Source: an uncultured archaeon (lineage in GTDB: Archaea > Thermoplasmatota > Penumbrarchaeia > JASLWR01). From it: a DNA stretch of 64,000 bases. The notes beneath the pieces were generated by a model. The model did not search any database, was not told where the DNA came from, and saw nothing but the letters and a program-made list of their open reading frames with translations. The stretch spans positions 42,421-106,420 of the forward strand of contig CAYFHS010000012.1 of NCBI GenBank assembly GCA_964342815.1, read 5' to 3'. Shown here piece after piece: positions 1 through 64,000 of this stretch. Position 1 is the first letter of the stretch; the number at the start of each line of letters is the position of its first letter. The translations under genes and the position numbers were made by a program.

Positions 1-53
1 TTTTTAGAAAGTTTCCGATATTTTTCATCCCAGCAGCTGGAGAACCTATTAGG

Positions 54-1343
54 TCAAATCGGGTTACGTCCTTCCTTGAGATAGCTGATGAGATCGGCTT
101 CTGCCACGTTCCGCTGTTCCCCTGAATTCATGTCCTTCACCGCTACCAGAGATTTATTGCGTTCGTCCTCTCCGATTATCCCCACGTAAGCAGCACCCAG
201 GGCATTACCGTATTTCATTGCCTTCTTCATATTTCTGCCTCTCAACTCCAGATCCACCTTCAAGCCCGAGCTTCTCAAACGGTTGGCAACCTTCACAGTA
301 TGGGAAACGTCATTCTTTGAGACAGGGACCAGAAACAGATCCAATTTCTTAGATTTGAAAGCGTAACCCTGGGTATCAAGTGCCAGTAGTAATCTGTCGA
401 ATCCCAAAGCAAAGCCGCTTGTGGCCACCTCCCTTCCTCCGAACAAAGGTACAAGCGAATACTCTCCACCGCCGCAGATCTGTTTCTCGGCTCCCAATGC
501 TGGCGCCTCTATCTCGAAGACGATCCCCGTGTAATAATCCAGACCTCGGACCACACCGAGGTCAACGTTGTAGTTACCCACATCCATGATGTCCAACCAT
601 TGACAGATCTTCCGGAAAAGGTCCAGATGTTTATCGATACCCGGATACTCAGTTTCCATCTCCTTGATCTCCGAGAGAATCCCCCTGCCTCCGCTGCCAT
701 CCGTAAGTCTTACGATGTCCGATACCAGCTTCGACGGCGTACCGTGCTCAAAAAGAAGGTCCTCCAGTCCTTCGATGTTCTTCTTGTCGATGAGTACAAT
801 GGCAGACGCCAGTGCATTTGAGGGTAGTTCGGCCTTCGCCATCACTGTCCTCAATATATCCAGGTAACCGATGTTGATCCGGAAATCATTCAGGCCGGAT
901 TTCTCCATTATCCTTACTGATAATGCGATCAATTCGGCCAGCGCAAGAGGTGTGGAACTGCCAATGAATTCGACACCGAACTGCCAGAACTCGCGGAACC
1001 TTCCCTTTTGGGGCCTCTCGTATCTGAAGCAGTTTCCGAAATAGTACAGTTTTTGAGGTTTTGGTCGGTTCTGAAGACTATTGACATAGAACCTCATTGC
1101 TGATGCCGTTAGTTCCGGTCGAAGAGCCAGGCTCCTCCCGTTCTTATCGGTAAAGTTGTACATCTGGTCGATTATTCCCGGGCCCGAACGCAGGGTGAAG
1201 AGATCCAAGTGTTCAAATGTAGGAAGATTGATCTCTCCGTACCCGAAACTCTCGACGGTTCCTCTCAGTGTAACAAGAAGTTGTTCCCGCCGGTCCATTT
1301 CCTCCGGTGTGAAATCCCTAGTTCCTCTGGGCCTACCGATCAT
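54..1343 (-). CDS. hisS: histidine--tRNA ligase (class II aaRS)
   Basis: 429-aa ORF with an ATG start. N-terminal MIGRPRGTRDFTPEEM, motif-2-like CFRYERPQKGRFREFWQFGVE and motif-3-like ICGGGEYS are typical of archaeal-type HisRS. Confidence 0.95.
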   Translation of the reverse strand: MIGRPRGTRDFTPEEMDRREQLLVTLRGTVESFGYGEINLPTFEHLDLFTLRSGPGIIDQMYNFTDKNGRSLALRPELTASAMRFYVNSLQNRPKPQKLYYFGNCFRYERPQKGRFREFWQFGVEFIGSSTPLALAELIALSVRIMEKSGLNDFRINIGYLDILRTVMAKAELPSNALASAIVLIDKKNIEGLEDLLFEHGTPSKLVSDIVRLTDGSGGRGILSEIKEMETEYPGIDKHLDLFRKICQWLDIMDVGNYNVDLGVVRGLDYYTGIVFEIEAPALGAEKQICGGGEYSLVPLFGGREVATSGFALGFDRLLLALDTQGYAFKSKKLDLFLVPVSKNDVSHTVKVANRLRSSGLKVDLELRGRNMKKAMKYGNALGAAYVGIIGEDERNKSLVAVKDMNSGEQRNVAEADLISYLKEGRNPI

Positions 1344-1430
1344 ATCTCCATCCCCTGATTAGCTCGCCAGTTAATATTCAACCTCAATAATTTCTCGGAT
1401 AAGCTTGTGGAGCGAACCGGTAAAAATAGC

Positions 1431-4400
1431 TTATTCCTGGATGTGCTTAATACTCTCCTGAGCCAATCTCAGTGCTTCCTTGTAACGTTCCAGCCCGTAG
1501 GCGGTTCGCGCTTTCCTGAAATAATCCTGGGCCCGTTCATTATCAGTACCCTTTACAATCTCACCTGTGGCATAGAGTACCGTCTTTGCTCTCTGTTCGA
1601 GAAGAGTGTTCCTCTGGTCCTTGAGTTCTTTCAAACACGCCTGGGAAAGTTCGTTCGCGCTTTCAAGGAGACCTCCTGAGAGATAATCCGTGGCCTTTTT
1701 GATATTTTTCTGGATCTTGGTGGTATCTCCTCTCATCCCTTCGACCTCTTCCATTATCGCACTGCAGTTATCGAGAATCCTCCTCAGTTCATCCCGGAAA
1801 ATATCCTTTTCAAGGCCGCCCATGGCATTAATGATGAGGTTTTTAACCTCACCCGCTTTCTCCAATTCTCCCTCTTTAAGGAGAACCAGCAGCTTTTCCA
1901 GATCCCTTCTTGCGTTCAGAACCTCAGCTCCCTTCTCCTCGTATATATCCAGTTCTTTTCTAAGGGCTGTAGCCTCATCCTGCATTATCCGTACCCGGTT
2001 CATGTGAAGAAGCTCGTTAATCACTGATATTGCTTCGCGTATGTTATCATAGGCCAATGCCATGGCTTCCTTGAGGAACAACTTCCGGCTTTCTTCCATA
2101 AGAAGGGTGCCCTGGGAAATGTCGAGATCAATGGCCTCGGCTTTCTCCAATCCTCTCTCAGCCTCCTGGCGGCTGATCAAATATTTCTCGCTCATTATCT
2201 GCCAGTAACTATCCCGAGCGTCCTTCTCAGCTCTTTTGGCCACATTCATTGCGAATTTATACATCCCGGATTCAAACAGACGACCGGCCATATCCAATCT
2301 TTTCAAGTGAACGGCTCCGTCCATATCTCTGGCCTTTGATTGAATAACATTCGTTATCCTTCTAATCTCCTCATTGAACTTCACCCTCCGTCTGCTGTCG
2401 ATTTCCTTTTCAGCCAGATCGATTGCCTCTTCGCAGAGTCCCTGTATCTTCGAGTAATTCCTTTGTCTCTCCGCTTCCTGGGCCTTTATCAGGACTACCT
2501 GTACATCTTTCGCCTCTGAGAATTTTAGGCCCATCAGCCTCATTTTTTCTATAGCAGATGTAATAAAACGGCTCGCCAAGTCCTGTTCATGCCTCTTTAG
2601 GGCCATGTTCGCTCCGTCTTCGGCTCGAATAAAACATTTTTCCGCTTCCTTGAATCCCCCATTTTCAAGTGCTGCTTTTCCCTGAGCAAGCCAATGAAGC
2701 GCGCTGGTGGGGGTAAATTGTTTAGACTTAAGGGCGTTTACCTTGTAAGAAAGATCAAGATAATGGTCAATGTGGTTCTGTTTCGTTACTCTCTGTTCGA
2801 TCTTCTCGATCTGATCACCCAGAAGATTTACGTATCGAAGTCTTTCCACCCACTCCGTCCCGGGTGTATCACTAAATATGTTCAGGTATAATTTATAAAC
2901 ATCAACCCCTACGATACCCCTTTTGAGCAGCTTTTCCACTCCGCCCAACCTGTTGATACGGGCTTTTTGATCTTCAAGTCCTCGTCCGATCTCCGCTTCG
3001 ATAGTTTCGGTTATGAGATCCCGTATCTTTTCAAAATCCACGAAAGCACTGTCTTCTTCGGATCTGGGAACGGCTGGACCTATGCTCGGCAATCCATCCA
3101 GTTTCATTGTGTATTCCCGGATTCTCTCTTCCGGTAGATATTCGGAAACTCGGTCCAATAACCTTCTTACACTTTTTACATTCTTTTGAAACATTGCTTT
3201 TGTTTCTTCATCCTCCAACATTTTAAAGAACTTGCTTAGAGACAATATCGTTTGTGTCAGTTCCTCGGTTATTGGAATGGCAGAATCGTCCCGCAACAAT
3301 CTGAGTTTTTTCATCAGCTCCGTTTCATACCCCTGCCTTTCTCCTGTTGCTATCAATGAGTCTTCGAGTGAGAGAACAGCTTCGGATATATCTGCTGTTT
3401 TCTGCTTGCGGATATTCTGTGCCAGTTGAACTGCTTCCTCCATCAGTTTATAGGCTTTATCCAGCTCGCCGTTCTTAATTAATATTCGTCCTTGATCCAT
3501 CATATTTTTCGGTTCATCCTGGTCAATACCGTCGGCAGCAAGTTCGTCTATCTGCAGTTTTATCCGCTGGTATTTCTCATTCGCCATATTATTTTCATAT
3601 TCGCTCCGTTTCAAATTGAAAAGCTTAATAATTTCCTCGTATGATTCATTCGCCGCGTCGAACTTTCGCTCGATTAACAGTCCCTCAATCTTTTTCATTT
3701 CTTCCTCGAAATGATCCTTTTTTATTGGAAGATTGCTGACTGATTCCCTCAGAGCTTCGATCTTCGTCTGAAGTTCACCCATTACTGTCATCTCGTCGCA
3801 GGCACTTATAAATGATTTCAACTGGTGTGCGCACTTTCTGTGCTTTTCCTCAGCATAATTATCCTTGGCTTTATTCATCATGGATTCGAGGTGACTTATG
3901 TCGAAGGGGAGCTTTCGGATATCTTTCATCAACAATTCCGCCGTATACAAAAGTCCGTTGGCACTATCTTTGAAGAACTGGGCCCTCTTTTCTTTAGCCA
4001 AGGCAATACACTCGGTTCCCTTGGCCAAGCCTTTCTCCGTATCCCCACCATCATACATCTCCCTCGCCTCGGCCAATAGAGCCATGGGTTCTGTTACGTC
4101 GACACCTTCCATACCGTATTTCTTGAGAAGAGCTTCATTTCGTTCAAGATTGGTATCGAGGAGATGAAGCTTGAACGTTGTTTCCTGCTCCCGAGCGCTA
4201 TGAAGTGCGTGTCGTATATCATCCAGTAAGGAACGCTGCTCATCATCGGGTAATTCCGTACGGTCATCCAGGGTCTCCCTCAGCTCATTCAGCAATTGTA
4301 GAGATGAGGATATCTCAACTCCCTGTTCTTCGATGCCGCTGCATATATCAGATGTTTTTTCCAGTTCCTCCGATACAATTCTCAGATTGTGCCTGTTCTT

Positions 4401-7400
4401 AAGCTTAACAAGGGTCGTCGCCGCTTTTTTGACATAGATCTCTGCCTCGTCCAGAACACCTTTATCCACTAGGAGCTGGCTCATATCCATGAAGGATTTT
4501 TCCTCTTTCATCTCTATCTTGGATACGCCCATCTCCTTGAGATTATCATAAATGATCTTGTTTTTTATGATCATACCGTTTATCTTCGTTTTCAAGTAAT
4601 TGAACCTTGCAGCGGTGATGGTCTTCTTAGCGTTTTCCAGCAGATTGATCGATTTATCATAATCCTCTCTTTTGAATTCTCGTTTACCTTTATCGAACAA
4701 TGAGGAGCCTTCGGATACATCCACTCCGATGTTACGGGCTTCTTCCTGCAATGTTCTGATACTGTCTATGGACAGTAGAATTTCTTGGCGCCTCTTTTCG
4801 AAAGCTGCTTTCTCGATCCCCTTTTGAAACCATTCTATACTAGGTCCGTAGTGTTCTTTGTCAAGCAATTTATCCCCTTTCTGAATATAAACCATGAGAG
4901 GAGAGGTTGCGCCACCCAGTTCTTCGATCTCGGCTATAATATCTTCGAGCAGCCTTTTTGTGGAGATTGCTTTGCGTTTCATGTATTCCCGGCTTCGATC
5001 CCTTACATCGTCCTCGAACTGGACGATACGTGCCAATATCTCGGTTGAAACTTCTTCCTTTACGCCATTGTATAGTTCATTCAATCGGTTAAAATAATCC
5101 GTAAGATCAAAACCTCCTCCGGAGTCCTTTTCTATGAACTCCACCACCCCCTTGCTTCTTGAGAGACGATCCAAGGCGATTTCCAGGTCGTACTCCCTTT
5201 CCCTTTTCATCCCTTCTTTAATTGCCAGCTTACAGTATGCCTCCACCTCGATGAAATTGTTCTTCTTAAATAATTCAACTGCATCACGATAGAGGTCGCT
5301 CATCAGCTCCGTGTCAACGCCTTTGGCTAAAAGACGGTCCAATTCCTCCTTGACGCTGTCCAAAGAAGTTTGGGAATTTCCCAGCTTATGATCGAGCTCA
5401 AGGGAATCCCTTATCTTCTTCACTTTATCTATTATCCGGTATGTCTCATCAAAGATTCCTTTGGAAAGGTTGGAATTCGCACTCACCAGAAGAGTTTCCA
5501 TCTCCATGGTGTCAACCCCCTCTTCGCTTAGGCTACGCTTTTTCTGTTCCAGTTCATCCAAGAATACACGGACCTTACCACGGTGGAACTCGATCTCTAT
5601 CTCCCTGATATCTTTCTGCCTCTTCAATATTGCGGACCTTGCTTCGGAGAAGGAACCTTTGGATATCATCCGCTTTATTTTCAGTAATTTACCATCCATT
5701 CCCGTTACATCGGCACCTCGGTTAGCAAGTTCGAAAAGAGCGTCCTCCAATTCGTATAACTGGGTCAATAAGCGATTGGTCACGAAAAAATCCCTGGCGG
5801 ATTCAGCCTCGGTCCATCCTTTTTTCAAAAGTTCCGACGTGACATTGTATTCCTTCTGCTCAAGGTAATCTGTACTTTTATCAACTATCGAATACAGAGA
5901 AGAAACATCAACATCCTTTTTGGAAAATTTGTCCAGGAGAGCCTTGAATTCACCGATCTCTTTACGATAGAAATCATCCCTGTATGCATGGAATTTTTCA
6001 TTCATCTCATTATCGAGCTTTTCGAGGGTTTCTTTGGCATTATCGAAATCGGCCGCATCCAGCATAACTGCCACCTGGGACAGAACATCTTTTTCTTCTT
6101 TAAGCTCCATACCTTCATTTTCCAGTTCAGCGTGCCGGTCCATAAGAATTTGGCTTTTTTTCTGCAGTGTACCAAGTCTCCTTCTTACCTTTATCTTGCT
6201 AGACAATTCTTCGCCGAGCTCATATGCCTCTTTATACTTCTGTTCAGTGAAATATTCCTTCACGCGGTCCAGTTGTACCCGGAAGGAGGAGATGTCCTGG
6301 CCGACCTCAAGCAATTCGCGAAAGGCGATCTTCGTTTCCGATATGATATCCAAAGACCTTTCCTGGTAATAATATTCTCGCAACCTTGAAGATATCTCCA
6401 AGGCCTGATCCAGATCCTTTGAGGCTGTCGCCATCTCTTTCAATTCAATCTTCTTCTTTGCATCTTCAAGTATCATTTCCAGTTCAGCAGTATCTATGGA
6501 TGCTTCTTTCCACTTACCAATGTCCCTGAAAATCCCGTCATAGGTCTCTTTGAAAACCGAACTCTTAGTAAGTATATAACTGTTCTCCGCCTTCTTTCGT
6601 GCTTCCGTTAGAATGGCCTTGGCCTCTTCATAATTGCCTTTCTTGTGAGCATCGGCCGCGTCTTCCAGTGCACCCTTTACTTCATCAAGCTGGATTCCCT
6701 CGGTTTCAAGCTCATTATACCGATCTTGCATTTCCTTTAATTTTTCAGCGGATTGCCCCCCCAGATATTCCTGTTTCTTCTCCGTAATGGATTCCATTAT
6801 CTTGTTCATAATGGGAGCCAGGTCTCCAAAATCGTCATTTTCGACTTTTGTCTTTGCATCGTTCAGCCGTTCCTCCAATGAACTAATATCCACTCCGCCC
6901 CGCTGAAGCGCTTTGATCAGGGTATGATAGTCGAGTAACGTATCAAGGTACATCTTGCGAAAGAAATCCGTTTTCGTGTTCTTAGCTGAATCGAAAGCAT
7001 CCTTGACTATTTGAAAACCCGCCTCCATATCCTTACCCCGTATCTTGAGATCGGCCAATTGCAAAAGTTTCTCCGCCTTTATTACCTTCAATCCTTTTTC
7101 CTTCAATTCTGATATGATGGAATCAGTATCTCCCTTGATCTTGTCTATCTTCATGAGCAGGTGGGCTCCCCAGGTTTCGTTCAATAATTCTTCCGCGGTC
7201 CTTAATGCTTCATTAGCACTGTTGTAATCTCCACTTTGTAATATACTTCGTCCCTTGTTGAAGGAGAGCCATGCCTTGGAAACATCGACATCCTTCTTCG
7301 CTATTTCCTCAAGGCGTTTTTCGGTCTCGTCAAACTTCTTTTTCGACTCAGTAAGCTTGTGATGACTGATCATTTTTTCGGATAAATTTTTTACCTTTTC

Positions 7401-8777
7401 CGTAAGTTCGTCTATACGCCGGTAATCGTATTCCTTGAAGGCTTTCTGCGCTTCAGCGAGCATGTCCGTTACTTCTTTTAAGGGTAGGCCGAGTATTTTC
7501 AATTTCCTTATATCGACCTGAATTGATGAGATATCGCTGCTTCCCTTCTTGATTCTCATGTTATTTTTTTCCTTGAGAAGTTCGAGAGAGATATTCTCCA
7601 GCATATTCTCGCATTCCAAATATTTTTTCATGGCCGCATTCTGTGCCACACCTGCAAGCTTCGATTTCAACTCATCAAGTTCTAAACCGGACTTCTCCAG
7701 TTGTTCTATCTTCAGGGTATATTCTTCTATCTTTGAAAAAATCTTACCCTTATAGAACTTGTGCTTCACGTCCATAGCCGTATTGATAGCATCGTCCGAT
7801 CTCTCTATTGATTCGTCATATTTTTTTTCTTTGAAGAGGTTCTTTGCCATCCCGAGTTTTTCCAATGGTTCTGTGGACCCCTGAGCCGATTCTCCCATTT
7901 GATCAACAACATATTTGGCCCGGGCTAGTCGCTCCTGGGCTGCCTTGATCTTCACTCTGTCCTTAAGTCGAGAAATAATGATATAGCAGCTCGAAATAAT
8001 GTCCCGGGTGCCCACAATATCTCCGTTATCCAGGGCTTGTTTACCGTTCTGCAACCTTATATTGACCGCTTTTACTCCGGCACCTAATCTTTCAAGTTGT
8101 TCAACCTCGCTCTCAATGGATCCCAGTTCTTCAAGAAGAGACTGCATCTCACCGTATTTACTTTCCTCTGAGCATCTGTTCAATACTTCATATGCCATTT
8201 CTGTAGCCTTATCAAGTTCATCGTTCTCGGCTAATTCCCTACTTTTTTCAAGCATACCTTGCAGCCTGCCATCAGAATCATTAATGAATTTTTTATGGCT
8301 AGCAGTCTCCGCCCTGGTAATCAATCCCATAATCTTTTTCTTATCAATCCGTCTACGAACTTTTACAATACTACTAACACCAATTTCTAGAAATTTATTA
8401 GCTTCATCATAATGTCCCAGGATCAACTCATCCTCGCCTCTCGCAAGATATTCACGTACTTCAGCGACATCAATATTCTGGGAAAATGATCGGATGAAAT
8501 CTTTTATTTCAGCCACCTTGTTCCCAACTATTTGGATGATACCCTCGCTTTTCCTGTGTTCCCCTATTGTACAGGCATCGGTTGCCTTTGCGGTGGCTAA
8601 AGCGACGTTGCCCTTTGAAATCGCGACCCTAGCCTCTCCTAAAAGGTCATTTACTTCAGTGGCTTCGATGGAGAGGCTCTTCAATTCCCGGTACAGCTCT
8701 TCACCTAGCGAAAGCAGCTCCTCAGCTACTGTGACACCTTGACCGGTCCCATTGGTCCGATTGGTTCCAACTCCCAT
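1431..8777 (-). CDS. giant (2448 aa) cytoplasmic all-helical tandem-repeat protein, function unknown
   Basis: Uninterrupted 7.3-kb ORF with an ATG preceded by AAGGAGGG. No signal peptide, TM segment or ATPase motifs. E/K/L/A/D-rich helical composition built from 66-aa repeats. Confidence 0.9.
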   Translation of the reverse strand: MGVGTNRTNGTGQGVTVAEELLSLGEELYRELKSLSIEATEVNDLLGEARVAISKGNVALATAKATDACTIGEHRKSEGIIQIVGNKVAEIKDFIRSFSQNIDVAEVREYLARGEDELILGHYDEANKFLEIGVSSIVKVRRRIDKKKIMGLITRAETASHKKFINDSDGRLQGMLEKSRELAENDELDKATEMAYEVLNRCSEESKYGEMQSLLEELGSIESEVEQLERLGAGVKAVNIRLQNGKQALDNGDIVGTRDIISSCYIIISRLKDRVKIKAAQERLARAKYVVDQMGESAQGSTEPLEKLGMAKNLFKEKKYDESIERSDDAINTAMDVKHKFYKGKIFSKIEEYTLKIEQLEKSGLELDELKSKLAGVAQNAAMKKYLECENMLENISLELLKEKNNMRIKKGSSDISSIQVDIRKLKILGLPLKEVTDMLAEAQKAFKEYDYRRIDELTEKVKNLSEKMISHHKLTESKKKFDETEKRLEEIAKKDVDVSKAWLSFNKGRSILQSGDYNSANEALRTAEELLNETWGAHLLMKIDKIKGDTDSIISELKEKGLKVIKAEKLLQLADLKIRGKDMEAGFQIVKDAFDSAKNTKTDFFRKMYLDTLLDYHTLIKALQRGGVDISSLEERLNDAKTKVENDDFGDLAPIMNKIMESITEKKQEYLGGQSAEKLKEMQDRYNELETEGIQLDEVKGALEDAADAHKKGNYEEAKAILTEARKKAENSYILTKSSVFKETYDGIFRDIGKWKEASIDTAELEMILEDAKKKIELKEMATASKDLDQALEISSRLREYYYQERSLDIISETKIAFRELLEVGQDISSFRVQLDRVKEYFTEQKYKEAYELGEELSSKIKVRRRLGTLQKKSQILMDRHAELENEGMELKEEKDVLSQVAVMLDAADFDNAKETLEKLDNEMNEKFHAYRDDFYRKEIGEFKALLDKFSKKDVDVSSLYSIVDKSTDYLEQKEYNVTSELLKKGWTEAESARDFFVTNRLLTQLYELEDALFELANRGADVTGMDGKLLKIKRMISKGSFSEARSAILKRQKDIREIEIEFHRGKVRVFLDELEQKKRSLSEEGVDTMEMETLLVSANSNLSKGIFDETYRIIDKVKKIRDSLELDHKLGNSQTSLDSVKEELDRLLAKGVDTELMSDLYRDAVELFKKNNFIEVEAYCKLAIKEGMKREREYDLEIALDRLSRSKGVVEFIEKDSGGGFDLTDYFNRLNELYNGVKEEVSTEILARIVQFEDDVRDRSREYMKRKAISTKRLLEDIIAEIEELGGATSPLMVYIQKGDKLLDKEHYGPSIEWFQKGIEKAAFEKRRQEILLSIDSIRTLQEEARNIGVDVSEGSSLFDKGKREFKREDYDKSINLLENAKKTITAARFNYLKTKINGMIIKNKIIYDNLKEMGVSKIEMKEEKSFMDMSQLLVDKGVLDEAEIYVKKAATTLVKLKNRHNLRIVSEELEKTSDICSGIEEQGVEISSSLQLLNELRETLDDRTELPDDEQRSLLDDIRHALHSAREQETTFKLHLLDTNLERNEALLKKYGMEGVDVTEPMALLAEAREMYDGGDTEKGLAKGTECIALAKEKRAQFFKDSANGLLYTAELLMKDIRKLPFDISHLESMMNKAKDNYAEEKHRKCAHQLKSFISACDEMTVMGELQTKIEALRESVSNLPIKKDHFEEEMKKIEGLLIERKFDAANESYEEIIKLFNLKRSEYENNMANEKYQRIKLQIDELAADGIDQDEPKNMMDQGRILIKNGELDKAYKLMEEAVQLAQNIRKQKTADISEAVLSLEDSLIATGERQGYETELMKKLRLLRDDSAIPITEELTQTILSLSKFFKMLEDEETKAMFQKNVKSVRRLLDRVSEYLPEERIREYTMKLDGLPSIGPAVPRSEEDSAFVDFEKIRDLITETIEAEIGRGLEDQKARINRLGGVEKLLKRGIVGVDVYKLYLNIFSDTPGTEWVERLRYVNLLGDQIEKIEQRVTKQNHIDHYLDLSYKVNALKSKQFTPTSALHWLAQGKAALENGGFKEAEKCFIRAEDGANMALKRHEQDLASRFITSAIEKMRLMGLKFSEAKDVQVVLIKAQEAERQRNYSKIQGLCEEAIDLAEKEIDSRRRVKFNEEIRRITNVIQSKARDMDGAVHLKRLDMAGRLFESGMYKFAMNVAKRAEKDARDSYWQIMSEKYLISRQEAERGLEKAEAIDLDISQGTLLMEESRKLFLKEAMALAYDNIREAISVINELLHMNRVRIMQDEATALRKELDIYEEKGAEVLNARRDLEKLLVLLKEGELEKAGEVKNLIINAMGGLEKDIFRDELRRILDNCSAIMEEVEGMRGDTTKIQKNIKKATDYLSGGLLESANELSQACLKELKDQRNTLLEQRAKTVLYATGEIVKGTDNERAQDYFRKARTAYGLERYKEALRLAQESIKHIQE
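1434..8678 (-). repeat. about 37 tandem copies of a 66-residue protein repeat (G-[VIL]-[DE]-[VIL] ... LLxxA ... G-[DN]-[YF]-xx-A ... long helix)
   Basis: I registered the motif by hand at residues 34, 100, 166, 232, 298, 364, 430, 496, 562, 628, 694, 760, 826, 889, 955, 1021, 1087, 1153, ~1221, 1288, 1351, 1417 and 1486. Spacing is exactly 66 in 17 of 22 intervals and 63-69 in the rest. The pattern continues to the C-terminus (...ERYKEALRLAQESIKHIQE). Confidence 0.85.
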
Positions 8778-8830
8778 ATAGATTATCCCTCCTTGAATCC
8801 GATAGGATCCCTTTTTGGTCCGGATGAGAT

Positions 8831-8845
8831 TTATTTATATTAATT
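8831..8845 (-). promoter_or_regulatory. candidate TATA-like box for the giant repeat gene
   Basis: On the minus strand, TTAATATAAATAAAT lies about 55-68 nt upstream of the ATG at 8777, with the AAGGAGGG RBS in between. Position is the only evidence. Confidence 0.25.
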
Positions 8846-8989
8846 TCCTCCGCAAGGTCTGGGAGGTCCGCATCCCTTCTCGTGTACACCCATTAACTAT
8901 TTTTTATTTATTTCTTTGTATATGGGCATTTCTATAAAGATATTATTAGGAGTAATCGAGCATAATATCTTCCCACAAGGAGGAAGTGA

Positions 8990-11815
8990 CTATACCGAAA
9001 CAAACACTACGGATATTATCGTACAGAGCAATAGCCAAAAAGCGAAAGTGGGAAGCAGTCTCTTAATAAGAATAGATTCCTGGTTTTTCAGGCCGATTGC
9101 CGTTGCAATCACAACTGCGTTCATAGGAGATATCATCTCTCCGGCACTGGAACCAAGCACCTGCGCGGCAGCCACCTTTATCGTGGGAAGCCCCAATCTG
9201 GTCGCTGCTTCAATATGCAGTCCACCAAATAGGACATTGGAGGTGGTGGTGGAACCCGTCAGAGCGGATCCACTCATACCGATAATCGGAATAAAGAACA
9301 CGTATGCATCCCCAACCAGTTTTACAATATTGATAGCTATTGAAGATGTCATGTTAAAATATCTCATAATGTTGGCCATAGCAATGAATGCAACGATTGC
9401 CAGAAGGATCGGGGCGACATCCTTCGCAGTATTCAATAATGCCCGTTTTATCATTCTGTTAGGACGTATAGCATGGGCAAGAACGTCAATTCTCACCGTT
9501 TGCACATCCTCCCCACTCTTATCCACGGAATCGTCGGTAGAATCTTGAAAGTAATCCTCATCCAATTCGTCATCATCTTCGAAATCGAATTCCATATCAT
9601 CATCATCGTCCGATTCATCCCAATCCAGGTCATCATCATCATCATCGTCGAAAACAACCTCATAATCCCCGCCGTCGTTCATTAGTTTCCGTTTTTTCTT
9701 CTTCCGGGCCTCAAATGAACGCCTCCTCTTTTCTCGATTAGACTTCCTGTCTGTCATCGTCCCGGATTCATTTTCGGAGTCCTCGTCATTTGAATCATCA
9801 CCGTTTCCTTCCTCATCCCTATCTGTTGCAGTTTCCGATGTATCAATTTTCGGTTGTTTCTTTTTCTTCTTCTTTTTCTTCTTTTTCAATTCTTTTCCCC
9901 GTTCTCCGGACCTGGTTTTCTTGTCCGAGACGTCCTTCTCCCCGTCCTTGACCTTGGTACTTTTAATCTTCTCCGCTGTTTTCTTCATTTCCTCAGTCAA
10001 ACTGGTGGATATCTTTTTTGGTATAGGTTTCTCTTTTTCGCTACTTTTTTTCCTTGGGATTTCACCTATCTCCTGACCTTTCATCCCTCTCAGGATATTC
10101 ATTTCTTTCTCGGCATCTCCAAGATGTGATATCTCAGCGTTTGTCAGGTCCTCAATAAATGTACTTTCCATCTCGCTATCGGGAAAATATCTCGCAGCGA
10201 CTTTTACGAATAAAGGGACCGTTAAAGTTGTAATAAACAGAATGGTCCCGGGAGAATAGAAGGGAGAGAATTTCATCACCTTGTCGGCGGATATGGAACT
10301 GAAAGGCACCTCCAGGGTAATAATATCCATTGTAAGAAAATCATTTATCCACGGTACCAAGCGGGTTGCCAATAGTAAAAACACCATTAATACCATAGCG
10401 TAGAAATATGGTCTGGAAAATAGACCGAGACGAGGTTTAGATGACTTGTCTGCTTTAACTCGTTTTGATAAATCATGTTTTCCTGCCTTTTTCAGTATCT
10501 TCCGTTCCACAACATATCTTTCGTAAAGAATTACGAAGACTAACGTAGCACCACCAGCGATTATTGTGGGTAGTTCTGGGCCGGCAAAATACGCCACAAG
10601 TGCTTGCAAAGTCCCGTAAACTGCACCCATCCCCATTAGCAGTATGATATCTTCCTTGAGATCGGGATCACGGAAATCGGCAAGAGGACCCTGCTCTGTA
10701 TACACAATATTCATGATCAGCGGTGCAAAGATACAAAGAACAATCATGTAGATGCCGATCCATCCTGATATTGGTAATAGAGCGAGTCCAGTCACCTCCT
10801 TCAGTGCAATAATGCTAACACCCAATAAACCGAAGACCGAGGAGATGGAGTTTCCGAAAAGGCAGAGCACTCCCACACCTATGCGGTTGAAACCCAGAGA
10901 TACAAGCATGATTGCAGCTATCACGAAATTCGATCCACCCGGGGCCACGGCAGCCAGGATCAATGCAAAGCAGAATCCTATTAGCAGTACCTGATGTTGT
11001 TTATCTGTTGAAATCGATTTGAAATCGTTCTTCAATTGATCGATGGCACCCACTTTCTCCAGCATCTTTAAGAAGAAGAAAGCACCGAAGATGGCATAAA
11101 CGTAATCCAATCCACCCCAGAGAGCGCTGTAAGCGACAGTCCCGCCCATCTTATTCAGAGCTTCCCCGAACCCGAGTTCGTCCTTGAAGAATATAAGGGC
11201 TAGGATTATCGTTATAAACAACGCCGCTGGTGCCACGTACCTGGACGACAGTTTGAATACCAATATACCCGTGAAGACCACCACCAGAGGAATGAGTGCA
11301 ATCAGTGCGAGATACCAAGGGAAATCCGTCTCATCCTCTTCAACAGTTATTTTCGAGATATCCAGTATCATCACGTTATTCGTGAGGTCGGGATCACGAA
11401 CCGTCTCATTAGTAGTGGTATATTGTGAAATTCGAATTCTAACGCGTTTGATGCTGGTATCATTTAAAGTTATATCCGCATAGACCAAAGTATTGCTTGC
11501 TGTTAAGGACGTGTCTTCGCGATAGAACTCTTCCCAGAGTGCTTCATCGACCTGGTTGCCCAGGTCTATGAAAAGGGTTATCCGCGAAAAATTTTTAACT
11601 AGGGGATTCTGGATATTCACCGATATGTTAACATCGAATCGCGGATCGATGCTATCCATAATCTTTCCCTTCCTGACCGCCAATTTGTTTCCGTCCTGAG
11701 AAATACCGATTCCAGAGATTGACATATCGTTTTCCGATATTGCCATAGTGGTTGGGGCAATCGTCATGATCAAGGTGAAAAGGACGAATATAAATAACCA
11801 GAACTTTCCTTTCAT
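8990..11815 (-). CDS. L-lactate permease (LctP)-family transporter with an N-terminal extracellular domain and a large charged cytoplasmic insertion
   Basis: 941 aa with a signal-like N-terminus (MKGKFWLFIFVLFTLIMTIAPTTMA) followed by a beta-rich domain of about 140 aa. LctP-like TM core (…APGGSNFVIAAIMLVSLGF…; C-terminal …GMSGSALTGSTTTSNVLFGGLHIEAA…GSSAGEMISPMN…). Confidence 0.8.
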   Translation of the reverse strand: MKGKFWLFIFVLFTLIMTIAPTTMAISENDMSISGIGISQDGNKLAVRKGKIMDSIDPRFDVNISVNIQNPLVKNFSRITLFIDLGNQVDEALWEEFYREDTSLTASNTLVYADITLNDTSIKRVRIRISQYTTTNETVRDPDLTNNVMILDISKITVEEDETDFPWYLALIALIPLVVVFTGILVFKLSSRYVAPAALFITIILALIFFKDELGFGEALNKMGGTVAYSALWGGLDYVYAIFGAFFFLKMLEKVGAIDQLKNDFKSISTDKQHQVLLIGFCFALILAAVAPGGSNFVIAAIMLVSLGFNRIGVGVLCLFGNSISSVFGLLGVSIIALKEVTGLALLPISGWIGIYMIVLCIFAPLIMNIVYTEQGPLADFRDPDLKEDIILLMGMGAVYGTLQALVAYFAGPELPTIIAGGATLVFVILYERYVVERKILKKAGKHDLSKRVKADKSSKPRLGLFSRPYFYAMVLMVFLLLATRLVPWINDFLTMDIITLEVPFSSISADKVMKFSPFYSPGTILFITTLTVPLFVKVAARYFPDSEMESTFIEDLTNAEISHLGDAEKEMNILRGMKGQEIGEIPRKKSSEKEKPIPKKISTSLTEEMKKTAEKIKSTKVKDGEKDVSDKKTRSGERGKELKKKKKKKKKKQPKIDTSETATDRDEEGNGDDSNDEDSENESGTMTDRKSNREKRRRSFEARKKKKRKLMNDGGDYEVVFDDDDDDDLDWDESDDDDDMEFDFEDDDELDEDYFQDSTDDSVDKSGEDVQTVRIDVLAHAIRPNRMIKRALLNTAKDVAPILLAIVAFIAMANIMRYFNMTSSIAINIVKLVGDAYVFFIPIIGMSGSALTGSTTTSNVLFGGLHIEAATRLGLPTIKVAAAQVLGSSAGEMISPMNAVVIATAIGLKNQESILIKRLLPTFAFWLLLCTIISVVFVSV
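9446..10183 (-). other. low-complexity block-charged insertion of about 246 aa inside the permease (K/R block, K10 run, D/E block)
   Basis: Residues ~545-790 read ...KELKKKKKKKKKKQPK..., ...REKRRRSFEARKKKKRK..., ...VFDDDDDDDLDWDESDDDDDMEFDFEDDDELDEDY.... The segment sits between LctP-like TM segments. Confidence 0.8.
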
Positions 11816-12093
11816 TTGTCACACCAACTATCATCACATAAAGGAAAATGAAATCGAATCCACAACGGAATAGGCAGGTTCTTTATTAAAGTTTCTCTGG
11901 TTTATACCTTCATCTTAAGGAATATGGTTTCAGGGCTGGCAATGCCATTTTATATCAGAGAGTCCAAGATAAATTTTCAATAAATAATTTAAGCCGCGGA
12001 CCGCATCGAGGAAAATATCCAACATAATATTGAGGCAGATTTTGAAAGATGGAATTTCAATGCGACGGTATCTGGTTACAGTGAGGTTATAAA

Positions 12094-13092
12094 ATGCGCG
12101 CCATGGTGTTGAGCAAGCAAGGACCGTTAGGAGAAAATAGCTTGGTGTTAAGTTCGATTCCCCTGCCCGAACCAGGTACAGAAGAAATCCGGATCAAGGT
12201 GGCCGCCTGCGGTGTATGCAGAACCGACCTCCACATTGTGGAAGGTGATCTGGAACTTCCCAGGTCCCCACTTATACCGGGTCATCAGGTTGTTGGGACG
12301 GTGGATCAAGTAGGAAAGAATGTGACTCTTTTCAATAAAGGAGACTTAGTTGGTGTTCCCTGGCATCGCAGTTCCTGTACTGAATGTGAATTCTGTATAC
12401 AAGGATTCGAAAACCTCTGTGACAGCGCACGGTTTAACGGATATCATGCCAACGGCGGATTTGCAGAATATATGACAGCTCCAGCAGATTTTATATTCCC
12501 AATACCAATCGGATTTCCTATGATTCAAGCAGCCCCGCTTCTTTGCGCCGGCATTATTGGATTTCGTGCATTGAGACTTTCCAATATCAAAGAAGGAGGC
12601 ATTCTAGGGCTGTACGGTTTCGGCGCATCAGCCCATGTAACGATCCAGATTGCAAGGCATTGGGGTATCAAGGTATATGTATTCACCCGAAGCAGGGAGC
12701 ATAGAAAATATGCTGAAAAATTAGGTGCCGCATGGACGGGAGCTTCCACTGATTCTCCTCCAAGTAAAACAGACAGCAGCATAATCTTTGCCCCGGCCGG
12801 ACCGCTGATACCGGTAGCTTTGAGGGTTCTTAGAAAGGGTGGGACACTGGCCCTGGCGGGAATTTATATGAGTCCGGTTCCTGAGATGTCATATGAGCTT
12901 CTATACGGTGAAAGAAATATCAAAAGCGTCGCAAACAGCACTAGAGAAGATGCTAGAGGACTTTTAAAGCTTGCTGCTGAAATACCCATAGTCACCGATG
13001 TGAAGATTTTTCCCCTCATAAAGGCAAACGAGGCATTATTGCGATTAAAGCGAAGCGGGATAAATGGTTCTGCGGTTCTGAAAATCGGATGA
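12094..13092 (+). CDS. zinc-dependent alcohol dehydrogenase (MDR family)
   Basis: 332 aa. Catalytic-Zn motif CGVCRTDLHIVEG, structural-Zn Cys cluster CTECEFCIQGFENLC and a Rossmann segment GLYGFGASAH. Confidence 0.9.
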   Translation: MRAMVLSKQGPLGENSLVLSSIPLPEPGTEEIRIKVAACGVCRTDLHIVEGDLELPRSPLIPGHQVVGTVDQVGKNVTLFNKGDLVGVPWHRSSCTECEFCIQGFENLCDSARFNGYHANGGFAEYMTAPADFIFPIPIGFPMIQAAPLLCAGIIGFRALRLSNIKEGGILGLYGFGASAHVTIQIARHWGIKVYVFTRSREHRKYAEKLGAAWTGASTDSPPSKTDSSIIFAPAGPLIPVALRVLRKGGTLALAGIYMSPVPEMSYELLYGERNIKSVANSTREDARGLLKLAAEIPIVTDVKIFPLIKANEALLRLKRSGINGSAVLKIG

Positions 13093-13115
13093 GAAATTGG
13101 ATCGATTCAGAAGGA

Positions 13116-13988
13116 TCAAAGCTCACCTTCGATTCCACACTCCGGACATTTCACAGGTAGTGGATCTTTACCCGTGTCCTCTACATTGAAACTAACCGAG
13201 CATCCGGGACACTCCACTTCGAAAAGTTTCTGGCTAACCTTCTTCTTAAAAGATATTTTACGCATTTCTTTCTCAACTTCCACGTATATATCTTCCGCGG
13301 CTTCCTCGCTGATGTTAAAATGTACCCTTAAAGCCTGCAGTATCTTTTCCTCACTGTCGCTTATGATACCGTCCGATAAGGCACCCCGAAGGGCATCCTT
13401 GTATGCTTCACGATTCTTGGGATCGTTGAATTTCGCCGAAGGAACCTCGAGAGCCCCCACATCGAGGCTTGAGCGCTGGATAACGCTGTCCTTGACATCG
13501 ATACTCCCTCCGGCATAATATTTTTCAACCTGGAACACAACAGTTTGTTTTTCGTCCGGTATCTTTTTTTCCTTTACTGGCTTGGATTTCAGCTCCTCCA
13601 GTCTCCTCCTCACTTCCTCTTCTTTCCGGTAATTATTTTTATAGCTTTTCAATCCCGTAAAGAACATAAGAATCCCAACACCAACGAATAAAAGCGGGAC
13701 TATCCTGAAAAGAAGTGGTATCTTTGCCTTGAACAAGACCGTGGTAATCCCCAGGCTGAGGATTGAAAAAATCACACCCACGATCATGACGCCAATTGCT
13801 TTGGAACGTTCGGCACTAGGAGCACATACTCTGCAGTACGTTTTTAGTGCCGGGGCGGCTTGGTGACCTTGTGACGTGCTTGCTCCACCTACCTGAACCT
13901 CCCTTTTGCAGACCATACAAATCGGCTTATCGCATTTTTCACAAGAAGTGATAGAAGGCTCGTCGGGGTGGAAAGCGCATGGTATCAT
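13116..13988 (-). CDS. membrane protein: N-terminal B-box-type zinc finger, 2-3 TM, TerB/DjlA-like helical segment, C-terminal zinc ribbon
   Basis: 290 aa. CAFHPDEPSITSCEKCDKPICMVC at the N-terminus, hydrophobic stretches IGVMIVGVIFSILSLGITTVLF and IVPLLFVGVGILMFF, then ...ALSDGIISDSEEKILQALRVHFNISEEAAEDIY... and C-terminal CPGC...CPEC. Confidence 0.6.
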   Translation of the reverse strand: MIPCAFHPDEPSITSCEKCDKPICMVCKREVQVGGASTSQGHQAAPALKTYCRVCAPSAERSKAIGVMIVGVIFSILSLGITTVLFKAKIPLLFRIVPLLFVGVGILMFFTGLKSYKNNYRKEEEVRRRLEELKSKPVKEKKIPDEKQTVVFQVEKYYAGGSIDVKDSVIQRSSLDVGALEVPSAKFNDPKNREAYKDALRGALSDGIISDSEEKILQALRVHFNISEEAAEDIYVEVEKEMRKISFKKKVSQKLFEVECPGCSVSFNVEDTGKDPLPVKCPECGIEGEL

Positions 13989-14051
13989 AACTATCGACCG
14001 TGGGAATTAATAATCAGCTAATATTTTAAAATTTAGGTTCGGGATGAAAAA

Positions 14052-14489
14052 ATGAACGTCACTAGATTTATAATAAAAAATGGCAATACGCCATCCATGA
14101 CCTCCGGTACCTCGAGGAAATTGAAGGTACATTGCCATGAGGAGATGGCCTCGGAAGCGATACGGATGCTCTGGGCCGGGCTGCCCTATAGAGAAAAAAA
14201 AATCAAGATCGACAGATTACCCAAGGATTTTTGGGGTTCGTTCAAAATCAAAGGGGACGGCGCTCTTATCAAAAAATTCAATAAGGTACATTTTTTCGCA
14301 GATGTAAAAAGAAAAAATGATGACTACCTGATCATCAGAGTGGAAGTGGTGATTCCCGCACCGATCTTCGGCCATGGATCCTTAAAGATATTAACGAGGT
14401 GCATCCTTCTTCTGGCAGGATATTTTCAACGTCGAAACATCGAGGTTGAAAGCGTACGTCAGTTGTTCGGACCGACACTGAAGTTGTGA
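14052..14489 (+). CDS. hypothetical protein (145 aa)
   Basis: ATG ORF in an otherwise empty interval. I recognise no motif. Confidence 0.4.
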   Translation: MNVTRFIIKNGNTPSMTSGTSRKLKVHCHEEMASEAIRMLWAGLPYREKKIKIDRLPKDFWGSFKIKGDGALIKKFNKVHFFADVKRKNDDYLIIRVEVVIPAPIFGHGSLKILTRCILLLAGYFQRRNIEVESVRQLFGPTLKL

Positions 14490-14597
14490 AGTGTTTACAA
14501 AGAGTTAAATATTTTGGCAAAGAACGTACAAATAGTCTTAATTATGCTCTATACTTTTCTGTGATACTCATTGGAGTGTATATGGGGGGTGTAATCT

Positions 14598-15236
14598 ATG
14601 AAAAAAAGACTGTGTATTGGAATATTCCTCACCCTTTTTTTTATATTCCACCCACGCATGGTAATAAGCGAGAATTCAATAAACTATATTCAGATCAACA
14701 TAAGCAATTATAATAGATGCGAATCCCGAGCGACTGCGGTTTACATTACCCCTGCCGAGAACACGAGTTATGAATACCAAGCGGATACAGAGAACAAGAC
14801 CATAGCGAGGATATGGATGAAGATAGTTTGTGAAAAATACAATCCATTGGAGACTGTAACTATAGAACCGGAGGCGGAAACTGGCGGTTGGGAGCATTCA
14901 TTGGTTCCGGATACCATAGAGGTCACAGAGAACGGCCAAAGCGAACATCCGTTCGTTCTCATATTGATTGTACCTCCAATGGAGAAGAACACAACCAAGG
15001 AGATTATGTTCAGTGGGTCCTACATAGCTCTTGGAGGAGGAACGTATAAACTACCCGAAACTGGGGCAGAATATACGTTTTTTGTCAATGAGACACTTGA
15101 TATAAGGGAAGAATCCAAAAACGAGGTGAAAACGAATGGTGGATTTTCCACAGTAGCGGTAATCACGATCATCGGGATCGCCTTGATACTGGTACTTATA
15201 TCCATCGAAATCTTCTGGCGCAGGAAGAGGAAATAG
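14598..15236 (+). CDS. small secreted, C-terminally TM-anchored surface protein
   Basis: 212 aa. GGGGGTG RBS before the ATG, a signal-like N-terminus (MKKRLCIGIFLTLFFIF), N-glycosylation sequons, and a C-terminal TM followed by the basic tail WRRKRK. Confidence 0.55.
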   Translation: MKKRLCIGIFLTLFFIFHPRMVISENSINYIQINISNYNRCESRATAVYITPAENTSYEYQADTENKTIARIWMKIVCEKYNPLETVTIEPEAETGGWEHSLVPDTIEVTENGQSEHPFVLILIVPPMEKNTTKEIMFSGSYIALGGGTYKLPETGAEYTFFVNETLDIREESKNEVKTNGGFSTVAVITIIGIALILVLISIEIFWRRKRK

Positions 15237-15246
15237 TAAACTCAGT

Positions 15247-16047
15247 TCAATCCAATATTTTGTTTACCTGCTCCATCACACTTTGCCTAACGCTCTCAGG
15301 AGTAAATACCTCCAGATGACCAGGGACAGACAATATCTTCAAATTATGATTTTTTAGATATTCTATGGCAGGTTCCGTTTTCTCGGTGAACTCGTTCAAT
15401 CTCGAACGAATCTTTTCTTCGGTATCATCCGATCGGATTATCACCTCGGTTCCACACATCCTGCAGAATCTGCCATTGGTGGGTGGTTCGAACTCCAAAT
15501 GAAAAACCTTTTTGCATTTGGGGCAAATCCTACGGCCCATTAGCCTCTTTATGATGGATTCATCCCTGTTGTACACATGGATAGCAAAGTCGACGGTGAA
15601 GTTCTTTCGGGTTGCAAGCTCCAGAAGGAATTTGGCCTGTCCCGGCGTCCGGGGAAATCCGTCCATCACCTTGCCACGGTAATTCGACCGTGACAAATAA
15701 GCTTTGAATAAAGAGTTCGTAATTCGATCCGGAACGTATTTTCCGCTGTCTACAAAATATTTGGCCTTCAAACCCATGAGCACTTCTTTCATACGGCCTT
15801 TGCAATTCCCCCCGAGCATTTCCACCAGCACTACGACATCCTTGAACCAATCAAGGTCATTATCCCAGAACTGAGCGAGATCACCCTTGAAACCGCATTC
15901 ATTGAATATCCCCATGTAGTACCTGAAGATTTCACCTGTGGATAGCTGCTCCAAACCGAATTCTTCCAGTAGTACGTCGATCCGGGATTGTTTTCCTGCA
16001 CCACTCTTTCCCATGACAAGAACATTCTGAACATCCTCGCGTTTCAT
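15247..16047 (-). CDS. adk: adenylate kinase (long form with a 4-Cys zinc lid)
   Basis: 266 aa. P-loop MGKSGAGKQS, NMP-binding LSTGEIFR, and a lid GRRICPKCKKVFH...CRMCGTEVIIRSDD. It carries an extra segment of about 50 aa compared with typical AKs. Confidence 0.85.
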   Translation of the reverse strand: MKREDVQNVLVMGKSGAGKQSRIDVLLEEFGLEQLSTGEIFRYYMGIFNECGFKGDLAQFWDNDLDWFKDVVVLVEMLGGNCKGRMKEVLMGLKAKYFVDSGKYVPDRITNSLFKAYLSRSNYRGKVMDGFPRTPGQAKFLLELATRKNFTVDFAIHVYNRDESIIKRLMGRRICPKCKKVFHLEFEPPTNGRFCRMCGTEVIIRSDDTEEKIRSRLNEFTEKTEPAIEYLKNHNLKILSVPGHLEVFTPESVRQSVMEQVNKILD

Positions 16048-16175
16048 TGTACCACCTGTGGATTTTATACCTTATCCCTATCTGATTAAATTAATTTATC
16101 CCAAATCCTCAAAAATCTAAAAATAAATCCACAATGTATATCAATAATTAACAGTTACGTAAGTAGAAAGCAATT

Positions 16176-16652
16176 ATGATCACGGGGTCTCGAAATATGA
16201 TCAGCGGTGTAGAACTAAAATCCTTGAAGATCAATCTAGATGACAGAGGATATTTGATGGAGATCCTCCGCAATGACGAACCCTTTTTCAGCGGTTTCGG
16301 CCAATGTTATATTACCAGCTGCTTTCCAGGTATTGTCAAAGCCTGGCATATGCATGAACGCCAGGAAGATAATATCTGTGCTATCAAGGGAAACATAAAA
16401 TTGGTCCTCTCTGACCTGAGAAAGAAATCTCCAACATTGGCTGATATTAACGAATTCTTCATTGGCGAACAAAATCCACTGCTCATCAAGGTACCACCGG
16501 GAGTATACCACGGGTTCACCTCTCTAGGTGGTGAAACGGCGTTTCTTCTGAACATACCCTCGGAACCTTTCAACAGGAAGAAACCGGATGAGCATCGACT
16601 TCCTTATGACACCCGAAAGATCGATTATTCATGGTCAGATATCAATCGTTAA
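16176..16652 (+). CDS. dTDP-4-dehydrorhamnose 3,5-epimerase-like cupin (RmlC/WxcM-like)
   Basis: 158 aa. The cupin core ...VKAWHMHERQEDNICAIKGNIKLVLSDLRKKSPT...IKVPPGVYHGFTSLG... resembles the RmlC family. No rmlABD neighbours. Confidence 0.65.
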   Translation: MITGSRNMISGVELKSLKINLDDRGYLMEILRNDEPFFSGFGQCYITSCFPGIVKAWHMHERQEDNICAIKGNIKLVLSDLRKKSPTLADINEFFIGEQNPLLIKVPPGVYHGFTSLGGETAFLLNIPSEPFNRKKPDEHRLPYDTRKIDYSWSDINR

Positions 16653-16686
16653 CCAGCAGATTTATCATTTACAAAGGAGACAATAG

Positions 16687-17850
16687 ATGGGAAGGTCCTC
16701 CCGTGGAAAAGAGGCAAGAACACATTACCAGATACTAGGTGTTCAGTTCAATGCCACCAAGGCGGAGATCAAAAAAGCTTACCGAAGATTGGCGGAGAAA
16801 TATCATCCAGACCGGACTCGGGACCTACCGGAACACATACGTAAAAAATACGAAAAAGAAATGAAATTGATAAACATGGCTAAAGACGTTGTTCTAAATC
16901 CCACCAGCCGTTCATTTTACAACTACAAACTAGGTTTTTGCGACAGCGTGGAGGTTTTTGAAGAAGAGATCGAGGAAGTAGAACCCTTGTCAGGTGAAGG
17001 TGACCCTGCTGGCTCGCCACACTTTCAAGCCGAGCCAGAAGGCGACATAGAAACGAATGTTTCTATTAGCCCTAATAGAATCTATGATTCTATGTCGGGA
17101 CTCGACTTGTCAGGTAAAGGCGATTCGGATGGTTCCCATTTCATTCCGACGCATCAAGATGCGCCTAAACCCTCGGTTGGAAAGCCAGCTGGATCACAAC
17201 ACAGGACGGGTAGAGACTTGTCAAATGATAAGGGTAACATAGACGGGATCGATAGGTCATATGTTTCTTTCGGAACCAACCCCGAAAGGGAGAACTCTGA
17301 AGAAGAATTATCTTCTGAAGATATAGACGAGGATTACGAAATCGCCGCAGAAGTGGTGGAGTTCTTCAGGGAAGAAAACGAAGGTTTGGAAGAACCCGAA
17401 TTGGTTGCCGAAGTGGTAGATATTATCGATGATTCATCCGATTATACCTCACAAGATATGTACCATGAGGATATTGATCCGATTTCCAACGGTAGTCTGA
17501 ATGATGAAAAAAATGATTCCAATGAACGGGAGATTACAGAGATCAATAATAATTACGAGGAAGCAAACTTAGAAGACAGAATTCCTTTCTGGGATGAAGA
17601 ACCGGTCCGGAAAAGACCAGTTAATGAATTCAAAAAGATCCATCCCCCCCTACCAAAACAAAATAATCCCGATACCGGTAGCCAGAATTTATTTATCAGA
17701 GGAACGGGTTATCACTTGGAGGTACGCCCGGTCAGTCTGTATCAGGACGACAATGTCACAATCGAGGTTACGGCGTCCGGCCTCAAGTACCGGGACCTGA
17801 AGAAGAGAACTCGAAACAGAAAAAAGGGGGATAAAAACCATCACGGATAA
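16687..17850 (+). CDS. J-domain (DnaJ-like) protein with a long acidic disordered region
   Basis: 387 aa. The N-terminal J domain [32 protein letters not shown] contains the HPD motif. There is no G/F or zinc-finger domain. The remainder is E/D/S-rich and ends in a basic tail. Confidence 0.85.
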
Positions 17851-17962
17851 ACGAGTATTTCCCGGTGCAAGCGAACAGATGTTCCAAGATTATCGGCAGA
17901 GGCGTATATATAAGAAAAATATAGATACTTTATTAAATTTCAGTTCCTAAGGTTTATCGAAG

Positions 17963-20900
17963 GTGTCCTCGATGTTAGAGTTTACCAACAGCTCTCTAAA
18001 AAAGGCCCTACTCGGGTTTGTCGTAGCCCTGCTATTTCTGATACCAATTATAATAGACGCTGAATCTCCGACATCCGGTGGAAAATTGCATGTACATATA
18101 GAAAACGTACAAGAAAATGACCCAATTTCGAATGTAAATGGCGAACCGACCAGCGGCATTACAGGAACCAGGAGTATATTGATCGAGGAGAGTTTCGAGA
18201 GCTACGATAATCTGGACAATACCAGCACCACTGCATTATTGTCCGATGGCAAGGCAATGCTATCGAGAACCCCGGCACCCGATAAAAAGACAACAATAAG
18301 CATTGACCTTGACTGGCTTTCGAATCCTGTCCATACTTATCCCTTTCATCCCAACGCCATGACCTATGATCCAATGATTCCATGTCTGGTTCTATCACTC
18401 CAGGGTCCAAAGGTACTGTACCGTGTAAATCTGGACAATGGAGACAAGCTCGATGAGATTCCAACCATAAGCAACAATAATAGCGGGATTGCGTACAACG
18501 GGGATTATTACTATTACTCTGTGGGTGCTGACTCCGATTCCAGTAAACCTGACGTATATAAATATCAAAAGGGCCAGGATAAGACCGCTGAATTTATTTC
18601 CAGTAAATCCAGCAAGGATGGATATCCCCTTACAGTGGTGGGCAATTATATTTACAGGGGAAAGGGCTATGAAGACGGAAGCAAGGATTGGGGGAAAATA
18701 AACCAGTTAGAAAAGGTGTCTTTGGCGGAACCAGACAAGGTATTGAGCACCTTCCAGCTGGGATTTACGGGGATGACCGATCTCGCTTTCGATGGCAAAT
18801 ACATCTGGGTGCTTGTTAACAGCTCTGATAAAGTCTCTTTATATCAATTTGATACGGATGGGAACAGCATTGGGACCTTCAAGGACTTTTATACTCCGAG
18901 AGCCGGGCTCAAACCATGCGGCCTTGCTTACGTTGATGGTACGGGGGATGAAGAAGATTCCCTGTATGTACTACTATACAAGGAGAGGGGCGAACCCGAT
19001 AACAGCCAATTGTTAAGGGTGAAGATGACAAGTCGTTATCAGTTAGAAGACACGATAATTTCGAAAACCTATGATGATTTCGAGGAACCATTATATGCAG
19101 TAAAATTCGAAGCTGTAACAACGACAACATCCTCAACCACTCTAGAATATTTCTATTCCAAAGAGAATGGAATAAATTGGGAGGAGGCAAATCTGAACGA
19201 ATGGATCGATTTCGAAGAACCGGTGAACAAACTTTCCTATAAGATAATATTGGGTACACGAAATCACGAAAAAACTCCTACATTATCCAACCTGAAAGTG
19301 CTGAAGAACGAGGTAGAAACTCCCGTTGCCAACTCCCCCACACATAATTTTTGGGCCAACACAGCGAACGTGAATTTCAAATGGACCTTCAATGATCCAA
19401 ACGAAGGTGACGCACAGGCGGCATTCGAGATTGAATTAGCTGAAAGTGACACGTTCAGCACGATTTACCGGGAACAGACCGTAACAAGCTTGGAAAGAAG
19501 CCATACTTTCACCGAAAATTTAAAAGACGGATTATTTTACTGGAGAGTTCGAACAAAGGACGATCACAATCAATGGAGCGCCTTTTCCGACCCATTCCTC
19601 GTCAATGTAAATTGGATATCTCCAGTGGGAAGTGTGATCATTAACAATGACAACCTTACCACCGATGACCGGAAAGTAGAATTGACCCTCGCTGCAGATG
19701 GTACCTACCCAGGCGTCATAGAGATGTATATCAGCAATAACCCCGCGGCTCCCAAAGACGGATCAGCATGGGAAATTTACGTGACAAGTTTCAACTGGAC
19801 CTTGGATAAGGAACTTGGTGAGAAAACAGTCCATGTCTGGTACCGTGACGAAAACGATCTGAAAAGTACTGTTGCAAAGGCCACCATCACTCTAGAAGAA
19901 AAAGCCGTCGATGTCGATACGGGAATTCTGGGTTGGGGAAAGATCGGAGCGGATTCAAAGGGGTATGGGGGCGTTGATATTTTTTACATCGTTCTCATCT
20001 TGGTTTTAATCGTTATCGTAGTAGTAGTGATCTTTGTAATAAAGAACAGAGGTGGAGGAGATTATTACGACGATGACTATGACGATGATGATGAAGAGGA
20101 GGAAGATGATCTGGATGTTCTGGAACAGATCCGTCGGAAGCGGAAGAAGGAAATGGGTGCGGAAATAAAGGAAGAGAAAGAGGACGTGATAGAGGAGGAA
20201 GAAGAGGAGGAAGAGAAATTCGAGAAAAAAGCCCACGGCCGCTATACCGACCTTTCAACGGAAGACGATTTTTCCATGGGCACCAGTCGTTACGGTGTTC
20301 CAGAAGAAGAAGAAAAAAAAGAAGAAAAGGAACTCAGCGGTCCGTATTCCATGAAATCATTGGAGGACGATTTCTCATTGGAACCCCAGAGATACGGGGG
20401 CCCTCCTTCCTTGGATGATTTCATGAAGAATATCGAGGACATGAGTGAAGAACCTCAAGCAGAAGAGAAAAAGTCCGCATCCATGCCCAAGGAAAAAGAA
20501 AAGACGCTCTCAAAAGAGGAAGCAAAGAAAGCCAGGGAACAGATAGAAATGCTGAAAAAACGCCGCCTGGACATTCTGGATTCATTGAGGTCAACTACAG
20601 ACAGCCGCAGACAGAAAGCACTTGAGCAGCAAATGGACGATATTCAGCAGCTGATTATTGGATTGAGAAAACATCTTCCCGCTGACGAAGAAGTGGACGA
20701 AGTCACTGAAGAGGAAGCCCCACCCACGGTAGAGGCGGAAAAGATTGAGGTAATGGATGTACCCAGCGATATAAAGGACCAGTTGAAAGAGGGAGCGAGA
20801 CGAGATAAAAAACGCGGGGTTGGCTTTGGATTTCTGGACCAAGAAGTAGCAGACACGGAAGAAAAAACCTCGCAACAACAACCGATATCTCCGGAAGTCC

Positions 20901-22069
20901 AAGCGAGGTTGGCACAGATACTCCAACAGTTACAGGTACTTCAACAGCAGCAGCTTGCGGTGCAGAACCAGATGCGGCAAACATCCGAACCCGGACAGCA
21001 GAGATTATTGAATCAACAGGTACAGGTGATGGCACAACAACAGCAGGCATTGCAGCAGGAAGCTCAAAGACTTCAACAACAGTCACAGCAAAAGTCACCC
21101 ACGGAGGAAAAGACCGCAATATCACCCGAAGTGGAAGCTAAACTGGCACAGATTCTTCAACAGCTGCAGGTCCTGGCTCAACAGAAAATGGCAGTACAGA
21201 ACCAGATGCGGCAGACTGCGGATCCTCAGATGCAGCAGACACTTAACCAGCAGTACCAGACCATAACGCAGCAACAACAGACATTGCAGCAGCAGGCGCA
21301 GTTACTTCAACAACAGGCTGCAGCGCTTCAACCTGAAGCAGCAGCACCACAGCCCGAACCGGCGGTAGCACCTTCGGACGTGGAGGCAAAGGCAAGACAG
21401 ATACTTCAGCAACTTCAGGCACTTGCTCAACAGCAGATAGCGATACAGAATCAGATGCGGCAGACCACAGACCCGGCGCAAAAACTGACATTGGCTCAGC
21501 AGGATCAAGCTTGCAAACAGCAGATGGAAGCTCTGAAAGCACAGGCTGCAGCGCTTCATCAGCAGTCTCAGTACCAACCACCGGCTCCTCCCCAGGAAGA
21601 GGCGCCGCCACCTGCTCCGACTCCCGAGATGGAGGCAAAGTTGAGACAGATACTAGGACAGCTACAGGCAATTCAGGAGCAGCAGGCAGTGGTACAAAAT
21701 CAACTTTCACAGACACAAGACCCGGGACAACAACAGGCTTTAAGTTCACATTATCAGTCACTTCAGCAGCAAGCTATGGCATTGAAACAGCAAGCGGAAG
21801 CAGTACAACAACAGGCAGCGGGAACCCCTGCACCACCAGCCCAAGCACCGGCTCCGCAACCTGCACCACAGAATGCACAGGCACAATATAACGCCGTGGC
21901 CCAACAGTACCAGACCCTGCAGCAGCAGAGTGCCGCCATCCAGCAGCAGCTTCAGCAGGCCAGGGATCCCGGGCAGCAGCAGGCCCTTATGCAGCAGTAT
22001 CAGGCCGTACAACAGCAGCTCGGCCCACTGGGCCAGCAGCTTCAACAGCTGCAGGCTGCACAACGATAG
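17963..22069 (+). CDS. bitopic giant membrane protein: extracellular beta-propeller-like and FN3-like domains, one TM, and a 674-aa cytoplasmic acidic + Q-rich repeat tail
   Basis: 1368 aa. The track start is GTG 17963, but ATG 17972 (MLEF...) has a better GAAGGTG spacer. Signal/anchor LLGFVVALLFLIPIII; mid-protein TM IVLILVLIVIVVVVIFVI (about nt 19973-20041); downstream DYYDDDYDDDDEEEEDD followed by the Q-rich repeats. Confidence 0.85.
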   Translation: MSSMLEFTNSSLKKALLGFVVALLFLIPIIIDAESPTSGGKLHVHIENVQENDPISNVNGEPTSGITGTRSILIEESFESYDNLDNTSTTALLSDGKAMLSRTPAPDKKTTISIDLDWLSNPVHTYPFHPNAMTYDPMIPCLVLSLQGPKVLYRVNLDNGDKLDEIPTISNNNSGIAYNGDYYYYSVGADSDSSKPDVYKYQKGQDKTAEFISSKSSKDGYPLTVVGNYIYRGKGYEDGSKDWGKINQLEKVSLAEPDKVLSTFQLGFTGMTDLAFDGKYIWVLVNSSDKVSLYQFDTDGNSIGTFKDFYTPRAGLKPCGLAYVDGTGDEEDSLYVLLYKERGEPDNSQLLRVKMTSRYQLEDTIISKTYDDFEEPLYAVKFEAVTTTTSSTTLEYFYSKENGINWEEANLNEWIDFEEPVNKLSYKIILGTRNHEKTPTLSNLKVLKNEVETPVANSPTHNFWANTANVNFKWTFNDPNEGDAQAAFEIELAESDTFSTIYREQTVTSLERSHTFTENLKDGLFYWRVRTKDDHNQWSAFSDPFLVNVNWISPVGSVIINNDNLTTDDRKVELTLAADGTYPGVIEMYISNNPAAPKDGSAWEIYVTSFNWTLDKELGEKTVHVWYRDENDLKSTVAKATITLEEKAVDVDTGILGWGKIGADSKGYGGVDIFYIVLILVLIVIVVVVIFVIKNRGGGDYYDDDYDDDDEEEEDDLDVLEQIRRKRKKEMGAEIKEEKEDVIEEEEEEEEKFEKKAHGRYTDLSTEDDFSMGTSRYGVPEEEEKKEEKELSGPYSMKSLEDDFSLEPQRYGGPPSLDDFMKNIEDMSEEPQAEEKKSASMPKEKEKTLSKEEAKKAREQIEMLKKRRLDILDSLRSTTDSRRQKALEQQMDDIQQLIIGLRKHLPADEEVDEVTEEEAPPTVEAEKIEVMDVPSDIKDQLKEGARRDKKRGVGFGFLDQEVADTEEKTSQQQPISPEVQARLAQILQQLQVLQQQQLAVQNQMRQTSEPGQQRLLNQQVQVMAQQQQALQQEAQRLQQQSQQKSPTEEKTAISPEVEAKLAQILQQLQVLAQQKMAVQNQMRQTADPQMQQTLNQQYQTITQQQQTLQQQAQLLQQQAAALQPEAAAPQPEPAVAPSDVEAKARQILQQLQALAQQQIAIQNQMRQTTDPAQKLTLAQQDQACKQQMEALKAQAAALHQQSQYQPPAPPQEEAPPPAPTPEMEAKLRQILGQLQAIQEQQAVVQNQLSQTQDPGQQQALSSHYQSLQQQAMALKQQAEAVQQQAAGTPAPPAQAPAPQPAPQNAQAQYNAVAQQYQTLQQQSAAIQQQLQQARDPGQQQALMQQYQAVQQQLGPLGQQLQQLQAAQR
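20520..22066 (+). repeat. 6 copies of a helix-turn-helix hairpin repeat of about 80 aa (one ancestral copy, then five Q-rich copies) separated by P/A/Q linkers
   Basis: The copies align on ...QILQQLQ[VA]L[AQ]QQ...[AV]QNQMRQT[STA][DE]P.QQ..L.QQ[YV]Q...QQQQ.LQQ.... A non-Q-rich copy (AREQIEMLKKRRLDILDSLRSTTDSRRQKALEQQMDDIQQLI) precedes them. Linkers include QPEAAAPQPEPAVAP and PPAPPQEEAPPPAPTP. Confidence 0.8.
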
Positions 22070-22131
22070 AATGTCCCTTTCGACCTATTCAATATCGTAG
22101 ATATTTTCCATATATCACTTGGGGGAATTAA

Positions 22132-23082
22132 ATGAAGGATAATAAAAAGGTCTTCAGAAAGACCGAATCCGGTCTGAACTGCCCGAACTGCAGCCAGTTC
22201 ATGGGCCCGTTCAAAGTTTGCCCATACTGCAGGACAAAGGTAAAGAACCGCCTGGATATCAGGACCTTCAAGGCTATTAGCGTTGTTGTTGCCGTAGTGG
22301 GGATCGCCTTCTTATTGGTCTGGGCCAACATGAAAGATCGGGAAAAGTGGGATATTGAGGATCTGACCAAACGCCAGAATTACGCGTACCTAGAATTCAA
22401 CGGTACCGTGGTGGAAGATTCTCGTTATTATGTTTCATTCGGAGCGGAAGGGGAAAGACTCCCCGGTTCCCTAAGTTTCCGTTTTGACGATGGAACCGGG
22501 ATAATGGAGGTAAAAGCATACCAGGAGGTTGCCAAGGACCTTGTCAAAGAAAAGATGATCCCTGTTAGAGGCGACAGCATAAAAATTTCCGGCCCCGTCA
22601 ACTATCGCGGCAACGACATGACGCTGCTGCTGCAGGATTGGACAGCCCTCGAGATCGAGAGACCCGATCCCGATATTACCGTAACTATCGCAGACATTTA
22701 TGAGAATCCGGATGAAGATGCCTTTCCATTTGGAAAGATGATAAAAGTATCCGGTCTTTTAACTGGAGCGGTATTTGTGGCAGAAGATCTTGAAACGGAT
22801 TTTGCTGACAAGGTCGGTAATATGAAAATTCTGATAAAGGACGAGAATGACAACACAGCCATTATTCATGTGGCCCAATCTCTCTACTCACCATATTATC
22901 TCTATAACGAAGAAGTTGGCGCTGGAGAATATAACTTATATGAAGTGGGGACTGAACTCATAACGGTTACCGGTCATCTCGTCTGGGACAAGTATGCGCC
23001 CAACGAGGTTACGGGCGGGAAGGGGAACTGGGTTATTGAACCACAGAGACTGGAAGACGTACATCTGGAGGTGGTTTCATAG
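22132..23082 (+). CDS. Zn-ribbon / single-TM / extracellular tandem OB-fold-like protein (2 OB-like modules)
   Basis: 316 aa. GGGGG RBS. N-terminal CPNC...CPYC, TM ISVVVAVVGIAFLLVWA, then segments with an OB (tRNA_anti-like) pattern: YAYLEFNGTVVED...LSFRFDDGTGIMEVKAY...IPVRGDSIKISGPVNY and GKMIKVSGLLTG...MKILIKDENDNTAIIHV...ELITVTGHLVW. Confidence 0.65.
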   Translation: MKDNKKVFRKTESGLNCPNCSQFMGPFKVCPYCRTKVKNRLDIRTFKAISVVVAVVGIAFLLVWANMKDREKWDIEDLTKRQNYAYLEFNGTVVEDSRYYVSFGAEGERLPGSLSFRFDDGTGIMEVKAYQEVAKDLVKEKMIPVRGDSIKISGPVNYRGNDMTLLLQDWTALEIERPDPDITVTIADIYENPDEDAFPFGKMIKVSGLLTGAVFVAEDLETDFADKVGNMKILIKDENDNTAIIHVAQSLYSPYYLYNEEVGAGEYNLYEVGTELITVTGHLVWDKYAPNEVTGGKGNWVIEPQRLEDVHLEVVS

Positions 23083-23129
23083 CCGAGAAGATCGAAGAAA
23101 CCGAGAAAAAGCCAGTTGGGAAGGAAGAA

Positions 23130-24380
23130 GTGCTGGCCGCAGGCAAGAAACAATGTCCCGCTTGCGGTAAATACGTTGACAAGGAACGCCGTATCTGCCC
23201 CGAGTGTACCGCACATTTCAGCTACCGCATAAAGGAATCTACCCTGGTGAAATTCTCATCTATATTTGTTGTAATAGGCGTCGTATTCTTTCTGATAGCA
23301 GCATATTGGCCAACAGGTATAACCGACGTGGAAGACATGGACCGATATGACAATTTCTCAATCATGACTTTCAAGGGAAAGGTGGTTGAAGCACCCGACT
23401 ACGACGTTTATCCTTACCAGGAATACGGTGAGATGAAATTAAATATAAGCGACGAGACAGGTTATTTACAAGTACTATGCAACAGCGGGGTGACCGAGAG
23501 TCTGATAAAGAGCGGAAAGATACCAGCCGTTGGCGACACCGTGGAAGTGACAGGGCGAGTTCTTTTCATTGAGTCCGTGTCCCCCGGGGCATGGAAAAAC
23601 ATCACTCTTTCAAATCAAGGCCTCAAATTATATCTTAAAGGGGAAGCAGAACTAAAGGGGCGGGAAGATGCGTTCAAACGGGTGGAGGTGATGTACGAGG
23701 ATAACATCAAGATATTTCCCAACAAATACACGAAAAAGTCGATTTCCAATATTGCCGGAAAACCCAAAGAAACCTTTGAAATTGGCACAAAAGTTGTGGT
23801 GAGCGGAAAAGTTGTTTCTGTTTTAACAGATTACCCCACTGCTTATCAGTTCCATATCGGTGACGAAGATAATGCAAAAAATCTCATGGTATATGTTCCA
23901 AAGGGTCTCGTTCAACTATCTGGCATTGAATTAGAATCGGAAGAAGATATCATTTTCAATATAAAACCGGGTTCGGATGTTACAATAATCGGTGCTTTGA
24001 TATATTATGACAATAAAGAGATATGGGAATTGGTACCAACATCTGTGGGGACGAAAATCAAAGTGGGTGGAAATCCGTGTTTCGAAGTTACTCAAGAGGA
24101 TTCTTCGTTTACATTTACCGTGGACAAAATAATGTCCAACAAGGGATTGTACGAGAATGCACGCGTAGGATTGAATAATGTCAAAATAGTAAATAAAAAC
24201 TATAAATTGTATGTTAAAGACCAGGGTGGTACGGATGAAATTGTTCTTTTCAGCTATGGAAGTTTAGGAGAATATAATACAGGTGACATCGTTAACGTCG
24301 AAGGGCAATTTATATATTATGAAGGAAAAAAGATATGGGAAATTAAACTAAATGCCGATGATATCAGGGAGGTGGTCTGA
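23130..24380 (+). CDS. paralogous Zn-ribbon / single-TM / extracellular OB-fold-like protein (3 OB-like modules)
   Basis: 416 aa with a GTG start. CPACGKYVDKERRICPEC, TM FSSIFVVIGVVFFLIAAYW, then three units such as MTFKGKVVEAP...MKLNISDETGYLQVLC...PAVGDTVEVTGRVLF, KVVVSGKVVSV...FHIGDEDNAKNLMVYV...SDVTIIGALIYY and ...LYVKDQGGTDEIVLFSY...GDIVNVEGQFIYY. Confidence 0.65.
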   Translation: MLAAGKKQCPACGKYVDKERRICPECTAHFSYRIKESTLVKFSSIFVVIGVVFFLIAAYWPTGITDVEDMDRYDNFSIMTFKGKVVEAPDYDVYPYQEYGEMKLNISDETGYLQVLCNSGVTESLIKSGKIPAVGDTVEVTGRVLFIESVSPGAWKNITLSNQGLKLYLKGEAELKGREDAFKRVEVMYEDNIKIFPNKYTKKSISNIAGKPKETFEIGTKVVVSGKVVSVLTDYPTAYQFHIGDEDNAKNLMVYVPKGLVQLSGIELESEEDIIFNIKPGSDVTIIGALIYYDNKEIWELVPTSVGTKIKVGGNPCFEVTQEDSSFTFTVDKIMSNKGLYENARVGLNNVKIVNKNYKLYVKDQGGTDEIVLFSYGSLGEYNTGDIVNVEGQFIYYEGKKIWEIKLNADDIREVV

Positions 24381-25724
24381 GTGAACATGCCGCTTGATCT
24401 GATGCTTTTTACCATTGCAATTACCACAGTTGCCGCCGTGGTCGGGGGTCTCATTACAATGATGTTCCCTGGAATGCACGTTTACAACCTTTTGGGATTC
24501 ATGATGATATTTTCCATGGCCACGGTGGAGAGCATTAACCCGATCTATCTGGCGTCTATCATAGTTGGATTGATGCTGGGTTACATCATGACCTTCTCTT
24601 CCATAAGTACTCTTTATTTCCAGGCACCCGACGACTCCACAATGTTCTTCATGATGCCTTCCCAGAAATACATGATGAAGGGAAAGGGGCATGCAGCTGC
24701 CGTGCTGGGTGCTGTTGGCTCGCTTGTTGGAGTTCTCATCGTGGTGGTGGGTCTCCCACTGGGAGGATTCATAATCAAGATATTTTACGATGTGTTCAAA
24801 GAAGCAATGTTCTTTCTCACCGGTATCGTGATCTGCTTCATCCTCATGTCCGAATGGCCCAAGGATTTCGGACAGGGACAGACCAAGTGGCAGCGGATGA
24901 GGGACGGGTGGTCCACTCTCATGTGGGGATATCTGGTGTTCTTCCTGGCCTCAATACTCGGTATAATAAACTTCAATAAACCGCTCATTCCGGCATCCAA
25001 CGCCTTTCAGAGTCTGGCGCCCATCTTTATCGGTCTTTTTGCCATTCCCTCCATGATCACCAACGTGATATCGAAGACAAACATTCCGCCGCAGTTCGTT
25101 TCCAAAAGCGTCCATCTAAGAGCCCATCATATTATTCAGAGCGGGGTATCCGGTGCGGCAGGAGGTCTGTACGGCGCTGTAACACCTGGAGTGACCCCGG
25201 GCCCATCTGGTTATATGGCGGGCCACGCGACAGCACAGAGCGGAGAGACGAATTTTCTAATGTCTATGAACGTGAACAGGATAGTGTATTACGTTGGGGC
25301 GGCCACGCTGCTGCTGCACCCCGACGTTCACCTAAGGAGAGGCGGGGTATCCATGTTCATTGACCTTTTCGGCTACTCTCCCAAGAGCTCCGCGGATTAC
25401 TATCTCGTAATCTCAGCCCTATGTTTCGCAGCATTTTTCTCGTTCATTCTGATACTTGGTTTGTCCAGGGTGGCGGGGAAATTCGTGAGAAAGCTCGACT
25501 TCAGAATAATATCAATAATCAGTATCGTGGTGCTTGTGATCATTGTGGTGCTGTTCACCTCATGGCAGGGCCTGATAGTCCTCACCGTTGCTTCCGGACT
25601 CGGTCTCTTACCGGTTCTTTTCCAGACTCGCAGGATGAATCTTCTCGCAGTTCTGCTGACACCCATGTTCCTCAATATGAGCGGTGCCGGCGGTACCGTT
25701 GCAAAATTACTGGGGTTGATATAG
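24381..25724 (+). CDS. polytopic integral membrane protein, DUF112/TctA-like (tentative)
   Basis: 447 aa with about 10-12 hydrophobic spans. GTG start directly after the upstream TGA, with GGGAGGTGG 7 nt upstream. The motifs GGLITMMFPGMHVYN and GAVTPGVTPGPSG recall the paired G-x-x-PG-x-H/S motifs of archaeal TctA-family (COG1784-type) proteins. Confidence 0.55.
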   Translation: MNMPLDLMLFTIAITTVAAVVGGLITMMFPGMHVYNLLGFMMIFSMATVESINPIYLASIIVGLMLGYIMTFSSISTLYFQAPDDSTMFFMMPSQKYMMKGKGHAAAVLGAVGSLVGVLIVVVGLPLGGFIIKIFYDVFKEAMFFLTGIVICFILMSEWPKDFGQGQTKWQRMRDGWSTLMWGYLVFFLASILGIINFNKPLIPASNAFQSLAPIFIGLFAIPSMITNVISKTNIPPQFVSKSVHLRAHHIIQSGVSGAAGGLYGAVTPGVTPGPSGYMAGHATAQSGETNFLMSMNVNRIVYYVGAATLLLHPDVHLRRGGVSMFIDLFGYSPKSSADYYLVISALCFAAFFSFILILGLSRVAGKFVRKLDFRIISIISIVVLVIIVVLFTSWQGLIVLTVASGLGLLPVLFQTRRMNLLAVLLTPMFLNMSGAGGTVAKLLGLI

Positions 25725-26812
25725 TGAAAGGCCTCACACATTACATCGTAGGGGTCGCCGTGGCGACATTCTTCATTGACGCAGTCCAGATGACGCTTAT
25801 CGACAAGTCCTGGATAATACTTCTGGGCGGTATCTTCGGAATACTTCCCGATTTCATGGATTTCCGCTTCGCAAGATACTTGATAGTACACGATTACGAA
25901 GTTACACCCGGTCACAAGGAGCTGAATCCGCGCGTTGTGGCCGATACCATAGTAAAGGCCATCGACGAAGCGGCCCAGACCGGGAAATCCGTAAAGATAA
26001 AACTTCACTCCATGAAGGTAACCCAGGACCTCTGGAGGCAGTATTCCGTCCAGTTCGATACGGACCGTAAGGAAGTTATTGCAAGGATCGGACCTCTCGT
26101 GACCACTGGTCAGACAGAACAACCGGACACGGCACCAAAGGGAGACAAGGCAATGGCGGTTGCGAAGTACAAGAGCGACATCAACCACACTTACCACCTG
26201 GCAACTAACATAGATATCTGGCACGGGAACGATTACGAGTTCGTCCCCGAGGGCGATAAGGTTCGAGTGGATTTCATACCATGGCACAGAAAGATATGGC
26301 ATTCTCTCACAGCCGCTTTCCTCTTCGCCCCAATAGGACTGCTTCTATATGGTCTGGATTACGAGGGAATTCTAGCCGCCATAATAATAATCGTGGCATT
26401 CTGGTCCCATGTTCTCGCGGACCAGATGGGTAATCTCGGATCGAACTTGATCTATCCATTCACTAAAAAGAGGTCAAGGGGTTTGAAGCTCACCAGCGCA
26501 GCGGACCCATTTTCAAATATCTCTTTCGTTTGGGGTGCCATCGCGATAATCATCTTCAATTTCAACGCGTTCAATTTCACCCATACCTTCATGATGTGGG
26601 GGATCGACGATTATCATGGTCTGAATTACTTCATAGGATTTGGGGAGTATTTTCTGCTGATTGTGGTGATACCCATGGTCCTTCTGAAACTGGGGATAAC
26701 GTTTTACAAAAAGAAATTCATTACACGGACGGTAAAGGAAGAGCCCTTATCGGATGAGGAAAAGGAGGCCCTTGAGTCACTGGCGGAGATAAGCGACGTG
26801 GTAAGGGGGTAA
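25724..26812 (+). CDS. membrane-bound metal-dependent hydrolase, DUF457/YdjM-like, with a soluble insertion of about 150 aa
   Basis: The GTG start overlaps the upstream TAG (TAGTG). VKGLTHYIVGVAVATFF..., ...GGIFGILPDFMDF..., ...WHSLTAAFLF... and ...FWSHVLADQMGNLGSNLIYPF... match the His/Asp pattern of the YdjM family. The longer track ORF from 25421 overlaps the upstream gene by 300 nt and I rejected it. Confidence 0.65.
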   Translation: MKGLTHYIVGVAVATFFIDAVQMTLIDKSWIILLGGIFGILPDFMDFRFARYLIVHDYEVTPGHKELNPRVVADTIVKAIDEAAQTGKSVKIKLHSMKVTQDLWRQYSVQFDTDRKEVIARIGPLVTTGQTEQPDTAPKGDKAMAVAKYKSDINHTYHLATNIDIWHGNDYEFVPEGDKVRVDFIPWHRKIWHSLTAAFLFAPIGLLLYGLDYEGILAAIIIIVAFWSHVLADQMGNLGSNLIYPFTKKRSRGLKLTSAADPFSNISFVWGAIAIIIFNFNAFNFTHTFMMWGIDDYHGLNYFIGFGEYFLLIVVIPMVLLKLGITFYKKKFITRTVKEEPLSDEEKEALESLAEISDVVRG

Positions 26813-26815
26813 TAA

Positions 26816-29800
26816 ATGAATGCCGAGCCGAATATTATTTATAAAAGGGCCTTTACAGCCATCGTATCCGTCGTTCTGCTGACAAGCGCTTTACTGAGCT
26901 TGCTTCCATTGGCAGGATCATCACCCGATAGAGAAAGCAGATCGGTACTGGAAATAGTTATCAGCGAGGTCGCGCCTCACGGTGGCGGTTTTCAGGGTGA
27001 GGACTGGCTCGAACTTCTTGTGGTCTCGGGCAGCGGGGACATCTCGGATTACGTGGTGACGAGTTTCGACAGCCAGGATGATGACGAGAGCTTCGCGAAT
27101 TCCACAGTTACGGTGAATGAGGGCGAACGCCTCTTGGTACATTACAACGGTAGCTTAGCGGACGAAACGGATATAACGGGAGACACTAACGGGAACGGAT
27201 ACATCGATCTGTACATTGCTTCGTCCGAGCTCTCACGTACTCATGAACAGGCCGCTCTCTATACAGCTTCAGATTATTCCGTTATGGTGGACGCCGTATG
27301 CTGGAGCAAAGGGGATATCACCGCAAGCGAGGCGGCAGATGCCCAGAACCTTGTTGACCTGGGAATGTGGCCCTCGAACTCTGCATCAGACATGGTTTAC
27401 TCGGGTGACATAGACAAAGGGATAAGCATAGCAAGAAAGGAGGGGAGGAATGACACCGACAAGCAAAGTGATTGGTACGTGGAACCGAAAAGTTCTCCAG
27501 GGGCCGAAAACAAATTTTTTAACTTTACTGGAGAGGTGCTAATAACCGGGGTATACCTTTCCGGATCCCCCAAGGCACTTACAATAAAGGTGATCACCGG
27601 AGGTGGTGATGTTTCCTGCCTGTCCGTATCCGATCTCGATCGTGCCCCAATCTTTCTCGCCACCGAACCGGTCAGTCTCACTCAAGGTGATGAGCTTATA
27701 TTATATTTCGGAACGGGAACGAATGAAACAGACTCCATAGGGGATATAAATCAGAACAATCTTTGGGAACTGTTTATCGATCCAAAGATTTCTCCCACAG
27801 GTACCACGGATGCAGTTGCACTCTTCAACGGACTGGACGTAATGGACGCTGTTGCATGGTGTACCGATGGAAAGCTCAGTTCAGGTGAAATATCCGACCT
27901 GGAGTTCCTAATTTCCCAAAACGCATGGGACGGAAATACCAGTGAACACTGTGTGAATATCTCCTTGATGGGCTCACGAAATGAGCTTGTTCGATCAGAA
28001 CTAAACGACACGAATACCAGTGCCGACTGGACCATCAGCGGTGAGATAAACAAAGAGATCGATCTCAAGAAATTCGACCTTGAGACCTTCCGGAACGTGG
28101 ATTCTGTTACATGTGGTGTTTCCCCCGATTCGAGCTTTTGGTTATTGGCCGGGTTAATTGAGAATGCAACGGAAAGTATCCATATCGAGGTTTACCAGTT
28201 CGATAATTTTAAAATCGCTGAGAAAGTATTTGCCGCTCAAGAAAGGGGCGTTGAGGTGAAGGTATTGCTGGAGGGAGCGCCGGTTGCCGGTATACCTGAC
28301 ATGGAAAAATATGTTATGAAAGTAATAACTGATAAGGGAGGGGAGGTCCGTTATATAATCACGGATTCGGATGCTGGTATAAAGGAGAGGTACACAAACG
28401 TTCACTCTAAATTCATGGTTGTTGATGGGGAGAAATCTTTCATTACTTCCGAGAATTTCAGGGATGACGCTATTCCCTACTACGGTACCAAGGGAAACAG
28501 AGGATGGTCGGTTCTCATCGAATCGGTTGAGGTTGCGGAATACTTTGAAGGGGTTTTCTCATATGATTTCACACCCAGCAGCCCAGATACCTTTCCATTT
28601 ACCGAGAACGATCCTGTTTACGGGGGTCCCCCGGATGGCTTCAACCCGTCATCCAGCCCAAAAAGCGGAAAACACGAAAAGGTTTTCCACGAACAAAAAT
28701 TCACGGGTAATATCTATGTAACTCCTATCCTGTGCCCGGACCATACCGGTGATTTGAAGGCCATTTTACCACTTATTGAAAGCGCAAAAGATTATATCTG
28801 GGTAGAGCAACACAGCGTGGGAGTGATATGGGACGACAGTAATAATAAAATTGATAATCAATATTTGGATGCACTTCACCAGGCGGCAAGGCGGGGCGTG
28901 GAGGTGAGGGTTATCCTCGATTCCAAGTTTGAGTTCGATAATAAACATGAGGAGATCGTCAATAATTTAAATGAGCTTGCCAAGACAGAAAGACTAAACA
29001 TGGTAGCAAAGTTATCCTCCAATAAACGAATCGAAGTGGAAAAGGTTCATAATAAAGGAATCATAGTGGACGGTATGAAAGTACTGGTATCGTCTATCAA
29101 CTGGGCCACCAATTCCATCTATAACAACCGCGAGGCCGGGGTCATTATAGAGAACGAAGAGGTTGCCGATTATTATTCAAAGGCATTCCTTCTGGATTGG
29201 GGTGAGAACAATACAGGGGTCATAGAGGGAATCGTCACGAACCCGGATGGCAACTATATCTCAGGGGCCGATGTGAAGATTGAAGGCACGGGCTTCAATA
29301 CGATAACAGAATCGGATGGTAGTTTCATCATAACCGGCGTTCCGGTGGGAACCTATATTTTGAAGGTCACTGCCGTGGGATTCGAAGAGCATTCCCAGGG
29401 TGTCACGGTGGAATTATGGGTGCCAGCCAATGTCACATGCATCATAGGTTCCTGGGGAGCTATTGAGGGAATTGTAAAAGATATCAATGGAAACCCAATG
29501 AAAGGAGCGAAGGTGATAATCGACGATACCGATATAGTCGTTTACACAGACGATAAAGGCCGTTATCTTATAGAGAAAGCCCCGGTTGGCAGTTATTATC
29601 TGAACATAACAATGAAAAAATACCGGAATCTTCTCACCCAGGTTGAAGTGGAGATGGGTAAGATTTATCAGGCAGAGTCGACCATTACTAAGGAAAGCTC
29701 AACCGGGACCGATGGAGAAGATTCCAATAAACCACCCCTTTATCTTCTGGTAATTCTAGGAGTTATCCTTGTGCTGGTATTGGTTATTTTTTCAGCGATT

Positions 29801-29902
29801 GTACTAAACGCAAAAAAAGTAAGCAAATTGGAAAAGGGAAAGAAAGTAACCCGCATCAGCGGAGATCAGCATCCCTTTGACGATAAGATCGAAAAGGAAT
29901 AA
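26816..29902 (+). CDS. secreted, TM-anchored LTD-LTD-PLD(HKD)-PLD(HKD)-CarboxypepD_reg x2 hydrolase (nuclease or phospholipase D superfamily)
   Basis: 1028 aa. Signal-like FTAIVSVVLLTSALLSLLPLAG. Two lamin-tail-like domains (LEIVISEVAP...EDWLELLVVSG... and VLITGVYLSG...). Two HKD motifs, VHSKFMVVDGEKSFITSENF (His codon 28403-28405) and VHNKGIIVDGMKVLVSSINW (His codon 29048-29050). Two units such as GVIEGIVTNPDGNYISGADVKIEG...TYILKV. C-terminal TM plus a basic tail. Confidence 0.85.
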   Translation: MNAEPNIIYKRAFTAIVSVVLLTSALLSLLPLAGSSPDRESRSVLEIVISEVAPHGGGFQGEDWLELLVVSGSGDISDYVVTSFDSQDDDESFANSTVTVNEGERLLVHYNGSLADETDITGDTNGNGYIDLYIASSELSRTHEQAALYTASDYSVMVDAVCWSKGDITASEAADAQNLVDLGMWPSNSASDMVYSGDIDKGISIARKEGRNDTDKQSDWYVEPKSSPGAENKFFNFTGEVLITGVYLSGSPKALTIKVITGGGDVSCLSVSDLDRAPIFLATEPVSLTQGDELILYFGTGTNETDSIGDINQNNLWELFIDPKISPTGTTDAVALFNGLDVMDAVAWCTDGKLSSGEISDLEFLISQNAWDGNTSEHCVNISLMGSRNELVRSELNDTNTSADWTISGEINKEIDLKKFDLETFRNVDSVTCGVSPDSSFWLLAGLIENATESIHIEVYQFDNFKIAEKVFAAQERGVEVKVLLEGAPVAGIPDMEKYVMKVITDKGGEVRYIITDSDAGIKERYTNVHSKFMVVDGEKSFITSENFRDDAIPYYGTKGNRGWSVLIESVEVAEYFEGVFSYDFTPSSPDTFPFTENDPVYGGPPDGFNPSSSPKSGKHEKVFHEQKFTGNIYVTPILCPDHTGDLKAILPLIESAKDYIWVEQHSVGVIWDDSNNKIDNQYLDALHQAARRGVEVRVILDSKFEFDNKHEEIVNNLNELAKTERLNMVAKLSSNKRIEVEKVHNKGIIVDGMKVLVSSINWATNSIYNNREAGVIIENEEVADYYSKAFLLDWGENNTGVIEGIVTNPDGNYISGADVKIEGTGFNTITESDGSFIITGVPVGTYILKVTAVGFEEHSQGVTVELWVPANVTCIIGSWGAIEGIVKDINGNPMKGAKVIIDDTDIVVYTDDKGRYLIEKAPVGSYYLNITMKKYRNLLTQVEVEMGKIYQAESTITKESSTGTDGEDSNKPPLYLLVILGVILVLVLVIFSAIVLNAKKVSKLEKGKKVTRISGDQHPFDDKIEKE

Positions 29903-30018
29903 TGATAAGGTAAAAATTAAATTTCACCACTGGATATTTATGATAACAAGAACAATGATAAAATATTAATCGTAAGAAATCCCTTTGCCTAATATTAGAT
30001 CGTTCCGCGGGTGTAAAA

Positions 30019-31218
30019 ATGAGCTTGAAAATTATCCATTCTCCAAAGCCGATACTATTCGCAATTATTGCAGTAATAATCATTTTCCTACCAATTTTTT
30101 CTGTTACACAACCAGCAAGATCACAAGCCGTGGCCACCGGGACCGCGCTGCGGGAAGTTAACCTGAGGATGAATGCAAACGGACTTACGCCCATCACTCC
30201 TCCGGAAGACGAGACGACAAGAAAAAGATCGACGCCAAGTGGACTAATGCCTTTCCCGGTCCCTGGAATATCTCTTATAAACCCGAATTTTCAGAAAGTG
30301 GGAACGTGGGAGCTGGATAATATCGCGGATGTTATTTCTATTCAGCAGCCGGTGAAATTCATAATATGGTTGTCCACATCCAGTGCCACAAGCGGGGATA
30401 TAAAGTTCACCCTGAAATACGGTACTGTAGTTGTGGCCGGACCAACCGTGCTCGATGCCAACAATATCGATACCTCAGCAAAGCGGTACGAGGTTTCCTC
30501 ACATGCGAACCTCACCACCACGGATAGCGGAAAACCGTTGGGATTAGAGATTGAGTCCAAAATAAACGGGGACGGGGTTATGATCCATTATGGAGGTTAT
30601 CAAGAGGATTCGGGGGTTAGTTTCATGAGCGATGCGGTGAAATTCAAGTATTTGCATGCAGGACCGAAGGAATTTTGTGTGGAATTCAGCGATGCTTTTC
30701 GGGCTCCCGTAAACGACATCTACCCCATAATCTTCGTAGATGATATGGCTGTGTATGACGAGGATGGAAACGTTCTCGAGCGGACAATATCAGAGAACGG
30801 TAACAATTTATTCAAATGGAAATTGAAGCTCCTTCCGGGAGTACATACCTTTCTCGTGGGGATCGCTTATGCTAAAAACAGGGACATCAACCTTACCTGG
30901 AACACACAGGTGAGTCTCAAGGTCGTATTAGAAGATAATGACCGAAGTTGGTTACAAGGTATGGGTACTGGAGATATTATCGTCATGTTCTTGTTGATGA
31001 TAGGAGTGCTGGTATTTTTCATATCCATTTTCGCGGTTCTATCGTCCCGAAGTTCCGCAAAAAATGTATACGTGCGCAGATCACCAATACCAGATCGGTA
31101 TCGGTTGATCGTAAAAAAGAAGATGGACCGCTTCCATATGAAGCCAAGACCCGCTGTAAGGTCCGCAAGGCAAACCGGGGGAAAGAGGGCTTTTCATAAA
31201 GCGAAAAAAAAGAAGTAA
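30019..31218 (+). CDS. secreted, C-terminally TM-anchored surface protein, function unknown
   Basis: 399 aa. N-terminal anchor/signal ILFAIIAVIIIFLPIFSV, a beta-rich ectodomain, TM IIVMFLLMIGVLVFFISIFAVL, and a long K/R-rich tail ending KAKKKK. Confidence 0.6.
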   Translation: MSLKIIHSPKPILFAIIAVIIIFLPIFSVTQPARSQAVATGTALREVNLRMNANGLTPITPPEDETTRKRSTPSGLMPFPVPGISLINPNFQKVGTWELDNIADVISIQQPVKFIIWLSTSSATSGDIKFTLKYGTVVVAGPTVLDANNIDTSAKRYEVSSHANLTTTDSGKPLGLEIESKINGDGVMIHYGGYQEDSGVSFMSDAVKFKYLHAGPKEFCVEFSDAFRAPVNDIYPIIFVDDMAVYDEDGNVLERTISENGNNLFKWKLKLLPGVHTFLVGIAYAKNRDINLTWNTQVSLKVVLEDNDRSWLQGMGTGDIIVMFLLMIGVLVFFISIFAVLSSRSSAKNVYVRRSPIPDRYRLIVKKKMDRFHMKPRPAVRSARQTGGKRAFHKAKKKK

Positions 31219-31220
31219 AT

Positions 31221-31234
31221 TTTCCTTTTTTTTA
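31221..31234 (+). terminator. oligo-T tract between convergent genes (candidate archaeal terminator)
   Basis: TTTTCCTTTTTTTT lies immediately after the TAA at 31216-31218. Composition and position are the only evidence. Confidence 0.3.
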
Positions 31235-32011
31235 TTTATCCTGGGATTCATTTCCCGTCTTTTTCTGAATAGCTATCGCCTCAAGAAGATCAAGTTCACC
31301 TATGGCCACCCGGGCTGCCAGCGTACGTGATATCGTCACAAATGAGCCGCTTCTTATCCGGCTGATCCTCTGAATATCTTTTAATTCACCCGGGGTGGGA
31401 TTGATATTCATATAACTCTCCACGGGGGAGCCGGGCATAGAAGATATTTCGATAGCAGCATTGATATGAGGATCGTGCTTCAAGCGTGTCGTGCTGGTCT
31501 CATCTGCGATCTCAAGGATAAACTCATTTTTTTTCCTCAGCTCCAAAAGGTCGTTTATGATACGATTCCGGATAGTTACAGCCTGGTGACCCACCTTGAC
31601 CTTTCTATTTTCCGCATCATATGTGTAAAAGACCTTCTCGACGATAACAGAAACCTCTTGGGGTGAATAACATTTGTACTGGTTAATCAACTCACCGTCC
31701 CCAATTACCGCCACACCGGGAGACTTGCCCGGATCCACTCCTATCACCAAATACTTGATCCTAACGCGACCGCGGAGTATCTCAAGGGCCCGATCAACCA
31801 TTCGAGGGATATCACCCTCTGTTTCCACTATGATCTTTCGTGGAAAATCGATCTCTTCCATGCAGGACCGGGTTGTGATAACCACACCAACATTGTAGGG
31901 GATCGGCTCGCCCCCCGCAAGGGATATAAAACTGATATTTTTCCTCTTCAATTCCCTTATCAATCCGTAATACAGTCGAAATTCATCTGTAATAAGGGCC
32001 ATTATCTTCAT
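31232..32011 (-). CDS. RNase H-fold (RuvC/YqgF-like, DUF460-like) putative nuclease with a C-terminal helical DNA-binding-like tail
   Basis: 259 aa. LVIGVDPGKSPGVAVIGDG is a RuvC-type first acidic motif; later come EIADETSTT and HDPHINAAIE. An N-terminal alpha/beta domain of about 85 aa precedes these. Confidence 0.5.
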   Translation of the reverse strand: MKIMALITDEFRLYYGLIRELKRKNISFISLAGGEPIPYNVGVVITTRSCMEEIDFPRKIIVETEGDIPRMVDRALEILRGRVRIKYLVIGVDPGKSPGVAVIGDGELINQYKCYSPQEVSVIVEKVFYTYDAENRKVKVGHQAVTIRNRIINDLLELRKKNEFILEIADETSTTRLKHDPHINAAIEISSMPGSPVESYMNINPTPGELKDIQRISRIRSGSFVTISRTLAARVAIGELDLLEAIAIQKKTGNESQDK

Positions 32012-32053
32012 GGTGCATCCCGGCGGTCAATGGAATCAACTCAAACTTTTACA

Positions 32054-33916
32054 TCACTCACCCCAGTCAACCGCGCCTTCCACGATATAATCCTCGTCAA
32101 AGAACTCCTCCTGGGAACCTACGAAAACGTTGGTCTTTTCCTTTAGCTGAAACGCCCTTCCATCCATGGCCCGCATTCCCCTGGTGGCAAAGGTAAGTCG
32201 GTTCTGCCCGAGGTTCTGGAATCTAAGTTTCATTCTCTCGCTGTGGGAAGCCTGACCCTTTATTTCCGCTATCTTCCTGAAACCTTTCTGGTCCACCACT
32301 CCGGAGACCTTTAACATGATCTCTTTTATATGGGTATTCGAATTGTTCTTAATAGTTATCTCCGCAGGTACCCAATCCTCAACCCTTGAGGCCTCCTCCA
32401 GTAGATTAATATTAACGTCGATATCTATCTCCTTCATCTCCATTTCCCTGAAGAATTGTTCGATCTGACCAACTTCCCTTTTGACATCCATTGCTTTCCC
32501 TTTCTTGTAGGCATTCATAGCCTTCTCCAAATGGTCTGTAATATCCTTTGGAACCATGCAAACCTTTTCGAAGCTCTTCAACTTTTCCTTGAGAGCCTTG
32601 AGTTCGATGCCCCCTTCCCGCTTCTCCTGTTCCTTCCGAGAATGTCTCGCTCGGGCTCTGGATAATGCGGAATATGTGGCCGTGATGTATTCCTGTATCT
32701 TTTTGTAATCTTCCGCGGTCTTTGCTTGTTCCATCTTCTCGATGATCTTCTCCACCAGGTTCTCAGCATCCTCGATATCCACGCCCTTTGAGCGGTCCTG
32801 CTGAAGCTCGCCGTTTAGAGCCATGAGGGCATTTCTAACGTTGGCGTACATATTCTCCATATTGGAGCGCTGCCTCCAATCGATCTCGTCCTTTACAATA
32901 TCCAACTCGACACTGGACTGCCGGGCATATTCCTCGGCCATCTTGAAATCCGATGCCAAGAGCATGCGGTTGGCTTCCCCCAGTATCGATTCAGCTTGGT
33001 AAACGTTCACTCCCAGGTTCTTGGCGAGGTATAACCGGGAAGAAACTCCCTCAACCTTATTCAATGTCTTCTGGTAAGTCTTGACGTGGGATTCGATCAA
33101 GGGTCCAGCTTTTTGTGCGAGATCTATGGCTGTGAAGAAATCTGCATTGTAAACCGCATATTCCGCCTGAGATAGGGTTTCCTGGACGTTGGAAAAGATA
33201 ATATCCGGTTGGAGCGATATCTCGTAATAGGAATCCTGAATCAATTTATTGACGTATTCGGTCTGGGCTACATCTAGTAGTTTCGTAAAATTCTCCATTT
33301 CCTTGTAAGCGTTATTCAGGTCATTTGCCTTGATATGGACGTTTATAATTTCCAGTTTATCAGGCATTTCCGGATTTTCTATCTCAAGTTTTTTGCACTG
33401 CTCATACCTGCGTATCAATTCATCTAGATAGGTCGATATCTGAGAATATCTCTGATATATATCCTCAGTCAGAGTCCATGCCTGACTTGCGTATAACATA
33501 GCTGCCTCATGGTCGTGCAGTTTCATCTTGCTACGCAGTGCTGCCAGCAGCCTCAGGGGTTTTTTCATATCCATACCCAGCTCCGTATATTTCTTGATAT
33601 TAGCGAGGCTCTGTTCAACCGTTGCGATTATTTCCTGGACTTTCAGATCGATATTATGAGCAGTATTCTTTGCCTTATTCAGACGATTTCCCACCGCAAT
33701 GTAGTCCTTCATACCCCTGCAACGCGTGAACTGGCTCTTGGCGGACAACAATTCCTGTTTCGAAGCACTGACGTCCACACCGTCTGCGGCCAAAGACAAG
33801 AGATATGCATCCATCTCGACAAATTCGTTCTCCAGGTACTCCTTGAACTTTTTTGTCTTTGCAAGTATCTCCATAGTTTTCGTAACCTTTGCACGAAATT
33901 CATCGCTCTCATCCAT
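32054..33916 (-). CDS. cytoplasmic helical-repeat protein (paralog of the 66-aa repeat family) with a C-terminal CARDB-like Ig domain
   Basis: 620 aa with no signal peptide or TM. Seven repeats carry the same G-V-D-V ... LL..A ... [DN]-[YF]..A grammar (GVDVSASKQELLSAK, GMDMKKPLRLLAAL, GVNVYQAESILGEA, GVDIEDAENLVEKI) at spacings of 59-78 aa. The C-terminal beta domain reads ...VPAEITIKNNSNTHIKEIMLKVSG... and the protein ends in the acidic EEFFDEDYIVEGAVDWGE. Confidence 0.8.
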   Translation of the reverse strand: MDESDEFRAKVTKTMEILAKTKKFKEYLENEFVEMDAYLLSLAADGVDVSASKQELLSAKSQFTRCRGMKDYIAVGNRLNKAKNTAHNIDLKVQEIIATVEQSLANIKKYTELGMDMKKPLRLLAALRSKMKLHDHEAAMLYASQAWTLTEDIYQRYSQISTYLDELIRRYEQCKKLEIENPEMPDKLEIINVHIKANDLNNAYKEMENFTKLLDVAQTEYVNKLIQDSYYEISLQPDIIFSNVQETLSQAEYAVYNADFFTAIDLAQKAGPLIESHVKTYQKTLNKVEGVSSRLYLAKNLGVNVYQAESILGEANRMLLASDFKMAEEYARQSSVELDIVKDEIDWRQRSNMENMYANVRNALMALNGELQQDRSKGVDIEDAENLVEKIIEKMEQAKTAEDYKKIQEYITATYSALSRARARHSRKEQEKREGGIELKALKEKLKSFEKVCMVPKDITDHLEKAMNAYKKGKAMDVKREVGQIEQFFREMEMKEIDIDVNINLLEEASRVEDWVPAEITIKNNSNTHIKEIMLKVSGVVDQKGFRKIAEIKGQASHSERMKLRFQNLGQNRLTFATRGMRAMDGRAFQLKEKTNVFVGSQEEFFDEDYIVEGAVDWGE

Positions 33917-33929
33917 AAAAAAGCTCCCT

Positions 33930-36900
33930 CTACTTCAGCTTGATCCTAAACTCGTTTTCGATATCTTCCAGCATGTTCTCCGCCTCCTGCACACCAACAC
34001 CCTTGCCGGTAGCCTCCTTAATGGTCTTTTTAACCTCTTGGAGGACCTTTTTCCTTCTTCTTTTCCTTAAAAATACAGAGATTACAAAGAAAGCGATAAT
34101 AATTATGAAAGCAAAGGCAATGGAGAGCAAAAACACCCAGGAGCTGGCATCCTGTTTCACTTCAAGGTCCATATTCAGTTTCCCGCCGTCCAGGATCGTA
34201 ACGGTGGAGTATTTTGAATCCTTCACAATAATCGAGATATTATGTTTTCCTGACTGGGCTTCCCATATTGCAGTTGCAGTCCTCGTTTCCCCGGGGAATA
34301 TATGTGGGAACCAGATAACCCGAATCCTGGTTCCGTCCACCATGAAAGTAACGTTCACGTTCCTCGCTGCAGCGGTACCATTGTTCTTGATATGAACATT
34401 CAAGTGGACATCATCCCCTTCCATATACTCCCCTTGGTCCACGGGGACGAAGATGAGCTCCAACAGCGGGGCAGTGATGAAAATCTCGATATTTCTTATC
34501 TCTGACCAGGCACCGTCATCGTCCTCGACGCTGAATGTAATAATATGAAGACCCAGTGAGATATTGTGCCTGGAACGCAGATCCAGGTTCGAAAAATTTC
34601 CCAATTTACCGTCGACGCTCGAAACCCACAAATAGTCTCGGATATAACCTTTTTCGTACACCGCCTCATCAACTCCCCACCCTGATATCTTCATATTGCT
34701 TCCTCCCTTTTCCATTTCCCTCGATCGGGATTGGATAAAAGCAACTGGAATGTCATTGACCTCAAGGACCTTCAACGTGAACGTAAAGCTGCTCATCTCA
34801 CCAGATGGGTCAACCGCGGATACGGTTATCTCTATTTCCCCGAACCAGTTGAGGGTGGGTTCCAACCTCAGCGAGTTGTTCTCCATTATTGAAAGGTTGA
34901 TCTCTGCAAATCCTGATTGGGCAACATACAACAGTTCCAGGTCATCGGGATCGGAAAAACAATCACCAACATCCAAATAACCCGTAGTATCCTCTTTTAT
35001 GGTTACGATTTTCTCAAAACCGATGATGTCCGGTTTATCATTTACAAGGCTTACCATGAAAGAGATTGTATGATGAGCTTCGTCCTGTCCGTCGCTGGCT
35101 GTAAAAGTAATATTCTCCTTACCGTACCAGTTGTGAGCGGTTGTAATATTCACGATTCCAGACGAAATGATATTAATGATAATATTGGATGAATTGGTAA
35201 AGTTAACAGCAAGAATATCCTCGTCTATATCATAGAATATATCCGTCATATCGATTTGGTATATGGTATCATTATCCTCCTCGAGTTGAATTTCTTTTGG
35301 AGCTCCGTCGAATACCATGGGTGGATCATTCACATTCTCCCAGCTGAAGTTGAAAAATTCCTCCACGTAATCTCCGTCCTTGTCCGTGAACTTCATTAGA
35401 ACGCTTGAGTTTCCGTGAAAATTATTAATAGGATTGAAAACGAATTTGTTCGGCCCATCACCTGGCGTTACCGAGCCTATCTTGAATTTATTGAAGGTCT
35501 CAAGAGTCCAAGTTGTTTGAAGTGGATCTCTCCCGTCCTCCACGTCCCACCCGTATACGTTGAAATCCACGTTGATGGCGTGGTCTTCGAGAGAAGTAAA
35601 GGTCGGCGTAGAATTGATCATGGGAAAATTATTCACTGCCTTGAATGCTCTCAATTTCCAATCCGAGATGAAACCACTAGGATTGGTATATCTAAGCCGG
35701 AGGTCCAGTATGGTATTTATGGGTATATCCAGCGGTGGGGTGTAGCTAGAGTAGAAGTAAACCAATTCTCCATCGTCATAGAGTTCAACGGGCAATTCAT
35801 TCCAACCGCCCTCGGTATCGCCAAGCCAGATCTGGAGAGTGAGGTTCAGACCGCTTTCCCCGAATACGACATCGGTAAGATTCATTGTAATGGGAATGGC
35901 TTTTCCACGGTAGGCTATGGGTTCATGGCTGATGTCCAGCACTTTTGGATATATTACTTCGATGGTATCATTGATCGTAGTTCCTCTGTTACCCGCAACG
36001 TCTTCTGCCCATACGTAAATGTGATGTTTCCCTTCAGGGGCATCTAAAATATAATTCGTTTTATTGGTCCAGATGCCGTTATCGGTTCCACTACCATCGA
36101 AAAAGGAGATGTAATATCCCTTTATCTGTGAAGATGGAGCCGCATCGGAAAATCCGCTCCAGTTGAGGTAGATTGTCTTGTCCGAGCAATACTCGGATTT
36201 GTTCTCTATCTCAAGGGAAGCAGACGTTGACGAGGGTGCAATGGTATCAATGAAAATATCGTCCGATACGGCATCACCAATATTGAAAGAATAATCCTGT
36301 GCCCAGGCGTAAACCGTTGTGGGACCCTGATTAGGGAGTGAAATGTAATCGGTAGGCTGCCCGCCCCACAACCTGCTTGCGGGGATGACCGGTGGGGCCC
36401 CTGCGGTCCCCCATTTTTCCCATTTTGCTGCAACAGCGGCTCCACCATTGTGTTCGTAATAGTGCATTTCGAATCTATGGAAACCGCGTTCTAGATAGAC
36501 GCTGACGGTGTTTTCCGTATAGGCCCTGCTGTACCAATGGCTCAGTAACCTGACGTCATCGATATAAAGGCGTGCACCGTCGTCAGATCCTATGGTGAAA
36601 TTGTATGTAGTGGATTCATCCGCGAAAATGGAGCCGTTCCAGATTATCGAATATTGGTTGTTGCCGCAGCCGCCTCCGGGCCCGCCGTTGCCGAAATTCC
36701 GATTTATTGTGCCATCATACCTGCTGAACTTGTACTCGTTGAAGTTCATTCCATTAAAATAATGGCCCCTTATGCCGCCATTGGATATCTGACCGCTCAT
36801 TGTACCTTCATTATTTGTCGTCCCGAAATAATATCCTGCCAAACCCCTGGTGGCATCGTTATTGTCTGAAAAACCTGACCATCGGACCTGAGCAACTGTA

Positions 36901-39683
36901 GAATTCCAATACGTTAGATCGTTCTGAAGTACTATACTACCGGTAGAAGGTTCAACCAAATCAATTAAAATATTTCTGTAGAGTGCACGGTTTTGAATAT
37001 TACCTGCCCGGTCCACACCCCAAACCCAGAAATTCACCCATCCCGTCTCAGCGGTATTTATAACGCCAGTTGCCCCTTGAATGAAAAATCCGTTGCTCGT
37101 TCCACTGTTATTAACATGATTATAGTAATAACCGGATAGGCCGGATTGGTCTACCCCTGAATCAACTATATTGGAAATGCGATAATAAACATTTTTGTCA
37201 TTTGTATATCGGCTCCCGTTCTCCAACCTTAAACTTGCTCCACCGGTAAATGTTGGACGGACAGTATCAATATGAATTGAATCCGAAACTGCAATGCTGT
37301 AATGCCCGTATGCATCCTTGGCCCACACGTAAACCACGACATTCTTCCGGACCGGGGCATTGTGAATATCCACGTTGGTTTCAGTGGTATAATTGGCATC
37401 CGGTCCGCCGGACCCGTTCACGAACGAATAATAGTAACCGGTCAGCGTTGGATCGCTGAAACCTCCCCAGCTGAGATGAAGTGTCCTATCATTGGTCCAT
37501 TCGTCCCCGTTGTTTATCAACAGCCACGCATTCGAGATGTCGGGAACAAAGGCATCGATATAGATAGAGTCCTCCGTTGCATTTCCGATATTACCAGCAT
37601 TATCCACCGCCCAGACGTAAATTGTGACGGTCCCGTTTACTGCCGAAGCGGCGGTAGCATTGGTGCTGGCCGTGTAGACTCCGTTTGGCGTCCCGCTTCC
37701 ATTGGTGAAATTATAATAATATCCTTTTATACCTGCTCCCCCGGAATCGGTAAAATTGCTCCACTCGAAAAAAATATTGTTGCTACCGACATTTTCAGCG
37801 CCGCTCTCGATGATGACGTTGGCATTGGAGTTATCGGGATTCTCAAAATCCACCTGTACGGTATATTTCTGTGATGCCGTCGGGCCGTTGGTGATATCAT
37901 CGGTTCCCCGCCACTGTATGTAATTGCTGCCCCCCGCGGCGAATTCCACATTGGCCGAGGCTGAAAAAAGCTGCTGGGCAGCGCCTGCGTCACCTGTTGA
38001 GATCCACTGGCTGAGCGTCCCGTTGAAATATCGGTATTCAATGGTATTCAAGCGTACTCCCGAGGTATTGTCCCTTATATCGATCCCGCAAGTAACCATA
38101 CTTTCGTTCACCCAGTCATTTGGCGATGGGGACGGGTTCTCGAAGAATATTTCAGACGTATCCACCATTATCGTATCCGTAGCCGAAATTCCGATATTAC
38201 CTGCCTTGTCAATGGCCCATACATACACGTTCACAGTCCCGTCCTGTGCATTGGAAAGGACACCTGGACTGGAGTAATCCACGGTTCCGTTGGTGCTTCC
38301 CTGATTATTATCGAATGAATAGTAATAATGATCAATACCTGAGATTTCCGCTCCCTGGTCGATAAAGCTGGACCAAGTGAATGCCAGGTTAGAAACGTTT
38401 GTTCCGGCCGCACCGCCGTTAATTATGACATTATTGGGAGGAATGTAGGATGGTGCGCTGGTATCGAGTATTATTGTATCATTTTTCGATGATCCTATGT
38501 TACCCACATTATCCTCGGCCCATAGGTACACTGTGATTATACCCTCAACTAGGTTAGAATCAGCAATGGAAGATTGGTTTCCGTTCGTTGTATTGGTGTC
38601 CACCTTCCCCTCGTCATTGGTAAACGAATAGTAATATCGTTTTGTTCCCGAATCCGAATCCACGCTGGCATTCCAGGTTACATAGAAGGTTGTGTCGTTA
38701 TCCGCCAGAGTCCGGTTGTCTCCGAAGGAATCTGCGTGAATGGTAATATTCCCGGGCCCCGGTGGAGCCTCACCGTCCACCCTGATAATAAATGTCTGAT
38801 TTGCAGGTACGTTACCGGCTCTTCCCACAGGTAGCTTGTTTACCGAAACATTGTAATTGTTCGAGTTTTCCGAAACTGGGGCCGAGCTCATGAGGATGCT
38901 GAAGGCCTGACCCGAGGAACTGTTATTGTATGCAACAGCTCCAGTATCGTTTGTTACCGATACATTGAAATATTGATTTGATGGATAAAATACCGGAAAA
39001 CCGGTGTAATGGACCTTTGGGCCGGAAAAGGTCAGATTCTCATTGGTTCGTACCCAATCCCCACTAGCAATGGAACCCTGGTGCTGAGCAGCCACAGTCA
39101 GTGTTCCAGACATATCGAGTCCGGTTTCCACCCTAAATAGATTTGGAAAATTCGTGCTGTTTGTATTGTTCGAGGCGTCCGTTATATTCAACCTTATATC
39201 ACATAATGCCGCGTCAGGGAAGGTCCAGTTGAAATCCACATGGAAATTTACGAAGGTGTTGTTAGCATCAGTATCTCCCCAATGGGTATCGTTGGAACTC
39301 AGATTTATATAGTCTTGAGTATCTCCGCCATCCAGCTCGTAAAAATGTGTTGCGTTATCCCTTGACCAGCAAAGGGTGATGTTCTCGTCTCCAGGCTCGA
39401 TGGTGATATTCACATATTTGATATCATTGGCTCCATCGGTATCATTGATGGTGGCGTTGAAGTGGTATGATTTGAATCTTGCGAGGCATACGTCTCCCAG
39501 CTCGCCGTTCTCGAGAACGAGATCCTCGATGTCCGGCTCGGCCTGTCCCAGTTGCGGACCAATATCTGCAATTGAAAGAAATGATAGAATATCCAATCCG
39601 GAAAGGAGAAAAAGAACCGTAACCGACAAGATGAGAATAGGTTTCACAGTGGAAAAGCAATAGGATTTTTTTTTCGTCATCAT
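33930..39683 (-). CDS. giant PA14-domain surface adhesin, C-terminally TM-anchored
   Basis: The track ORF begins at TTG 39695; ATG 39683 (MMTKKK...) with a GGGTG spacer is preferred, giving 1917 aa. Signal/anchor ILILSVTVLFLLSGL, seven modules of about 105 aa, a PA14 domain, three cadherin-like modules ending VNDxP, PKD-like and CARDB-like domains, a TM, and a basic tail. Confidence 0.9.
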   Translation of the reverse strand: MMTKKKSYCFSTVKPILILSVTVLFLLSGLDILSFLSIADIGPQLGQAEPDIEDLVLENGELGDVCLARFKSYHFNATINDTDGANDIKYVNITIEPGDENITLCWSRDNATHFYELDGGDTQDYINLSSNDTHWGDTDANNTFVNFHVDFNWTFPDAALCDIRLNITDASNNTNSTNFPNLFRVETGLDMSGTLTVAAQHQGSIASGDWVRTNENLTFSGPKVHYTGFPVFYPSNQYFNVSVTNDTGAVAYNNSSSGQAFSILMSSAPVSENSNNYNVSVNKLPVGRAGNVPANQTFIIRVDGEAPPGPGNITIHADSFGDNRTLADNDTTFYVTWNASVDSDSGTKRYYYSFTNDEGKVDTNTTNGNQSSIADSNLVEGIITVYLWAEDNVGNIGSSKNDTIILDTSAPSYIPPNNVIINGGAAGTNVSNLAFTWSSFIDQGAEISGIDHYYYSFDNNQGSTNGTVDYSSPGVLSNAQDGTVNVYVWAIDKAGNIGISATDTIMVDTSEIFFENPSPSPNDWVNESMVTCGIDIRDNTSGVRLNTIEYRYFNGTLSQWISTGDAGAAQQLFSASANVEFAAGGSNYIQWRGTDDITNGPTASQKYTVQVDFENPDNSNANVIIESGAENVGSNNIFFEWSNFTDSGGAGIKGYYYNFTNGSGTPNGVYTASTNATAASAVNGTVTIYVWAVDNAGNIGNATEDSIYIDAFVPDISNAWLLINNGDEWTNDRTLHLSWGGFSDPTLTGYYYSFVNGSGGPDANYTTETNVDIHNAPVRKNVVVYVWAKDAYGHYSIAVSDSIHIDTVRPTFTGGASLRLENGSRYTNDKNVYYRISNIVDSGVDQSGLSGYYYNHVNNSGTSNGFFIQGATGVINTAETGWVNFWVWGVDRAGNIQNRALYRNILIDLVEPSTGSIVLQNDLTYWNSTVAQVRWSGFSDNNDATRGLAGYYFGTTNNEGTMSGQISNGGIRGHYFNGMNFNEYKFSRYDGTINRNFGNGGPGGGCGNNQYSIIWNGSIFADESTTYNFTIGSDDGARLYIDDVRLLSHWYSRAYTENTVSVYLERGFHRFEMHYYEHNGGAAVAAKWEKWGTAGAPPVIPASRLWGGQPTDYISLPNQGPTTVYAWAQDYSFNIGDAVSDDIFIDTIAPSSTSASLEIENKSEYCSDKTIYLNWSGFSDAAPSSQIKGYYISFFDGSGTDNGIWTNKTNYILDAPEGKHHIYVWAEDVAGNRGTTINDTIEVIYPKVLDISHEPIAYRGKAIPITMNLTDVVFGESGLNLTLQIWLGDTEGGWNELPVELYDDGELVYFYSSYTPPLDIPINTILDLRLRYTNPSGFISDWKLRAFKAVNNFPMINSTPTFTSLEDHAINVDFNVYGWDVEDGRDPLQTTWTLETFNKFKIGSVTPGDGPNKFVFNPINNFHGNSSVLMKFTDKDGDYVEEFFNFSWENVNDPPMVFDGAPKEIQLEEDNDTIYQIDMTDIFYDIDEDILAVNFTNSSNIIINIISSGIVNITTAHNWYGKENITFTASDGQDEAHHTISFMVSLVNDKPDIIGFEKIVTIKEDTTGYLDVGDCFSDPDDLELLYVAQSGFAEINLSIMENNSLRLEPTLNWFGEIEITVSAVDPSGEMSSFTFTLKVLEVNDIPVAFIQSRSREMEKGGSNMKISGWGVDEAVYEKGYIRDYLWVSSVDGKLGNFSNLDLRSRHNISLGLHIITFSVEDDDGAWSEIRNIEIFITAPLLELIFVPVDQGEYMEGDDVHLNVHIKNNGTAAARNVNVTFMVDGTRIRVIWFPHIFPGETRTATAIWEAQSGKHNISIIVKDSKYSTVTILDGGKLNMDLEVKQDASSWVFLLSIAFAFIIIIAFFVISVFLRKRRRKKVLQEVKKTIKEATGKGVGVQEAENMLEDIENEFRIKLK
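35946..38798 (-). repeat. seven tandem Ig-like modules of about 105 aa in the adhesin (G-Y-Y-Y-x-F ... N-G ... V-Y-V-W-A-x-D-x-A-G-N-x-G ... D-T-x-x-P)
   Basis: The aligned signatures are RYYYSFTNDEGK...VYLWAEDNVGNIG, HYYYSFDNNQGS...VYVWAIDKAGNIG, GYYYNFTNGSGT...IYVWAVDNAGNIG, GYYYSFVNGSGG...VYVWAKDAYGHYS, GYYYNHVNNSGT...FWVWGVDRAGNIQ, GYYFGTTNNEGT...VYAWAQDYSFNIG and GYYISFFDGSGT...IYVWAEDVAGNRG. Confidence 0.75.
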
Positions 39684-39940
39684 ATGTACACCCAAAAAAT
39701 CTGGAAATGGTAGAGACCTATGAATACATGTTACAATGTTGCTGCTGTTTATCTACTATTATCAGACAATATTTCGATTCCAGTAATACAATCGGTATAT
39801 AAAATATCTGGTATATTATATATTAATTGTTGAACAAATTCTAAATCCATATCCCTTTTATTTTCTCGTTCATTATATACTTCAAAATTTTAGGGAAAGT
39901 GGATTTCAATGATGGGCCAATTTTTCAATTCAGCATTGCG

Positions 39941-41380
39941 TCATAAACGGCGCTCATGGATCGATTCCTCTACCATCTCCCTGCCCAATTCAAGCAGTTC
40001 ATCGGCCCTGGCTTGTGTCATGGCATCCGAATAGAGGCGGAAAAGGGGTTCCGTTCCAGAAGGCCGCAGCAGAAGCCATGAATCGTCATTGAATAAACGT
40101 TTCAGTCCGTCTACAGTGAGATCCTTCACACACCCCTTCAGCAAAGCAGGGGAATTATGAAAACGCCTAATAACACTTTCATATACCTTATCCTTCACGT
40201 CATCCGGACACCTGAACTGCCCCTTTGCCTGATAGAATCGAGGAAACTCTTCCGTGAGCTCCCTAAGAGTCTTCTCTCTCTCAGCCATTATCTGCAGCAG
40301 GAAAAGCGTGGCCAATATCCCATCGCACCAATGCACGTGCTTGGCAAAATAGTACTTTCCGCTCTCCTCGTAGGCAAATACCGCTCTGCTTTCATGAACT
40401 GATAGAACCCTTTCTGTATCCGGTTGACCGATCCTGCAGTATTCCACAGCGACCCCATACTGTTTAGCGAGATAATCTATAAGACCAGAAGAGTTTACAG
40501 GAGTTACACAAACTGGATTTTCTTGACCATTATTTAGGCATTTCTCGAATATCCATTTTCCAAAAACCGCACCCATGACATCCTCAGATACCACTTCCCC
40601 TGTTTCGTCCACGAATAACACCCGATCGGCATCCAGGTCGGTAGCGGCAGCGAGGGACGCGTTGCTGTTAAGAAGCGAGTTTACCGTAGTACCAAGAGTA
40701 TGCTTTCTCGGTTCGGGAGGGCGTTCGGGGTCTCCACTGTGATGGTCATGCAACCTTATTACCTCGATGCCGCACTTCTCTATAATGGAAGGCAGGATAC
40801 CTGAGGCTGTCCCGTTCCCGGGATCCATCACAACCCTGAAATTATCTCGCTTTGCCAACTTGGCAATTGATTCTTGATCAACCAGATTTAAAAGGAATCG
40901 TTCGTAGCGATCCAAAACACCGCAGTCTGTTTCCACGGTCCCGATGGATTGCATCACGATCTTTTTTCGTTCTTCGAGCCCGTTGAAATACCGATCCTCG
41001 ACTTCCAATGCCTGATCATCGCCGATATAAGACGCGGTAGAATCCATGTAGATAAGACCCACTCTATCGGGAGGCATATGAGAACCGGTCACCATCACCC
41101 CACCGGCCGCTTCCATTACCTTCAATGCATAACCCAATGCAGGGGTAGGAACAATTCCGCAATCAATTACTTTCAAACCCATTGACTGCAGCCCCGCCGA
41201 TATGGCGCAGCAGAGCATGGAAGTACCAAAACGGGTATCCCGGCCCATTACGACCTTCCCGGAGCCCAGCCAATCAGCAAAAGCCATGGACAATTTCATA
41301 GCCAGTTCCGGTGTAATCTCAGTATTTGTTGCTCCCCTGACTCCACTGGTACCGAACATTCTCGGTTTTCTTTTTATCAT
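39941..41380 (-). CDS. phosphohexomutase (phosphoglucosamine / phosphomannomutase family)
   Basis: The start is ATG 41380 (MIKRKPRMFGTSGVRG) with an AGGTG RBS. The track start 41446 would overlap the upstream gene. Active-site loop TGSHMPPDRVG, Mg loop AATDLDADR, and a sugar/phosphate-binding C-terminus LLRPSGTEPLFRLY. Confidence 0.9.
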   Translation of the reverse strand: MIKRKPRMFGTSGVRGATNTEITPELAMKLSMAFADWLGSGKVVMGRDTRFGTSMLCCAISAGLQSMGLKVIDCGIVPTPALGYALKVMEAAGGVMVTGSHMPPDRVGLIYMDSTASYIGDDQALEVEDRYFNGLEERKKIVMQSIGTVETDCGVLDRYERFLLNLVDQESIAKLAKRDNFRVVMDPGNGTASGILPSIIEKCGIEVIRLHDHHSGDPERPPEPRKHTLGTTVNSLLNSNASLAAATDLDADRVLFVDETGEVVSEDVMGAVFGKWIFEKCLNNGQENPVCVTPVNSSGLIDYLAKQYGVAVEYCRIGQPDTERVLSVHESRAVFAYEESGKYYFAKHVHWCDGILATLFLLQIMAEREKTLRELTEEFPRFYQAKGQFRCPDDVKDKVYESVIRRFHNSPALLKGCVKDLTVDGLKRLFNDDSWLLLRPSGTEPLFRLYSDAMTQARADELLELGREMVEESIHERRL

Positions 41381-41402
41381 TATGAGCACCTGTCGAAAAA
41401 AT

Positions 41403-42857
41403 TCACACCCTGAACAATATTTTCTCGCTTTTGAACATCTTAACACAGAGATAAATCAAAATGGCGGCTGCCAATACCGTGACAATAATATTCAGCAGAA
41501 GCAGGCTGACGGTCAATTTCCCAAGCAGCAGGTCTTTCATTGCGAAAACAGAAGAAGCGATGGGGATCAAATATACCTTTTTCGATATATCGAAATTAAT
41601 GCTCATTGTCATTATCCCCAGAAATATTACTATGAAGAATACCGGTGTCATATAGCTGCTGGCTTCTTTGAGATTCCGTGCAAAGGTACCGACTAAAATT
41701 ATTATAGAGACCAACACGGTTGAAAGGGGAATAAGTATCAGGAAAAGGCCGACTACGACCCAAGGAGTGAAGACCGCAAAGGCCGAGCTTGTGCCTCCAC
41801 CTCCGAAAATAATTCCGAAAGTAAGGATTATTCCAAGACCACCGATGGTGAAAAGAGCTGATACAAAGGAGACCACCATTACAGAAATGATTTTTCCTAT
41901 TACTATGGACGTCCGGGCAACTTTGTTAACGAGGAGTGTTCCAAGTGTGTTCCGCTCCTTTTCTCCTGCAACGGCGTCAAGACCGATGCTCATTGCACCG
42001 CTCATGAGGTATATGACCACGAAATAAGGCAGAATCATACCTAGGATGGAGCCTGATTTCTCCTCAGTTGTGGCTGTATCGACATATTCATGATCCACCA
42101 CATTGAGGATGTCATCATCAATCGTGCGGAAAAAATTCAGCTCGCCACTGGCGTTTCGTATCCGATAAGCATGCAGTCCATCGGCGATACTCCACCATTC
42201 TTCTGAAACTTTTGTTACGGCTGAATCTTCGCCAAGTTTGATGTTATGATTCATAAGAATTCCTTTTAATGTAGTGTTCAGGCTGCCGTTGCCGAGGAAT
42301 CTTATATATTCAGCAGGGAGAGAGAATAAAAAAACCTCTTTTTGGTCCAGGCGGCGCCCGCGCTCATCCAGTATGAAATCCCAGATGAGATTGATAAATG
42401 TGTCCTTGGCCCTCGCTGACGCCGGTACCGCCGAAGAATAGGAAATTGTTATATTGCCTGTGAGATAATCCTCCACGTTATCGGTGAAATTATCCGGGAA
42501 CTGAACGTAAAGTTCCAGCTTTTCGCTGGAAATGTCCTGTACCGGATGGGATGAATTGATAATGGTAAAATTTTCCGATCTTTCGATATACAACACGAAA
42601 TCCTGGGCATGGCTGCCGTTCTCTACTGCGACATTGAATATTCTCTCCTGCAGCTTCTGCTCCGAGATATAAAAGAAACTTCCCATGCCCAGCAGGAAAA
42701 GGGGTAACAGTAAAAGAGGAACCAGGGTAACTGTTATAACAACTCTCTTCTGTCGAATGATGCCTCTAAGTTCATTGGCGGCAATGACCATGAAATCGGG
42801 CATATCAAGCAGATTCTCACGAGGTCGGGGAATTTCAGGCTTGGGTTTTTCGGCCAT
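41403..42857 (-). CDS. ABC-2 type transporter permease (NatB-like)
   Basis: 484 aa. An N-terminal TM, an extracytoplasmic loop of about 200 aa, then 5 clustered TM segments. It lies immediately downstream of the ABC ATPase, with a 1-nt gap. Confidence 0.8.
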   Translation of the reverse strand: MAEKPKPEIPRPRENLLDMPDFMVIAANELRGIIRQKRVVITVTLVPLLLLPLFLLGMGSFFYISEQKLQERIFNVAVENGSHAQDFVLYIERSENFTIINSSHPVQDISSEKLELYVQFPDNFTDNVEDYLTGNITISYSSAVPASARAKDTFINLIWDFILDERGRRLDQKEVFLFSLPAEYIRFLGNGSLNTTLKGILMNHNIKLGEDSAVTKVSEEWWSIADGLHAYRIRNASGELNFFRTIDDDILNVVDHEYVDTATTEEKSGSILGMILPYFVVIYLMSGAMSIGLDAVAGEKERNTLGTLLVNKVARTSIVIGKIISVMVVSFVSALFTIGGLGIILTFGIIFGGGGTSSAFAVFTPWVVVGLFLILIPLSTVLVSIIILVGTFARNLKEASSYMTPVFFIVIFLGIMTMSINFDISKKVYLIPIASSVFAMKDLLLGKLTVSLLLLNIIVTVLAAAILIYLCVKMFKSEKILFRV

Positions 42858-42858
42858 A

Positions 42859-43608
42859 TCAGGCAGCCTCCCTTATGTTAACCTTTTCCGCAAGCTTGAA
42901 AAAGGTTTCCTCAAGTGAATTTACTTGATATTTCTCGTTCAATTCCTCAACTGTTCCGCTGGCCATCAATTTACCATTGAGAAGAATGCCTATGCGGTCG
43001 CACAATTTCTCCGCAATTGCCATGTAATGGGTTGAAATTATTATGGTCTTACCCCTGGTCTTCTCGGCCAATAGAAGATCAGTAACGGATTTGGCGGTCA
43101 TGATATCCAAACCGGAAGTAGGCTCGTCAAAGATTATTACCTTTGGATCGTGGATCAGGGCCACGGCTATAGCGGCCTTCTGAGCGTTTCCGTGGGACAG
43201 TTTATCTATGAGCAGGTCTCTGTATTCGTCGATCTTGAAGCGTGAGAAAAGAAAGTTCTCCCTTGCTGTTATTATTTTCTTGGGCATGCGGTTGAGCTTG
43301 CCGTAGAAAGTAACGAGTTCATGAGGGGTGAAATTGGGGCTGAGTTTCATCTGAGCCGTGAGGAAACCCAAAGAACCCCTGACCTTCCCCGACTCCTTTT
43401 CGGTGGAAAATCCGTTAACGGTTATTTTACCCTTGGTAGGTTTCAACAATGTTGCCAGCATTCTCAATGAAGTGGTCTTTCCCGCACCATTGGGACCCAG
43501 GAGACCGTATATCTCACCCGGACGTACCGTAAAGGATACGTCATTCACTGCTGTTAGCGAACCGCTTTTGGTCTCGAATATTTTTGTAATCTGCTCGCTT
43601 TTAATCAC
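42859..43608 (-). CDS. ABC transporter ATP-binding protein (NatA-like)
   Basis: 249 aa with a GTG start. Walker A GPNGAGKTT, signature LSHGNAQK, Walker B VIIFDEPTSGLD. Confidence 0.9.
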   Translation of the reverse strand: MIKSEQITKIFETKSGSLTAVNDVSFTVRPGEIYGLLGPNGAGKTTSLRMLATLLKPTKGKITVNGFSTEKESGKVRGSLGFLTAQMKLSPNFTPHELVTFYGKLNRMPKKIITARENFLFSRFKIDEYRDLLIDKLSHGNAQKAAIAVALIHDPKVIIFDEPTSGLDIMTAKSVTDLLLAEKTRGKTIIISTHYMAIAEKLCDRIGILLNGKLMASGTVEELNEKYQVNSLEETFFKLAEKVNIREAA

Positions 43609-43991
43609 TCTATCGCCTACGGAGGTTTATCTGGAATACGGAGCGATAGTGGGATTTGGATAAATCAATGTTTCCTTGTTATTGGATTTTTGGTCAATAG
43701 ATTAGTAGGGTCAATTAACATATATGGATCAATTAGCGAAATATAAATTCTAATGAAAGTTGGGTTCGGCCTCGATGATTGATTAATCTCATATGCCTCC
43801 AAAAACTATATGAAAGTCTAAGCTATTCATGAATGAAATGAGTCTGTAGTGAGATTTCAAATCGTCGCTTTGAAAAAGATCAGGCGTGATCCAGAGAAAA
43901 AATGAACGCTATATAATCACTGAACCGATAGTGAAAATGATAAGAACGAGAATCGAGAGGTGAATTGGCTCATCTGTCATGAAATAATATA

Positions 43992-46900
43992 ATGGTGGTC
44001 TGGAATATCAAAGAGAGTTCAATCCACATTCCTTGGTCCCACAAGACCTATTCCCTATTTGGTTTTGTAGTGGTCACACTGCTTTTGCTGACCAGCATGG
44101 GGGTGATCATACCATATCATTTAAAATCCGCCTCAGAAAATAATATATTTCTTTTACAGACCATTAATAAATACAATGGAAAAGAAAGGGGTGCTGCTGG
44201 AATAATCAAAGGCCCGTATCTCCAGAACGTGACTGCCAACAGCATATACATAATGTGGGAGACCCAGGGAGAGGGAGACAGTAAGGTGGAGTATGGTCTC
44301 ACCTCTTCGTATGATCGATGGGTTCACCAGATTGATGCAAAGACGATCCATGAGGTCAATCTAACCGGGTTGAATTCGGGGGCGATCTACCACTATCGAG
44401 TAAGTTCTTCCGGTATTCTGAGCGATGATTATACATTCACCACAGCTCCGCATCCCGCAGAAACTTATACCTTTTTAGCACTAGGTGATACCCGAACACT
44501 TCACAACCAGCACAGGGCGGTAGTGAATTCCATGAGACAAGAAGCAGCGGATTTCGTCATAAATACGGGTGATCTTGTGGAATCCGGGGAAGAACAAGAA
44601 CAATGGGATACCTTCTTTAATATCTCAGATGGGATAATGCATTCTTGGGTATACTGGCCCGTCCTCGGTAACCATGAACATCACGGCGAACCGTATTTCA
44701 GATATTTTTCATTACCGGGGAACGAGTACTGGTATGCGTTCGACTACGGCAATCTTCGTTTTATCGCACTGGATTCGACACAGAATTGGAGGAAGGGAAC
44801 CGACCAGTACAATTGGCTTATAACAGAACTTCAGAATGCTAGTATTGGACGCCGTTTCATAATTGTGGCTTTTCACCATCCGATCTACAATACCGGAGTG
44901 GGACACGGTGAGAGTAATCCAACGGGCCCCGATGACGATTACTATGAAATGAGGGAAACGCTGGCCCCGCTTTTCGAGACCTACGGGGTAGAACTTGTGC
45001 TCAATGGTCATGAGCATATATATGAGCACAATCTTGTGAACGATGTTCATTATGTGGTAACAGGAGGCGGTGGGGCGCCTTTGAGCCTGCCAGGATTCAG
45101 CAAGGAGTGGACCGTATCCAATGCAAGAGCATATCATTATATGCGAATAGAGATGAGTCCCTTCTCAGCCAAGGTGACCGCCCAAGGAATTGACGGTTCC
45201 GTTCTTGACAGTTTTGTTATTTCGATTCCCTTCTTCGATTTTCCTCCCGCCAACGTCACAGACCTGAATGCCGTAGATACGCCTAATGACAACGGCGGAA
45301 GCATAACCTTGACCTGGAATTTGTCGGCAGATGATGGGGGGGGTTGGGACGATGTTTCCCACTATGCATTGGAGAGGGCCACTGGAGAATCCGGACCATG
45401 GTCTCTTATTGACATTCTACCTGCAGGCACACTTTCCTATATCGATACCACCACCGACGGTACAGAATACTTCTACCGTATGATAACGAAGGATAGGAAT
45501 AAAACCAATACTGGCCCGGTCGGTGGTCCCGCCAGATCCCTTGATAACGTTCCCCCGCACCCTCCATCTCTTCTCCATGGTTACGATACACCCGGAGACG
45601 ATGGTTACTCACTGACGCTTGAATGGGTGCCATCTGCCGATGAGGAACATGGAGCCGGATCGGGCGATGTGATAAGATATCTAATCGGCAGAGGGGTGAT
45701 TCCCAGGCAAAGTACCAATATCACATCCAACGAAGATGCTTATGCAAATGTGACTGCAGGCGTTCACTCTTACACTGATACGAATGCGGATATGAATGTT
45801 TTTTATTATTACACTGTTTACGCTGATGACGGGACATTTCTTTCCGAACCATCCAATACCGAGGGACCGTTGAGATCAAGAAATGACAGGGCACCATATA
45901 AGCCCCACTCTCTAAAGGCAACAAATATAAAAGGGAACAGTGTGGACCTGACTTGGAACGCTGTGACCGATACGGACCTGGCTGCTTATGAAGTTTTCAT
46001 TAGTCCAGATGTAATTTCCGCAGATTATAAAAAACGCAGCAACGGGGATTTTTTCTTTTTTAAATCCACATCTCCGGAGAATAATTCATGCATGATCACC
46101 GGTCTAGCGGATGATACGACTTACAAGTTCAAGGTTAGAGCATTGGATACTGTAAATAACACCTCCCCGTTCTCCAATATGGTTGAAGTGAAAACACCGG
46201 ATATTACGCCCCCTCCAGCCCCGAGAATGGATAATCTCGGAATAACAATCACCAATAATCCCCGTCTTACAGTAACAGGAGTGAGCATCGATGGTATGAT
46301 GGTGACGGTCACGATAAATGGTGAGGAGCGAGATCAAATAGAGGTTGACCAAGAAGACGGGACCTTTGCAGCTTCACTGGTACTGGATGAGGGATTCAAC
46401 GTCATAAGTTGCTTTGCAGTGGATGCCAGCGGTAATATCGGCCATTTATCCAATACAATAGAGATCACACTTGACACCATTCCCCCTTCTGTCAGTAAAG
46501 TTACACCCAGGGATAATGAGGCATCCGCTCCTCTGGACTCCTATATCACCATTTTCTTCACGGAACCTGTTAGTATGATTGGCATACCTCAACCGGATAC
46601 CTATTGTAAAAATCACAATATTGAATTTATACCTTCCCTTTCTGGAAACGGGTCAATATTGACGCTGCCTCCAGGGAATCTGCTCCGACCAGGAACGCTA
46701 TATATGGTATCCCTTCAGAACTCGATTCGGGATACAGCAGGAAATCAGATGAAGGAACCCTATAGCTGGTCCTTTACAACAACTGCTGAGCCATTATTTT
46801 CCGGTCCGGAAATTATTCATTCGATCCCTTCGTCACCATATGGGACAATAATCGGGGAAAAAGTGGAATTGGAAATAGCAGTTTATGATCCGGATACTCC

Positions 46901-47432
46901 CAACTCAAAACTATCAATAACGTGGTTCAAGAACGAAAAAGTAATTGCTGAAGTAGATAAAGATATTATGAAATTTGTTCTCGGGACAGAGAGAGAAAAC
47001 CCGGGTTGTTCATACGAAATAAAAGTGGATGTTTCGGATGGAAGAAGCAAAATTTCCCATACTTGGATCATAATTCTTTTCTCGCCCGAAAGCGATATTG
47101 ACCGCGACGGTATGGGAGATGCGTGGGAAACAAACAATGGGATGGACTGGACCGACCCGCTGGATGGTGGGCTGGATTACGATGGTGATGGGATTAGCAA
47201 TCTCGAAGAGTTCCTTGGAAAAAGCGACCCATTGAACTCATTATCAATCCCTACCGGTGAGGAGGATGAAGACTCGTCGGAAAGAAAGGCGAGCTTGTTT
47301 TCAAGTTTTTTATTTTGGCTGATTGGAATCATTTTTTTCCTGTTAATATTATTAGTTACATTTATCACTTATAGAAATAGGGCAAATAAAAATCGAATCA
47401 AAGAAGAAAACGACGATTTAGGATCAGGTTAA
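43992..47432 (+). CDS. surface-anchored purple-acid-phosphatase-like metallophosphoesterase with FN3, Ig-like and Ca-binding repeats
   Basis: 1146 aa with an N-terminal anchor/signal. PAP N-domain KGPYLQNVTANSIYIMWET...YHYRV. Metallophosphatase motifs LGDTR, NTGDLVE, GNHEHH, FHHP and GHEH. Several FN3-like modules, a TSP3/dockerin-like DIDRDGMGDAWE...DYDGDGISNLEEF, and a C-terminal TM. Confidence 0.85.
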   Translation: MVVWNIKESSIHIPWSHKTYSLFGFVVVTLLLLTSMGVIIPYHLKSASENNIFLLQTINKYNGKERGAAGIIKGPYLQNVTANSIYIMWETQGEGDSKVEYGLTSSYDRWVHQIDAKTIHEVNLTGLNSGAIYHYRVSSSGILSDDYTFTTAPHPAETYTFLALGDTRTLHNQHRAVVNSMRQEAADFVINTGDLVESGEEQEQWDTFFNISDGIMHSWVYWPVLGNHEHHGEPYFRYFSLPGNEYWYAFDYGNLRFIALDSTQNWRKGTDQYNWLITELQNASIGRRFIIVAFHHPIYNTGVGHGESNPTGPDDDYYEMRETLAPLFETYGVELVLNGHEHIYEHNLVNDVHYVVTGGGGAPLSLPGFSKEWTVSNARAYHYMRIEMSPFSAKVTAQGIDGSVLDSFVISIPFFDFPPANVTDLNAVDTPNDNGGSITLTWNLSADDGGGWDDVSHYALERATGESGPWSLIDILPAGTLSYIDTTTDGTEYFYRMITKDRNKTNTGPVGGPARSLDNVPPHPPSLLHGYDTPGDDGYSLTLEWVPSADEEHGAGSGDVIRYLIGRGVIPRQSTNITSNEDAYANVTAGVHSYTDTNADMNVFYYYTVYADDGTFLSEPSNTEGPLRSRNDRAPYKPHSLKATNIKGNSVDLTWNAVTDTDLAAYEVFISPDVISADYKKRSNGDFFFFKSTSPENNSCMITGLADDTTYKFKVRALDTVNNTSPFSNMVEVKTPDITPPPAPRMDNLGITITNNPRLTVTGVSIDGMMVTVTINGEERDQIEVDQEDGTFAASLVLDEGFNVISCFAVDASGNIGHLSNTIEITLDTIPPSVSKVTPRDNEASAPLDSYITIFFTEPVSMIGIPQPDTYCKNHNIEFIPSLSGNGSILTLPPGNLLRPGTLYMVSLQNSIRDTAGNQMKEPYSWSFTTTAEPLFSGPEIIHSIPSSPYGTIIGEKVELEIAVYDPDTPNSKLSITWFKNEKVIAEVDKDIMKFVLGTERENPGCSYEIKVDVSDGRSKISHTWIIILFSPESDIDRDGMGDAWETNNGMDWTDPLDGGLDYDGDGISNLEEFLGKSDPLNSLSIPTGEEDEDSSERKASLFSSFLFWLIGIIFFLLILLVTFITYRNRANKNRIKEENDDLGSG

Positions 47433-47485
47433 GCACAATGCTAAGTCATTAATTCTAACCATCCCGTCAGTTAATATTAATTAAC

Positions 47486-48169
47486 TCATTTCAATTCGTC
47501 TAAAAGTTCCATTACTTTCGTCTTGATGATATCAAAAGTTTTCCTGTATTCTTCTATGTCCTTCCCTTTAGGGTCCTCAATGTCCCACATAATAAGCCTG
47601 GACTCTTTATTTGGTAAATTGTCTGCCAGGTCGTCACCCATTCCCAGCTGTTTTCTAATAAGGTCGAGGGAATCGTCGGGAGCATCATCCGAGAGAAGAC
47701 ATCCGAGATCACATCCGAAAGTTACAACCACGTCAGAATCGATCATTCTCGGGGCCTTCGTCGGCTTCCCCTCCCAATCAATTCCATTCTCCCGAAGCAT
47801 ATCCACCATGGTGGGATCGACCTTTTCCGCAGGATTGGTACCACCACTTTCGAAGATCAACCTTGAATTCGTATTCAATTCAGTTGCCAATGCTTCCGCA
47901 ATCTGGCTTCTCAATGAGTTCTCCCTGCACATGAAAAGCACCGTAAGTTTCTTCATTTTCCGATAAAGCTCTTCTCCGACGCAGTCCTTGGCATATTTGC
48001 ACCATTGAATGCAGTTCTGCAGGTCGTTGTATACGCTGAAACCGCATTTATCACATTGGATCACAGTATCTATTGAGAAGAGTTCCACGTCGGACCCGCA
48101 TTCCGGACATTTTTTTATCTTCAACGTCGGTGTTTTCACATTGAAGGTACCTGGGCATCCCATTACCAT
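47486..48169 (-). CDS. LMW-PTP / ArsC-family (thioredoxin-coupled arsenate reductase-like) protein with an N-terminal Cys-rich zinc-ribbon domain
   Basis: ATG 48169 with an AGGTGA RBS is preferred over the track's GTG 48178. Zn ribbon CPECG...CDKCG plus CIQWCKYAKDC. P-loop VLFMCRENSLRSQ (C-x5-R-S). Downstream GCDLGC. Confidence 0.7.
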   Translation of the reverse strand: MVMGCPGTFNVKTPTLKIKKCPECGSDVELFSIDTVIQCDKCGFSVYNDLQNCIQWCKYAKDCVGEELYRKMKKLTVLFMCRENSLRSQIAEALATELNTNSRLIFESGGTNPAEKVDPTMVDMLRENGIDWEGKPTKAPRMIDSDVVVTFGCDLGCLLSDDAPDDSLDLIRKQLGMGDDLADNLPNKESRLIMWDIEDPKGKDIEEYRKTFDIIKTKVMELLDELK

Positions 48170-48180
48170 TTTTCTCACCT

Positions 48181-49803
48181 TTACCTTTCTTTCTTAATCC
48201 AATAGGGATGGGAAATATCCTCGAATGCGGCAATGGCAGCAGTCGATCCTTCACCCACCGCAGTTACGATCTGACGTACTCCTCCGGTAACATCCCCAGC
48301 AGCATATATTCGGGGTATGTTCGTTCTGCATTTTCGGTCAACTTCGATGTAACCGGACCCGTCGAGCTTCACCCCGATCTCCCCGGCAATCCTGGAATTT
48401 GGAATTTCCCCGATGGCCACGAATATTCCCTCCACCTTAAGGTTCTTCACATCACCCGTTACAACGTTTTCGAGTTTCACTCCCACCAATTCTTCATCTT
48501 TGCCCACAATTTTTGTCACTATAGAATTCCATTTTACATGCATGCCTTCTCTCACAACCGCCTCCTGAAGATACGCTTCGCCTCTGAACTCATCCCGACG
48601 GTGAACAATTGTTACCTTGGCACCAAGGTTCTTAAGATATAGTGCATCAGTCAGGGCGTTATTCCCACCGCCAACAATGATCACTTTCTTTTCCTTGTAG
48701 AGATATCCGTCGCAGGTTGCGCAATAGCTGACGCCGTGCCCGGAGAACCTTGCTTCACCCGGTACGTCAAGTTTCTTGTGCGACGCCCCAGTTGCTATAA
48801 TGAGTGCTTTTCCCACGTAATTATTCCGGTTCGTAATTGCCTCGATATTTCGGCCCACCTTGATCTCGCGAACCCCTTCCCCCTGACGAATATGTGTATA
48901 ATTACCTGCCTGTGCGCTTATTATATCCATTAATTTCTTTCCAGGAATATTTGCATAACCCGGATAATTCTCCACAACCGGAGTGACCGAAACCTGTCCT
49001 CCGATGGTCGCTTCTTCCAGAACAACGGTACGCAGCCCGCTTCGCTCCCCGTAGATCGCAGCGGTAAGTCCTGCAGGACCCGCACCCGCGATGATCAGGT
49101 CAACCTTTACTATCTCTCCCCTCACGTCCGGCTCAAACTCTTCAGCTGGTTCCAAACTCAGTAGTTCTGCCATGAATCTCTCTTCAGGCTCCAATCCCCT
49201 GCTCACAGTAATATCGTTTATAATTGTATGAGGAACCGAGCCAACCTTGTAATTTTTAGCGAGGTCTGGGTTCTCAGTAGATTCCACACATTCGGCCGAA
49301 ATGAACTCCGGTCTCTCAATGGCGGCTCTGAAAGCGTTCAATACCTGGCCGGGACAGTATGGGCACCCGGGGGTGACATAGACCTGAACATGCCGTTTCT
49401 CTGTAATCTCGTCCAAGATCTTGCGGGAATCATCAGATAGACCGCTTTTTCCTTTCGAGATCAGCATAATGGTCTCGATGAAAGAGCGCCCTTCCTCGCC
49501 CACCGGGGCCCCCGTATAACGTATATTGTATTCCTCGGGATTGATCAGAACGGTAGGCGACCGCGTAACCTTGTATTTTACGGATTTTTTATTTCCTAGA
49601 ATATTTACCCTCGCTTCGATCTTCTCACTAAGCCTAGCAAGATCATTGACAAACATCATCGTCAGAATATTGTAGGGATTCTCCGTACCCTCGTCCACAA
49701 AGACTTCGAGAATCACCTTACGGTCCAGCTCCCCGAACCTCTCCAGTAACATTTCCCTGCTTTCCTCCGGGATAAACCAATTATTCTGTTTATCATCGGT
49801 CAT
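48181..49803 (-). CDS. thioredoxin-reductase fused to an N-terminal double thioredoxin-fold (AhpF-N / PDO-like) domain
   Basis: ATG 49803 with a GGTGA RBS is preferred over the track's GTG 49812. N-domain CPYC, FAD motif IIAGAGPAGLTAAIY, redox CATC(DG), NAD(P)H motif IIVGGGNNALTDALYL. Confidence 0.85.
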   Translation of the reverse strand: MTDDKQNNWFIPEESREMLLERFGELDRKVILEVFVDEGTENPYNILTMMFVNDLARLSEKIEARVNILGNKKSVKYKVTRSPTVLINPEEYNIRYTGAPVGEEGRSFIETIMLISKGKSGLSDDSRKILDEITEKRHVQVYVTPGCPYCPGQVLNAFRAAIERPEFISAECVESTENPDLAKNYKVGSVPHTIINDITVSRGLEPEERFMAELLSLEPAEEFEPDVRGEIVKVDLIIAGAGPAGLTAAIYGERSGLRTVVLEEATIGGQVSVTPVVENYPGYANIPGKKLMDIISAQAGNYTHIRQGEGVREIKVGRNIEAITNRNNYVGKALIIATGASHKKLDVPGEARFSGHGVSYCATCDGYLYKEKKVIIVGGGNNALTDALYLKNLGAKVTIVHRRDEFRGEAYLQEAVVREGMHVKWNSIVTKIVGKDEELVGVKLENVVTGDVKNLKVEGIFVAIGEIPNSRIAGEIGVKLDGSGYIEVDRKCRTNIPRIYAAGDVTGGVRQIVTAVGEGSTAAIAAFEDISHPYWIKKER

Positions 49804-49873
49804 CCGACTCACCTTTTTTTTAGCTTATAACCTATTAATCCTGTCCCAAAAGTCGACACGAAAAAACCGAGAA

Positions 49874-50413
49874 CTAACCAAAACTGAACTGTTGGAATCG
49901 ATCGGCCTTCACCTTGCATATGGGACAGATGGGAGGAGGATATTCCCTGGCACATAGATAACCGCATACCTCACATCGCCATACTTTTATTGAAGTTTTC
50001 TTTCGGTCAACCGGGACTGCATCACTTTCCAATAAAGGCGTTTCCCGCACGGAATCATCCCCGTCACATTCATAGTCATTGGCAGCTTTCTGAACCTCTG
50101 GGGGTCGCCGTTCAGGGATCGGTCCCATGAGTGAAGGATCGTCGGTAATTTCTTTCGAGACAAAAAGCGCGCAGTAACACATCCCGAACTCGTCGACATC
50201 TGCATCACGGTACTCACAGGGGCACATGATATCCCCGTCATAGATCTTGCTGCCCACTGCCACCCTGCAAGGACAGGAACCGTAACCGTAGCGCTCCTCG
50301 TTCGTCGAGAGACCATCAATCAGATCATCGAGAAGCTCCTTGTCCGGGCAAAGAAAATAACCGTTATTGGCAGCATTTTTCTTCATACGCGAGAGGACAT
50401 TGGCAGTACTCAT
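49874..50413 (-). CDS. ferredoxin:disulfide (thioredoxin) reductase catalytic-subunit-like protein fused to a C-terminal rubredoxin
   Basis: 179 aa. The FTR-type Cys pattern is CPCR...CPCEYRD...CYCALF. The C-terminal WRCEVCGY...CPICK is a rubredoxin-type 4-Cys site. Confidence 0.8.
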   Translation of the reverse strand: MSTANVLSRMKKNAANNGYFLCPDKELLDDLIDGLSTNEERYGYGSCPCRVAVGSKIYDGDIMCPCEYRDADVDEFGMCYCALFVSKEITDDPSLMGPIPERRPPEVQKAANDYECDGDDSVRETPLLESDAVPVDRKKTSIKVWRCEVCGYLCAREYPPPICPICKVKADRFQQFSFG

Positions 50414-50700
50414 TTAACAAGCACCTCACGGATCCGGTCTTCTTTGAATCCCACGATTACTTCTGTGCCGTTGTCCACAACCAAAGTGGGAAAACTCCTC
50501 CGCGGATTATGTTTTCTGGCCTCTTCCATGACCTTCTTCTTCTCATCACCGTGAAGAAGGTCCACATCAACATACTCGTATTCGATATTGAGAGCCTGCA
50601 GCAGTCTTTTCAGCTTTTTGCACCAGCCACAGGTGCTGAGAGTATAGATCGAAACGTGATGTTCACAATTCTTTCCCGGGACATTTTTCATACATTTCAT
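50410..50700 (-). CDS. glutaredoxin / NrdH-like small thioredoxin-fold protein
   Basis: The start is reset to ATG 50700 (MKCMKNV...), 1 nt after the iscU stop. CGWC active site and a Grx-like ...FPTLVVDNGTEVIVGF.... Its stop overlaps the start of the FTR-rubredoxin gene by 4 nt. Confidence 0.75.
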   Translation of the reverse strand: MKCMKNVPGKNCEHHVSIYTLSTCGWCKKLKRLLQALNIEYEYVDVDLLHGDEKKKVMEEARKHNPRRSFPTLVVDNGTEVIVGFKEDRIREVLVK

Positions 50701-50701
50701 T

Positions 50702-51142
50702 TCACTCACACTCCATATCATAGGTTTCGGGGATCGAGCTGGATATATCCGAACCGTCCCCCTCCCCATTCTTCTCTTTGAAGTTCTTTATCGCTGCGTG
50801 CAGAGCGTCTGCTGCCAAGTTAGAACAGTGCATTTTCAAGGGAGGCAGGCCGTCAAGCTCGTTGGCAACATCATTGCGTGTGATTTTCAATGCCTCGTCC
50901 ACATTCATTCCGGTGGCCAATTCAGTAACCATACTGCTAGTAGCAATGGCTGATCCGCATCCAAAGGTTCTGAACTTAATATCGGTGATTATTTCGTCCT
51001 CCACCTTGATGAATATCTCCATGACGTCTCCGCAAACGGGATTGCCAACCTTCCCGTAACCGTCATTGTCCTCGATGACCCCCACGTTTCTCGGGTTCAT
51101 GAAATGGTCCATGACCTTCTTGGTGTATCCTACTTGTGCCAT
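50702..51142 (-). CDS. iscU: Fe-S cluster scaffold IscU/NifU-N
   Basis: 146 aa with a GGAGGTGA RBS. MDHFMNPRNVG, GNPVCGDVM, FGCGSAIATSS and LPPLKMHCSNLA are the three conserved Cys contexts. Confidence 0.9.
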   Translation of the reverse strand: MAQVGYTKKVMDHFMNPRNVGVIEDNDGYGKVGNPVCGDVMEIFIKVEDEIITDIKFRTFGCGSAIATSSMVTELATGMNVDEALKITRNDVANELDGLPPLKMHCSNLAADALHAAIKNFKEKNGEGDGSDISSSIPETYDMECE

Positions 51143-51169
51143 ATCTTTTCACCTCCATATTATTTATCA

Positions 51170-52321
51170 TTACAACGGTGACAACATTCTGAGTCTATTT
51201 ACAGTATTCTTTGACGCTTCCACCACCCGCAGTACTTCATCCATCGTATTTCCACGCCCCAACGTCAAGACCATGGAGCCATGGGCTTCCTCGTGCTTCA
51301 GCCCGATGGCCAGTAGAACATGGGAGGGCTCGAGAGTCTTCGAGGAGCATGCCGAACCTGTGGAAACTGGTATACCGTACATGTCCATTGACAGCAAGAT
51401 GCTTTCGCCCTCGATCCTGCTGAAGCGGAAACTTGCATGATTCGGTAGACGCTTTGAGGGATGCCCCGTGAGATACGACTCATCTATTTTTAATATTCCC
51501 TTTATCAGTTCGTCCCTAATAAGGGTCAACCGACGGCTTTCCGCATTCATTTCACTTTTCACGATACGTGCAGCTTCGCCCATACCGGCTATTGCGAATA
51601 GGTTCTCCGTGCCTGATCGAATCCCACGCTCCTGCCCCCCGCCCGGTAGTATGGATTGGATCTTCACCCCTGGTTTAACATACAGGGCACCGGCGCCCGG
51701 GGGACCATAGATATCGTTCGAGGAGATGGTGAGAAGATCTATCCCGTCATCTTGCACATCCACGGGTATTCGTCCCACGGCAGCAGTTGCATCCACATGC
51801 AGGTAAGAGCCTTTCTCATGAACGATCTCGCTTATTTCCTTTATGGGTTCTATGGTACCGATCTCGTTGTTCGCATACATTATGGAGGTCAAAACGGTTT
51901 CCTCGCTCAAAGTATTTCTAAGTGATTTGATATCCAAGATACCGGTAGAATCCACAGGGATCAATTTCAATTCATATCCATTCTTCTGAAGCTCTTTCAT
52001 GGGATTGAGGACTGACATGTGATCAATTGCACTTGCAGCAAGCTTCTTTCCCTTTACCGGATTCCGAAGAGCCGTTCCCTTGATAGCCAGGTTATTGGCT
52101 TCGGTTGCACCGGAAGTAAATATGATACATTTTTCACTTTCGGCATTGATTAGCTCGGCGATACTCGCCCTGGCTTCTTCCAGCTCCCTTCGCGCCTCGA
52201 GACCTGATGAATGAAGCGAAGAGGGATTGCCGAAATCGATCATTAAAAAGCGTTTCGCATATTCAAGTACCCGGGGGTCCACCGGCATGGATGATGCATG
52301 ATCCAGATATATACGTTCCAT
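51170..52321 (-). CDS. iscS: cysteine desulfurase (IscS/NifS class)
   Basis: The start is reset to ATG 52321 (MERIYLDHAS...), which avoids overlap with the upstream gene. PLP-region ...FTSGATEANNLAIKG..., ...HVDATAAVG..., and the active-site loop SGSACSS. Confidence 0.9.
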   Translation of the reverse strand: MERIYLDHASSMPVDPRVLEYAKRFLMIDFGNPSSLHSSGLEARRELEEARASIAELINAESEKCIIFTSGATEANNLAIKGTALRNPVKGKKLAASAIDHMSVLNPMKELQKNGYELKLIPVDSTGILDIKSLRNTLSEETVLTSIMYANNEIGTIEPIKEISEIVHEKGSYLHVDATAAVGRIPVDVQDDGIDLLTISSNDIYGPPGAGALYVKPGVKIQSILPGGGQERGIRSGTENLFAIAGMGEAARIVKSEMNAESRRLTLIRDELIKGILKIDESYLTGHPSKRLPNHASFRFSRIEGESILLSMDMYGIPVSTGSACSSKTLEPSHVLLAIGLKHEEAHGSMVLTLGRGNTMDEVLRVVEASKNTVNRLRMLSPL

Positions 52322-52331
52322 AGGCTCATCT

Positions 52332-52700
52332 CTAAAACCACATTGTTGCACCGGCATCGAGGGACAGGTCGTTCAAGGTACCGGCTCCCACGATTTTAAC
52401 TCCGGGGATAAATTCCACCTTATCAAGTCCCAGCATCTGCTTTGATGCCTCGCATACATATATCGTTATTCCCATTTCGAGGGTTTTTTGAATCATCTCC
52501 GCAACACTTGGAAATGATCCGAGTTTTATCTTCTCGGCTTCGCCTGGCATCAATAATTTGAGGCCAGTACCGAGATAATAGACTTCCGCTTTTATATCCA
52601 TCATCTTTGCAGTCTGCGCCAACACCAGCGGCGAATACTGTTTTTCAGGATTGTCGGTGGTCTGCACATACAGAATATAGTTCTCATCTTTCATATTCAT
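52332..52700 (-). CDS. DsrE/DsrF-like (COG2044-type) sulfur-relay / peroxiredoxin-family protein
   Basis: 122 aa with a GGGAGG RBS. The pattern is a DsrE-like alpha/beta fold, with a conserved Cys in the YVCEAS context. Confidence 0.65.
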   Translation of the reverse strand: MNMKDENYILYVQTTDNPEKQYSPLVLAQTAKMMDIKAEVYYLGTGLKLLMPGEAEKIKLGSFPSVAEMIQKTLEMGITIYVCEASKQMLGLDKVEFIPGVKIVGAGTLNDLSLDAGATMWF

Positions 52701-52757
52701 ATACCTCCCATATACTTTCCTTCTTTCAAATTAAGAAATATAACAGCAGTATCCACG

Positions 52758-53000
52758 TCATTTCATTCGTCTGATAAAAAAGGTCATTATTGATCCTTCT
52801 TTTTCAAATTTCAGCACATCGTGACCGGTTCTTTTGGCCCATCGTTTGATATCCTCTTCCGCAGCTGGATCGTCGGCTTCAATTTTCAATACTTGACCCA
52901 CCTCTATCTTGTCTATTCCCTCCTTAGTCATTGAGATGGGCATAGGACAGTAAAAACCCACGCAGTCCAATTCCGCGTCAATTGCGATATCCGATGACAT
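52758..53000 (-). CDS. TusA/SirA-like sulfurtransferase
   Basis: The start is reset to ATG 53000 (MSSDIAIDAELDCVGFYCPMP...) with a GGAGGA RBS. The track's TTG at 53099 adds 33 unsupported residues. The CPxP motif (CPMP) is the TusA persulfide-carrier signature. Confidence 0.8.
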   Translation of the reverse strand: MSSDIAIDAELDCVGFYCPMPISMTKEGIDKIEVGQVLKIEADDPAAEEDIKRWAKRTGHDVLKFEKEGSIMTFFIRRMK

Positions 53001-53095
53001 TTTCAATTCCTCCAATTGCTTTTCGTACATTGCCCTGGCTATTTCGATTAATCTAGGTGGCAGACCTGTGTCAGGTCTATTTATGAAAGAGAGAA

Positions 53096-53569
53096 TCAAT
53101 TCTCGGTCAGGATCTGTTCATCATATTCTATCTCAAAGCGCAGCTTGTGTTTTGCTTCTTCCTGGGCAAGGTCAAGAAACAGAGTGGACAGGCTCTCATC
53201 ATCCATTGCGGTTGCTAGATCGGAATACATCTTGAATGCCGCTTTTTCTTTCTTCATTGCAACGATAAGAGCTTCCTGATAATCCATCCCGGGATATGGT
53301 TCAATATCAACTAGGTAATCACCAATTTTCAAGTCCGGGACCTTTTTCCCCCCGGTCTTTCCGATGGTTCCGGTCTTTATCCCAATTAACTTCTTTTTGT
53401 GGCCAAGCTCCTCACGGGCGAAATCCTCGAAGACCTTTCGCATGGACGGACGCTCCATATTTTGAGCAAGATCCATGTAGAATCCATGAGCTTCCTCTTC
53501 ACCCTTGATAGCAAAATCGAGTATGTCATCCACCGAGTCAAAGTTGATCATGGTTTTTTCCTCCTGCAT
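53096..53569 (-). CDS. ferritin-like diiron domain protein (rubrerythrin-domain only, COG1633-type)
   Basis: 157 aa. Two E...ExxH pairs (GEEEA...EELGH; KEKAA...EEAKH). An alternative start at ATG 53551 has a GGAGGA spacer. Confidence 0.7.
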   Translation of the reverse strand: MQEEKTMINFDSVDDILDFAIKGEEEAHGFYMDLAQNMERPSMRKVFEDFAREELGHKKKLIGIKTGTIGKTGGKKVPDLKIGDYLVDIEPYPGMDYQEALIVAMKKEKAAFKMYSDLATAMDDESLSTLFLDLAQEEAKHKLRFEIEYDEQILTEN

Positions 53570-53580
53570 TGATAATTGTA

Positions 53581-54156
53581 TTACCAGTTTTCTGCGGCGA
53601 CCTCAAAATACTTTTGAGGGTGATCGCAAGCGGGACATTTCGGAGGTGCATTTGTTCCCTCGAAAACATATCCGCAATTGAGACAACGCCATACAACGGG
53701 TTTTTCTTTTACGAAAGCTGTACCGTTCCGTACATTCTCGAGGAGTCCCCGATACCTTTTCTCATGTTGTTTCTCGGCAACCGCTATGGACTCGAAAGTG
53801 GAAGCGATCTCGTCGAAACCCTCGTCCCATGCAATTTCGGCAAAACCAGGATACATCTCTGTCCACTCGTAATTCTCACCTGCTGCTGAATTTGTTAAAT
53901 TTTCCGCAGTGCCCTCGATCATACCTGCAGGGAAAGCCCCGCTGATCTCCACCTCGCCGCCCTCGAGGAATTTGAACAACCTCTTTGCGTGTTCCCTTTC
54001 CTGATTGGCGGTCTCATCGAATATCTGTGAAATCTGTACAAATCCCTCTTTCTTTGCCTTGGCACTGTAGTATGTATAGCGGTTTCGGGCTTGGGATTCT
54101 CCAGCGAATGCCGTTAATAAATTCTTTTCCGTTTGTGTTCCTTTCAAACTCTTCAT
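53581..54156 (-). CDS. rbr: rubrerythrin
   Basis: 191 aa. The N-terminal [27 protein letters not shown]...EREHAKRLF is the classic diiron domain. The C-terminal WRCLNCGY...CPACDHP is the rubredoxin-like domain. Confidence 0.92.
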
Positions 54157-54177
54157 TTAATTCCTCCGTATTTTCCA

Positions 54178-54372
54178 TTATAAAGGTGCATAATAACATC
54201 TTTTCGGTGAATGCAGTTTACCCCGCATTCTTAATTCTTTTATTATTTTTGAAACTTCTTTGCTCTCAATTCCTGTTATCTTGGCAACGTCCCCGGGTCT
54301 CATGGGTTTATCTGCATCTACAAATGCTTTTAGTACCTTTTCCTGGTCACTCATAATAATCACCTCTTTCAT
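54178..54372 (-). CDS. small winged-helix DNA-binding protein
   Basis: 64 aa (58 aa from ATG 54354, which has a GAGGTGA RBS). ...KPMRPGDVAKITGIESKEVSKIIKELRMRGKLHSPKRCYYAPL has a helix-turn-helix plus wing pattern. The ATG overlaps the TGA of the hemerythrin gene (ATGA). Confidence 0.6.
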   Translation of the reverse strand: MKEVIIMSDQEKVLKAFVDADKPMRPGDVAKITGIESKEVSKIIKELRMRGKLHSPKRCYYAPL

Positions 54373-54854
54373 TTCGGGTCGATCCTTCCCTTAAGCAATA
54401 AGAGATTTTCTTTTGATAGTTTATGACGTACAAACGGATAAAAGGTATCATCCTCTTCATCAGCATGTTCAAGAAGATCTCTCAGTAATATCCGGGATTC
54501 TTCCGAAAATTCTCTGATCATTCCATAATCAAGTTCATCCTGAGATATTAATTTTTTTAATTTGTAAAATCCATTCCGCAGTTCTTTATGTTTGCGCAGG
54601 ATATTGGACATGATCCTTTGTTCTTCCGCAGTAATATCAACATTTTCTTCGATGAGATCGATAAGTATCTCCTCCTGCTTGAAGTGAACTAATAAATTTT
54701 CCGATAGATATCTCATAACATTATTGAAATTTACCGTGGTTACTTTATTATTTTCGTGGGTCGGCCCAAACATTGAAGAATATTCTATACCGAGAGCGAT
54801 ATTTTCTCTTAGATTGTTATGTGCGTTGGAAATAAGACCTATTATATCGATCAT
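54369..54854 (-). CDS. hemerythrin-like (HHE cation-binding) domain protein
   Basis: 161 aa with an AGGAGG RBS. H/E-containing helices (…LVHFKQEE…, …RKHKELR…, …LLEHADEEDDTFYPFV…) are consistent with a four-helix diiron hemerythrin fold. Confidence 0.55.
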   Translation of the reverse strand: MIDIIGLISNAHNNLRENIALGIEYSSMFGPTHENNKVTTVNFNNVMRYLSENLLVHFKQEEILIDLIEENVDITAEEQRIMSNILRKHKELRNGFYKLKKLISQDELDYGMIREFSEESRILLRDLLEHADEEDDTFYPFVRHKLSKENLLLLKGRIDPK

Positions 54855-54890
54855 GTCTCACAACCTCCTGTGGGCGATATACTTTTTCCA

Positions 54891-55385
54891 TTATTTATAT
54901 TTCCAGTCACCCGTCCTTTCCAAACTCTTTAGATTATCCGTTAGAAGGGCGATATGATCCTTTTCGAAATCGGCCAGTCTCCCGAATAGATTCCTCGTTT
55001 CATAGTCATCAATGATCTTTTGGTTTTTCTTATAGAATTCAACTGATCTTTTCTCGATGTCAATGGCGAATTTTATTGCTTTCACTGCATCGAAATCGGA
55101 AAATATTTCCGGGAGTCTCCTGTGATCGAGGAATATCTCACCTTTTGCAATAATGGAAATTGGCTGAGCCCCCGACTCATTGAGCACATCTGAATTTTGC
55201 AGGGTTCGTTTATATTCCTCTTCAAGCCATTTCATATGCTCCAATTCCATTTCTGCCAGATGAGAAATTATGCTCTGAGCGCTACGATCATTTACAAAGT
55301 CTCTCATAGTGTTGTAGAAACCGTAACCGAAGTTCTCGATCTCTATGGCCTGGCGAATTGTTCCCATTGTAATGTCGATTTGCAC
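54891..55385 (-). CDS. ferritin-like diiron domain protein (COG1633-type), second copy
   Basis: 164 aa with a GTG start. ExxH pairs are AIEIEN...EMELEH and AIDIEK...FEKDH. Confidence 0.7.
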   Translation of the reverse strand: MQIDITMGTIRQAIEIENFGYGFYNTMRDFVNDRSAQSIISHLAEMELEHMKWLEEEYKRTLQNSDVLNESGAQPISIIAKGEIFLDHRRLPEIFSDFDAVKAIKFAIDIEKRSVEFYKKNQKIIDDYETRNLFGRLADFEKDHIALLTDNLKSLERTGDWKYK

Positions 55386-55450
55386 GATATCATTCCTCGT
55401 AACAGTTTTGCGTCATCGCTGATTTTTTTATTCTTATCATTTCTCCAGTT

Positions 55451-55942
55451 CTATTTGCCGCGCTGCCCGAGGTCCCGGTCCAGTACGAAGAGCCCGGGAC
55501 CGTTATTACCTATGAGCCTAGCCTTGTCCAATATTTCGCGGGAATGGTCCTCTTCCTCAACCTGCTCTTTCACGAACCACTGGAGAAAGTTCTGGGTAGA
55601 ATGATCTTTTTCCCCGGAAGCGAGATCCACAAGTTTGTGTATCAAGCCTGTCACTTTCTGCTCGTGGGCATACACATGCTCGAAGACCGCTAGAGCCGAA
55701 TCCCATTGATCCGGAGTGGCTTCAATATTGAACAAGGTCACCCTACCGCCGGAATCTATCACGTAATCGTATATCTTCATGGCGTGCTCCATCTCTTCCT
55801 CCGCCTGTTTCCTCATCCAGTGTGCCATTCCTGAGAGACCCTTGTCACTCAGGGAGGCGGACATGGAAAGATAGAGATATGCAGAGTACATTTCGGCATT
55901 AGTCTGCGCATTCAAAGCTTCTTCCACGGATTTATTTAACAT
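55451..55942 (-). CDS. ftn: ferritin (non-heme, FtnA-like)
   Basis: 163 aa with a GGAGGG RBS. LNAQTNAEMYSAYLYLSMSA...EEEMEHAMKIYDY...EQ.EE is the canonical ferroxidase-centre pattern. Confidence 0.9.
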   Translation of the reverse strand: MLNKSVEEALNAQTNAEMYSAYLYLSMSASLSDKGLSGMAHWMRKQAEEEMEHAMKIYDYVIDSGGRVTLFNIEATPDQWDSALAVFEHVYAHEQKVTGLIHKLVDLASGEKDHSTQNFLQWFVKEQVEEEDHSREILDKARLIGNNGPGLFVLDRDLGQRGK

Positions 55943-56005
55943 TTCTACAACCCTCCAAAGAATTTTTCGTTTTCAATTTACTATTTTCATGGGGCCGTTA
56001 TCCTT

Positions 56006-56377
56006 TCAAGCGGACCACAGGCCGTGTAATGAGCAATATTCCCTGACCTGAATGATCTCCTCGGTGTTTTTAAAGAAGGCCTGGGGCGCATCACCCGGTT
56101 TTAAAAACTTTCGTTGCACTCCACCGGCGGTGATGACCTCGATCCATTCGATGTAATGGTTGGACTCCATTGGGTGCTGCACGGCGCCCACGGTAACCTT
56201 CACACCTTCATCGGTCTTTTCCACCACGGGGACATGCTTCTCCATGCCCTGATCTTCTGTTTTTGCTTCCTGTAATTGCATCGATTGCCCGCAGCACACC
56301 AATCGTCCTCCTCCGGCATGCAGCACACTCACGATGTTCCCACAGATATTACATTTGTATACTCCTGTCCTCTTCAT
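56006..56377 (-). CDS. dfx: desulfoferrodoxin (2Fe superoxide reductase)
   Basis: 123 aa. Centre I is YKCNICGN...LVCCG. Centre II ligands sit in EKHVPV, VQHPM, SNHYIEW and YCSLHGLW. Confidence 0.92.
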   Translation of the reverse strand: MKRTGVYKCNICGNIVSVLHAGGGRLVCCGQSMQLQEAKTEDQGMEKHVPVVEKTDEGVKVTVGAVQHPMESNHYIEWIEVITAGGVQRKFLKPGDAPQAFFKNTEEIIQVREYCSLHGLWSA

Positions 56378-56398
56378 TGTTTTTCACCTCTATATTGA

Positions 56399-56689
56399 TC
56401 AGATTTCGAGATTTCGTCCAGTACATTCCGGGATGTAACAGGTCACGTCGATAAATTGACATTTTTCCTTGCATCCCGGACATATCTCAGGTGGAACGGA
56501 GCCGCTGAGAGCATACCCGCAGCTAGAGCATTTCCATTCCATTTTTGGGTTTTGACTTTTATTTAGCAGGATCTTTCCTTCGGGTACCTTGCCGAATTTG
56601 GATTTTAGCGCGCCGCATTCAGGGCATGTTTCCGGAGATTCATTGCCCATGTGCTCGTAACCGCAAACTACACATCGCCATTTTATCAT
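56399..56689 (-). CDS. tandem rubredoxin-type (rubrerythrin C-terminal-like) 4-Cys domain protein
   Basis: 96 aa with two units: WRCVVCGY...CPECGA and WKCSSCGY...CPGCKE. Confidence 0.75.
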
Positions 56690-56698
56690 CTTTTCACC

Positions 56699-57022
56699 TC
56701 AATTGGTCCTTTTCATGTAATTTTCGCGGATGTTGATTAGAGAGCCGTGTTCTTGATAAGCTTCAATAAGATCATGAGAGTAATTATCGGAACAATACCA
56801 TATAAACGGATTGGTTTTCCGATATCTGCTTTCCGGCGTATTGTGTACTTTTTTTTCAAGCTCTGTGTATCTCGATTTCCATCCGGCGGGTTCTTTCTCA
56901 CGACCAAGAAAGACTCCATTCTCATTTTTATACATATTTATTAATCTTTGGTTGAGATATTTTATTTCTTTCTCAGAAAGGTTTTTTATTATCAACACGC
57001 GTAAGACCTCACGATACGTCAT
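56699..57022 (-). CDS. hypothetical protein (107 aa)
   Basis: The ATG abuts the stop of the upstream cupin gene (TAGATG). No motif recognised. AT-rich. Confidence 0.45.
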   Translation of the reverse strand: MTYREVLRVLIIKNLSEKEIKYLNQRLINMYKNENGVFLGREKEPAGWKSRYTELEKKVHNTPESRYRKTNPFIWYCSDNYSHDLIEAYQEHGSLINIRENYMKRTN

Positions 57023-57388
57023 CTATTCACCTTCTTTCAAATTGTTATTATTTAACTCGACCCCCATCTTCCCGTTCGGTATTATCGGACAAAACGAGAG
57101 CAAAGTCATTCCATTTTTTGATGCGGATAAGAAGTGAGAGTTTCCTTTTGGAACGAGAATCAACATACCTTTACTTATATTCTTACTAGATTCATCAATC
57201 GTAATTAGACCATTTCCATCCACTATATAATGTATCTCATCGATATCGGTGTGGATATGGCGGGGTAACGTTCTATCGGGACCAATGAAATATACTGAGG
57301 CTATGACCTGATCGGTAATTATCGGGACTTTTTTGATCACCTTTGCTTGTTCTATTTCTTTCATGTCATCAATATTTATCAATTCCAT
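57023..57388 (-). CDS. cupin-domain protein
   Basis: 121 aa. The cupin metal motifs are PRHIHTDIDEIHYIVDGNG and LVPKGNSHFL. It is the first gene of the redox island. Confidence 0.7.
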   Translation of the reverse strand: MELINIDDMKEIEQAKVIKKVPIITDQVIASVYFIGPDRTLPRHIHTDIDEIHYIVDGNGLITIDESSKNISKGMLILVPKGNSHFLSASKNGMTLLSFCPIIPNGKMGVELNNNNLKEGE

Positions 57389-57409
57389 TGTATACCCTTA
57401 CGGCTTCCG

Positions 57410-57419
57410 CTATATATAT
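57410..57419 (-). promoter_or_regulatory. candidate TATA box for the redox-island operon
   Basis: The alternating tract CTATATATAT lies about 22-31 nt upstream of the ATG at 57388 on the minus strand. This would imply a leaderless or very short-leader transcript. Confidence 0.3.
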
Positions 57420-57468
57420 CGAAATTTCAAATTTCTTTATAAAATAAGTGAATATCTTCTATAATTAA

Positions 57469-57490
57469 TATGCAAATCATATGCAAATCA
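57469..57490. promoter_or_regulatory. perfect 11-bp tandem direct repeat TATGCAAATCA x2 (candidate operator)
   Basis: 57469-57479 and 57480-57490 are identical. The repeat sits in the 200-bp divergent intergenic region between the redox island and the HTH-PAS gene. Confidence 0.4.
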
Positions 57491-57588
57491 CAGATAATAC
57501 ATTCATTATTGTATCATCTTATTTAATAGGCAAATAATGGGGTGCAAAAAAGTTTAATAACCAGGATACCATTTGAAGTACCGATCAG

Positions 57589-59058
57589 ATGCTTCCGTTA
57601 AAGAGAAAGCTGTCCTATCTCATTCTCGGTCAAAAGGGCGGTAAGAATAGGATAAAAATCATCGAGATATTGAAAGACCGACCATATAACTTGAACCAGC
57701 TAGCCGGATTATTAAACGTAAACTATCGTACCGTAAAACACCATATAGACGTATTATTGAAAAACGAACTGATAAGCTCATCAAGGACAGGGGGATACGG
57801 GGAAGTATATTTTCTGACTCCAGAAATGGAAGGAAATATGGATATCTTCCAGGACGTAATCAAGAAATTGACCGACTTTACATCATCAAAAAAGTTTTTC
57901 AAAAATATAATGGAACAGACCACCGATGCAGTGATGATAATCAACGAGGAGGGGGATGTGTATTTCTGGAATAACGGCGCAAAAAAGATTTACGGTTATA
58001 GCGAGGAGGAGGTATTGGGTAAAACAATCACAATCTTTCCTGATCTCGGAACCTATGAAAAATTGATTAAGCAAATCGCTGACGGTGAACAAATTGTGGC
58101 TTTGGAAGCAGAGCTTAGGCACAGATCCGGAAAACTCATTGATGTCAGTCTGACCATAGACGGAATTAAGGATGAGAACGGGAGCATTATAGGTTATTCT
58201 ATAATGTCACAAGATATTACAGAACGGAGGCGCGCGGCAGAGAAACTGAAAATCAGCGAGGAGCGTTATGCACTAGCACAGCGGACGGCCAATATCGGGA
58301 GCTGGGACTGGGATATTACCACCGGAGATCTTCATTGGTCTGATACCATCGAGCCGATGTTCGGTTTTAGCCCCGGAAAATTCAGGCGCAGCTACGAAGC
58401 ATTCCTGGATTGTGTACACCCCGACGACCGCCAGTTCGTGATCAACAGTGTGAATGCTTGTGTGGAAAAGGGCGATGAATACGATATCGAGCACCGTATC
58501 ATTTGGCCCGATGGTACAATAAGAATAGTATCCGAGACCGGGGACGTGTTCCGGGATGAGCAGGAAAATGCCGTCCGAATGGTGGGAATCGTGCAGGACA
58601 TTACCGACCGCAAAAGAGTGGAAGAGGAACTCAGGAAAAATGAGGTCGAAATGACCGCCATACTCAAGAATGTACCGATACCCATGATACTGGTGGACGG
58701 GGAAAGACGGATACATGAGGTCAATGACGAAGCCATAAAATTCGCTGGAAACGCTGAAGAAATGATGATCGGTCAACTGGAAGGCAACGGGCTCGGATGT
58801 CTCTATTCACTGGACGACCCAAAGGGCTGCGGGTTCGGACCTAACTGTGGATTTTGTGAGATACGCACAACCGTACTGGACACTCTTGATACAGGAACGA
58901 ACCATTACAGGGTAAAAGCCCGGATCACAAGGGGAACCGAGGAAAACAGAGAAGTACTGGATATTCTGCTTTCAACGACACTACTTCACGTCATGGGGGA
59001 GCGAAAAGTATTGGTCTGCATTGAGCCGTTGAATGGCGGTTCCAAGTGTGGGGAGTAA
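57589..59058 (+). CDS. HTH (ArsR-like) transcription regulator with three PAS domains; the last carries a 4-Cys motif
   Basis: 489 aa. N-terminal ...RIKIIEILKDRPYNLNQLAGLLNVNYRTVKHHIDVLLKNELI.... PAS signatures include ...TTDAVMIINEEGDVYFWNNGAKKIYGYSEEEVLGK... and ...GSWDWDITTGDLHWSD...VHPDD...EHRIIWPDGTIR...QDITDRK.... The third PAS has GC...GCGFGPNCGFCEIR. Confidence 0.85.
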   Translation: MLPLKRKLSYLILGQKGGKNRIKIIEILKDRPYNLNQLAGLLNVNYRTVKHHIDVLLKNELISSSRTGGYGEVYFLTPEMEGNMDIFQDVIKKLTDFTSSKKFFKNIMEQTTDAVMIINEEGDVYFWNNGAKKIYGYSEEEVLGKTITIFPDLGTYEKLIKQIADGEQIVALEAELRHRSGKLIDVSLTIDGIKDENGSIIGYSIMSQDITERRRAAEKLKISEERYALAQRTANIGSWDWDITTGDLHWSDTIEPMFGFSPGKFRRSYEAFLDCVHPDDRQFVINSVNACVEKGDEYDIEHRIIWPDGTIRIVSETGDVFRDEQENAVRMVGIVQDITDRKRVEEELRKNEVEMTAILKNVPIPMILVDGERRIHEVNDEAIKFAGNAEEMMIGQLEGNGLGCLYSLDDPKGCGFGPNCGFCEIRTTVLDTLDTGTNHYRVKARITRGTEENREVLDILLSTTLLHVMGERKVLVCIEPLNGGSKCGE

Positions 59059-59079
59059 GAATTTTTCTGCGATGAAAAA

Positions 59080-59841
59080 TCAATTTCTTCTTATCAATCT
59101 CTCAATATTATCCACTACACTTTTCAACTCACCGATATTCTTCACGATATATTCTCTCGAGGCATCGTAGATATTCCCTACCTCGAATGGACATTTCGTT
59201 TTCCTTATAAAGAGGGCATCCACCACTCCGCCCTTGTGGATTATTAAATGCCTCAGTTCTATAAAGTTTTTAAGATTCTTCTTCTGTTTTTCACAGACAA
59301 ATATCGTGAATCGGTCGCTCCGTTCATCGAGAACCCTCTTGAATGCCTGATCCACCTTGCTCATTTTAAAAAAGGAAAAGCGGTGTATGGATAATATTTC
59401 ACCAATGGTGTATTTGTTGATATTGAGTTTTTTTATTACTTCGAAATCAATTTCTTTTTGGTATTTTCGATTTATTTTTTTTGCGATCTTTCCATCGTTA
59501 AGCATCAATTCAATCAGCCGATTCTTTAGATAAGCCTCGAATGACGTCACAGCCGATACCACTGCATCGTGATATAACGGGTGTTCAAAGGAGATTTCCG
59601 AAGTTTTAAATGCTTCGCTCAGAGCTGATATTGAATTGTAAAATGACAATATCGTGGTCTTTTCTTCATCAAAGGATTTTGTGTTGATATAATCCTGGAG
59701 AGTTTTTTTGTCTTGGATCATGATGTCGATCAAATTCTGAACCTCGAGTAGAGCCTTTGCCCGTGAGATGTTGCTTAGGAAGATATCGTAGATTTCGGTA
59801 CGGTGTTTCAAGTGAATAACTCCTTTCACATCATCTTTCAC
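59080..59841 (-). CDS. HEPN-domain (RiboL-PSP-like) protein, putative RNase/toxin
   Basis: 253 aa with a GTG start; all-helical. The E-x-R-x4-H-x-G-G motif ELRHLIIHKGG has its R..H codons at 59236-59253. The gene is visibly more AT-rich than its neighbours. Confidence 0.5.
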   Translation of the reverse strand: MKDDVKGVIHLKHRTEIYDIFLSNISRAKALLEVQNLIDIMIQDKKTLQDYINTKSFDEEKTTILSFYNSISALSEAFKTSEISFEHPLYHDAVVSAVTSFEAYLKNRLIELMLNDGKIAKKINRKYQKEIDFEVIKKLNINKYTIGEILSIHRFSFFKMSKVDQAFKRVLDERSDRFTIFVCEKQKKNLKNFIELRHLIIHKGGVVDALFIRKTKCPFEVGNIYDASREYIVKNIGELKSVVDNIERLIRRN

Positions 59842-59856
59842 TGTAATGAAATGTTA

Positions 59857-62800
59857 TTATTTTAGATTTCCTGATTCAGCGGAATCGGTCCCTTTTCTAA
59901 TGCTCTTCATATTGGTATACATCTCGAGATGGGCATTAATATCGTCAATAGGTACTTCCTCAAAAGGGAGCGCCAAATCCTCCGGTAAATTATCACTTTT
60001 TTCTTTACGTCTTCTTCTGGATATAAAAAAAAACACCAGACTGCCAATAACAACAATGGCAACGAGACCGAGTAACAGGTAAATGAAAACTGAAGCGGAT
60101 GTTTCTTTATTGGTATCCACATCTTTATCACCATTGTCGATGGGTACCAAAGGCTCGCTAGATGTGATAATCACAGGAATGTTGATCGTTTCATACCCGC
60201 CGGGATAACTCAACTCGATGACCAATTCAAAATCCCCAGGATTGAGCGTGGATGTATCATTGATAGTTACGAGTACTTTTATAAGCTCTGAGACGGGAAT
60301 GCTAACATTTCTCGGTACGTCGATTACGCTTGACATATCCCCTGATGAAATCAGCTTGACCGTTGTGAGTACATTCCCGTTGTTTGTGAGAGTTATGTTG
60401 AATTCTGCTCCTTCGCCGTGTGCGATCTCAAGTCTCTCCACATCTACTAGCATGGTGATATTGTAAACCCGCTCAGGAGGAACATCTACGGTAAATTGCC
60501 ATACTCCCGTATAGCAGATGCCATTAACAAAGCCGTCATTGGGAATCACTGACCAGTAATATGTTTCATTCAACAAAAAAGTAGCATTATATATTGTAGA
60601 TTCTTGGGATTTTGATACCAGAGCAGATGGTTCCCTCCAGGCTACGGACGTGAACATCGTTCCCAAATAGACATCATAATGGATGGGAAAATCGCCATTG
60701 GCATCTCTCCCTTCCCATAAAAGGCTAACCGAGGATCTATTCACTAATTTGTGATTTGTTGGGGACAGTAATAACACCGTTGGCTGAACATTTATTGTAA
60801 CATTGAACGAGGCTACGTGAGAAACGGCTGTAGTAAATCCGTCAAAGGCTTCGACCCTCCAGTAATAGGTCCCGTTATCGCTAAGACCGGTCAAGATCGT
60901 TGAGCGGTCTTCGGAATAAGCTTCTATCAAGGTAGCGGGGTCCGGGTTGTTCAGCTCGCCATAAACTGTATAATATATCACGTCCCCGGCATCCGGATCA
61001 ACCGAAGATGACCAGTTAGCCGTGATCTCACTATTTTCAAAAAGGGTGATCATATCTAGCGATGGATTCAGCCCGGTAGGTTTTGTAGGAGCGGTGTTAT
61101 TGATCCGCACATGGGAAGATTCAATTTCCATGCCGAAACTTTCCCCATCGCTCGGCCTTAATGAAAACCACCACTCTTCCCCTTTGTAAGTAGCATTTGA
61201 CGGTATCACCGACCGATTATTGTGGCTCGATTGGAGCTCACCATCCCTATACCACCTGATCACGGAGCCATTCTCCGTATCATCATCCAGATCGGCAAAG
61301 GTGTAGACGACAGTCAGGTTATCTTCTGTTTTTGGTGTTGATGGTACAATGTATAAATTATCTATTGTTGGTATGGAATTCGTTATGAAAACCGAACGCG
61401 ACGTTTGGATTTTACCAAATTCGATCCCGTCTCTCGGTCTAACGGTGAAAAACCATTTTTCATGCTTTCTGGTGGAATTCCTTGGAATGACCAGTTCGTC
61501 GTTATATTCAGGTTGCTGTGTTTCATTCTTGTACCATCGTATCTCGGTGCCCGACTCCGTTTCAGAATCGGTATATGTATAATTTGCATGCAGGTCATCT
61601 ATGGTGATGGGATATGTGGGCGATAGTTTCAGGTTTTCAGCAAAGGGAACGTCATTAGCGTCGTAGGTGATGATGAGGGAATCCAGAACAGGAGTATAGT
61701 AAGTACTATTCTCCGTTTCAAGCAGAACGCGGTACTGAAACCAGCGCTGATTGTCATGCAGGGCAGGAATATCAGAAATGCTCGCAGTGTAGAAATCCGT
61801 CTCGGTCCCGGCGGGTCCCTTGAACGTCTCCGCTGAGAGTCCCGCCTCGGTAGTTGCAGTACGGAACTGGAATTTGACCGTGGTGTTCGTAACCATCTGT
61901 CGTGTGAACCTGAGCTGCCCGTATTCAACCTGTGAGGAAGGTATCTCGTAGGGTCGTGAGACCAGAGAGCCATTGGATTCATAGGTCGCGGCATATAAAC
62001 GGGCGGGGCTCGATCCGGCCCGGTCCCCCCCCGTACCTACGTAGAGCCTGCCTAACCAGCTGTAAACGCTCAACGCTTCGTCCTCGTCGAATGCGAAAAC
62101 CTCCTGCCAGTCGTTCCCATTCCTGGTAGACCAGAGCTTGGCGTTATTGATTCCATCGGTGTAGATAGGTGCGACTGGGAAAAGTTTGCGAAAGGCATTG
62201 TCGTCCCCGATGAGGTCGTCCCTATACACCTGGCCGGTCACAGCGAAAAATTCTCCATCCTGCTCTGCAAACTCGTAGGTGACATGGTCCATATGTTTGA
62301 CTTCTGTGACAGTATCGGTAACGTCGTTATAGCGGAATATGGACTCCATTGCGCCCAGATATAACTGGTCCTGATAGATACCGAAACCGGCAATGGCATC
62401 CCACTCCTGACGAGGGTTTCCTATGTTCTTCTCCTGCCAGGAGTTACCGTCGTACTTCACTATTTTGTTCTTATAGACCACGGCTGCGTCCGGATATCGA
62501 TAAAGGGAGTTTCCCAGATACAGGTTCCCGTTATATGCCTTTAATTTGTCGATACCCCATTGTGAATAGGAATATGATTGACTCCAGTTCTCGCCCCCGT
62601 CGTAGGATACCCACACTCCGGATTGAGAGTTGATCTGGCAATTTGAAATGTACAATCGATTTTGGTATTTCTCCATGTCCATATTGTGGTCAGCGCTGAA
62701 CTGGGTTACGTAATGCCAGTTCCAGGTTTTTGTCGTACCGTCGTAGATATGGACACGACCCCGCTTGTCTCCCAGTGCAGTGTCGTGGCCGGGTACGTAG

Positions 62801-63732
62801 AGTTTGTCGTCGAAGGTGCGGATCTTCCACATGCCGTCCTCGTTCAATTCCTTGACCATCACCGGGAGCCCGGTGCCGTTATAGGCGTAGACGTAACCCC
62901 TGTTACCGGATTCCATGGCGCTTTTGCAGACCGAGATGTATAGTTGATCCCGGTACTCCGTCATACCCCACAGTTGGTAGAACGGGCGGTGTGCCCCATC
63001 GGTGTCGAAATCGTAGAGCATGACCATCTTTGATGGGTCGGAGGCCAAGCGCAGTTCAGGTCCAAGGCTTTCCACAAGACCGGACTTTGATTCGTACCCT
63101 CCTTCAGACCAATGGGTCTGGACGAATGAGCCATGTGGAGAGTTTGTCCGCACCGTCCATGTGTCCGTGCTCACGTCACCATCCCCGTCCCCATCGCCTG
63201 AAATGCACGGAAGTGGGTCGGGATTGGCGGAATCATCGAGTGTCGAAGTGAAGTTCAGCCCCCAGTCCACGCCCTCCGGCGTATCGGCGGCAAAGCTCAC
63301 CTGGAGTACCGTGCCATTAGTTGTTATTTTTACGGCCAGAACCGCCTCTATCAAATTGCTTTCTGTGTTGTCGGTATAAGCCACCAACATATCATCAACC
63401 CTGATATTGCTAACGGTGACATTGGAATAGACACCCGGAATTTCTATTCGAACAGTATCGAAACCCGTGTCTCCCGGGTCAATGACCGGTCGTATAAAAT
63501 AGATAAAGGACATGTTCTTCATATTCGTCCCCACAATGGCAGGACTGATCTCCGCATAAGCGGTCAGTCCCACGCCTCTTCCCCCTCGGCCCACCACGTT
63601 ACCAACAGAGACGGCGAACTCAAGATCATTTTCCAAGGGGATGGATTCTTTCATTTCCATATTCAAGAATAATCCTGAAACGGAACTTAGCAGAAGAATG
63701 GAAATAACCGCGATGATCTTCTTTTTTATCAT
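59857..63732 (-). CDS. giant secreted BNR/Asp-box beta-propeller surface protein with tandem Ig/FN3-like domains, C-terminally TM-anchored
   Basis: 1291 aa with a GAGGTGA RBS. Signal MIKKKIIAVISILLLSSVSG. Asp-box SYDGGENW and the degenerate STRNGNDW. Two modules of about 85 aa (…IRWYKNETQ…KHEKWFFTVRPRDG…, …IRWYRDGEL…KGEEWWFSLRPSDG…). FN3-like modules with YYWRVEA and YYWSVIP, a CARDB-like FNITLTNNGNV, a TM and a basic tail. Confidence 0.85.
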   Translation of the reverse strand: MIKKKIIAVISILLLSSVSGLFLNMEMKESIPLENDLEFAVSVGNVVGRGGRGVGLTAYAEISPAIVGTNMKNMSFIYFIRPVIDPGDTGFDTVRIEIPGVYSNVTVSNIRVDDMLVAYTDNTESNLIEAVLAVKITTNGTVLQVSFAADTPEGVDWGLNFTSTLDDSANPDPLPCISGDGDGDGDVSTDTWTVRTNSPHGSFVQTHWSEGGYESKSGLVESLGPELRLASDPSKMVMLYDFDTDGAHRPFYQLWGMTEYRDQLYISVCKSAMESGNRGYVYAYNGTGLPVMVKELNEDGMWKIRTFDDKLYVPGHDTALGDKRGRVHIYDGTTKTWNWHYVTQFSADHNMDMEKYQNRLYISNCQINSQSGVWVSYDGGENWSQSYSYSQWGIDKLKAYNGNLYLGNSLYRYPDAAVVYKNKIVKYDGNSWQEKNIGNPRQEWDAIAGFGIYQDQLYLGAMESIFRYNDVTDTVTEVKHMDHVTYEFAEQDGEFFAVTGQVYRDDLIGDDNAFRKLFPVAPIYTDGINNAKLWSTRNGNDWQEVFAFDEDEALSVYSWLGRLYVGTGGDRAGSSPARLYAATYESNGSLVSRPYEIPSSQVEYGQLRFTRQMVTNTTVKFQFRTATTEAGLSAETFKGPAGTETDFYTASISDIPALHDNQRWFQYRVLLETENSTYYTPVLDSLIITYDANDVPFAENLKLSPTYPITIDDLHANYTYTDSETESGTEIRWYKNETQQPEYNDELVIPRNSTRKHEKWFFTVRPRDGIEFGKIQTSRSVFITNSIPTIDNLYIVPSTPKTEDNLTVVYTFADLDDDTENGSVIRWYRDGELQSSHNNRSVIPSNATYKGEEWWFSLRPSDGESFGMEIESSHVRINNTAPTKPTGLNPSLDMITLFENSEITANWSSSVDPDAGDVIYYTVYGELNNPDPATLIEAYSEDRSTILTGLSDNGTYYWRVEAFDGFTTAVSHVASFNVTINVQPTVLLLSPTNHKLVNRSSVSLLWEGRDANGDFPIHYDVYLGTMFTSVAWREPSALVSKSQESTIYNATFLLNETYYWSVIPNDGFVNGICYTGVWQFTVDVPPERVYNITMLVDVERLEIAHGEGAEFNITLTNNGNVLTTVKLISSGDMSSVIDVPRNVSIPVSELIKVLVTINDTSTLNPGDFELVIELSYPGGYETINIPVIITSSEPLVPIDNGDKDVDTNKETSASVFIYLLLGLVAIVVIGSLVFFFISRRRRKEKSDNLPEDLALPFEEVPIDDINAHLEMYTNMKSIRKGTDSAESGNLK

Positions 63733-63809
63733 ATAGAATCACCTCTTCAAGACCACAGATTACTCAATATTTTCACCCATTTCTACATTAACTCTATGTC
63801 CCTGACAAC

Positions 63810-64000
63810 TTAAGACCTCTTGTAGACATAATCTTGGCATGGGTCACACCAAAAACAATCGTATTCAGGATAATGCTGAGATAGCTGGCCACATTTCAGG
63901 CAGAGTGGAGAACTACTTTGAGCAGGGAGTAATGTTTCCGTATCCTGTTGGAAACTTTCATCCAATTTCGGCGGGTTTTTTTCGTGTACTGCTTTTCCTT
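63810..64000 (-). CDS. 3' end of a Cys-rich (zinc-finger-like) ORF truncated by the window edge
   Basis: The minus-strand frame reads ...SSSPLCLKCGQLSQHYPEYDCFWCDPCQDYVYKRS* with its stop at 63810-63812. Only 63 codons are visible, so coding status is uncertain. Confidence 0.25.
   Translation of the reverse strand, partial: GKAVHEKNPPKLDESFQQDTETLLPAQSSSPLCLKCGQLSQHYPEYDCFWCDPCQDYVYKRS

Follow-up and report, generated by a model that had tools for sequence, protein, structure and literature searches.

Why should the cytoplasmic end of a giant archaeal surface adhesin resemble half a copy of the repeat from which the product of the next gene is built? The adhesin gene is followed by the genes for p620, a soluble 620-aa repeat protein, and p259, and a second, much larger repeat protein of 2448 aa (the giant) is encoded elsewhere in the window, by which we mean the whole 64,000-nucleotide stretch of DNA that was analysed (Table 1). 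Judged from gene order and sequence, the adhesin and p620 make up a real, conserved and hitherto undescribed module of two genes, found in a small group of uncultured marine Thermoplasmatota.

Table 1. Features of the adhesin-p620 locus and of the gene for the giant, with their coordinates in the window.
Feature	Coordinates	Strand	Details
Giant gene, 2448 aa	1431..8777	-	same 66-aa repeat as p620, at least 18 clear units
p259 gene, 259 aa	31232..32011	-	small N-terminal alpha/beta domain and predicted RNase-H-like domain
p620 gene, 620 aa, soluble	32054..33916	-	about seven repeat units, beta-sandwich, acidic C-terminal peptide
p620 acidic C-terminal peptide	32057..32116	-	ends in conserved V-D-W-G-E
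p620 C-terminal beta-sandwich, aa 499-599	32120..32422	-	Ig/FnIII-like, low model confidence
p620 helical rod, aa 1-493	32438..33916	-	AF2 model, pLDDT 85-95 for aa 10-280
Adhesin TAG stop and 13-nt spacer 'agggagctttttt'	33917..33932	-	Shine-Dalgarno-like GGGAG 8 nt before p620 ATG
Adhesin gene, 1917 aa	33930..39683	-	ATG at 39683, stop 33930-33932
Adhesin cytoplasmic tail, 45 aa	33933..34067	-	RKRRRKKVLQEVKKTIKEATGKGVGVQEAENMLEDIENEFRIKLK
Tail motif core, GKGVGVQEAENMLEDIENEF	33948..34007	-	with the 12 preceding residues, aligns to repeat profile positions 1-30
Adhesin C-terminal transmembrane helix, ~aa 1845-1872	34068..34151	-	Kyte-Doolittle maximum 3.24; then RKRRRKK (positive-inside)
CARDB domain, adhesin aa 1750-1820	34224..34436	-	Pfam, 35.1 bits (cut-off 22.7)
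PA14 domain, adhesin aa 970-1088	36420..36776	-	Pfam PF07691, 54.8 bits (cut-off 24)
AT-rich intergenic region upstream of adhesin	39684..39940	-	TATA-like tracts, read from sequence

The adhesin opens with an N-terminal hydrophobic signal/anchor, which is followed in order by repeated beta modules, PA14, a Big_9/cadherin-like part (Big_9 at 40.1 bits against a Pfam cut-off of 23.6), CARDB as the final extracellular domain ahead of the membrane anchor, the C-terminal transmembrane helix and the tail; CARDB and Big_9 are also present in orthologous adhesins. Its only hydrophobic segments are aa 8-41 and aa 1845-1875, and it carries 65 N-glycosylation sequons (~29 expected) as against two in p620. 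A hydrophobic (transmembrane) segment was found in none of p620, the giant and p259, and p620 is also without a signal peptide. With an N-terminal signal, a single C-terminal transmembrane helix and a basic cytoplasmic flank, the adhesin has the predicted topology of a type-I membrane-anchored surface protein, and both the transmembrane and signal pattern and the sequon counts support the sequence-only reading in placing the adhesin body outside the cell and p620 in the cytoplasm. The signal for archaeosortases of the PGF-CTERM type consists of a PGF-like motif before the transmembrane helix and a very short basic tail. Given that the adhesin has no PGF motif and that its tail is 45 aa long and conserved, we do not believe that it is such a substrate. 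The layout of the adhesin recurs in further surface proteins of the window, whose tails are unrelated, and the tail was found in no other surface protein of the window or of the further loci examined (L001-L019).

In the AF2 model of p620, long (~42 aa) and short (~15 aa) helices alternate to form a rod with a period of ~66 aa and with G-V-D-V-type turns between the helices. A profile seeded with nine units of the giant found ~30 stretches in the giant and also reached p620 at the units spanning aa 40-89 and 183-228 (i-E 7.6e-5 and 3.7e-5, respectively); after iteration, the profile held 18 giant units and two p620 units. That p620 and the giant share a repeat, as had been claimed earlier, is therefore recovered independently by a profile built from the giant only, and p620 belongs to the giant's unnamed family of 66-aa helical repeats. 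The most conserved part of p620 is units 5-6 (aa 298-430), the N-terminus is not specially conserved, and W618 is invariant in nine sequences. Pfam models of TPR, Sel1 and HEAT repeats gave no match in p620 and only sub-threshold matches in the giant (TPR_2, TPR_12, HEAT_Nup120). The p620 model does recall spectrin-type three-helix repeats, in which neighbouring units likewise share long helices, a short helix returns and the rod is a series of small bundles. In fact, spectrin-repeat Pfam models matched a few p620 orthologues weakly, the best at E 0.003-0.02 and all below the cut-offs. However, given that the period is 66 aa as against ~106 aa, that Pfam stays below cut-off and that a Foldseek search of the p620 model against the PDB returned no helical-rod match, we do not regard p620 as a spectrin repeat protein. 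The giant lies 25 kb from the adhesin, and we found no link between the two beyond the common repeat type.

The tail consists of the RKRRRKK stop-transfer sequence, an amphipathic helix, a G-V-G turn, a second amphipathic helix and a C-terminal F-[GR]-I-[KR]-L-K, in that order. Against positions 1-30 of the 66-aa repeat profile it scores 13.7 bits with the combined profile and 14.6 bits with the giant-only profile; a single one of 5000 composition-preserving shuffles of the tail reached 13.7 bits with the combined profile, and when the repeat profile was run over the other 26 window ORFs of at least 200 aa, the tail was the sole match above 3 bits. Aligning six tails to the repeat units with hhalign gave P=4.3e-5 and a probability of 69%. 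The search also works in the opposite direction: when six-frame translations of the window and of L001-L019 were searched with a profile made from tails only, p620 orthologues ranked next after the adhesins and every lineage yielded them (E 9e-5 to 6), the matches falling each time on the p620 units at ~aa 47-65, 290-318 and 368-397. The giant, despite being four times as long as p620, was not found by the same profile at E <10. In the window, p620 unit 6 (KGVDIEDAENLVEKI) can be compared directly with the tail (KGVGVQEAENMLEDI). Of seven tails, five reach 6-15 bits with the giant-only profile and two reach 2-4 bits; L001 and L004, whose tails diverge most among the close orthologues, match the repeat profile weakly (1.0-4.4 bits). 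The tail thus appears to be a half unit of the 66-aa helical repeat family, in register, beyond chance and in the orthologues too. The sequence-only reading had seen the opening of the repeat copied in the 45 residues behind the transmembrane helix and RKRRRKK, and the profile, shuffle, hhalign and reciprocal searches bear this out.

Whether the motif is kept in orthologous adhesins had been named earlier as a check; it is kept in all seven orthologues that could be read, with the G-V-x turn in register in 7/7 tails. Residues G23, V24, E28, L33 and I42 are invariant, and hydrophobic positions recur 3-4 residues apart along both helices. In identity, the tail (40-53%) does not surpass the ectodomain (46-53%). 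The dN/dS of the tail, 0.13-0.29, obtained with synonymous sites near saturation, shows substitution to be constrained in the manner of purifying selection.

A second check named earlier was whether the repeat gene stays adjacent, and here too the expectation held. In all seven lineages with a readable upstream gene (the window, L008/L017, L007, L006, L004, L001/L003 and L010/L011), p620 lies immediately downstream of the adhesin on the same strand, while p620 identity drops as low as 35% and different genes flank the pair. As all of these lineages belong to one narrow clade, the adjacency must in part reflect shared ancestry. Six lineages have a spacer of 6-13 nt and the seventh (L010) has one of 67 nt; in the window the spacer measures 13 nt rather than the 14 nt given before. 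In the window and in five loci of close orthologues that were read (L008, L007, L006, L004 and L001), the adhesin stop is overlapped or followed by a GAGG/GGGAG that resembles a Shine-Dalgarno sequence. The TAG-AGG/GGG arrangement is kept in these five loci, with the AGG preceding the stop in L001, where the stop is shifted two codons downstream. In the same five loci the adhesin and p620 ORFs are in frame, separated by TAG and 2-4 codons, whereas the 13-nt spacer of the window is out of frame. These features suggest that the two genes are probably co-transcribed and translationally coupled, and the AT-rich region upstream of the adhesin is probably the promoter of the unit.

The third gene is a looser companion. 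The sequence-only reading had described all three genes as one unit and p259 as RuvC/YqgF-like, with 42 nt between it and p620. The 42-nt spacer is confirmed, and p259 is predicted to have an RNase-H-like fold: its AF2 model (pLDDT 90) finds Argonaute PIWI, IS110/IS621 RuvC-like and integrase cores as top Foldseek matches, with modest support (E 1e-4 to 1e-2, low TM-scores), and its acidic residues include two that never vary (D93 and E171) and two that hardly do (D170 and D182). The narrower assignment fared less well. DUF460, a RuvC-YqgF-type Pfam model, matches weakly in four of four p259 orthologues tested (E 8e-4 to 0.04) over the G-[VI]-D-P-G strand region, at 14-19.5 bits and so short of the cut-off of 28, and p259 differs from DUF460/RuvC-YqgF-type RNase-H-fold proteins by its extra N-terminal alpha/beta domain. 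As for the unit, the adhesin-p620 pair is kept, but p259 follows p620 only in the window, L008/L017, L007, L010/L011 and L012 and is absent from this position in L001/L003, L004 and L006 (3/8 lineages). It is a widespread Thermoplasmatota gene, and homologues sharing 41-44% identity with it occur in genomic contexts unrelated to this one; therefore, p259 is not a fixed part of the adhesin-p620 unit.

What might the tail be for? We start from the observed gene order, topology signals, repeat architecture, two-way similarity of tail and repeat, conservation of pair and motif, and purifying selection on the tail. The best explanation we can offer, unproven and in our estimate somewhat short of an even chance, is a module in which the tail docks on the p620 repeat across the membrane. 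The PA14/Ig-like and heavily glycosylatable ectodomain would face outward and the 45-aa tail would lie in the cytoplasm, where its helix, G-V-G turn and second helix copy the first 30 positions of a unit, which run from the last stretch of the long helix through the turn and the short helix. An isolated hairpin of two such helices is unlikely to be stable, and we infer that the tail binds p620 physically, packing against it as one repeat unit packs on the next. Such packing would tie the membrane anchor of the adhesin to the p620 rod of about seven units, at a site that we would place on the repeat, and the Ig-like domain and the conserved acidic, Trp-containing C-terminal peptide of p620 may then be offered to further partners. 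We do not favour a split repeat, in which the tail and the p620 N-terminus together make one unit. The length geometry is compatible with it (68 residues from G to G across the junction), but joining p620 residues 1-33 to the tail lowers its score from 14.6 to 10.6, and 99.6% of random 33-mers do at least as well as these residues.

The tail could instead function without binding p620, as an inner-leaflet hairpin, in adhesin oligomerisation or through another repeat protein such as the giant, with p620 co-expressed for a different reason. We consider this unlikely, yet it has to be taken seriously: the selection on the tail and the amphipathic character of both helices are what it predicts, the giant-only profile matches the tail as well as any other, and the p620 N-terminal half-unit carries no complementary signal. 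Against it, the tail profile finds p620 units and not the giant at E <10, p620 always travels with the tail, and no locus pairs an adhesin with a giant-type gene.

It is also conceivable that the similarity is a matter of history, the tail being left from an anchor-fused repeat array after gene fission or having been acquired as a copy of a p620 unit. Indeed, the tail matches the opening part of a unit and the first residues of p620 begin a long helix, the 68 residues across the junction equal the distance between G46 and G114 within p620, and the two ORFs are in frame in five loci. We nevertheless think a relic improbable: a functionless remnant should decay, whereas the tail retains its low dN/dS and its motif persists where p620 is only 35% identical; the window spacer is out of frame and that of L010 is 67 nt long; and no fused homologue appeared among the 134 matches of an exhaustive search, part of whose sequences were read. 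Fission fragments usually still associate, and a fission origin would therefore be compatible with docking.

We give similarly little credence to p620 as a dedicated helper of the adhesin in the cytoplasm, be it a chaperone, a targeting factor or a regulator, rather than a structural anchor. Such a helper might, for example, keep hold of the C-terminus, the last part to emerge, while the adhesin is inserted into the membrane, or it might control turnover. The tight translational coupling of the two genes, their one-to-one relation and a tail unique to the adhesin would suit such a role; however, a rigid-looking rod of 620 aa with an Ig-like domain is unlike the known small secretion chaperones, and p620 has no ATPase or recognisable targeting domain. 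As this reading also needs the tail to be bound, it differs from docking on a structural anchor in purpose only. Finally, the resemblance of a Lys/Glu-rich helix-Gly-helix to a Lys/Glu-rich repeat might be a coincidence of composition and secondary structure beside inherited synteny, as the short alignment (30 aa), the middling hhalign probability, the weak L001 and L004 scores and the relatedness of all lineages would allow, but we find this hard to credit when shuffles so rarely reach the score, no other window ORF exceeds 3 bits, the reciprocal profile retrieves p620 in every lineage, the turn is in register in every tail and the pair stays together while its flanks are reshuffled.

How, then, does a module with a docking tail compare with known systems? 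p620 is a short, RING-less, adhesin-linked offshoot of a wider repeat family. Uncharacterised archaeal proteins of ~1500 aa that combine helical repeats, a beta-sandwich and Prok-RING_1 have the same 66-aa-type repeat and C-terminal beta-sandwich as p620 (for example P0011, E 2e-30), and several, such as P0041 and P0077, have an acidic Trp-containing C-terminus; they differ in being much longer and in ending in a zinc finger, for which the Prok-RING_1 match is weak. Remote repeat proteins with the p620-type beta-sandwich adjoin SMC-ScpA-ScpB, an MFS transporter or other genes, and adhesins are absent there. Similarly, PA14/CARDB/Big_9 adhesins of archaea and bacteria are like ours in their ectodomain domains, signal-like N-terminus, C-terminal transmembrane helix and basic stop-transfer, but neither a conserved helical hairpin tail of 45 aa nor a dedicated repeat protein encoded downstream is a feature of this class.

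In its logic, the proposed link resembles the integrin beta-tail/talin and spectrin/ankyrin links of eukaryotes, where a single-pass adhesion protein with a short conserved cytoplasmic tail meets an elongated helical-bundle partner. The likeness is one of analogy, with no sequence or domain relation: FERM, PTB and ankyrin domains are all missing from p620, there is no known actin-like partner, and integrin/talin uses an NPxY-type peptide whereas our proposed contact would mimic a repeat unit. A prokaryotic precedent for a giant adhesin joined to internal rod proteins, again by analogy, is the terminal organelle of Mycoplasma, in which the cytoplasmic ends of the adhesins P1 and P110/P140 are tied to an internal helical/coiled-coil scaffold (HMW1/HMW2). 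That organelle belongs to another domain of life and to other protein families, with no homology detected to ours. In contrast to the Mycoplasma adhesins, the archaeal adhesin forms a one-to-one and probably operonic pair with p620, and its tail appears to copy the repeat of the very partner on which it may dock.

The adhesin-p620 pair and the resemblance of the adhesin's tail to the p620 repeat are real and go beyond chance. ORF reading of the window gives three head-to-tail genes on the minus strand, encoding a PA14/CARDB surface protein with a 45-aa C-terminal tail (the adhesin), a repeat protein 3' of it (p620) and an RNase-H-fold protein 3' of that (p259). The sequence-only reading had placed the adhesin 14 nt from p620, and p620 42 nt from p259; the adjacency and the second distance stand, and the first spacer is shorter by one nucleotide. 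The adhesin is an ordinary PA14/CARDB/Big_9-class surface protein, with PA14, Big_9/cadherin-like and CARDB domains each above the Pfam cut-off. It has a hydrophobic N-terminus and a single C-terminal hydrophobic helix (aa 1845-1875), after which come RKRRRKK and 38 more residues, VLQEVKKTIKEATGKGVGVQEAENMLEDIENEFRIKLK. N-x-S/T sequons number 65 in the adhesin against about 29 expected, and 2 in p620 against about 3 expected, while a hydropathy check found no hydrophobic segments in p620, p259 or the giant, a large protein of the same repeat as p620. Given these sequon counts and this pattern of hydrophobic segments, the body of the adhesin lies outside the cell, its tail lies inside, and p620 is cytoplasmic. 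A 257-nt AT-rich stretch with TATA-like tracts lies 5' of the adhesin.

Genes of the adhesin locus and other window features discussed in the text
Feature	Window coordinates	Strand	Length	Remarks
Adhesin	ATG 39683, TAG stop 33930-33932	minus	1917 aa	
p620	33916-32054	minus	620 aa	13-nt spacer after adhesin
p259	32011-31232	minus	259 aa	42-nt spacer after p620
Giant	1431-8777		2448 aa	built of 66-aa unit
941-aa gene	8990-11815		941 aa	directly upstream of giant, same strand
1368-aa gene	17963-22069		1368 aa	
Adhesin-like layout, first protein	26816-29902			
Adhesin-like layout, second protein	43992-47432			
Adhesin-like layout, third protein	59857-63732			
Adhesin-like layout, fourth protein	14598-15236			

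At least four further window proteins share the layout of the adhesin, with a signal-like N-terminus ahead of a large ectodomain, then a single TM helix near the C-terminus and a basic stop-transfer. The cytoplasmic tails of these four are related neither to one another nor to the adhesin tail; the G-V-G hairpin tail thus belongs to the p620-linked adhesin alone. The 941-aa protein has a signal-like N-terminus, a hydrophobic C-terminal region and a C-terminus without the G-V-G hairpin. The 1368-aa protein combines a signal-like N-terminus with a long terminal Gln/Ala-rich low-complexity stretch (...QQYQTLQQQSAAIQQQLQQ...), and AT skew is unusually high in the 2-kb block around this stretch (0.376 at 20001-22000).

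Two turns mark the unit of which the giant is built, G-[VI]-D-[VI] and, some 23 residues further on, [DN]-[YF]-x-x-A. A profile seeded with giant units only detects units in p620 (i-E 7.6e-5 and 3.7e-5); therefore, the statement that p620 shares the repeat grammar of the giant is correct. The AlphaFold2 model of p620, for which the input was p620 and six orthologues, has a mean pLDDT of 76 (85-95 across aa 10-280) and consists of seven rounds of long helix (about 42 aa), turn, short helix (about 15 aa) and turn; beyond these come a beta-sandwich of six to seven strands (aa 499-599, pLDDT 46-64 by 10-residue block) and an acidic C-terminal stretch, ...AVDWGE, modelled as disordered. Pfam and NCBIfam searches with p620 yielded nothing at cut-off, and Foldseek found no PDB match for the helical rod. 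What Foldseek did match, through the low-confidence C-terminal domain only, were generic sandwiches of the Ig/FnIII type, among them the GH3 C-terminal domain, TRAP subunits and ASF1. Acidic C-termini with a single near-terminal Trp occur in several family members, namely p620 (aa 601-620, window 32057-32116) and the wider repeat-family proteins P0009, P0010, P0041 and P0077, with ends such as ...AVDWGE, ...SIEWS, ...TVDWA, ...EVDWD and ...GTWLD; W618 is invariant in nine p620 orthologues. To judge by these sequences, the acidic Trp end looks like a candidate short linear docking motif for some partner.

Four sequence-level tests agree that the resemblance between tail and repeat is more than chance. 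Tail residues 11-40 align with repeat-profile positions 1-30, which run from the final 12 residues of the long helix through the G-V-x-V turn and on through the short helix. The tail scores 13.7 bits, a value attained by 1 of 5000 composition-preserving shuffles (14.6 bits with the giant-units-only profile), and, set against the other 26 window ORFs of at least 200 aa, it is the sole match above 3 bits. Profile-profile alignment of six orthologous tails with the units gave P=4.3e-5 and a probability of 69%. In the reverse direction, a profile made from seven tails only was searched against six-frame translations of the window and of the orthologue and homologue loci L001-L019; it ranked the adhesins first and then the p620 orthologue of each lineage (E 9e-5 to 6), at G-V-D turns near aa 47-65, 290-318 and 368-397, and found no surface protein besides the adhesins in that set. 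The p620 unit closest to the tail is unit 6 (KGVDIEDAENLVEKI in p620, KGVGVQEAENMLEDI in the tail). Resemblance is weak (1-4 bits) for the L001 and L004 tails, the most divergent of the close orthologue group. A tail-profile search of a 5.8-billion-protein database, uninformative in that it missed even the known adhesins, returned only a 51-aa fragment of a close orthologue. The earlier claim that the tail reproduces half of a repeat unit is thus borne out by the bit score, the shuffles and the reciprocal profile search.

Relatives of p620 are few. A word-indexed search of the 5.8 billion proteins gave only eight, at 62-100% identity, one of them from a source named 'Candidatus Thermoplasmatota archaeon', and exhaustive HMMER searching brought in two orthologue clusters of greater divergence (35% and 31% identity). 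The nearest relative is an ETNP MAG. Scans with the p620 alignment found one locus at 91% identity in metagenomes and two loci in genomes; with so few loci in these collections, the clade is rare, and it is narrow, uncultured and of marine Thermoplasmatota. At every locus with a readable upstream gene (the window, L008/L017, L007, L006, L004/L005, L001-L003 and L010/L011; L008/L017 and L010/L011 are one lineage each), a PA14/CARDB adhesin ends just 5' of p620 on the same strand, with a spacer of 6-13 nt in six lineages and 67 nt in one. The flanks vary, with UvrD downstream in L004, an opposite-strand 308-aa gene in L001, and glycosyltransferase, PheRS and isochorismatase genes upstream in L010. 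The most distant p620 orthologue, L012, lies on a contig of 2.9 kb that offers just 124 nt of AT-rich sequence 5' of p620, and its upstream gene is unreadable; that stretch (L012:1-124) consists of imperfect 'acacataatata' repeats of low complexity, with stop codons in every frame.

All seven tails share one plan, a basic stop-transfer, an amphipathic helix and a G-V-[GA] turn followed by E-[AV]-[KE]-x-x-L-x-x-[ILVT]-x-x-[EK]-[FYH]; six end in [GRK]-I-[KR]-L-K, and the seventh (L010) has K-I at its very end. Tail dN/dS is 0.13-0.29 (Nei-Gojobori, 45 tail codons, with synonymous sites near saturation), and therefore selection maintains the tail. The tail is not conserved beyond the ectodomain (40-53% versus 46-53% identity), and p620 is better conserved in those same pairs (62-65%). 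The sequence-only reading had named loss of the tail motif in orthologues, and a repeat gene lying beside unrelated genes in other genomes, as outcomes that would refute it; the pair and its tail motif came through both tests. In L010, a second giant CARDB/TSP3 surface protein (L010:12878-19597, 2239 aa) lies 3' of the three-gene group; its C-terminus is very acidic and then zinc-ribbon-like (CSECG...CNMCG), a tail of a different kind.

At the junction itself, a GGGAG lies 8 nt 5' of the p620 start codon in the window. The adhesin stop is TAG in all six genes read (window, L008, L007, L006, L004 and L001), in the context TAG-AGG or TAG-GGG, and the p620 ATG follows in frame with the adhesin after 12 nt in L008, L007, L006 and L004 and after 6 nt in L001. 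The window spacer is out of frame, its T-run being one base longer (T6 versus T5 in L008), which may be a homopolymer length error. Stop-codon readthrough to a fused adhesin-p620 product was rejected as a requirement, given the window frame, a second in-frame TAG in L006 and the 67-nt spacer of L010. We take TAG-AGG to be a Shine-Dalgarno site that overlaps the stop, not a sign of readthrough.

p259 is a conserved protein of about 250 aa with an N-terminal alpha/beta domain and an RNase-H-like domain. Its assignment to the RNase-H fold was upheld by an AlphaFold2 model (29 sequences, pLDDT 90) whose top hits in the PDB were PIWI domains of Argonaute, the RuvC-like domain of IS621/IS110 recombinases and retroviral integrase, and by its acidic residues (D93 and E171 invariant, D170 and D182 nearly so). 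No Pfam family matched above cut-off; DUF460 matches were sub-threshold in four of four orthologues tested, and p259 looks like a distant DUF460 relative. It follows p620 in five lineages (window, L008/L017, L007, L010/L011 and L012; 48-76% identity) and is not in that position in L001/L003 (one lineage), L004 and L006. Its family has 87 cluster representatives across Thermoplasmatota, Methanomassiliicoccales included, and homologues at 41-44% identity have radical-SAM and NOG1-GTPase genes on either side, or an MFS transporter as neighbour, and neither an adhesin nor a repeat protein is near them. The proposal of a three-gene unit was therefore not sustained: p259 has a wide distribution and often sits beside the pair, but does not help to define it.

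The wider repeat family is large. Exhaustive search gave 134 cluster representatives at E up to 1e-3, most of them of 1400-3100 aa. The members read have many units of the p620 kind and the same beta-sandwich, some with further domains, and most have a C-terminal Cys/His zinc finger (Pfam Prok-RING_1, weak). In three assemblies (L013:8001-12476, L014 and L015), SMC-ScpA-ScpB is followed directly, on the same strand, by a 1491-aa family gene, an adjacency that may hint at a chromosome- or scaffold-related function in the family at large; the L013 protein has many 66-aa-type units, the same beta-sandwich and a weak Prok-RING_1 zinc finger. Other family genes adjoin an MFS transporter, a CBS-domain gene or a contig end. 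None of the remote family genes examined has an adhesin beside it; thus p620 is a short, RING-less offshoot now specifically associated with one adhesin.

We consider the chance that the tail binds p620 to be a little short of even, docking being what we infer from the above. The tail would be a hairpin of two helices, 12 and 14 residues long and joined by a turn, each bearing a conserved hydrophobic stripe, and would not be expected to be stable alone. In the repeat array the same hairpin would pack on the first half of the next long helix, judging from helix lengths and order in the p620 model. On the simplest reading, the unit-like surface of the tail would pack onto p620, so that a rod of about seven units would be held beneath the membrane at the adhesin anchor, leaving the Ig-like domain and acidic Trp end of p620 free for other partners. 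Any particular binding mode is less probable than binding as such. The N-terminal half-unit of p620 would be the obvious geometric candidate for the site; measured across the junction, the G-to-G spacing would come to 68 residues, as it does from G46 to G114 within p620. A split unit of the tail and p620 residues 1-33 found no support in sequence scoring, giving no gain in repeat-profile score while controls did better, and the p620 N-terminus is not specially conserved. The tail might instead bind units 5-6 (aa 298-430), which are the most conserved and most tail-like region of p620, or its I-[KR]-L-K end might add a strand to the beta-sandwich. A stronger version, in which the detached half-repeat plugs into p620 by unit complementation to form a transmembrane mechanical link between adhesin and scaffold, possibly reaching the giant, we regard as unlikely; there, the Ig-like domain and acidic Trp peptide would extend the scaffold to repeat proteins such as the giant.

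Other explanations for the tail must be weighed. It is improbable, though worth entertaining, that what the tail acts on is the membrane, the tail itself or some other repeat protein. We give little credence to the tail being a relic of fission or duplication, since selection on the tail argues against a pure relic; such an origin would, however, be compatible with docking. That p620 is a dedicated chaperone or regulator of the adhesin, and not its anchor, is likewise a very weak prospect. Coincidence combined with inherited synteny is a highly unlikely source of the whole pattern, with the shuffle, reciprocal-search and register results all against it.

To our knowledge, no archaeal surface protein has been shown to connect via its tail to a cytoplasmic scaffold, and in the literature searched we found nothing relevant on the adhesin-p620 pair, the repeat family, related archaeal systems or Prok-RING repeat proteins. 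If the tail does dock on p620, the two genes would be a compact model for the coupling of outside adhesion to inside structure or signalling in archaea, and would represent a new mode of linking in which a membrane protein bears a fragment of its partner's repeat. Docking would also give the first functional handle on a large uncharacterised archaeal family that joins a helical repeat to a beta-sandwich, a RING-like zinc finger being present or absent. Should the tail not bind, a conserved operon pair of modest interest in a narrow clade of uncultured marine Thermoplasmatota would be left, and in any case that clade, being narrow and uncultured, limits immediate experimental reach. Among known systems, spectrin is like the p620 rod in topology only, the period being 66 aa versus 106 aa and all spectrin matches sub-threshold. 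The proposed link is not a member of the integrin-talin or Mycoplasma terminal-organelle systems, with which no shared domains were found in Pfam/NCBIfam. In its working, and on general knowledge of both, it would nevertheless be similar to integrin-talin and to the connection between adhesin and terminal organelle in Mycoplasma; should the complementation link prove true, it would be the archaeal counterpart of one or the other, drawn from an undescribed repeat family.

Follow-up and report, generated by a model that had tools for sequence, protein, structure and literature searches.

An oxygen-defence, iron-storage and Fe-S assembly island in an uncultured archaeon as an enlarged local form of a widespread gene array

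Do the redox, iron and sulfur genes at positions 47486-57388 of a 64,000-nt stretch of DNA from an uncultured marine Thermoplasmatota archaeon (the window) belong together, and are they controlled as the single regulon for recovery from oxygen exposure that the initial annotation proposed? Eighteen co-directional ORFs were present there on the minus strand, and their positions and the domains identified by Pfam and NCBIfam searches of the array proteins agreed with the 18 genes first described. In order of transcription, they are:

57023..57388, minus strand: cupin-fold protein, 121 aa, first array gene (Pfam Cupin_2, 1.5e-08)
56699..57022, minus strand: hyp107, ORF of 107 aa, no family
56399..56689, minus strand: tandem rubredoxin-like protein, 96 aa (two RUBY_RBDX stretches, 6e-20)
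56006..56377, minus strand: desulfoferrodoxin (Dfx), 2Fe superoxide reductase (SOR), 123 aa (TIGR00320, 183 bits vs. cut-off 147)
55451..55942, minus strand: non-haem ferritin, 163 aa (Pfam Ferritin, 2.6e-46)
54891..55367, minus strand: rubredoxin-less rubrerythrin-family di-iron protein, 158 aa (Pfam Rubrerythrin, 3.6e-09)
54369..54854, minus strand: hemerythrin HHE-domain protein, 161 aa (PF01814, 3.6e-08)
54178..54354, minus strand: mini winged-helix protein (wHTH), 58 aa (weak DUF7343 match)
53581..54156, minus strand: rubrerythrin (Rbr), peroxidase of 191 aa with C-terminal rubredoxin domain (NF045767, 299 bits vs. cut-off 200)
53096..53551, minus strand: second rubredoxin-less rubrerythrin/ferritin-like protein, 151 aa (Pfam Rubrerythrin, 2.8e-17)
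52758..53000, minus strand: TusA-type sulfur carrier, 80 aa, CPMP motif (PF01206, 1.9e-23)
52332..52700, minus strand: DsrE-fold protein, 122 aa (PF02635, 4.5e-14)
51170..52321, minus strand: lysine-less IscS, 383 aa (Aminotran_5; SSND replaces SGHK)
50702..51142, minus strand: IscU Fe-S scaffold, 146 aa (TIGR03419, 207 bits vs. cut-off 188)
50410..50700, minus strand: glutaredoxin (Grx)/NrdH-like redoxin, 96 aa, CGWC (PF00462, 7e-14)
49874..50413, minus strand: ferredoxin:disulfide reductase type, FTR catalytic domain plus rubredoxin (FTR-Rd), 179 aa (FeThRed_B, 5.6e-20; RUBY_RBDX, 2.7e-11)
48181..49803, minus strand: AhpF-like fusion of PDO-type double thioredoxin fold and low-Mr TrxR (PDO-TrxR), 540 aa (Thioredoxin_3 and Pyr_redox_2)
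47486..48169, minus strand: zinc ribbon plus LMW-PTP/ArsC-fold protein, 227 aa, last gene (LMWPc, 7.7e-16)

The starts chosen were those behind GGAGGTG-like Shine-Dalgarno sites, which preceded nearly all array genes. The recomputed gaps (second values in brackets) were 0, 9, 21, 63, 83 (65), 36, 14 (-4), 21 and 29 (11) nt and, from the second rubredoxin-less gene/TusA onward, 95, 57, 10, 27, 1, -4, 70 and 11 nt, in agreement with the range of -4 to 95 nt given before for revised starts. The domains named earlier were found as well, except that the "IscS" lacked the PLP-binding lysine. The last array gene is convergent with a gene ending at 47432. The GC content of the array (0.40-0.49) was roughly equal to that of its surroundings, and no tRNA or integrase was detected in the surrounding window. 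A tblastn search of the 4.35-Mb genome (E ≤ 1e-5) found no copy besides that of the island for 13 of the 18 families; the genome is 89% complete, so that "only copy" and the lack of SUF described below could reflect assembly gaps. The genome of the sister species (G001, 93% complete) and the closed genome G012 agree with the host on both points.

The head and middle of the array encode oxygen-defence and iron-storage proteins. The cupin, the ferritin and the desulfoferrodoxin, which possesses both Dfx domains, were each the sole genome copy found. A cupin gene at the array head was seen in this genus only; identities to the sister species were 79% for the cupin and 83% for the tandem rubredoxin. 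No match to hyp107 was found in Pfam or NCBIfam. It is fast-evolving: the sister species has an ORF of similar length, conservation is limited to the first ~35-60 residues, and the codon-position identities (61/78/66%) differ from the pattern typical of purifying selection. The first rubredoxin-less di-iron protein would have 164 aa if the GTG at 55385 were its start, and the 83-nt gap upstream of its gene was 78% conserved vs. 63% for the neutral proxy. The hemerythrin HHE protein shows a weak likeness to the RIC Fe-S repair di-iron protein. The wHTH gene has the Shine-Dalgarno site AGAGGTGAT ahead of the ATG at 54354, and an alternative ATG at 54372 gives 64 aa. Its homologs adjoin Rbr or ferritin genes in L034, G039 and G002, and it is a candidate local regulator. 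Rubrerythrin was 80% identical to that of G003, a genome of the same family, and the second rubredoxin-less gene also comes after Rbr in G003, L034 and G001. The island lacks a gene for a rubredoxin-reducing donor, and an Hrb-like flavin reductase-rubredoxin gene lies 19 kb away.

Pyrococcus furiosus has an SOR-rubredoxin-Rbr locus. Other oxidative-stress clusters of anaerobes are the five-gene cluster rbo-rub/rbr-fprA-hrb of Moorella thermoacetica (Das et al., 2001, as cited in PMC12422968) and the PerR-controlled rbr/sor operons of clostridia (PMC8546684, PMC11980386). Similar to these, the array holds rubredoxin, desulfoferrodoxin/SOR and rubrerythrin side by side, with a putative redox regulator divergent or adjacent and a probable electron chain via rubredoxin. 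Different from these, it comprises 18 genes, with ferritin, two rubredoxin-less di-iron proteins, hemerythrin plus mini-wHTH, the only IscU, a lysine-less IscS, TusA, DsrE and two disulfide-reductase systems, and its neighboring regulator is of the ArsR-PAS type, not PerR.

In the array IscS, the PLP lysine is absent and the Cys loop SACSS is retained. Its closest solved match was IscS of Archaeoglobus fulgidus (4EB5/4HVK, 9e-135), in which the LTISSNDIYGP motif is identical; 4R5F is the D199K variant of that protein. The A. fulgidus IscS with SSND has no desulfurase activity (PMC7585200, PMC8918507). Because it lacks the PLP lysine and carries SSND as in the inactive Archaeoglobus protein, the array "IscS" is probably not a cysteine desulfurase and hence not a persulfide source, contrary to its initial annotation as IscS. 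The lysine was missing in 61 of 61 DsrE-linked IscS genes; a second, lysine-bearing IscS adjoins NadA in the host genome. Similar to A. fulgidus IscS2-IscU (4EB5, 4EB7, 4HVK), the array pair has an Asp at the PLP-lysine position, the Cys loop and adjacent genes; different from it, TusA and DsrE genes lie ahead of the pair, and the module sits amid ROS-defence genes. The DsrE-fold protein has a single invariant Cys (VCEAS; Cys83 in the alignment) and the DsrE/DsrF-like protein 3MC3 as its closest solved relative. A DsrE paralog pair is found on contig C11.

IscU had one tblastn match in the genome and is the only Fe-S scaffold found. SufB/D were not found in the host genome nor in 36 of 41 relatives, the closed G012 among them, and IscU was found in 39 of the 41. 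With IscU as the sole scaffold detected and SUF undetected, the IscS-IscU module is probably a housekeeping one, made constantly and not just after oxygen exposure. Anaerobic archaea possess a minimal ISC-type system (MIS) of IscS and IscU only (PMC13066941, PMC7585200). The array module resembles MIS in having IscS and IscU without chaperones, ferredoxin or IscA, and in its anaerobic archaeal host; it differs in being the only system found (no SMS/SUF), in its lysine-less IscS and in the two attached sulfur-carrier genes.

The FTR-Rd gene overlaps the Grx-like gene by 4 nt, and of 80 loci (archaea and bacteria), 77 had a Grx-like gene immediately ahead of FTR-Rd. As in the Methanosarcina pair of FDR and NrdH/Trx-like partner (Kumar et al., 2015; Wei et al., 2015; as summarised in PMC6262447), the protein combines an FTR catalytic domain with rubredoxin in one chain, and its gene comes right after that of a small glutaredoxin-like redoxin. 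The pair described here, however, is not beside ribonucleotide reductase; it lies in a ROS/Fe-S island, 1 nt after iscU. PDO-TrxR (TIGR02187 PDO, 1.5e-51; TIGR01292 TrxR, 3.5e-95) shares with AhpF and with archaeal PDO plus TrxR an N-terminal double thioredoxin fold followed by low-Mr TrxR, of which 3CTY was the closest solved match. Full-length homologs were found in G001, G012, G002 and G040. Unlike AhpF, it scored below the AhpF equivalog cut-off (286 vs. 503 bits) and has no AhpC gene beside it; it is followed by the gene for the zinc-ribbon ArsC/LMW-PTP-fold protein. The latter has the CX5R motif CRENSLRS, scored below cut-off in arsenate-reductase models and was 81% identical in the sister species.

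The sister species, also of the Thermoplasmatota, is a MAG from the Eastern Tropical North Pacific; its source is an oxygen-deficient ocean zone. It possesses 18 of the 18 genes in identical order, at 63% third-position identity, and its array bridges contigs C13 and C136, which abut with a 13-nt overlap. G002 and G003, of the same family and other genera, contain only modules of the array, spread over several loci. Other families of the class also show linkage of ROS detoxification and iron storage to TusA-DsrE-IscS-IscU. In the closed G012, the order is PerR-FprA-Ftn-FtnL-Dfx-Rbr-TusA-DsrE-IscS-IscU-Hr. A related array occurs in G014, and 12 of the 18 families are found inside 11 kb of L034. 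The usual order in 80 metagenome loci, picked by their DsrE-like gene (similarity at least 78%), was PerR-(FprA)-ferritin-ferritin-like-rubrerythrin-TusA-DsrE-IscS-IscU-desulfoferrodoxin. These loci are mutually kin, so that the following counts overstate independence: TusA directly upstream of the DsrE-like gene, 64/69; Rbr upstream, 35/45; IscS, 43/46; IscU, 36/39; Dfx after IscU, 25/30; PerR, 23/34; Grx-FTR-Rd downstream, 3/21.

The comparison of synteny suggested at the outset thus showed the whole order kept in the sister species and the core recurring beyond the family, and both support the earlier view of a functional, not accidental, grouping. Judged by gene content and order, the window array is a rearranged, enlarged and genus-specific version of this widespread core, to which Grx/FTR-rubredoxin, PDO-TrxR and ArsC/LMW-PTP are added and in which ArsR-PAS replaces PerR at the head. 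The island is real and functionally linked, and only moderately new because it is an enlarged local form of an array widespread in related uncultured archaea. Nearly all of the host's genes for oxygen detoxification, iron storage, Fe-S assembly and disulfide reduction lie in this row. Its description as unusually complete did not hold: other parts of the genome contain FprA, a PerR-nitroreductase-Hrb-Isf locus and four peroxiredoxin-domain matches, and comparable arrays exist elsewhere.

We consider it probable (roughly 0.65) that this is a real inherited island, a genus-specific enlargement of the widespread array, for the upkeep of an Fe-S anaerobe and probably with several promoters. The most fitting reading of the locus is that it allows an Fe-S-dependent anaerobe to go on functioning in places that oxygen reaches. 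We infer its promoter and terminator roles, constitutive expression and electron and sulfur routes, the routes from established family chemistry. The tandem rubredoxin, the probable electron donor to Dfx and Rbr, would supply desulfoferrodoxin (superoxide to peroxide) and the rubrerythrin-type di-iron proteins (peroxide to water), and ferritin would store iron freed from damaged clusters. IscU, held by the lysine-less, non-desulfurase IscS, would assemble Fe-S clusters, and TusA and DsrE would be the likely carriers of sulfur to this assembly. Ferredoxin-driven and NAD(P)H-driven disulfide reductases would re-reduce protein thiols; the ferredoxin:disulfide-reductase pair, the AhpF-like PDO-TrxR and the ArsC/LMW-PTP-like gene appear to have been joined to the core array on the same strand. 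Expression of the island's middle part would be constitutive, as IscU was the sole scaffold detected and SUF was undetected. Likely promoters lie in two of the following features, the divergent control region and the element ahead of PDO-TrxR, to which an internal Hr/wHTH input may be added:

49804..49873, minus strand: conserved 70-nt intergenic element between FTR-Rd and PDO-TrxR (65/71 columns identical to G001)
57389..57588, unstranded: divergent control region, tandem ATGCAAATCA x2 (57469-57490), AAATTTC x2
57589..59058, plus strand: ArsR-type HTH plus three PAS domains, 489 aa (HTH_5 and PAS folds)

That the 18 genes instead form one O2- or peroxide-inducible regulon, perhaps one operon, switched by ArsR-PAS for recovery after oxygen, seems rather unlikely. 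Such a regulon would fit the co-directional genes, the short gaps and the Shine-Dalgarno sites at internal genes; a single long polycistronic RNA that starts at the cupin promoter would agree just as well with gaps of 0-36 nt and these sites. It would also fit the divergent control region, where ATATATATA lies ~30 nt ahead of the cupin ATG, identity to G001 over the 120 nt adjoining the cupin gene is 78% (p = 2e-4) and the tandem box ATGCAAATCA x2 has its one occurrence in the whole genome. The box is, however, absent from the rest of the array. The ArsR-PAS protein, 87% identical in the sister species and a candidate redox-sensing regulator, has a 412-aa homolog in G002 that is also transcribed divergently from a desulforedoxin/SOR-led antioxidant array, and the equivalent control region there has one single TTGCATAT box. 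Against one regulon, relatives hold the modules at separate loci headed by PerR, whose gene in the host is 19 kb away and not at the array head; the only IscU of a genome without detected SUF sits inside the array and cannot be stress-only; and a second small regulator gene, wHTH, lies within.

Moreover, the 70-nt element cuts off the last two genes. It was 92% identical between host and sister species vs. 63% at third codon positions (p = 3.6e-08), and has a T6 run 9 nt past the FTR-Rd stop, then TATA-like GGATTAATAGGTTATAAG ahead of the PDO-TrxR Shine-Dalgarno site. The T6 is the sole intergenic run of T≥5 within the array; the element showed no significant RNA fold (z = -0.75). It is a candidate terminator plus internal promoter or operator, and its strong conservation together with the only oligo-T run suggests that PDO-TrxR and ZnR-ArsC/LMW-PTP are a separate unit, although read-through of the T6 run is possible. 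By sequence, the island thus seems to consist of two or more parts under separate control, and as a whole it is probably not a single oxygen-induced regulon.

Inheritance of the island could be questioned in favor of a recently acquired mobile fitness island, which we regard as improbable. Identities to other families (G012, G014, G006, G010) were 76-81% for IscU, 74-82% for DsrE and 60-65% for Dfx (65% to G012), whereas the same-family G002 and G003 were more distant (IscU 63-64%, SOR just 25-28%). G003 has a lysine-bearing IscS-IscU where the host has IscS(K)-NadA, and a transposase adjoins the sister-species array. Both flanks are nevertheless syntenic between the two species, save one gene indel and one IS. 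With these flanks, the matching GC, no tRNA or integrase in the surrounding window, and Rbr and the second ferritin-like protein (FtnL2) closest to G003, only the TusA-DsrE-IscS-IscU cassette, possibly together with Dfx, looks like an import, and the island as a whole does not. Finally, that unrelated redox genes without a common function came to lie together by chance, as the scattered modules of G002 and G003 might suggest, is contradicted by the synteny data and extremely improbable, with the 18-gene order kept despite third-position divergence, the Rbr-TusA-DsrE-IscS-IscU-Dfx core recurring in most of the 80 loci and 13 single-copy families inside 9.9 kb of this genome.

The island at window positions 47486-57388 consists of 18 consecutive ORFs on the minus strand, in agreement with the initial annotation, which had claimed 18 co-directional genes there. 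The gene labels it had proposed were backed by Pfam and NCBIfam, except that the protein labeled IscS possesses SSND and lacks the PLP lysine. The features of the island and its divergent neighbor are as follows.

Gene 1, minus strand: cupin
Gene 2, 56699-57022, minus strand: ORF without any family, 107 aa (hyp107)
Gene 3, minus strand: tandem rubredoxin-like protein
Gene 4, minus strand: desulfoferrodoxin (Dfx), above the equivalog cut-off
Gene 5, minus strand: ferritin (Ftn)
Minus strand: two rubrerythrin-family members without rubredoxin (ferritin-like, FtnL1 and FtnL2), by Pfam/NCBIfam
Minus strand: hemerythrin HHE protein
Minus strand: mini winged-helix (wHTH) protein, 58 aa, weak match only
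53581-54156, minus strand: rubrerythrin (Rbr), above cut-off
Minus strand: TusA, then a DsrE-fold protein, then an IscS-like protein
Minus strand: IscU, above cut-off
Minus strand: glutaredoxin/NrdH-like (Grx-like) redoxin
Minus strand: FTR-catalytic-domain/rubredoxin fusion (FTR-Rd)
Minus strand: PDO/thioredoxin-reductase fusion (PDO-TrxR)
Last gene, minus strand: zinc-ribbon/LMW-PTP-ArsC-fold protein (ZnR-PTP)
57589-59058, divergent from gene 1: ArsR-type HTH with three PAS domains (ArsR-PAS)

With starts set behind Shine-Dalgarno sites, the gaps in transcription order were 0, 9, 21, 63, 83, 36, 14, 21, 29, 95, 57, 10, 27, 1, -4, 70, and 11 nt, which bears out the claimed range of -4 to 95 nt. 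A GGAGGTG-like Shine-Dalgarno site was found ahead of nearly all internal genes. The last gene is convergent with a surface-protein gene, and no tRNA or integration site was found around the island. The hyp107 ORF is open in both this genome (G000) and that of the sister species (G001); its conservation is confined to the N-terminal third, and its codon-position identities of 61/78/66% are atypical of a protein under purifying selection.

The desulfoferrodoxin reached 183.1 bits, above the TIGR00320 cut-off of 146.9, and contained both Pfam domains, and its cysteines C9, C12, C28, and C29 fit the desulforedoxin FeS4 pattern (CxxC...CC). It is predicted to be a 2Fe superoxide reductase (SOR) with an N-terminal desulforedoxin FeS4 domain and a C-terminal ferrous-iron SOR domain. 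The rubrerythrin scored 299 bits against 200 (NF045767), while the two ferritin-like genes are not classical rubrerythrins because the di-iron domain alone is present. When all 18 proteins were searched by tblastn against their own assembly (4.35 Mb, 116 contigs, 89% complete), 13 were single copy and within the island: the cupin, tandem rubredoxin, Dfx, ferritin, both ferritin-like proteins, hemerythrin, wHTH, Rbr, IscU, Grx-like, FTR-Rd, and ZnR-PTP. The array had also been regarded as unusually complete, a view that did not hold given the antioxidant genes outside it. FprA is on another contig (C39); a PerR/Fur homolog, a nitroreductase, an Hrb-like flavin-reductase/rubredoxin, and an Isf-like flavoprotein form an operon 19 kb from the island on the same contig (C12); and the four AhpC-TSA-domain matches are all on other contigs. 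No Fe/Mn SOD was found in this 89% complete genome. At C39:355-3507, FprA is followed by four tandem mini-wHTH paralogs (65-74 aa), which resemble the 58-aa wHTH of the island, and by a DsrE-family protein. In the C12 operon (116455-119536, approximately 13 kb past the window end), the PerR/Fur homolog is 134 aa long and 54% identical to the array-heading PerR of a more distant relative with a closed genome (G012); its promoter contains the palindrome GTAATCATTAC.

FTR-Rd contains FeThRed_B and RUBY_RBDX, and its CPC...CPC...C(H/Y)C cysteines were invariant in the FTR-Rd alignment. When one genome per species was scanned with this alignment, 80 FTR-Rd loci from archaea and many bacterial phyla were obtained. 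The Grx-like gene was directly upstream of FTR-Rd in 77 of them, and only about ten loci had other island families within 10 kb. Judging from these sequences, the Grx-like/FTR-Rd pair would be of the known ferredoxin:disulfide reductase (FDR) type with a small redoxin partner (PMC6262447). An AhpF identity was rejected for PDO-TrxR, which scored 285.7 bits against 502.9 (TIGR03140) and whose genome carries AhpC-TSA matches on other contigs only.

The island IscS scored under both the IscS and the NifS equivalog cut-offs. Its best solved relative was Archaeoglobus fulgidus IscS (4EB5/4HVK, 9e-135), with which it shares an identical LTISSNDIYGP motif. Where S-G-H-K is expected, the island protein possesses SSND, with Asp at the position of the PLP Schiff-base lysine; this motif aligned column for column with Asp199 of A. 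fulgidus IscS and, in the D199K variant of that protein (4R5F), with the introduced Lys. The Cys loop STGSACSSKTLEPSHV is kept and aligned with that of 4EB5 (pattern S-x-G-S-A-C-S-S), and iscU follows 27 nt after iscS. These features match an Archaeoglobus-type lysine-less IscS, a putative scaffold partner of IscU. With SSND, in which the PLP lysine is absent, it is probably not an active cysteine desulfurase. A. fulgidus IscS likewise has no PLP lysine and no desulfurase activity, and it is thought to hold IscU and supply one Cys ligand; by analogy, we infer that the island IscS would also be without desulfurase activity (PMC7585200; PMC8918507). The sulfur source of such lysine-less IscS-IscU pairs is an open question (PMC7585200; PMC8918507).

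IscU scored 207.2 bits against 187.9 (TIGR03419) and possesses the motifs GNPVCGD, FGCGSAIA, and MHCS. TusA scored 82.5 bits against 28.6 (PF01206), with its CPxP motif present as YCPMP, and is a family member rather than an ortholog because its score did not reach the equivalog cut-off for E. coli TusA. The DsrE-fold protein scored 53 bits against 22.7 (PF02635) and 26 bits against 210 for the DsrE2 equivalog; its Cys83 was invariant in the DsrE alignment. The region C11:6563-11671 contains a second TusA-DsrE pair, 79 and 92% identical to the island pair, which follows genes for a cupin and a pirin and precedes one for a 723-aa DUF255/YyaL-type thioredoxin-domain protein; the carrier pair has thus been duplicated recently into a different thiol-redox context. 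In the region C17:9910-14870, a lysine-bearing IscS (SGHK) is flanked by NadA and by a 915-aa secreted protein whose N-terminal part is thioredoxin-like with a CxxC.

SufB/D (PF01458) was not found in this genome, its three family relatives, closed G012, or 36 of 41 genomes overall, although it was present in 14 of 14 control genomes; IscU was found in 39 of the 41. The island IscU is the only Fe-S scaffold detected in this genome, which argues that the cell requires the central part of the island constantly and that the IscS-IscU module is probably housekeeping rather than stress-only. Among the loci collected here, all 61 IscS genes adjacent to DsrE lacked the lysine, whereas among 20 not adjoining DsrE it was present in 6 and absent in 14 (Fisher p = 1e-4, the genomes being kin). 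Thus, the idea that lysine loss always accompanies TusA-DsrE failed. The 14 include ten genomes of a more distant family (f7) without any TusA or DsrE, so that these carriers go along with the lysine-less IscS type without being a general requirement. In the f7 loci (L203-L208, L215-L217, and L221), the place of TusA-DsrE ahead of IscS-IscU is taken by a conserved protein of 190-240 aa bearing a GCGGC...SGCF motif, and the pairs adjoin a proteasome-activating-nucleotidase-like gene.

A bolder and less likely reading, to which we assign a rough probability of only 0.3, is that the sole Fe-S machine of this lineage is a desulfurase-dead IscS-IscU supplied with sulfur via TusA/DsrE, and that its siting between peroxide and superoxide scavengers is a selected coupling to oxidant removal. 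TusA and DsrE would be loaded either by the separate lysine-bearing IscS beside NadA or from environmental sulfane sulfur, and would hand sulfur to the co-encoded lysine-less IscS-IscU, while the position among the scavengers would couple cluster building with oxidant removal. If true, the island would resolve where lysine-less IscS-IscU pairs obtain sulfur, a question raised in PMC8918507, and would define an "oxygen-proofed" minimal ISC system.

In G001, the closest genome, the island is split between contigs C13 (4.7 kb, FtnL2 to cupin) and C136 (TusA to ZnR-PTP). The contig ends share 13 nt in reverse complement, so that the 18 genes form one uninterrupted row there in unchanged order, which is the outcome of the proposed synteny comparison. 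The identities between island proteins of the two species were 64-93%. The flanks are also syntenic apart from one surface-protein gene (3.4 kb) and one IS. The former encodes a 1146-aa surface metallophosphatase at 43992-47432 that G001 lacks, the DNA match to G001 running over 40002-43718 and then straight to the ZnR-PTP end. The latter is an rve-type transposase between ArsR-PAS and the island of G001 (next to ArsR-PAS on contig C81), the likely cause of the contig break. The last ~50 nt of C13 (4655-4707 of locus L022) belong to a dispersed repeat that recurs more than 20 times in G000 at 86-96% identity; repeat and transposase probably represent an IS or MITE family at which assemblies break.

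Among other genera of the same family, G003 contains FprA-SOR-Ftn-Rbr-FtnL2, then a 908-aa protein, and then a lysine-bearing IscS and IscU. In G002 the island families are scattered over at least four contigs, and ArsR-PAS is retained divergent from a desulforedoxin/SOR-MBL-Bcp-nitroreductase...Grx-FTR array. More distantly, closed G012 has the order PerR-FprA-Ftn-FtnL-Dfx-Rbr-TusA-DsrE-IscS-IscU-Hr (Hr, hemerythrin), with Grx-FTR-Rd-PDO-TrxR 196 kb from this PerR-headed array, and G014 has TusA-DsrE-IscS-IscU-Dfx-Ftn-Rbr. Locus L034 (Methanomassiliicoccales bin396) has Rd-TusA-DsrE-Dfx-FtnL-FtnL-wHTH-Rbr-FtnL2-FtnL beside PerR, FprA, and a divergent Grx-FTR-Rd. A metagenome scan with the DsrE alignment yielded 80 loci at 78% identity or more, with neighbors counted only where the flank sufficed; the counts are not independent because the loci are related to each other and a single gene served to select them. 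TusA was directly upstream of DsrE in 64/69 loci, with Rbr upstream (35/45) and PerR further upstream (23/34); downstream were IscS (43/46), IscU (36/39), Dfx after IscU (25/30), and Grx-FTR-Rd (3/21). Rbr-TusA-DsrE-IscS-IscU-Dfx is clearly a conserved unit, and the window island is therefore a variant of that array. Different from the core array, the island has Dfx upstream together with the tandem rubredoxin, two disulfide-reductase systems appended, and a head of cupin, hyp107, and ArsR-PAS in place of PerR.

IscU and DsrE of this genome were 76-81 and 74-82% identical to those of other families; same-family G002/G003 had IscU at 63-64%, and DsrE was not found in them. Similarly, Dfx/SOR was 60-65% identical to homologs of other families and 25-28% to those of G002/G003. 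In contrast, Rbr and FtnL2 were nearest to G003. Contig C17 of G000 keeps the lysine-bearing IscS and its 915-aa neighbor, followed by NadA and not IscU, and G003 has the corresponding IscS and large protein with IscU where G000 has NadA. The simplest reading is that the genus acquired a TusA-DsrE-IscS-IscU (+Dfx) cassette beside the Ftn/Rbr genes it already had, its former IscU being lost.

Adjacent rubredoxin, SOR, and rubrerythrin genes near a redox regulator are classic in anaerobes, such as the Moorella five-gene cluster (Das et al. 2001, cited in PMC12422968) and clostridial PerR operons (PMC8546684; PMC11980386). Each component was said to be known singly, and FDR with its redoxin, AhpF-like fusions, lysine-less IscS, and minimal ISC systems have indeed each been described. 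Full-text literature searches found no published description of a TusA-DsrE-IscS-IscU module within a rubrerythrin/desulfoferrodoxin cluster. The island is real and functionally meaningful, and its main point is the link of Fe-S assembly with sulfur carriers, together with the switch to another regulator. In oxygen-deficient waters and sediments, strict anaerobes rely on oxygen-labile Fe-S enzymes; the island displays at a single site the whole toolkit of an uncultured archaeon for coping with this, assembled from exchangeable modules. Candidates for testing are the lysine-less IscS with its sulfur carriers, the one-component regulator ArsR-PAS, for which a tandem box is defined, the hemerythrin/mini-wHTH pair, and the PDO-TrxR/ArsC-like pair. 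For annotation, the island "IscS" should not be called a cysteine desulfurase, nor the IscSU genes stress-only.

As to regulation, third codon positions, 63% identical between G000 and G001, served as neutral background. The FTR-Rd to PDO-TrxR gap was conserved in 65/71 columns (92%, p = 3.6e-08), the 120 nt upstream of the cupin gene at 78% (p = 2e-4), and the Ftn to FtnL1 gap at 78% (p = 0.003); the gaps before Ftn, TusA, and DsrE (56-68%) were not significant. The first, a 70-nt gap at 49804-49873, contains a T6 run 9 nt past the FTR-Rd stop, then GGATTAATAGGTTATAAG, and then a Shine-Dalgarno site. This run was the only intergenic one of five or more T inside the array on the sense strand, by oligo-T count. 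The sequence hints at a transcription-unit boundary within the array, and the gap may combine a terminator with an internal promoter or operator that serves PDO-TrxR and ZnR-PTP. An RNA element was rejected there, as the fold was no better than shuffles (z = -0.75), and the window had no Rfam match.

The head region (57389-57588) contains ATTTGCATAT repeats and, approximately 30 nt ahead of the cupin ATG, ATATATATA. Its tandem ATGCAAATCA box has no second copy anywhere in the genome, is kept in G001, and is single copy in the equivalent region of G002; it is a candidate ArsR-PAS operator. Being unique in the genome and absent from the other array gaps, the box cannot mark a multi-promoter regulon, and a regulon-wide operator role was rejected. 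PerR does head arrays in relatives; a PerR-headed regulon was rejected for the island, with PerR 19 kb off and heading a different operon. The PerR-type palindrome GTAATNATTAC, derived from the promoters of PerR in G000, G012, and L034, was not enriched in the window at two mismatches or fewer (37 matches vs. 31 expected), and its matches in the array were not conserved. Finally, the FtnL2-TusA gap contains a perfect 6-bp hairpin, GACCTG-ACA-CAGGTC, at 53060-53076. G001 has a different palindrome, GGTCC-TGCAG-GGACC, at the same site, a few bases from its contig break, and the gap overall is at a neutral 56%.
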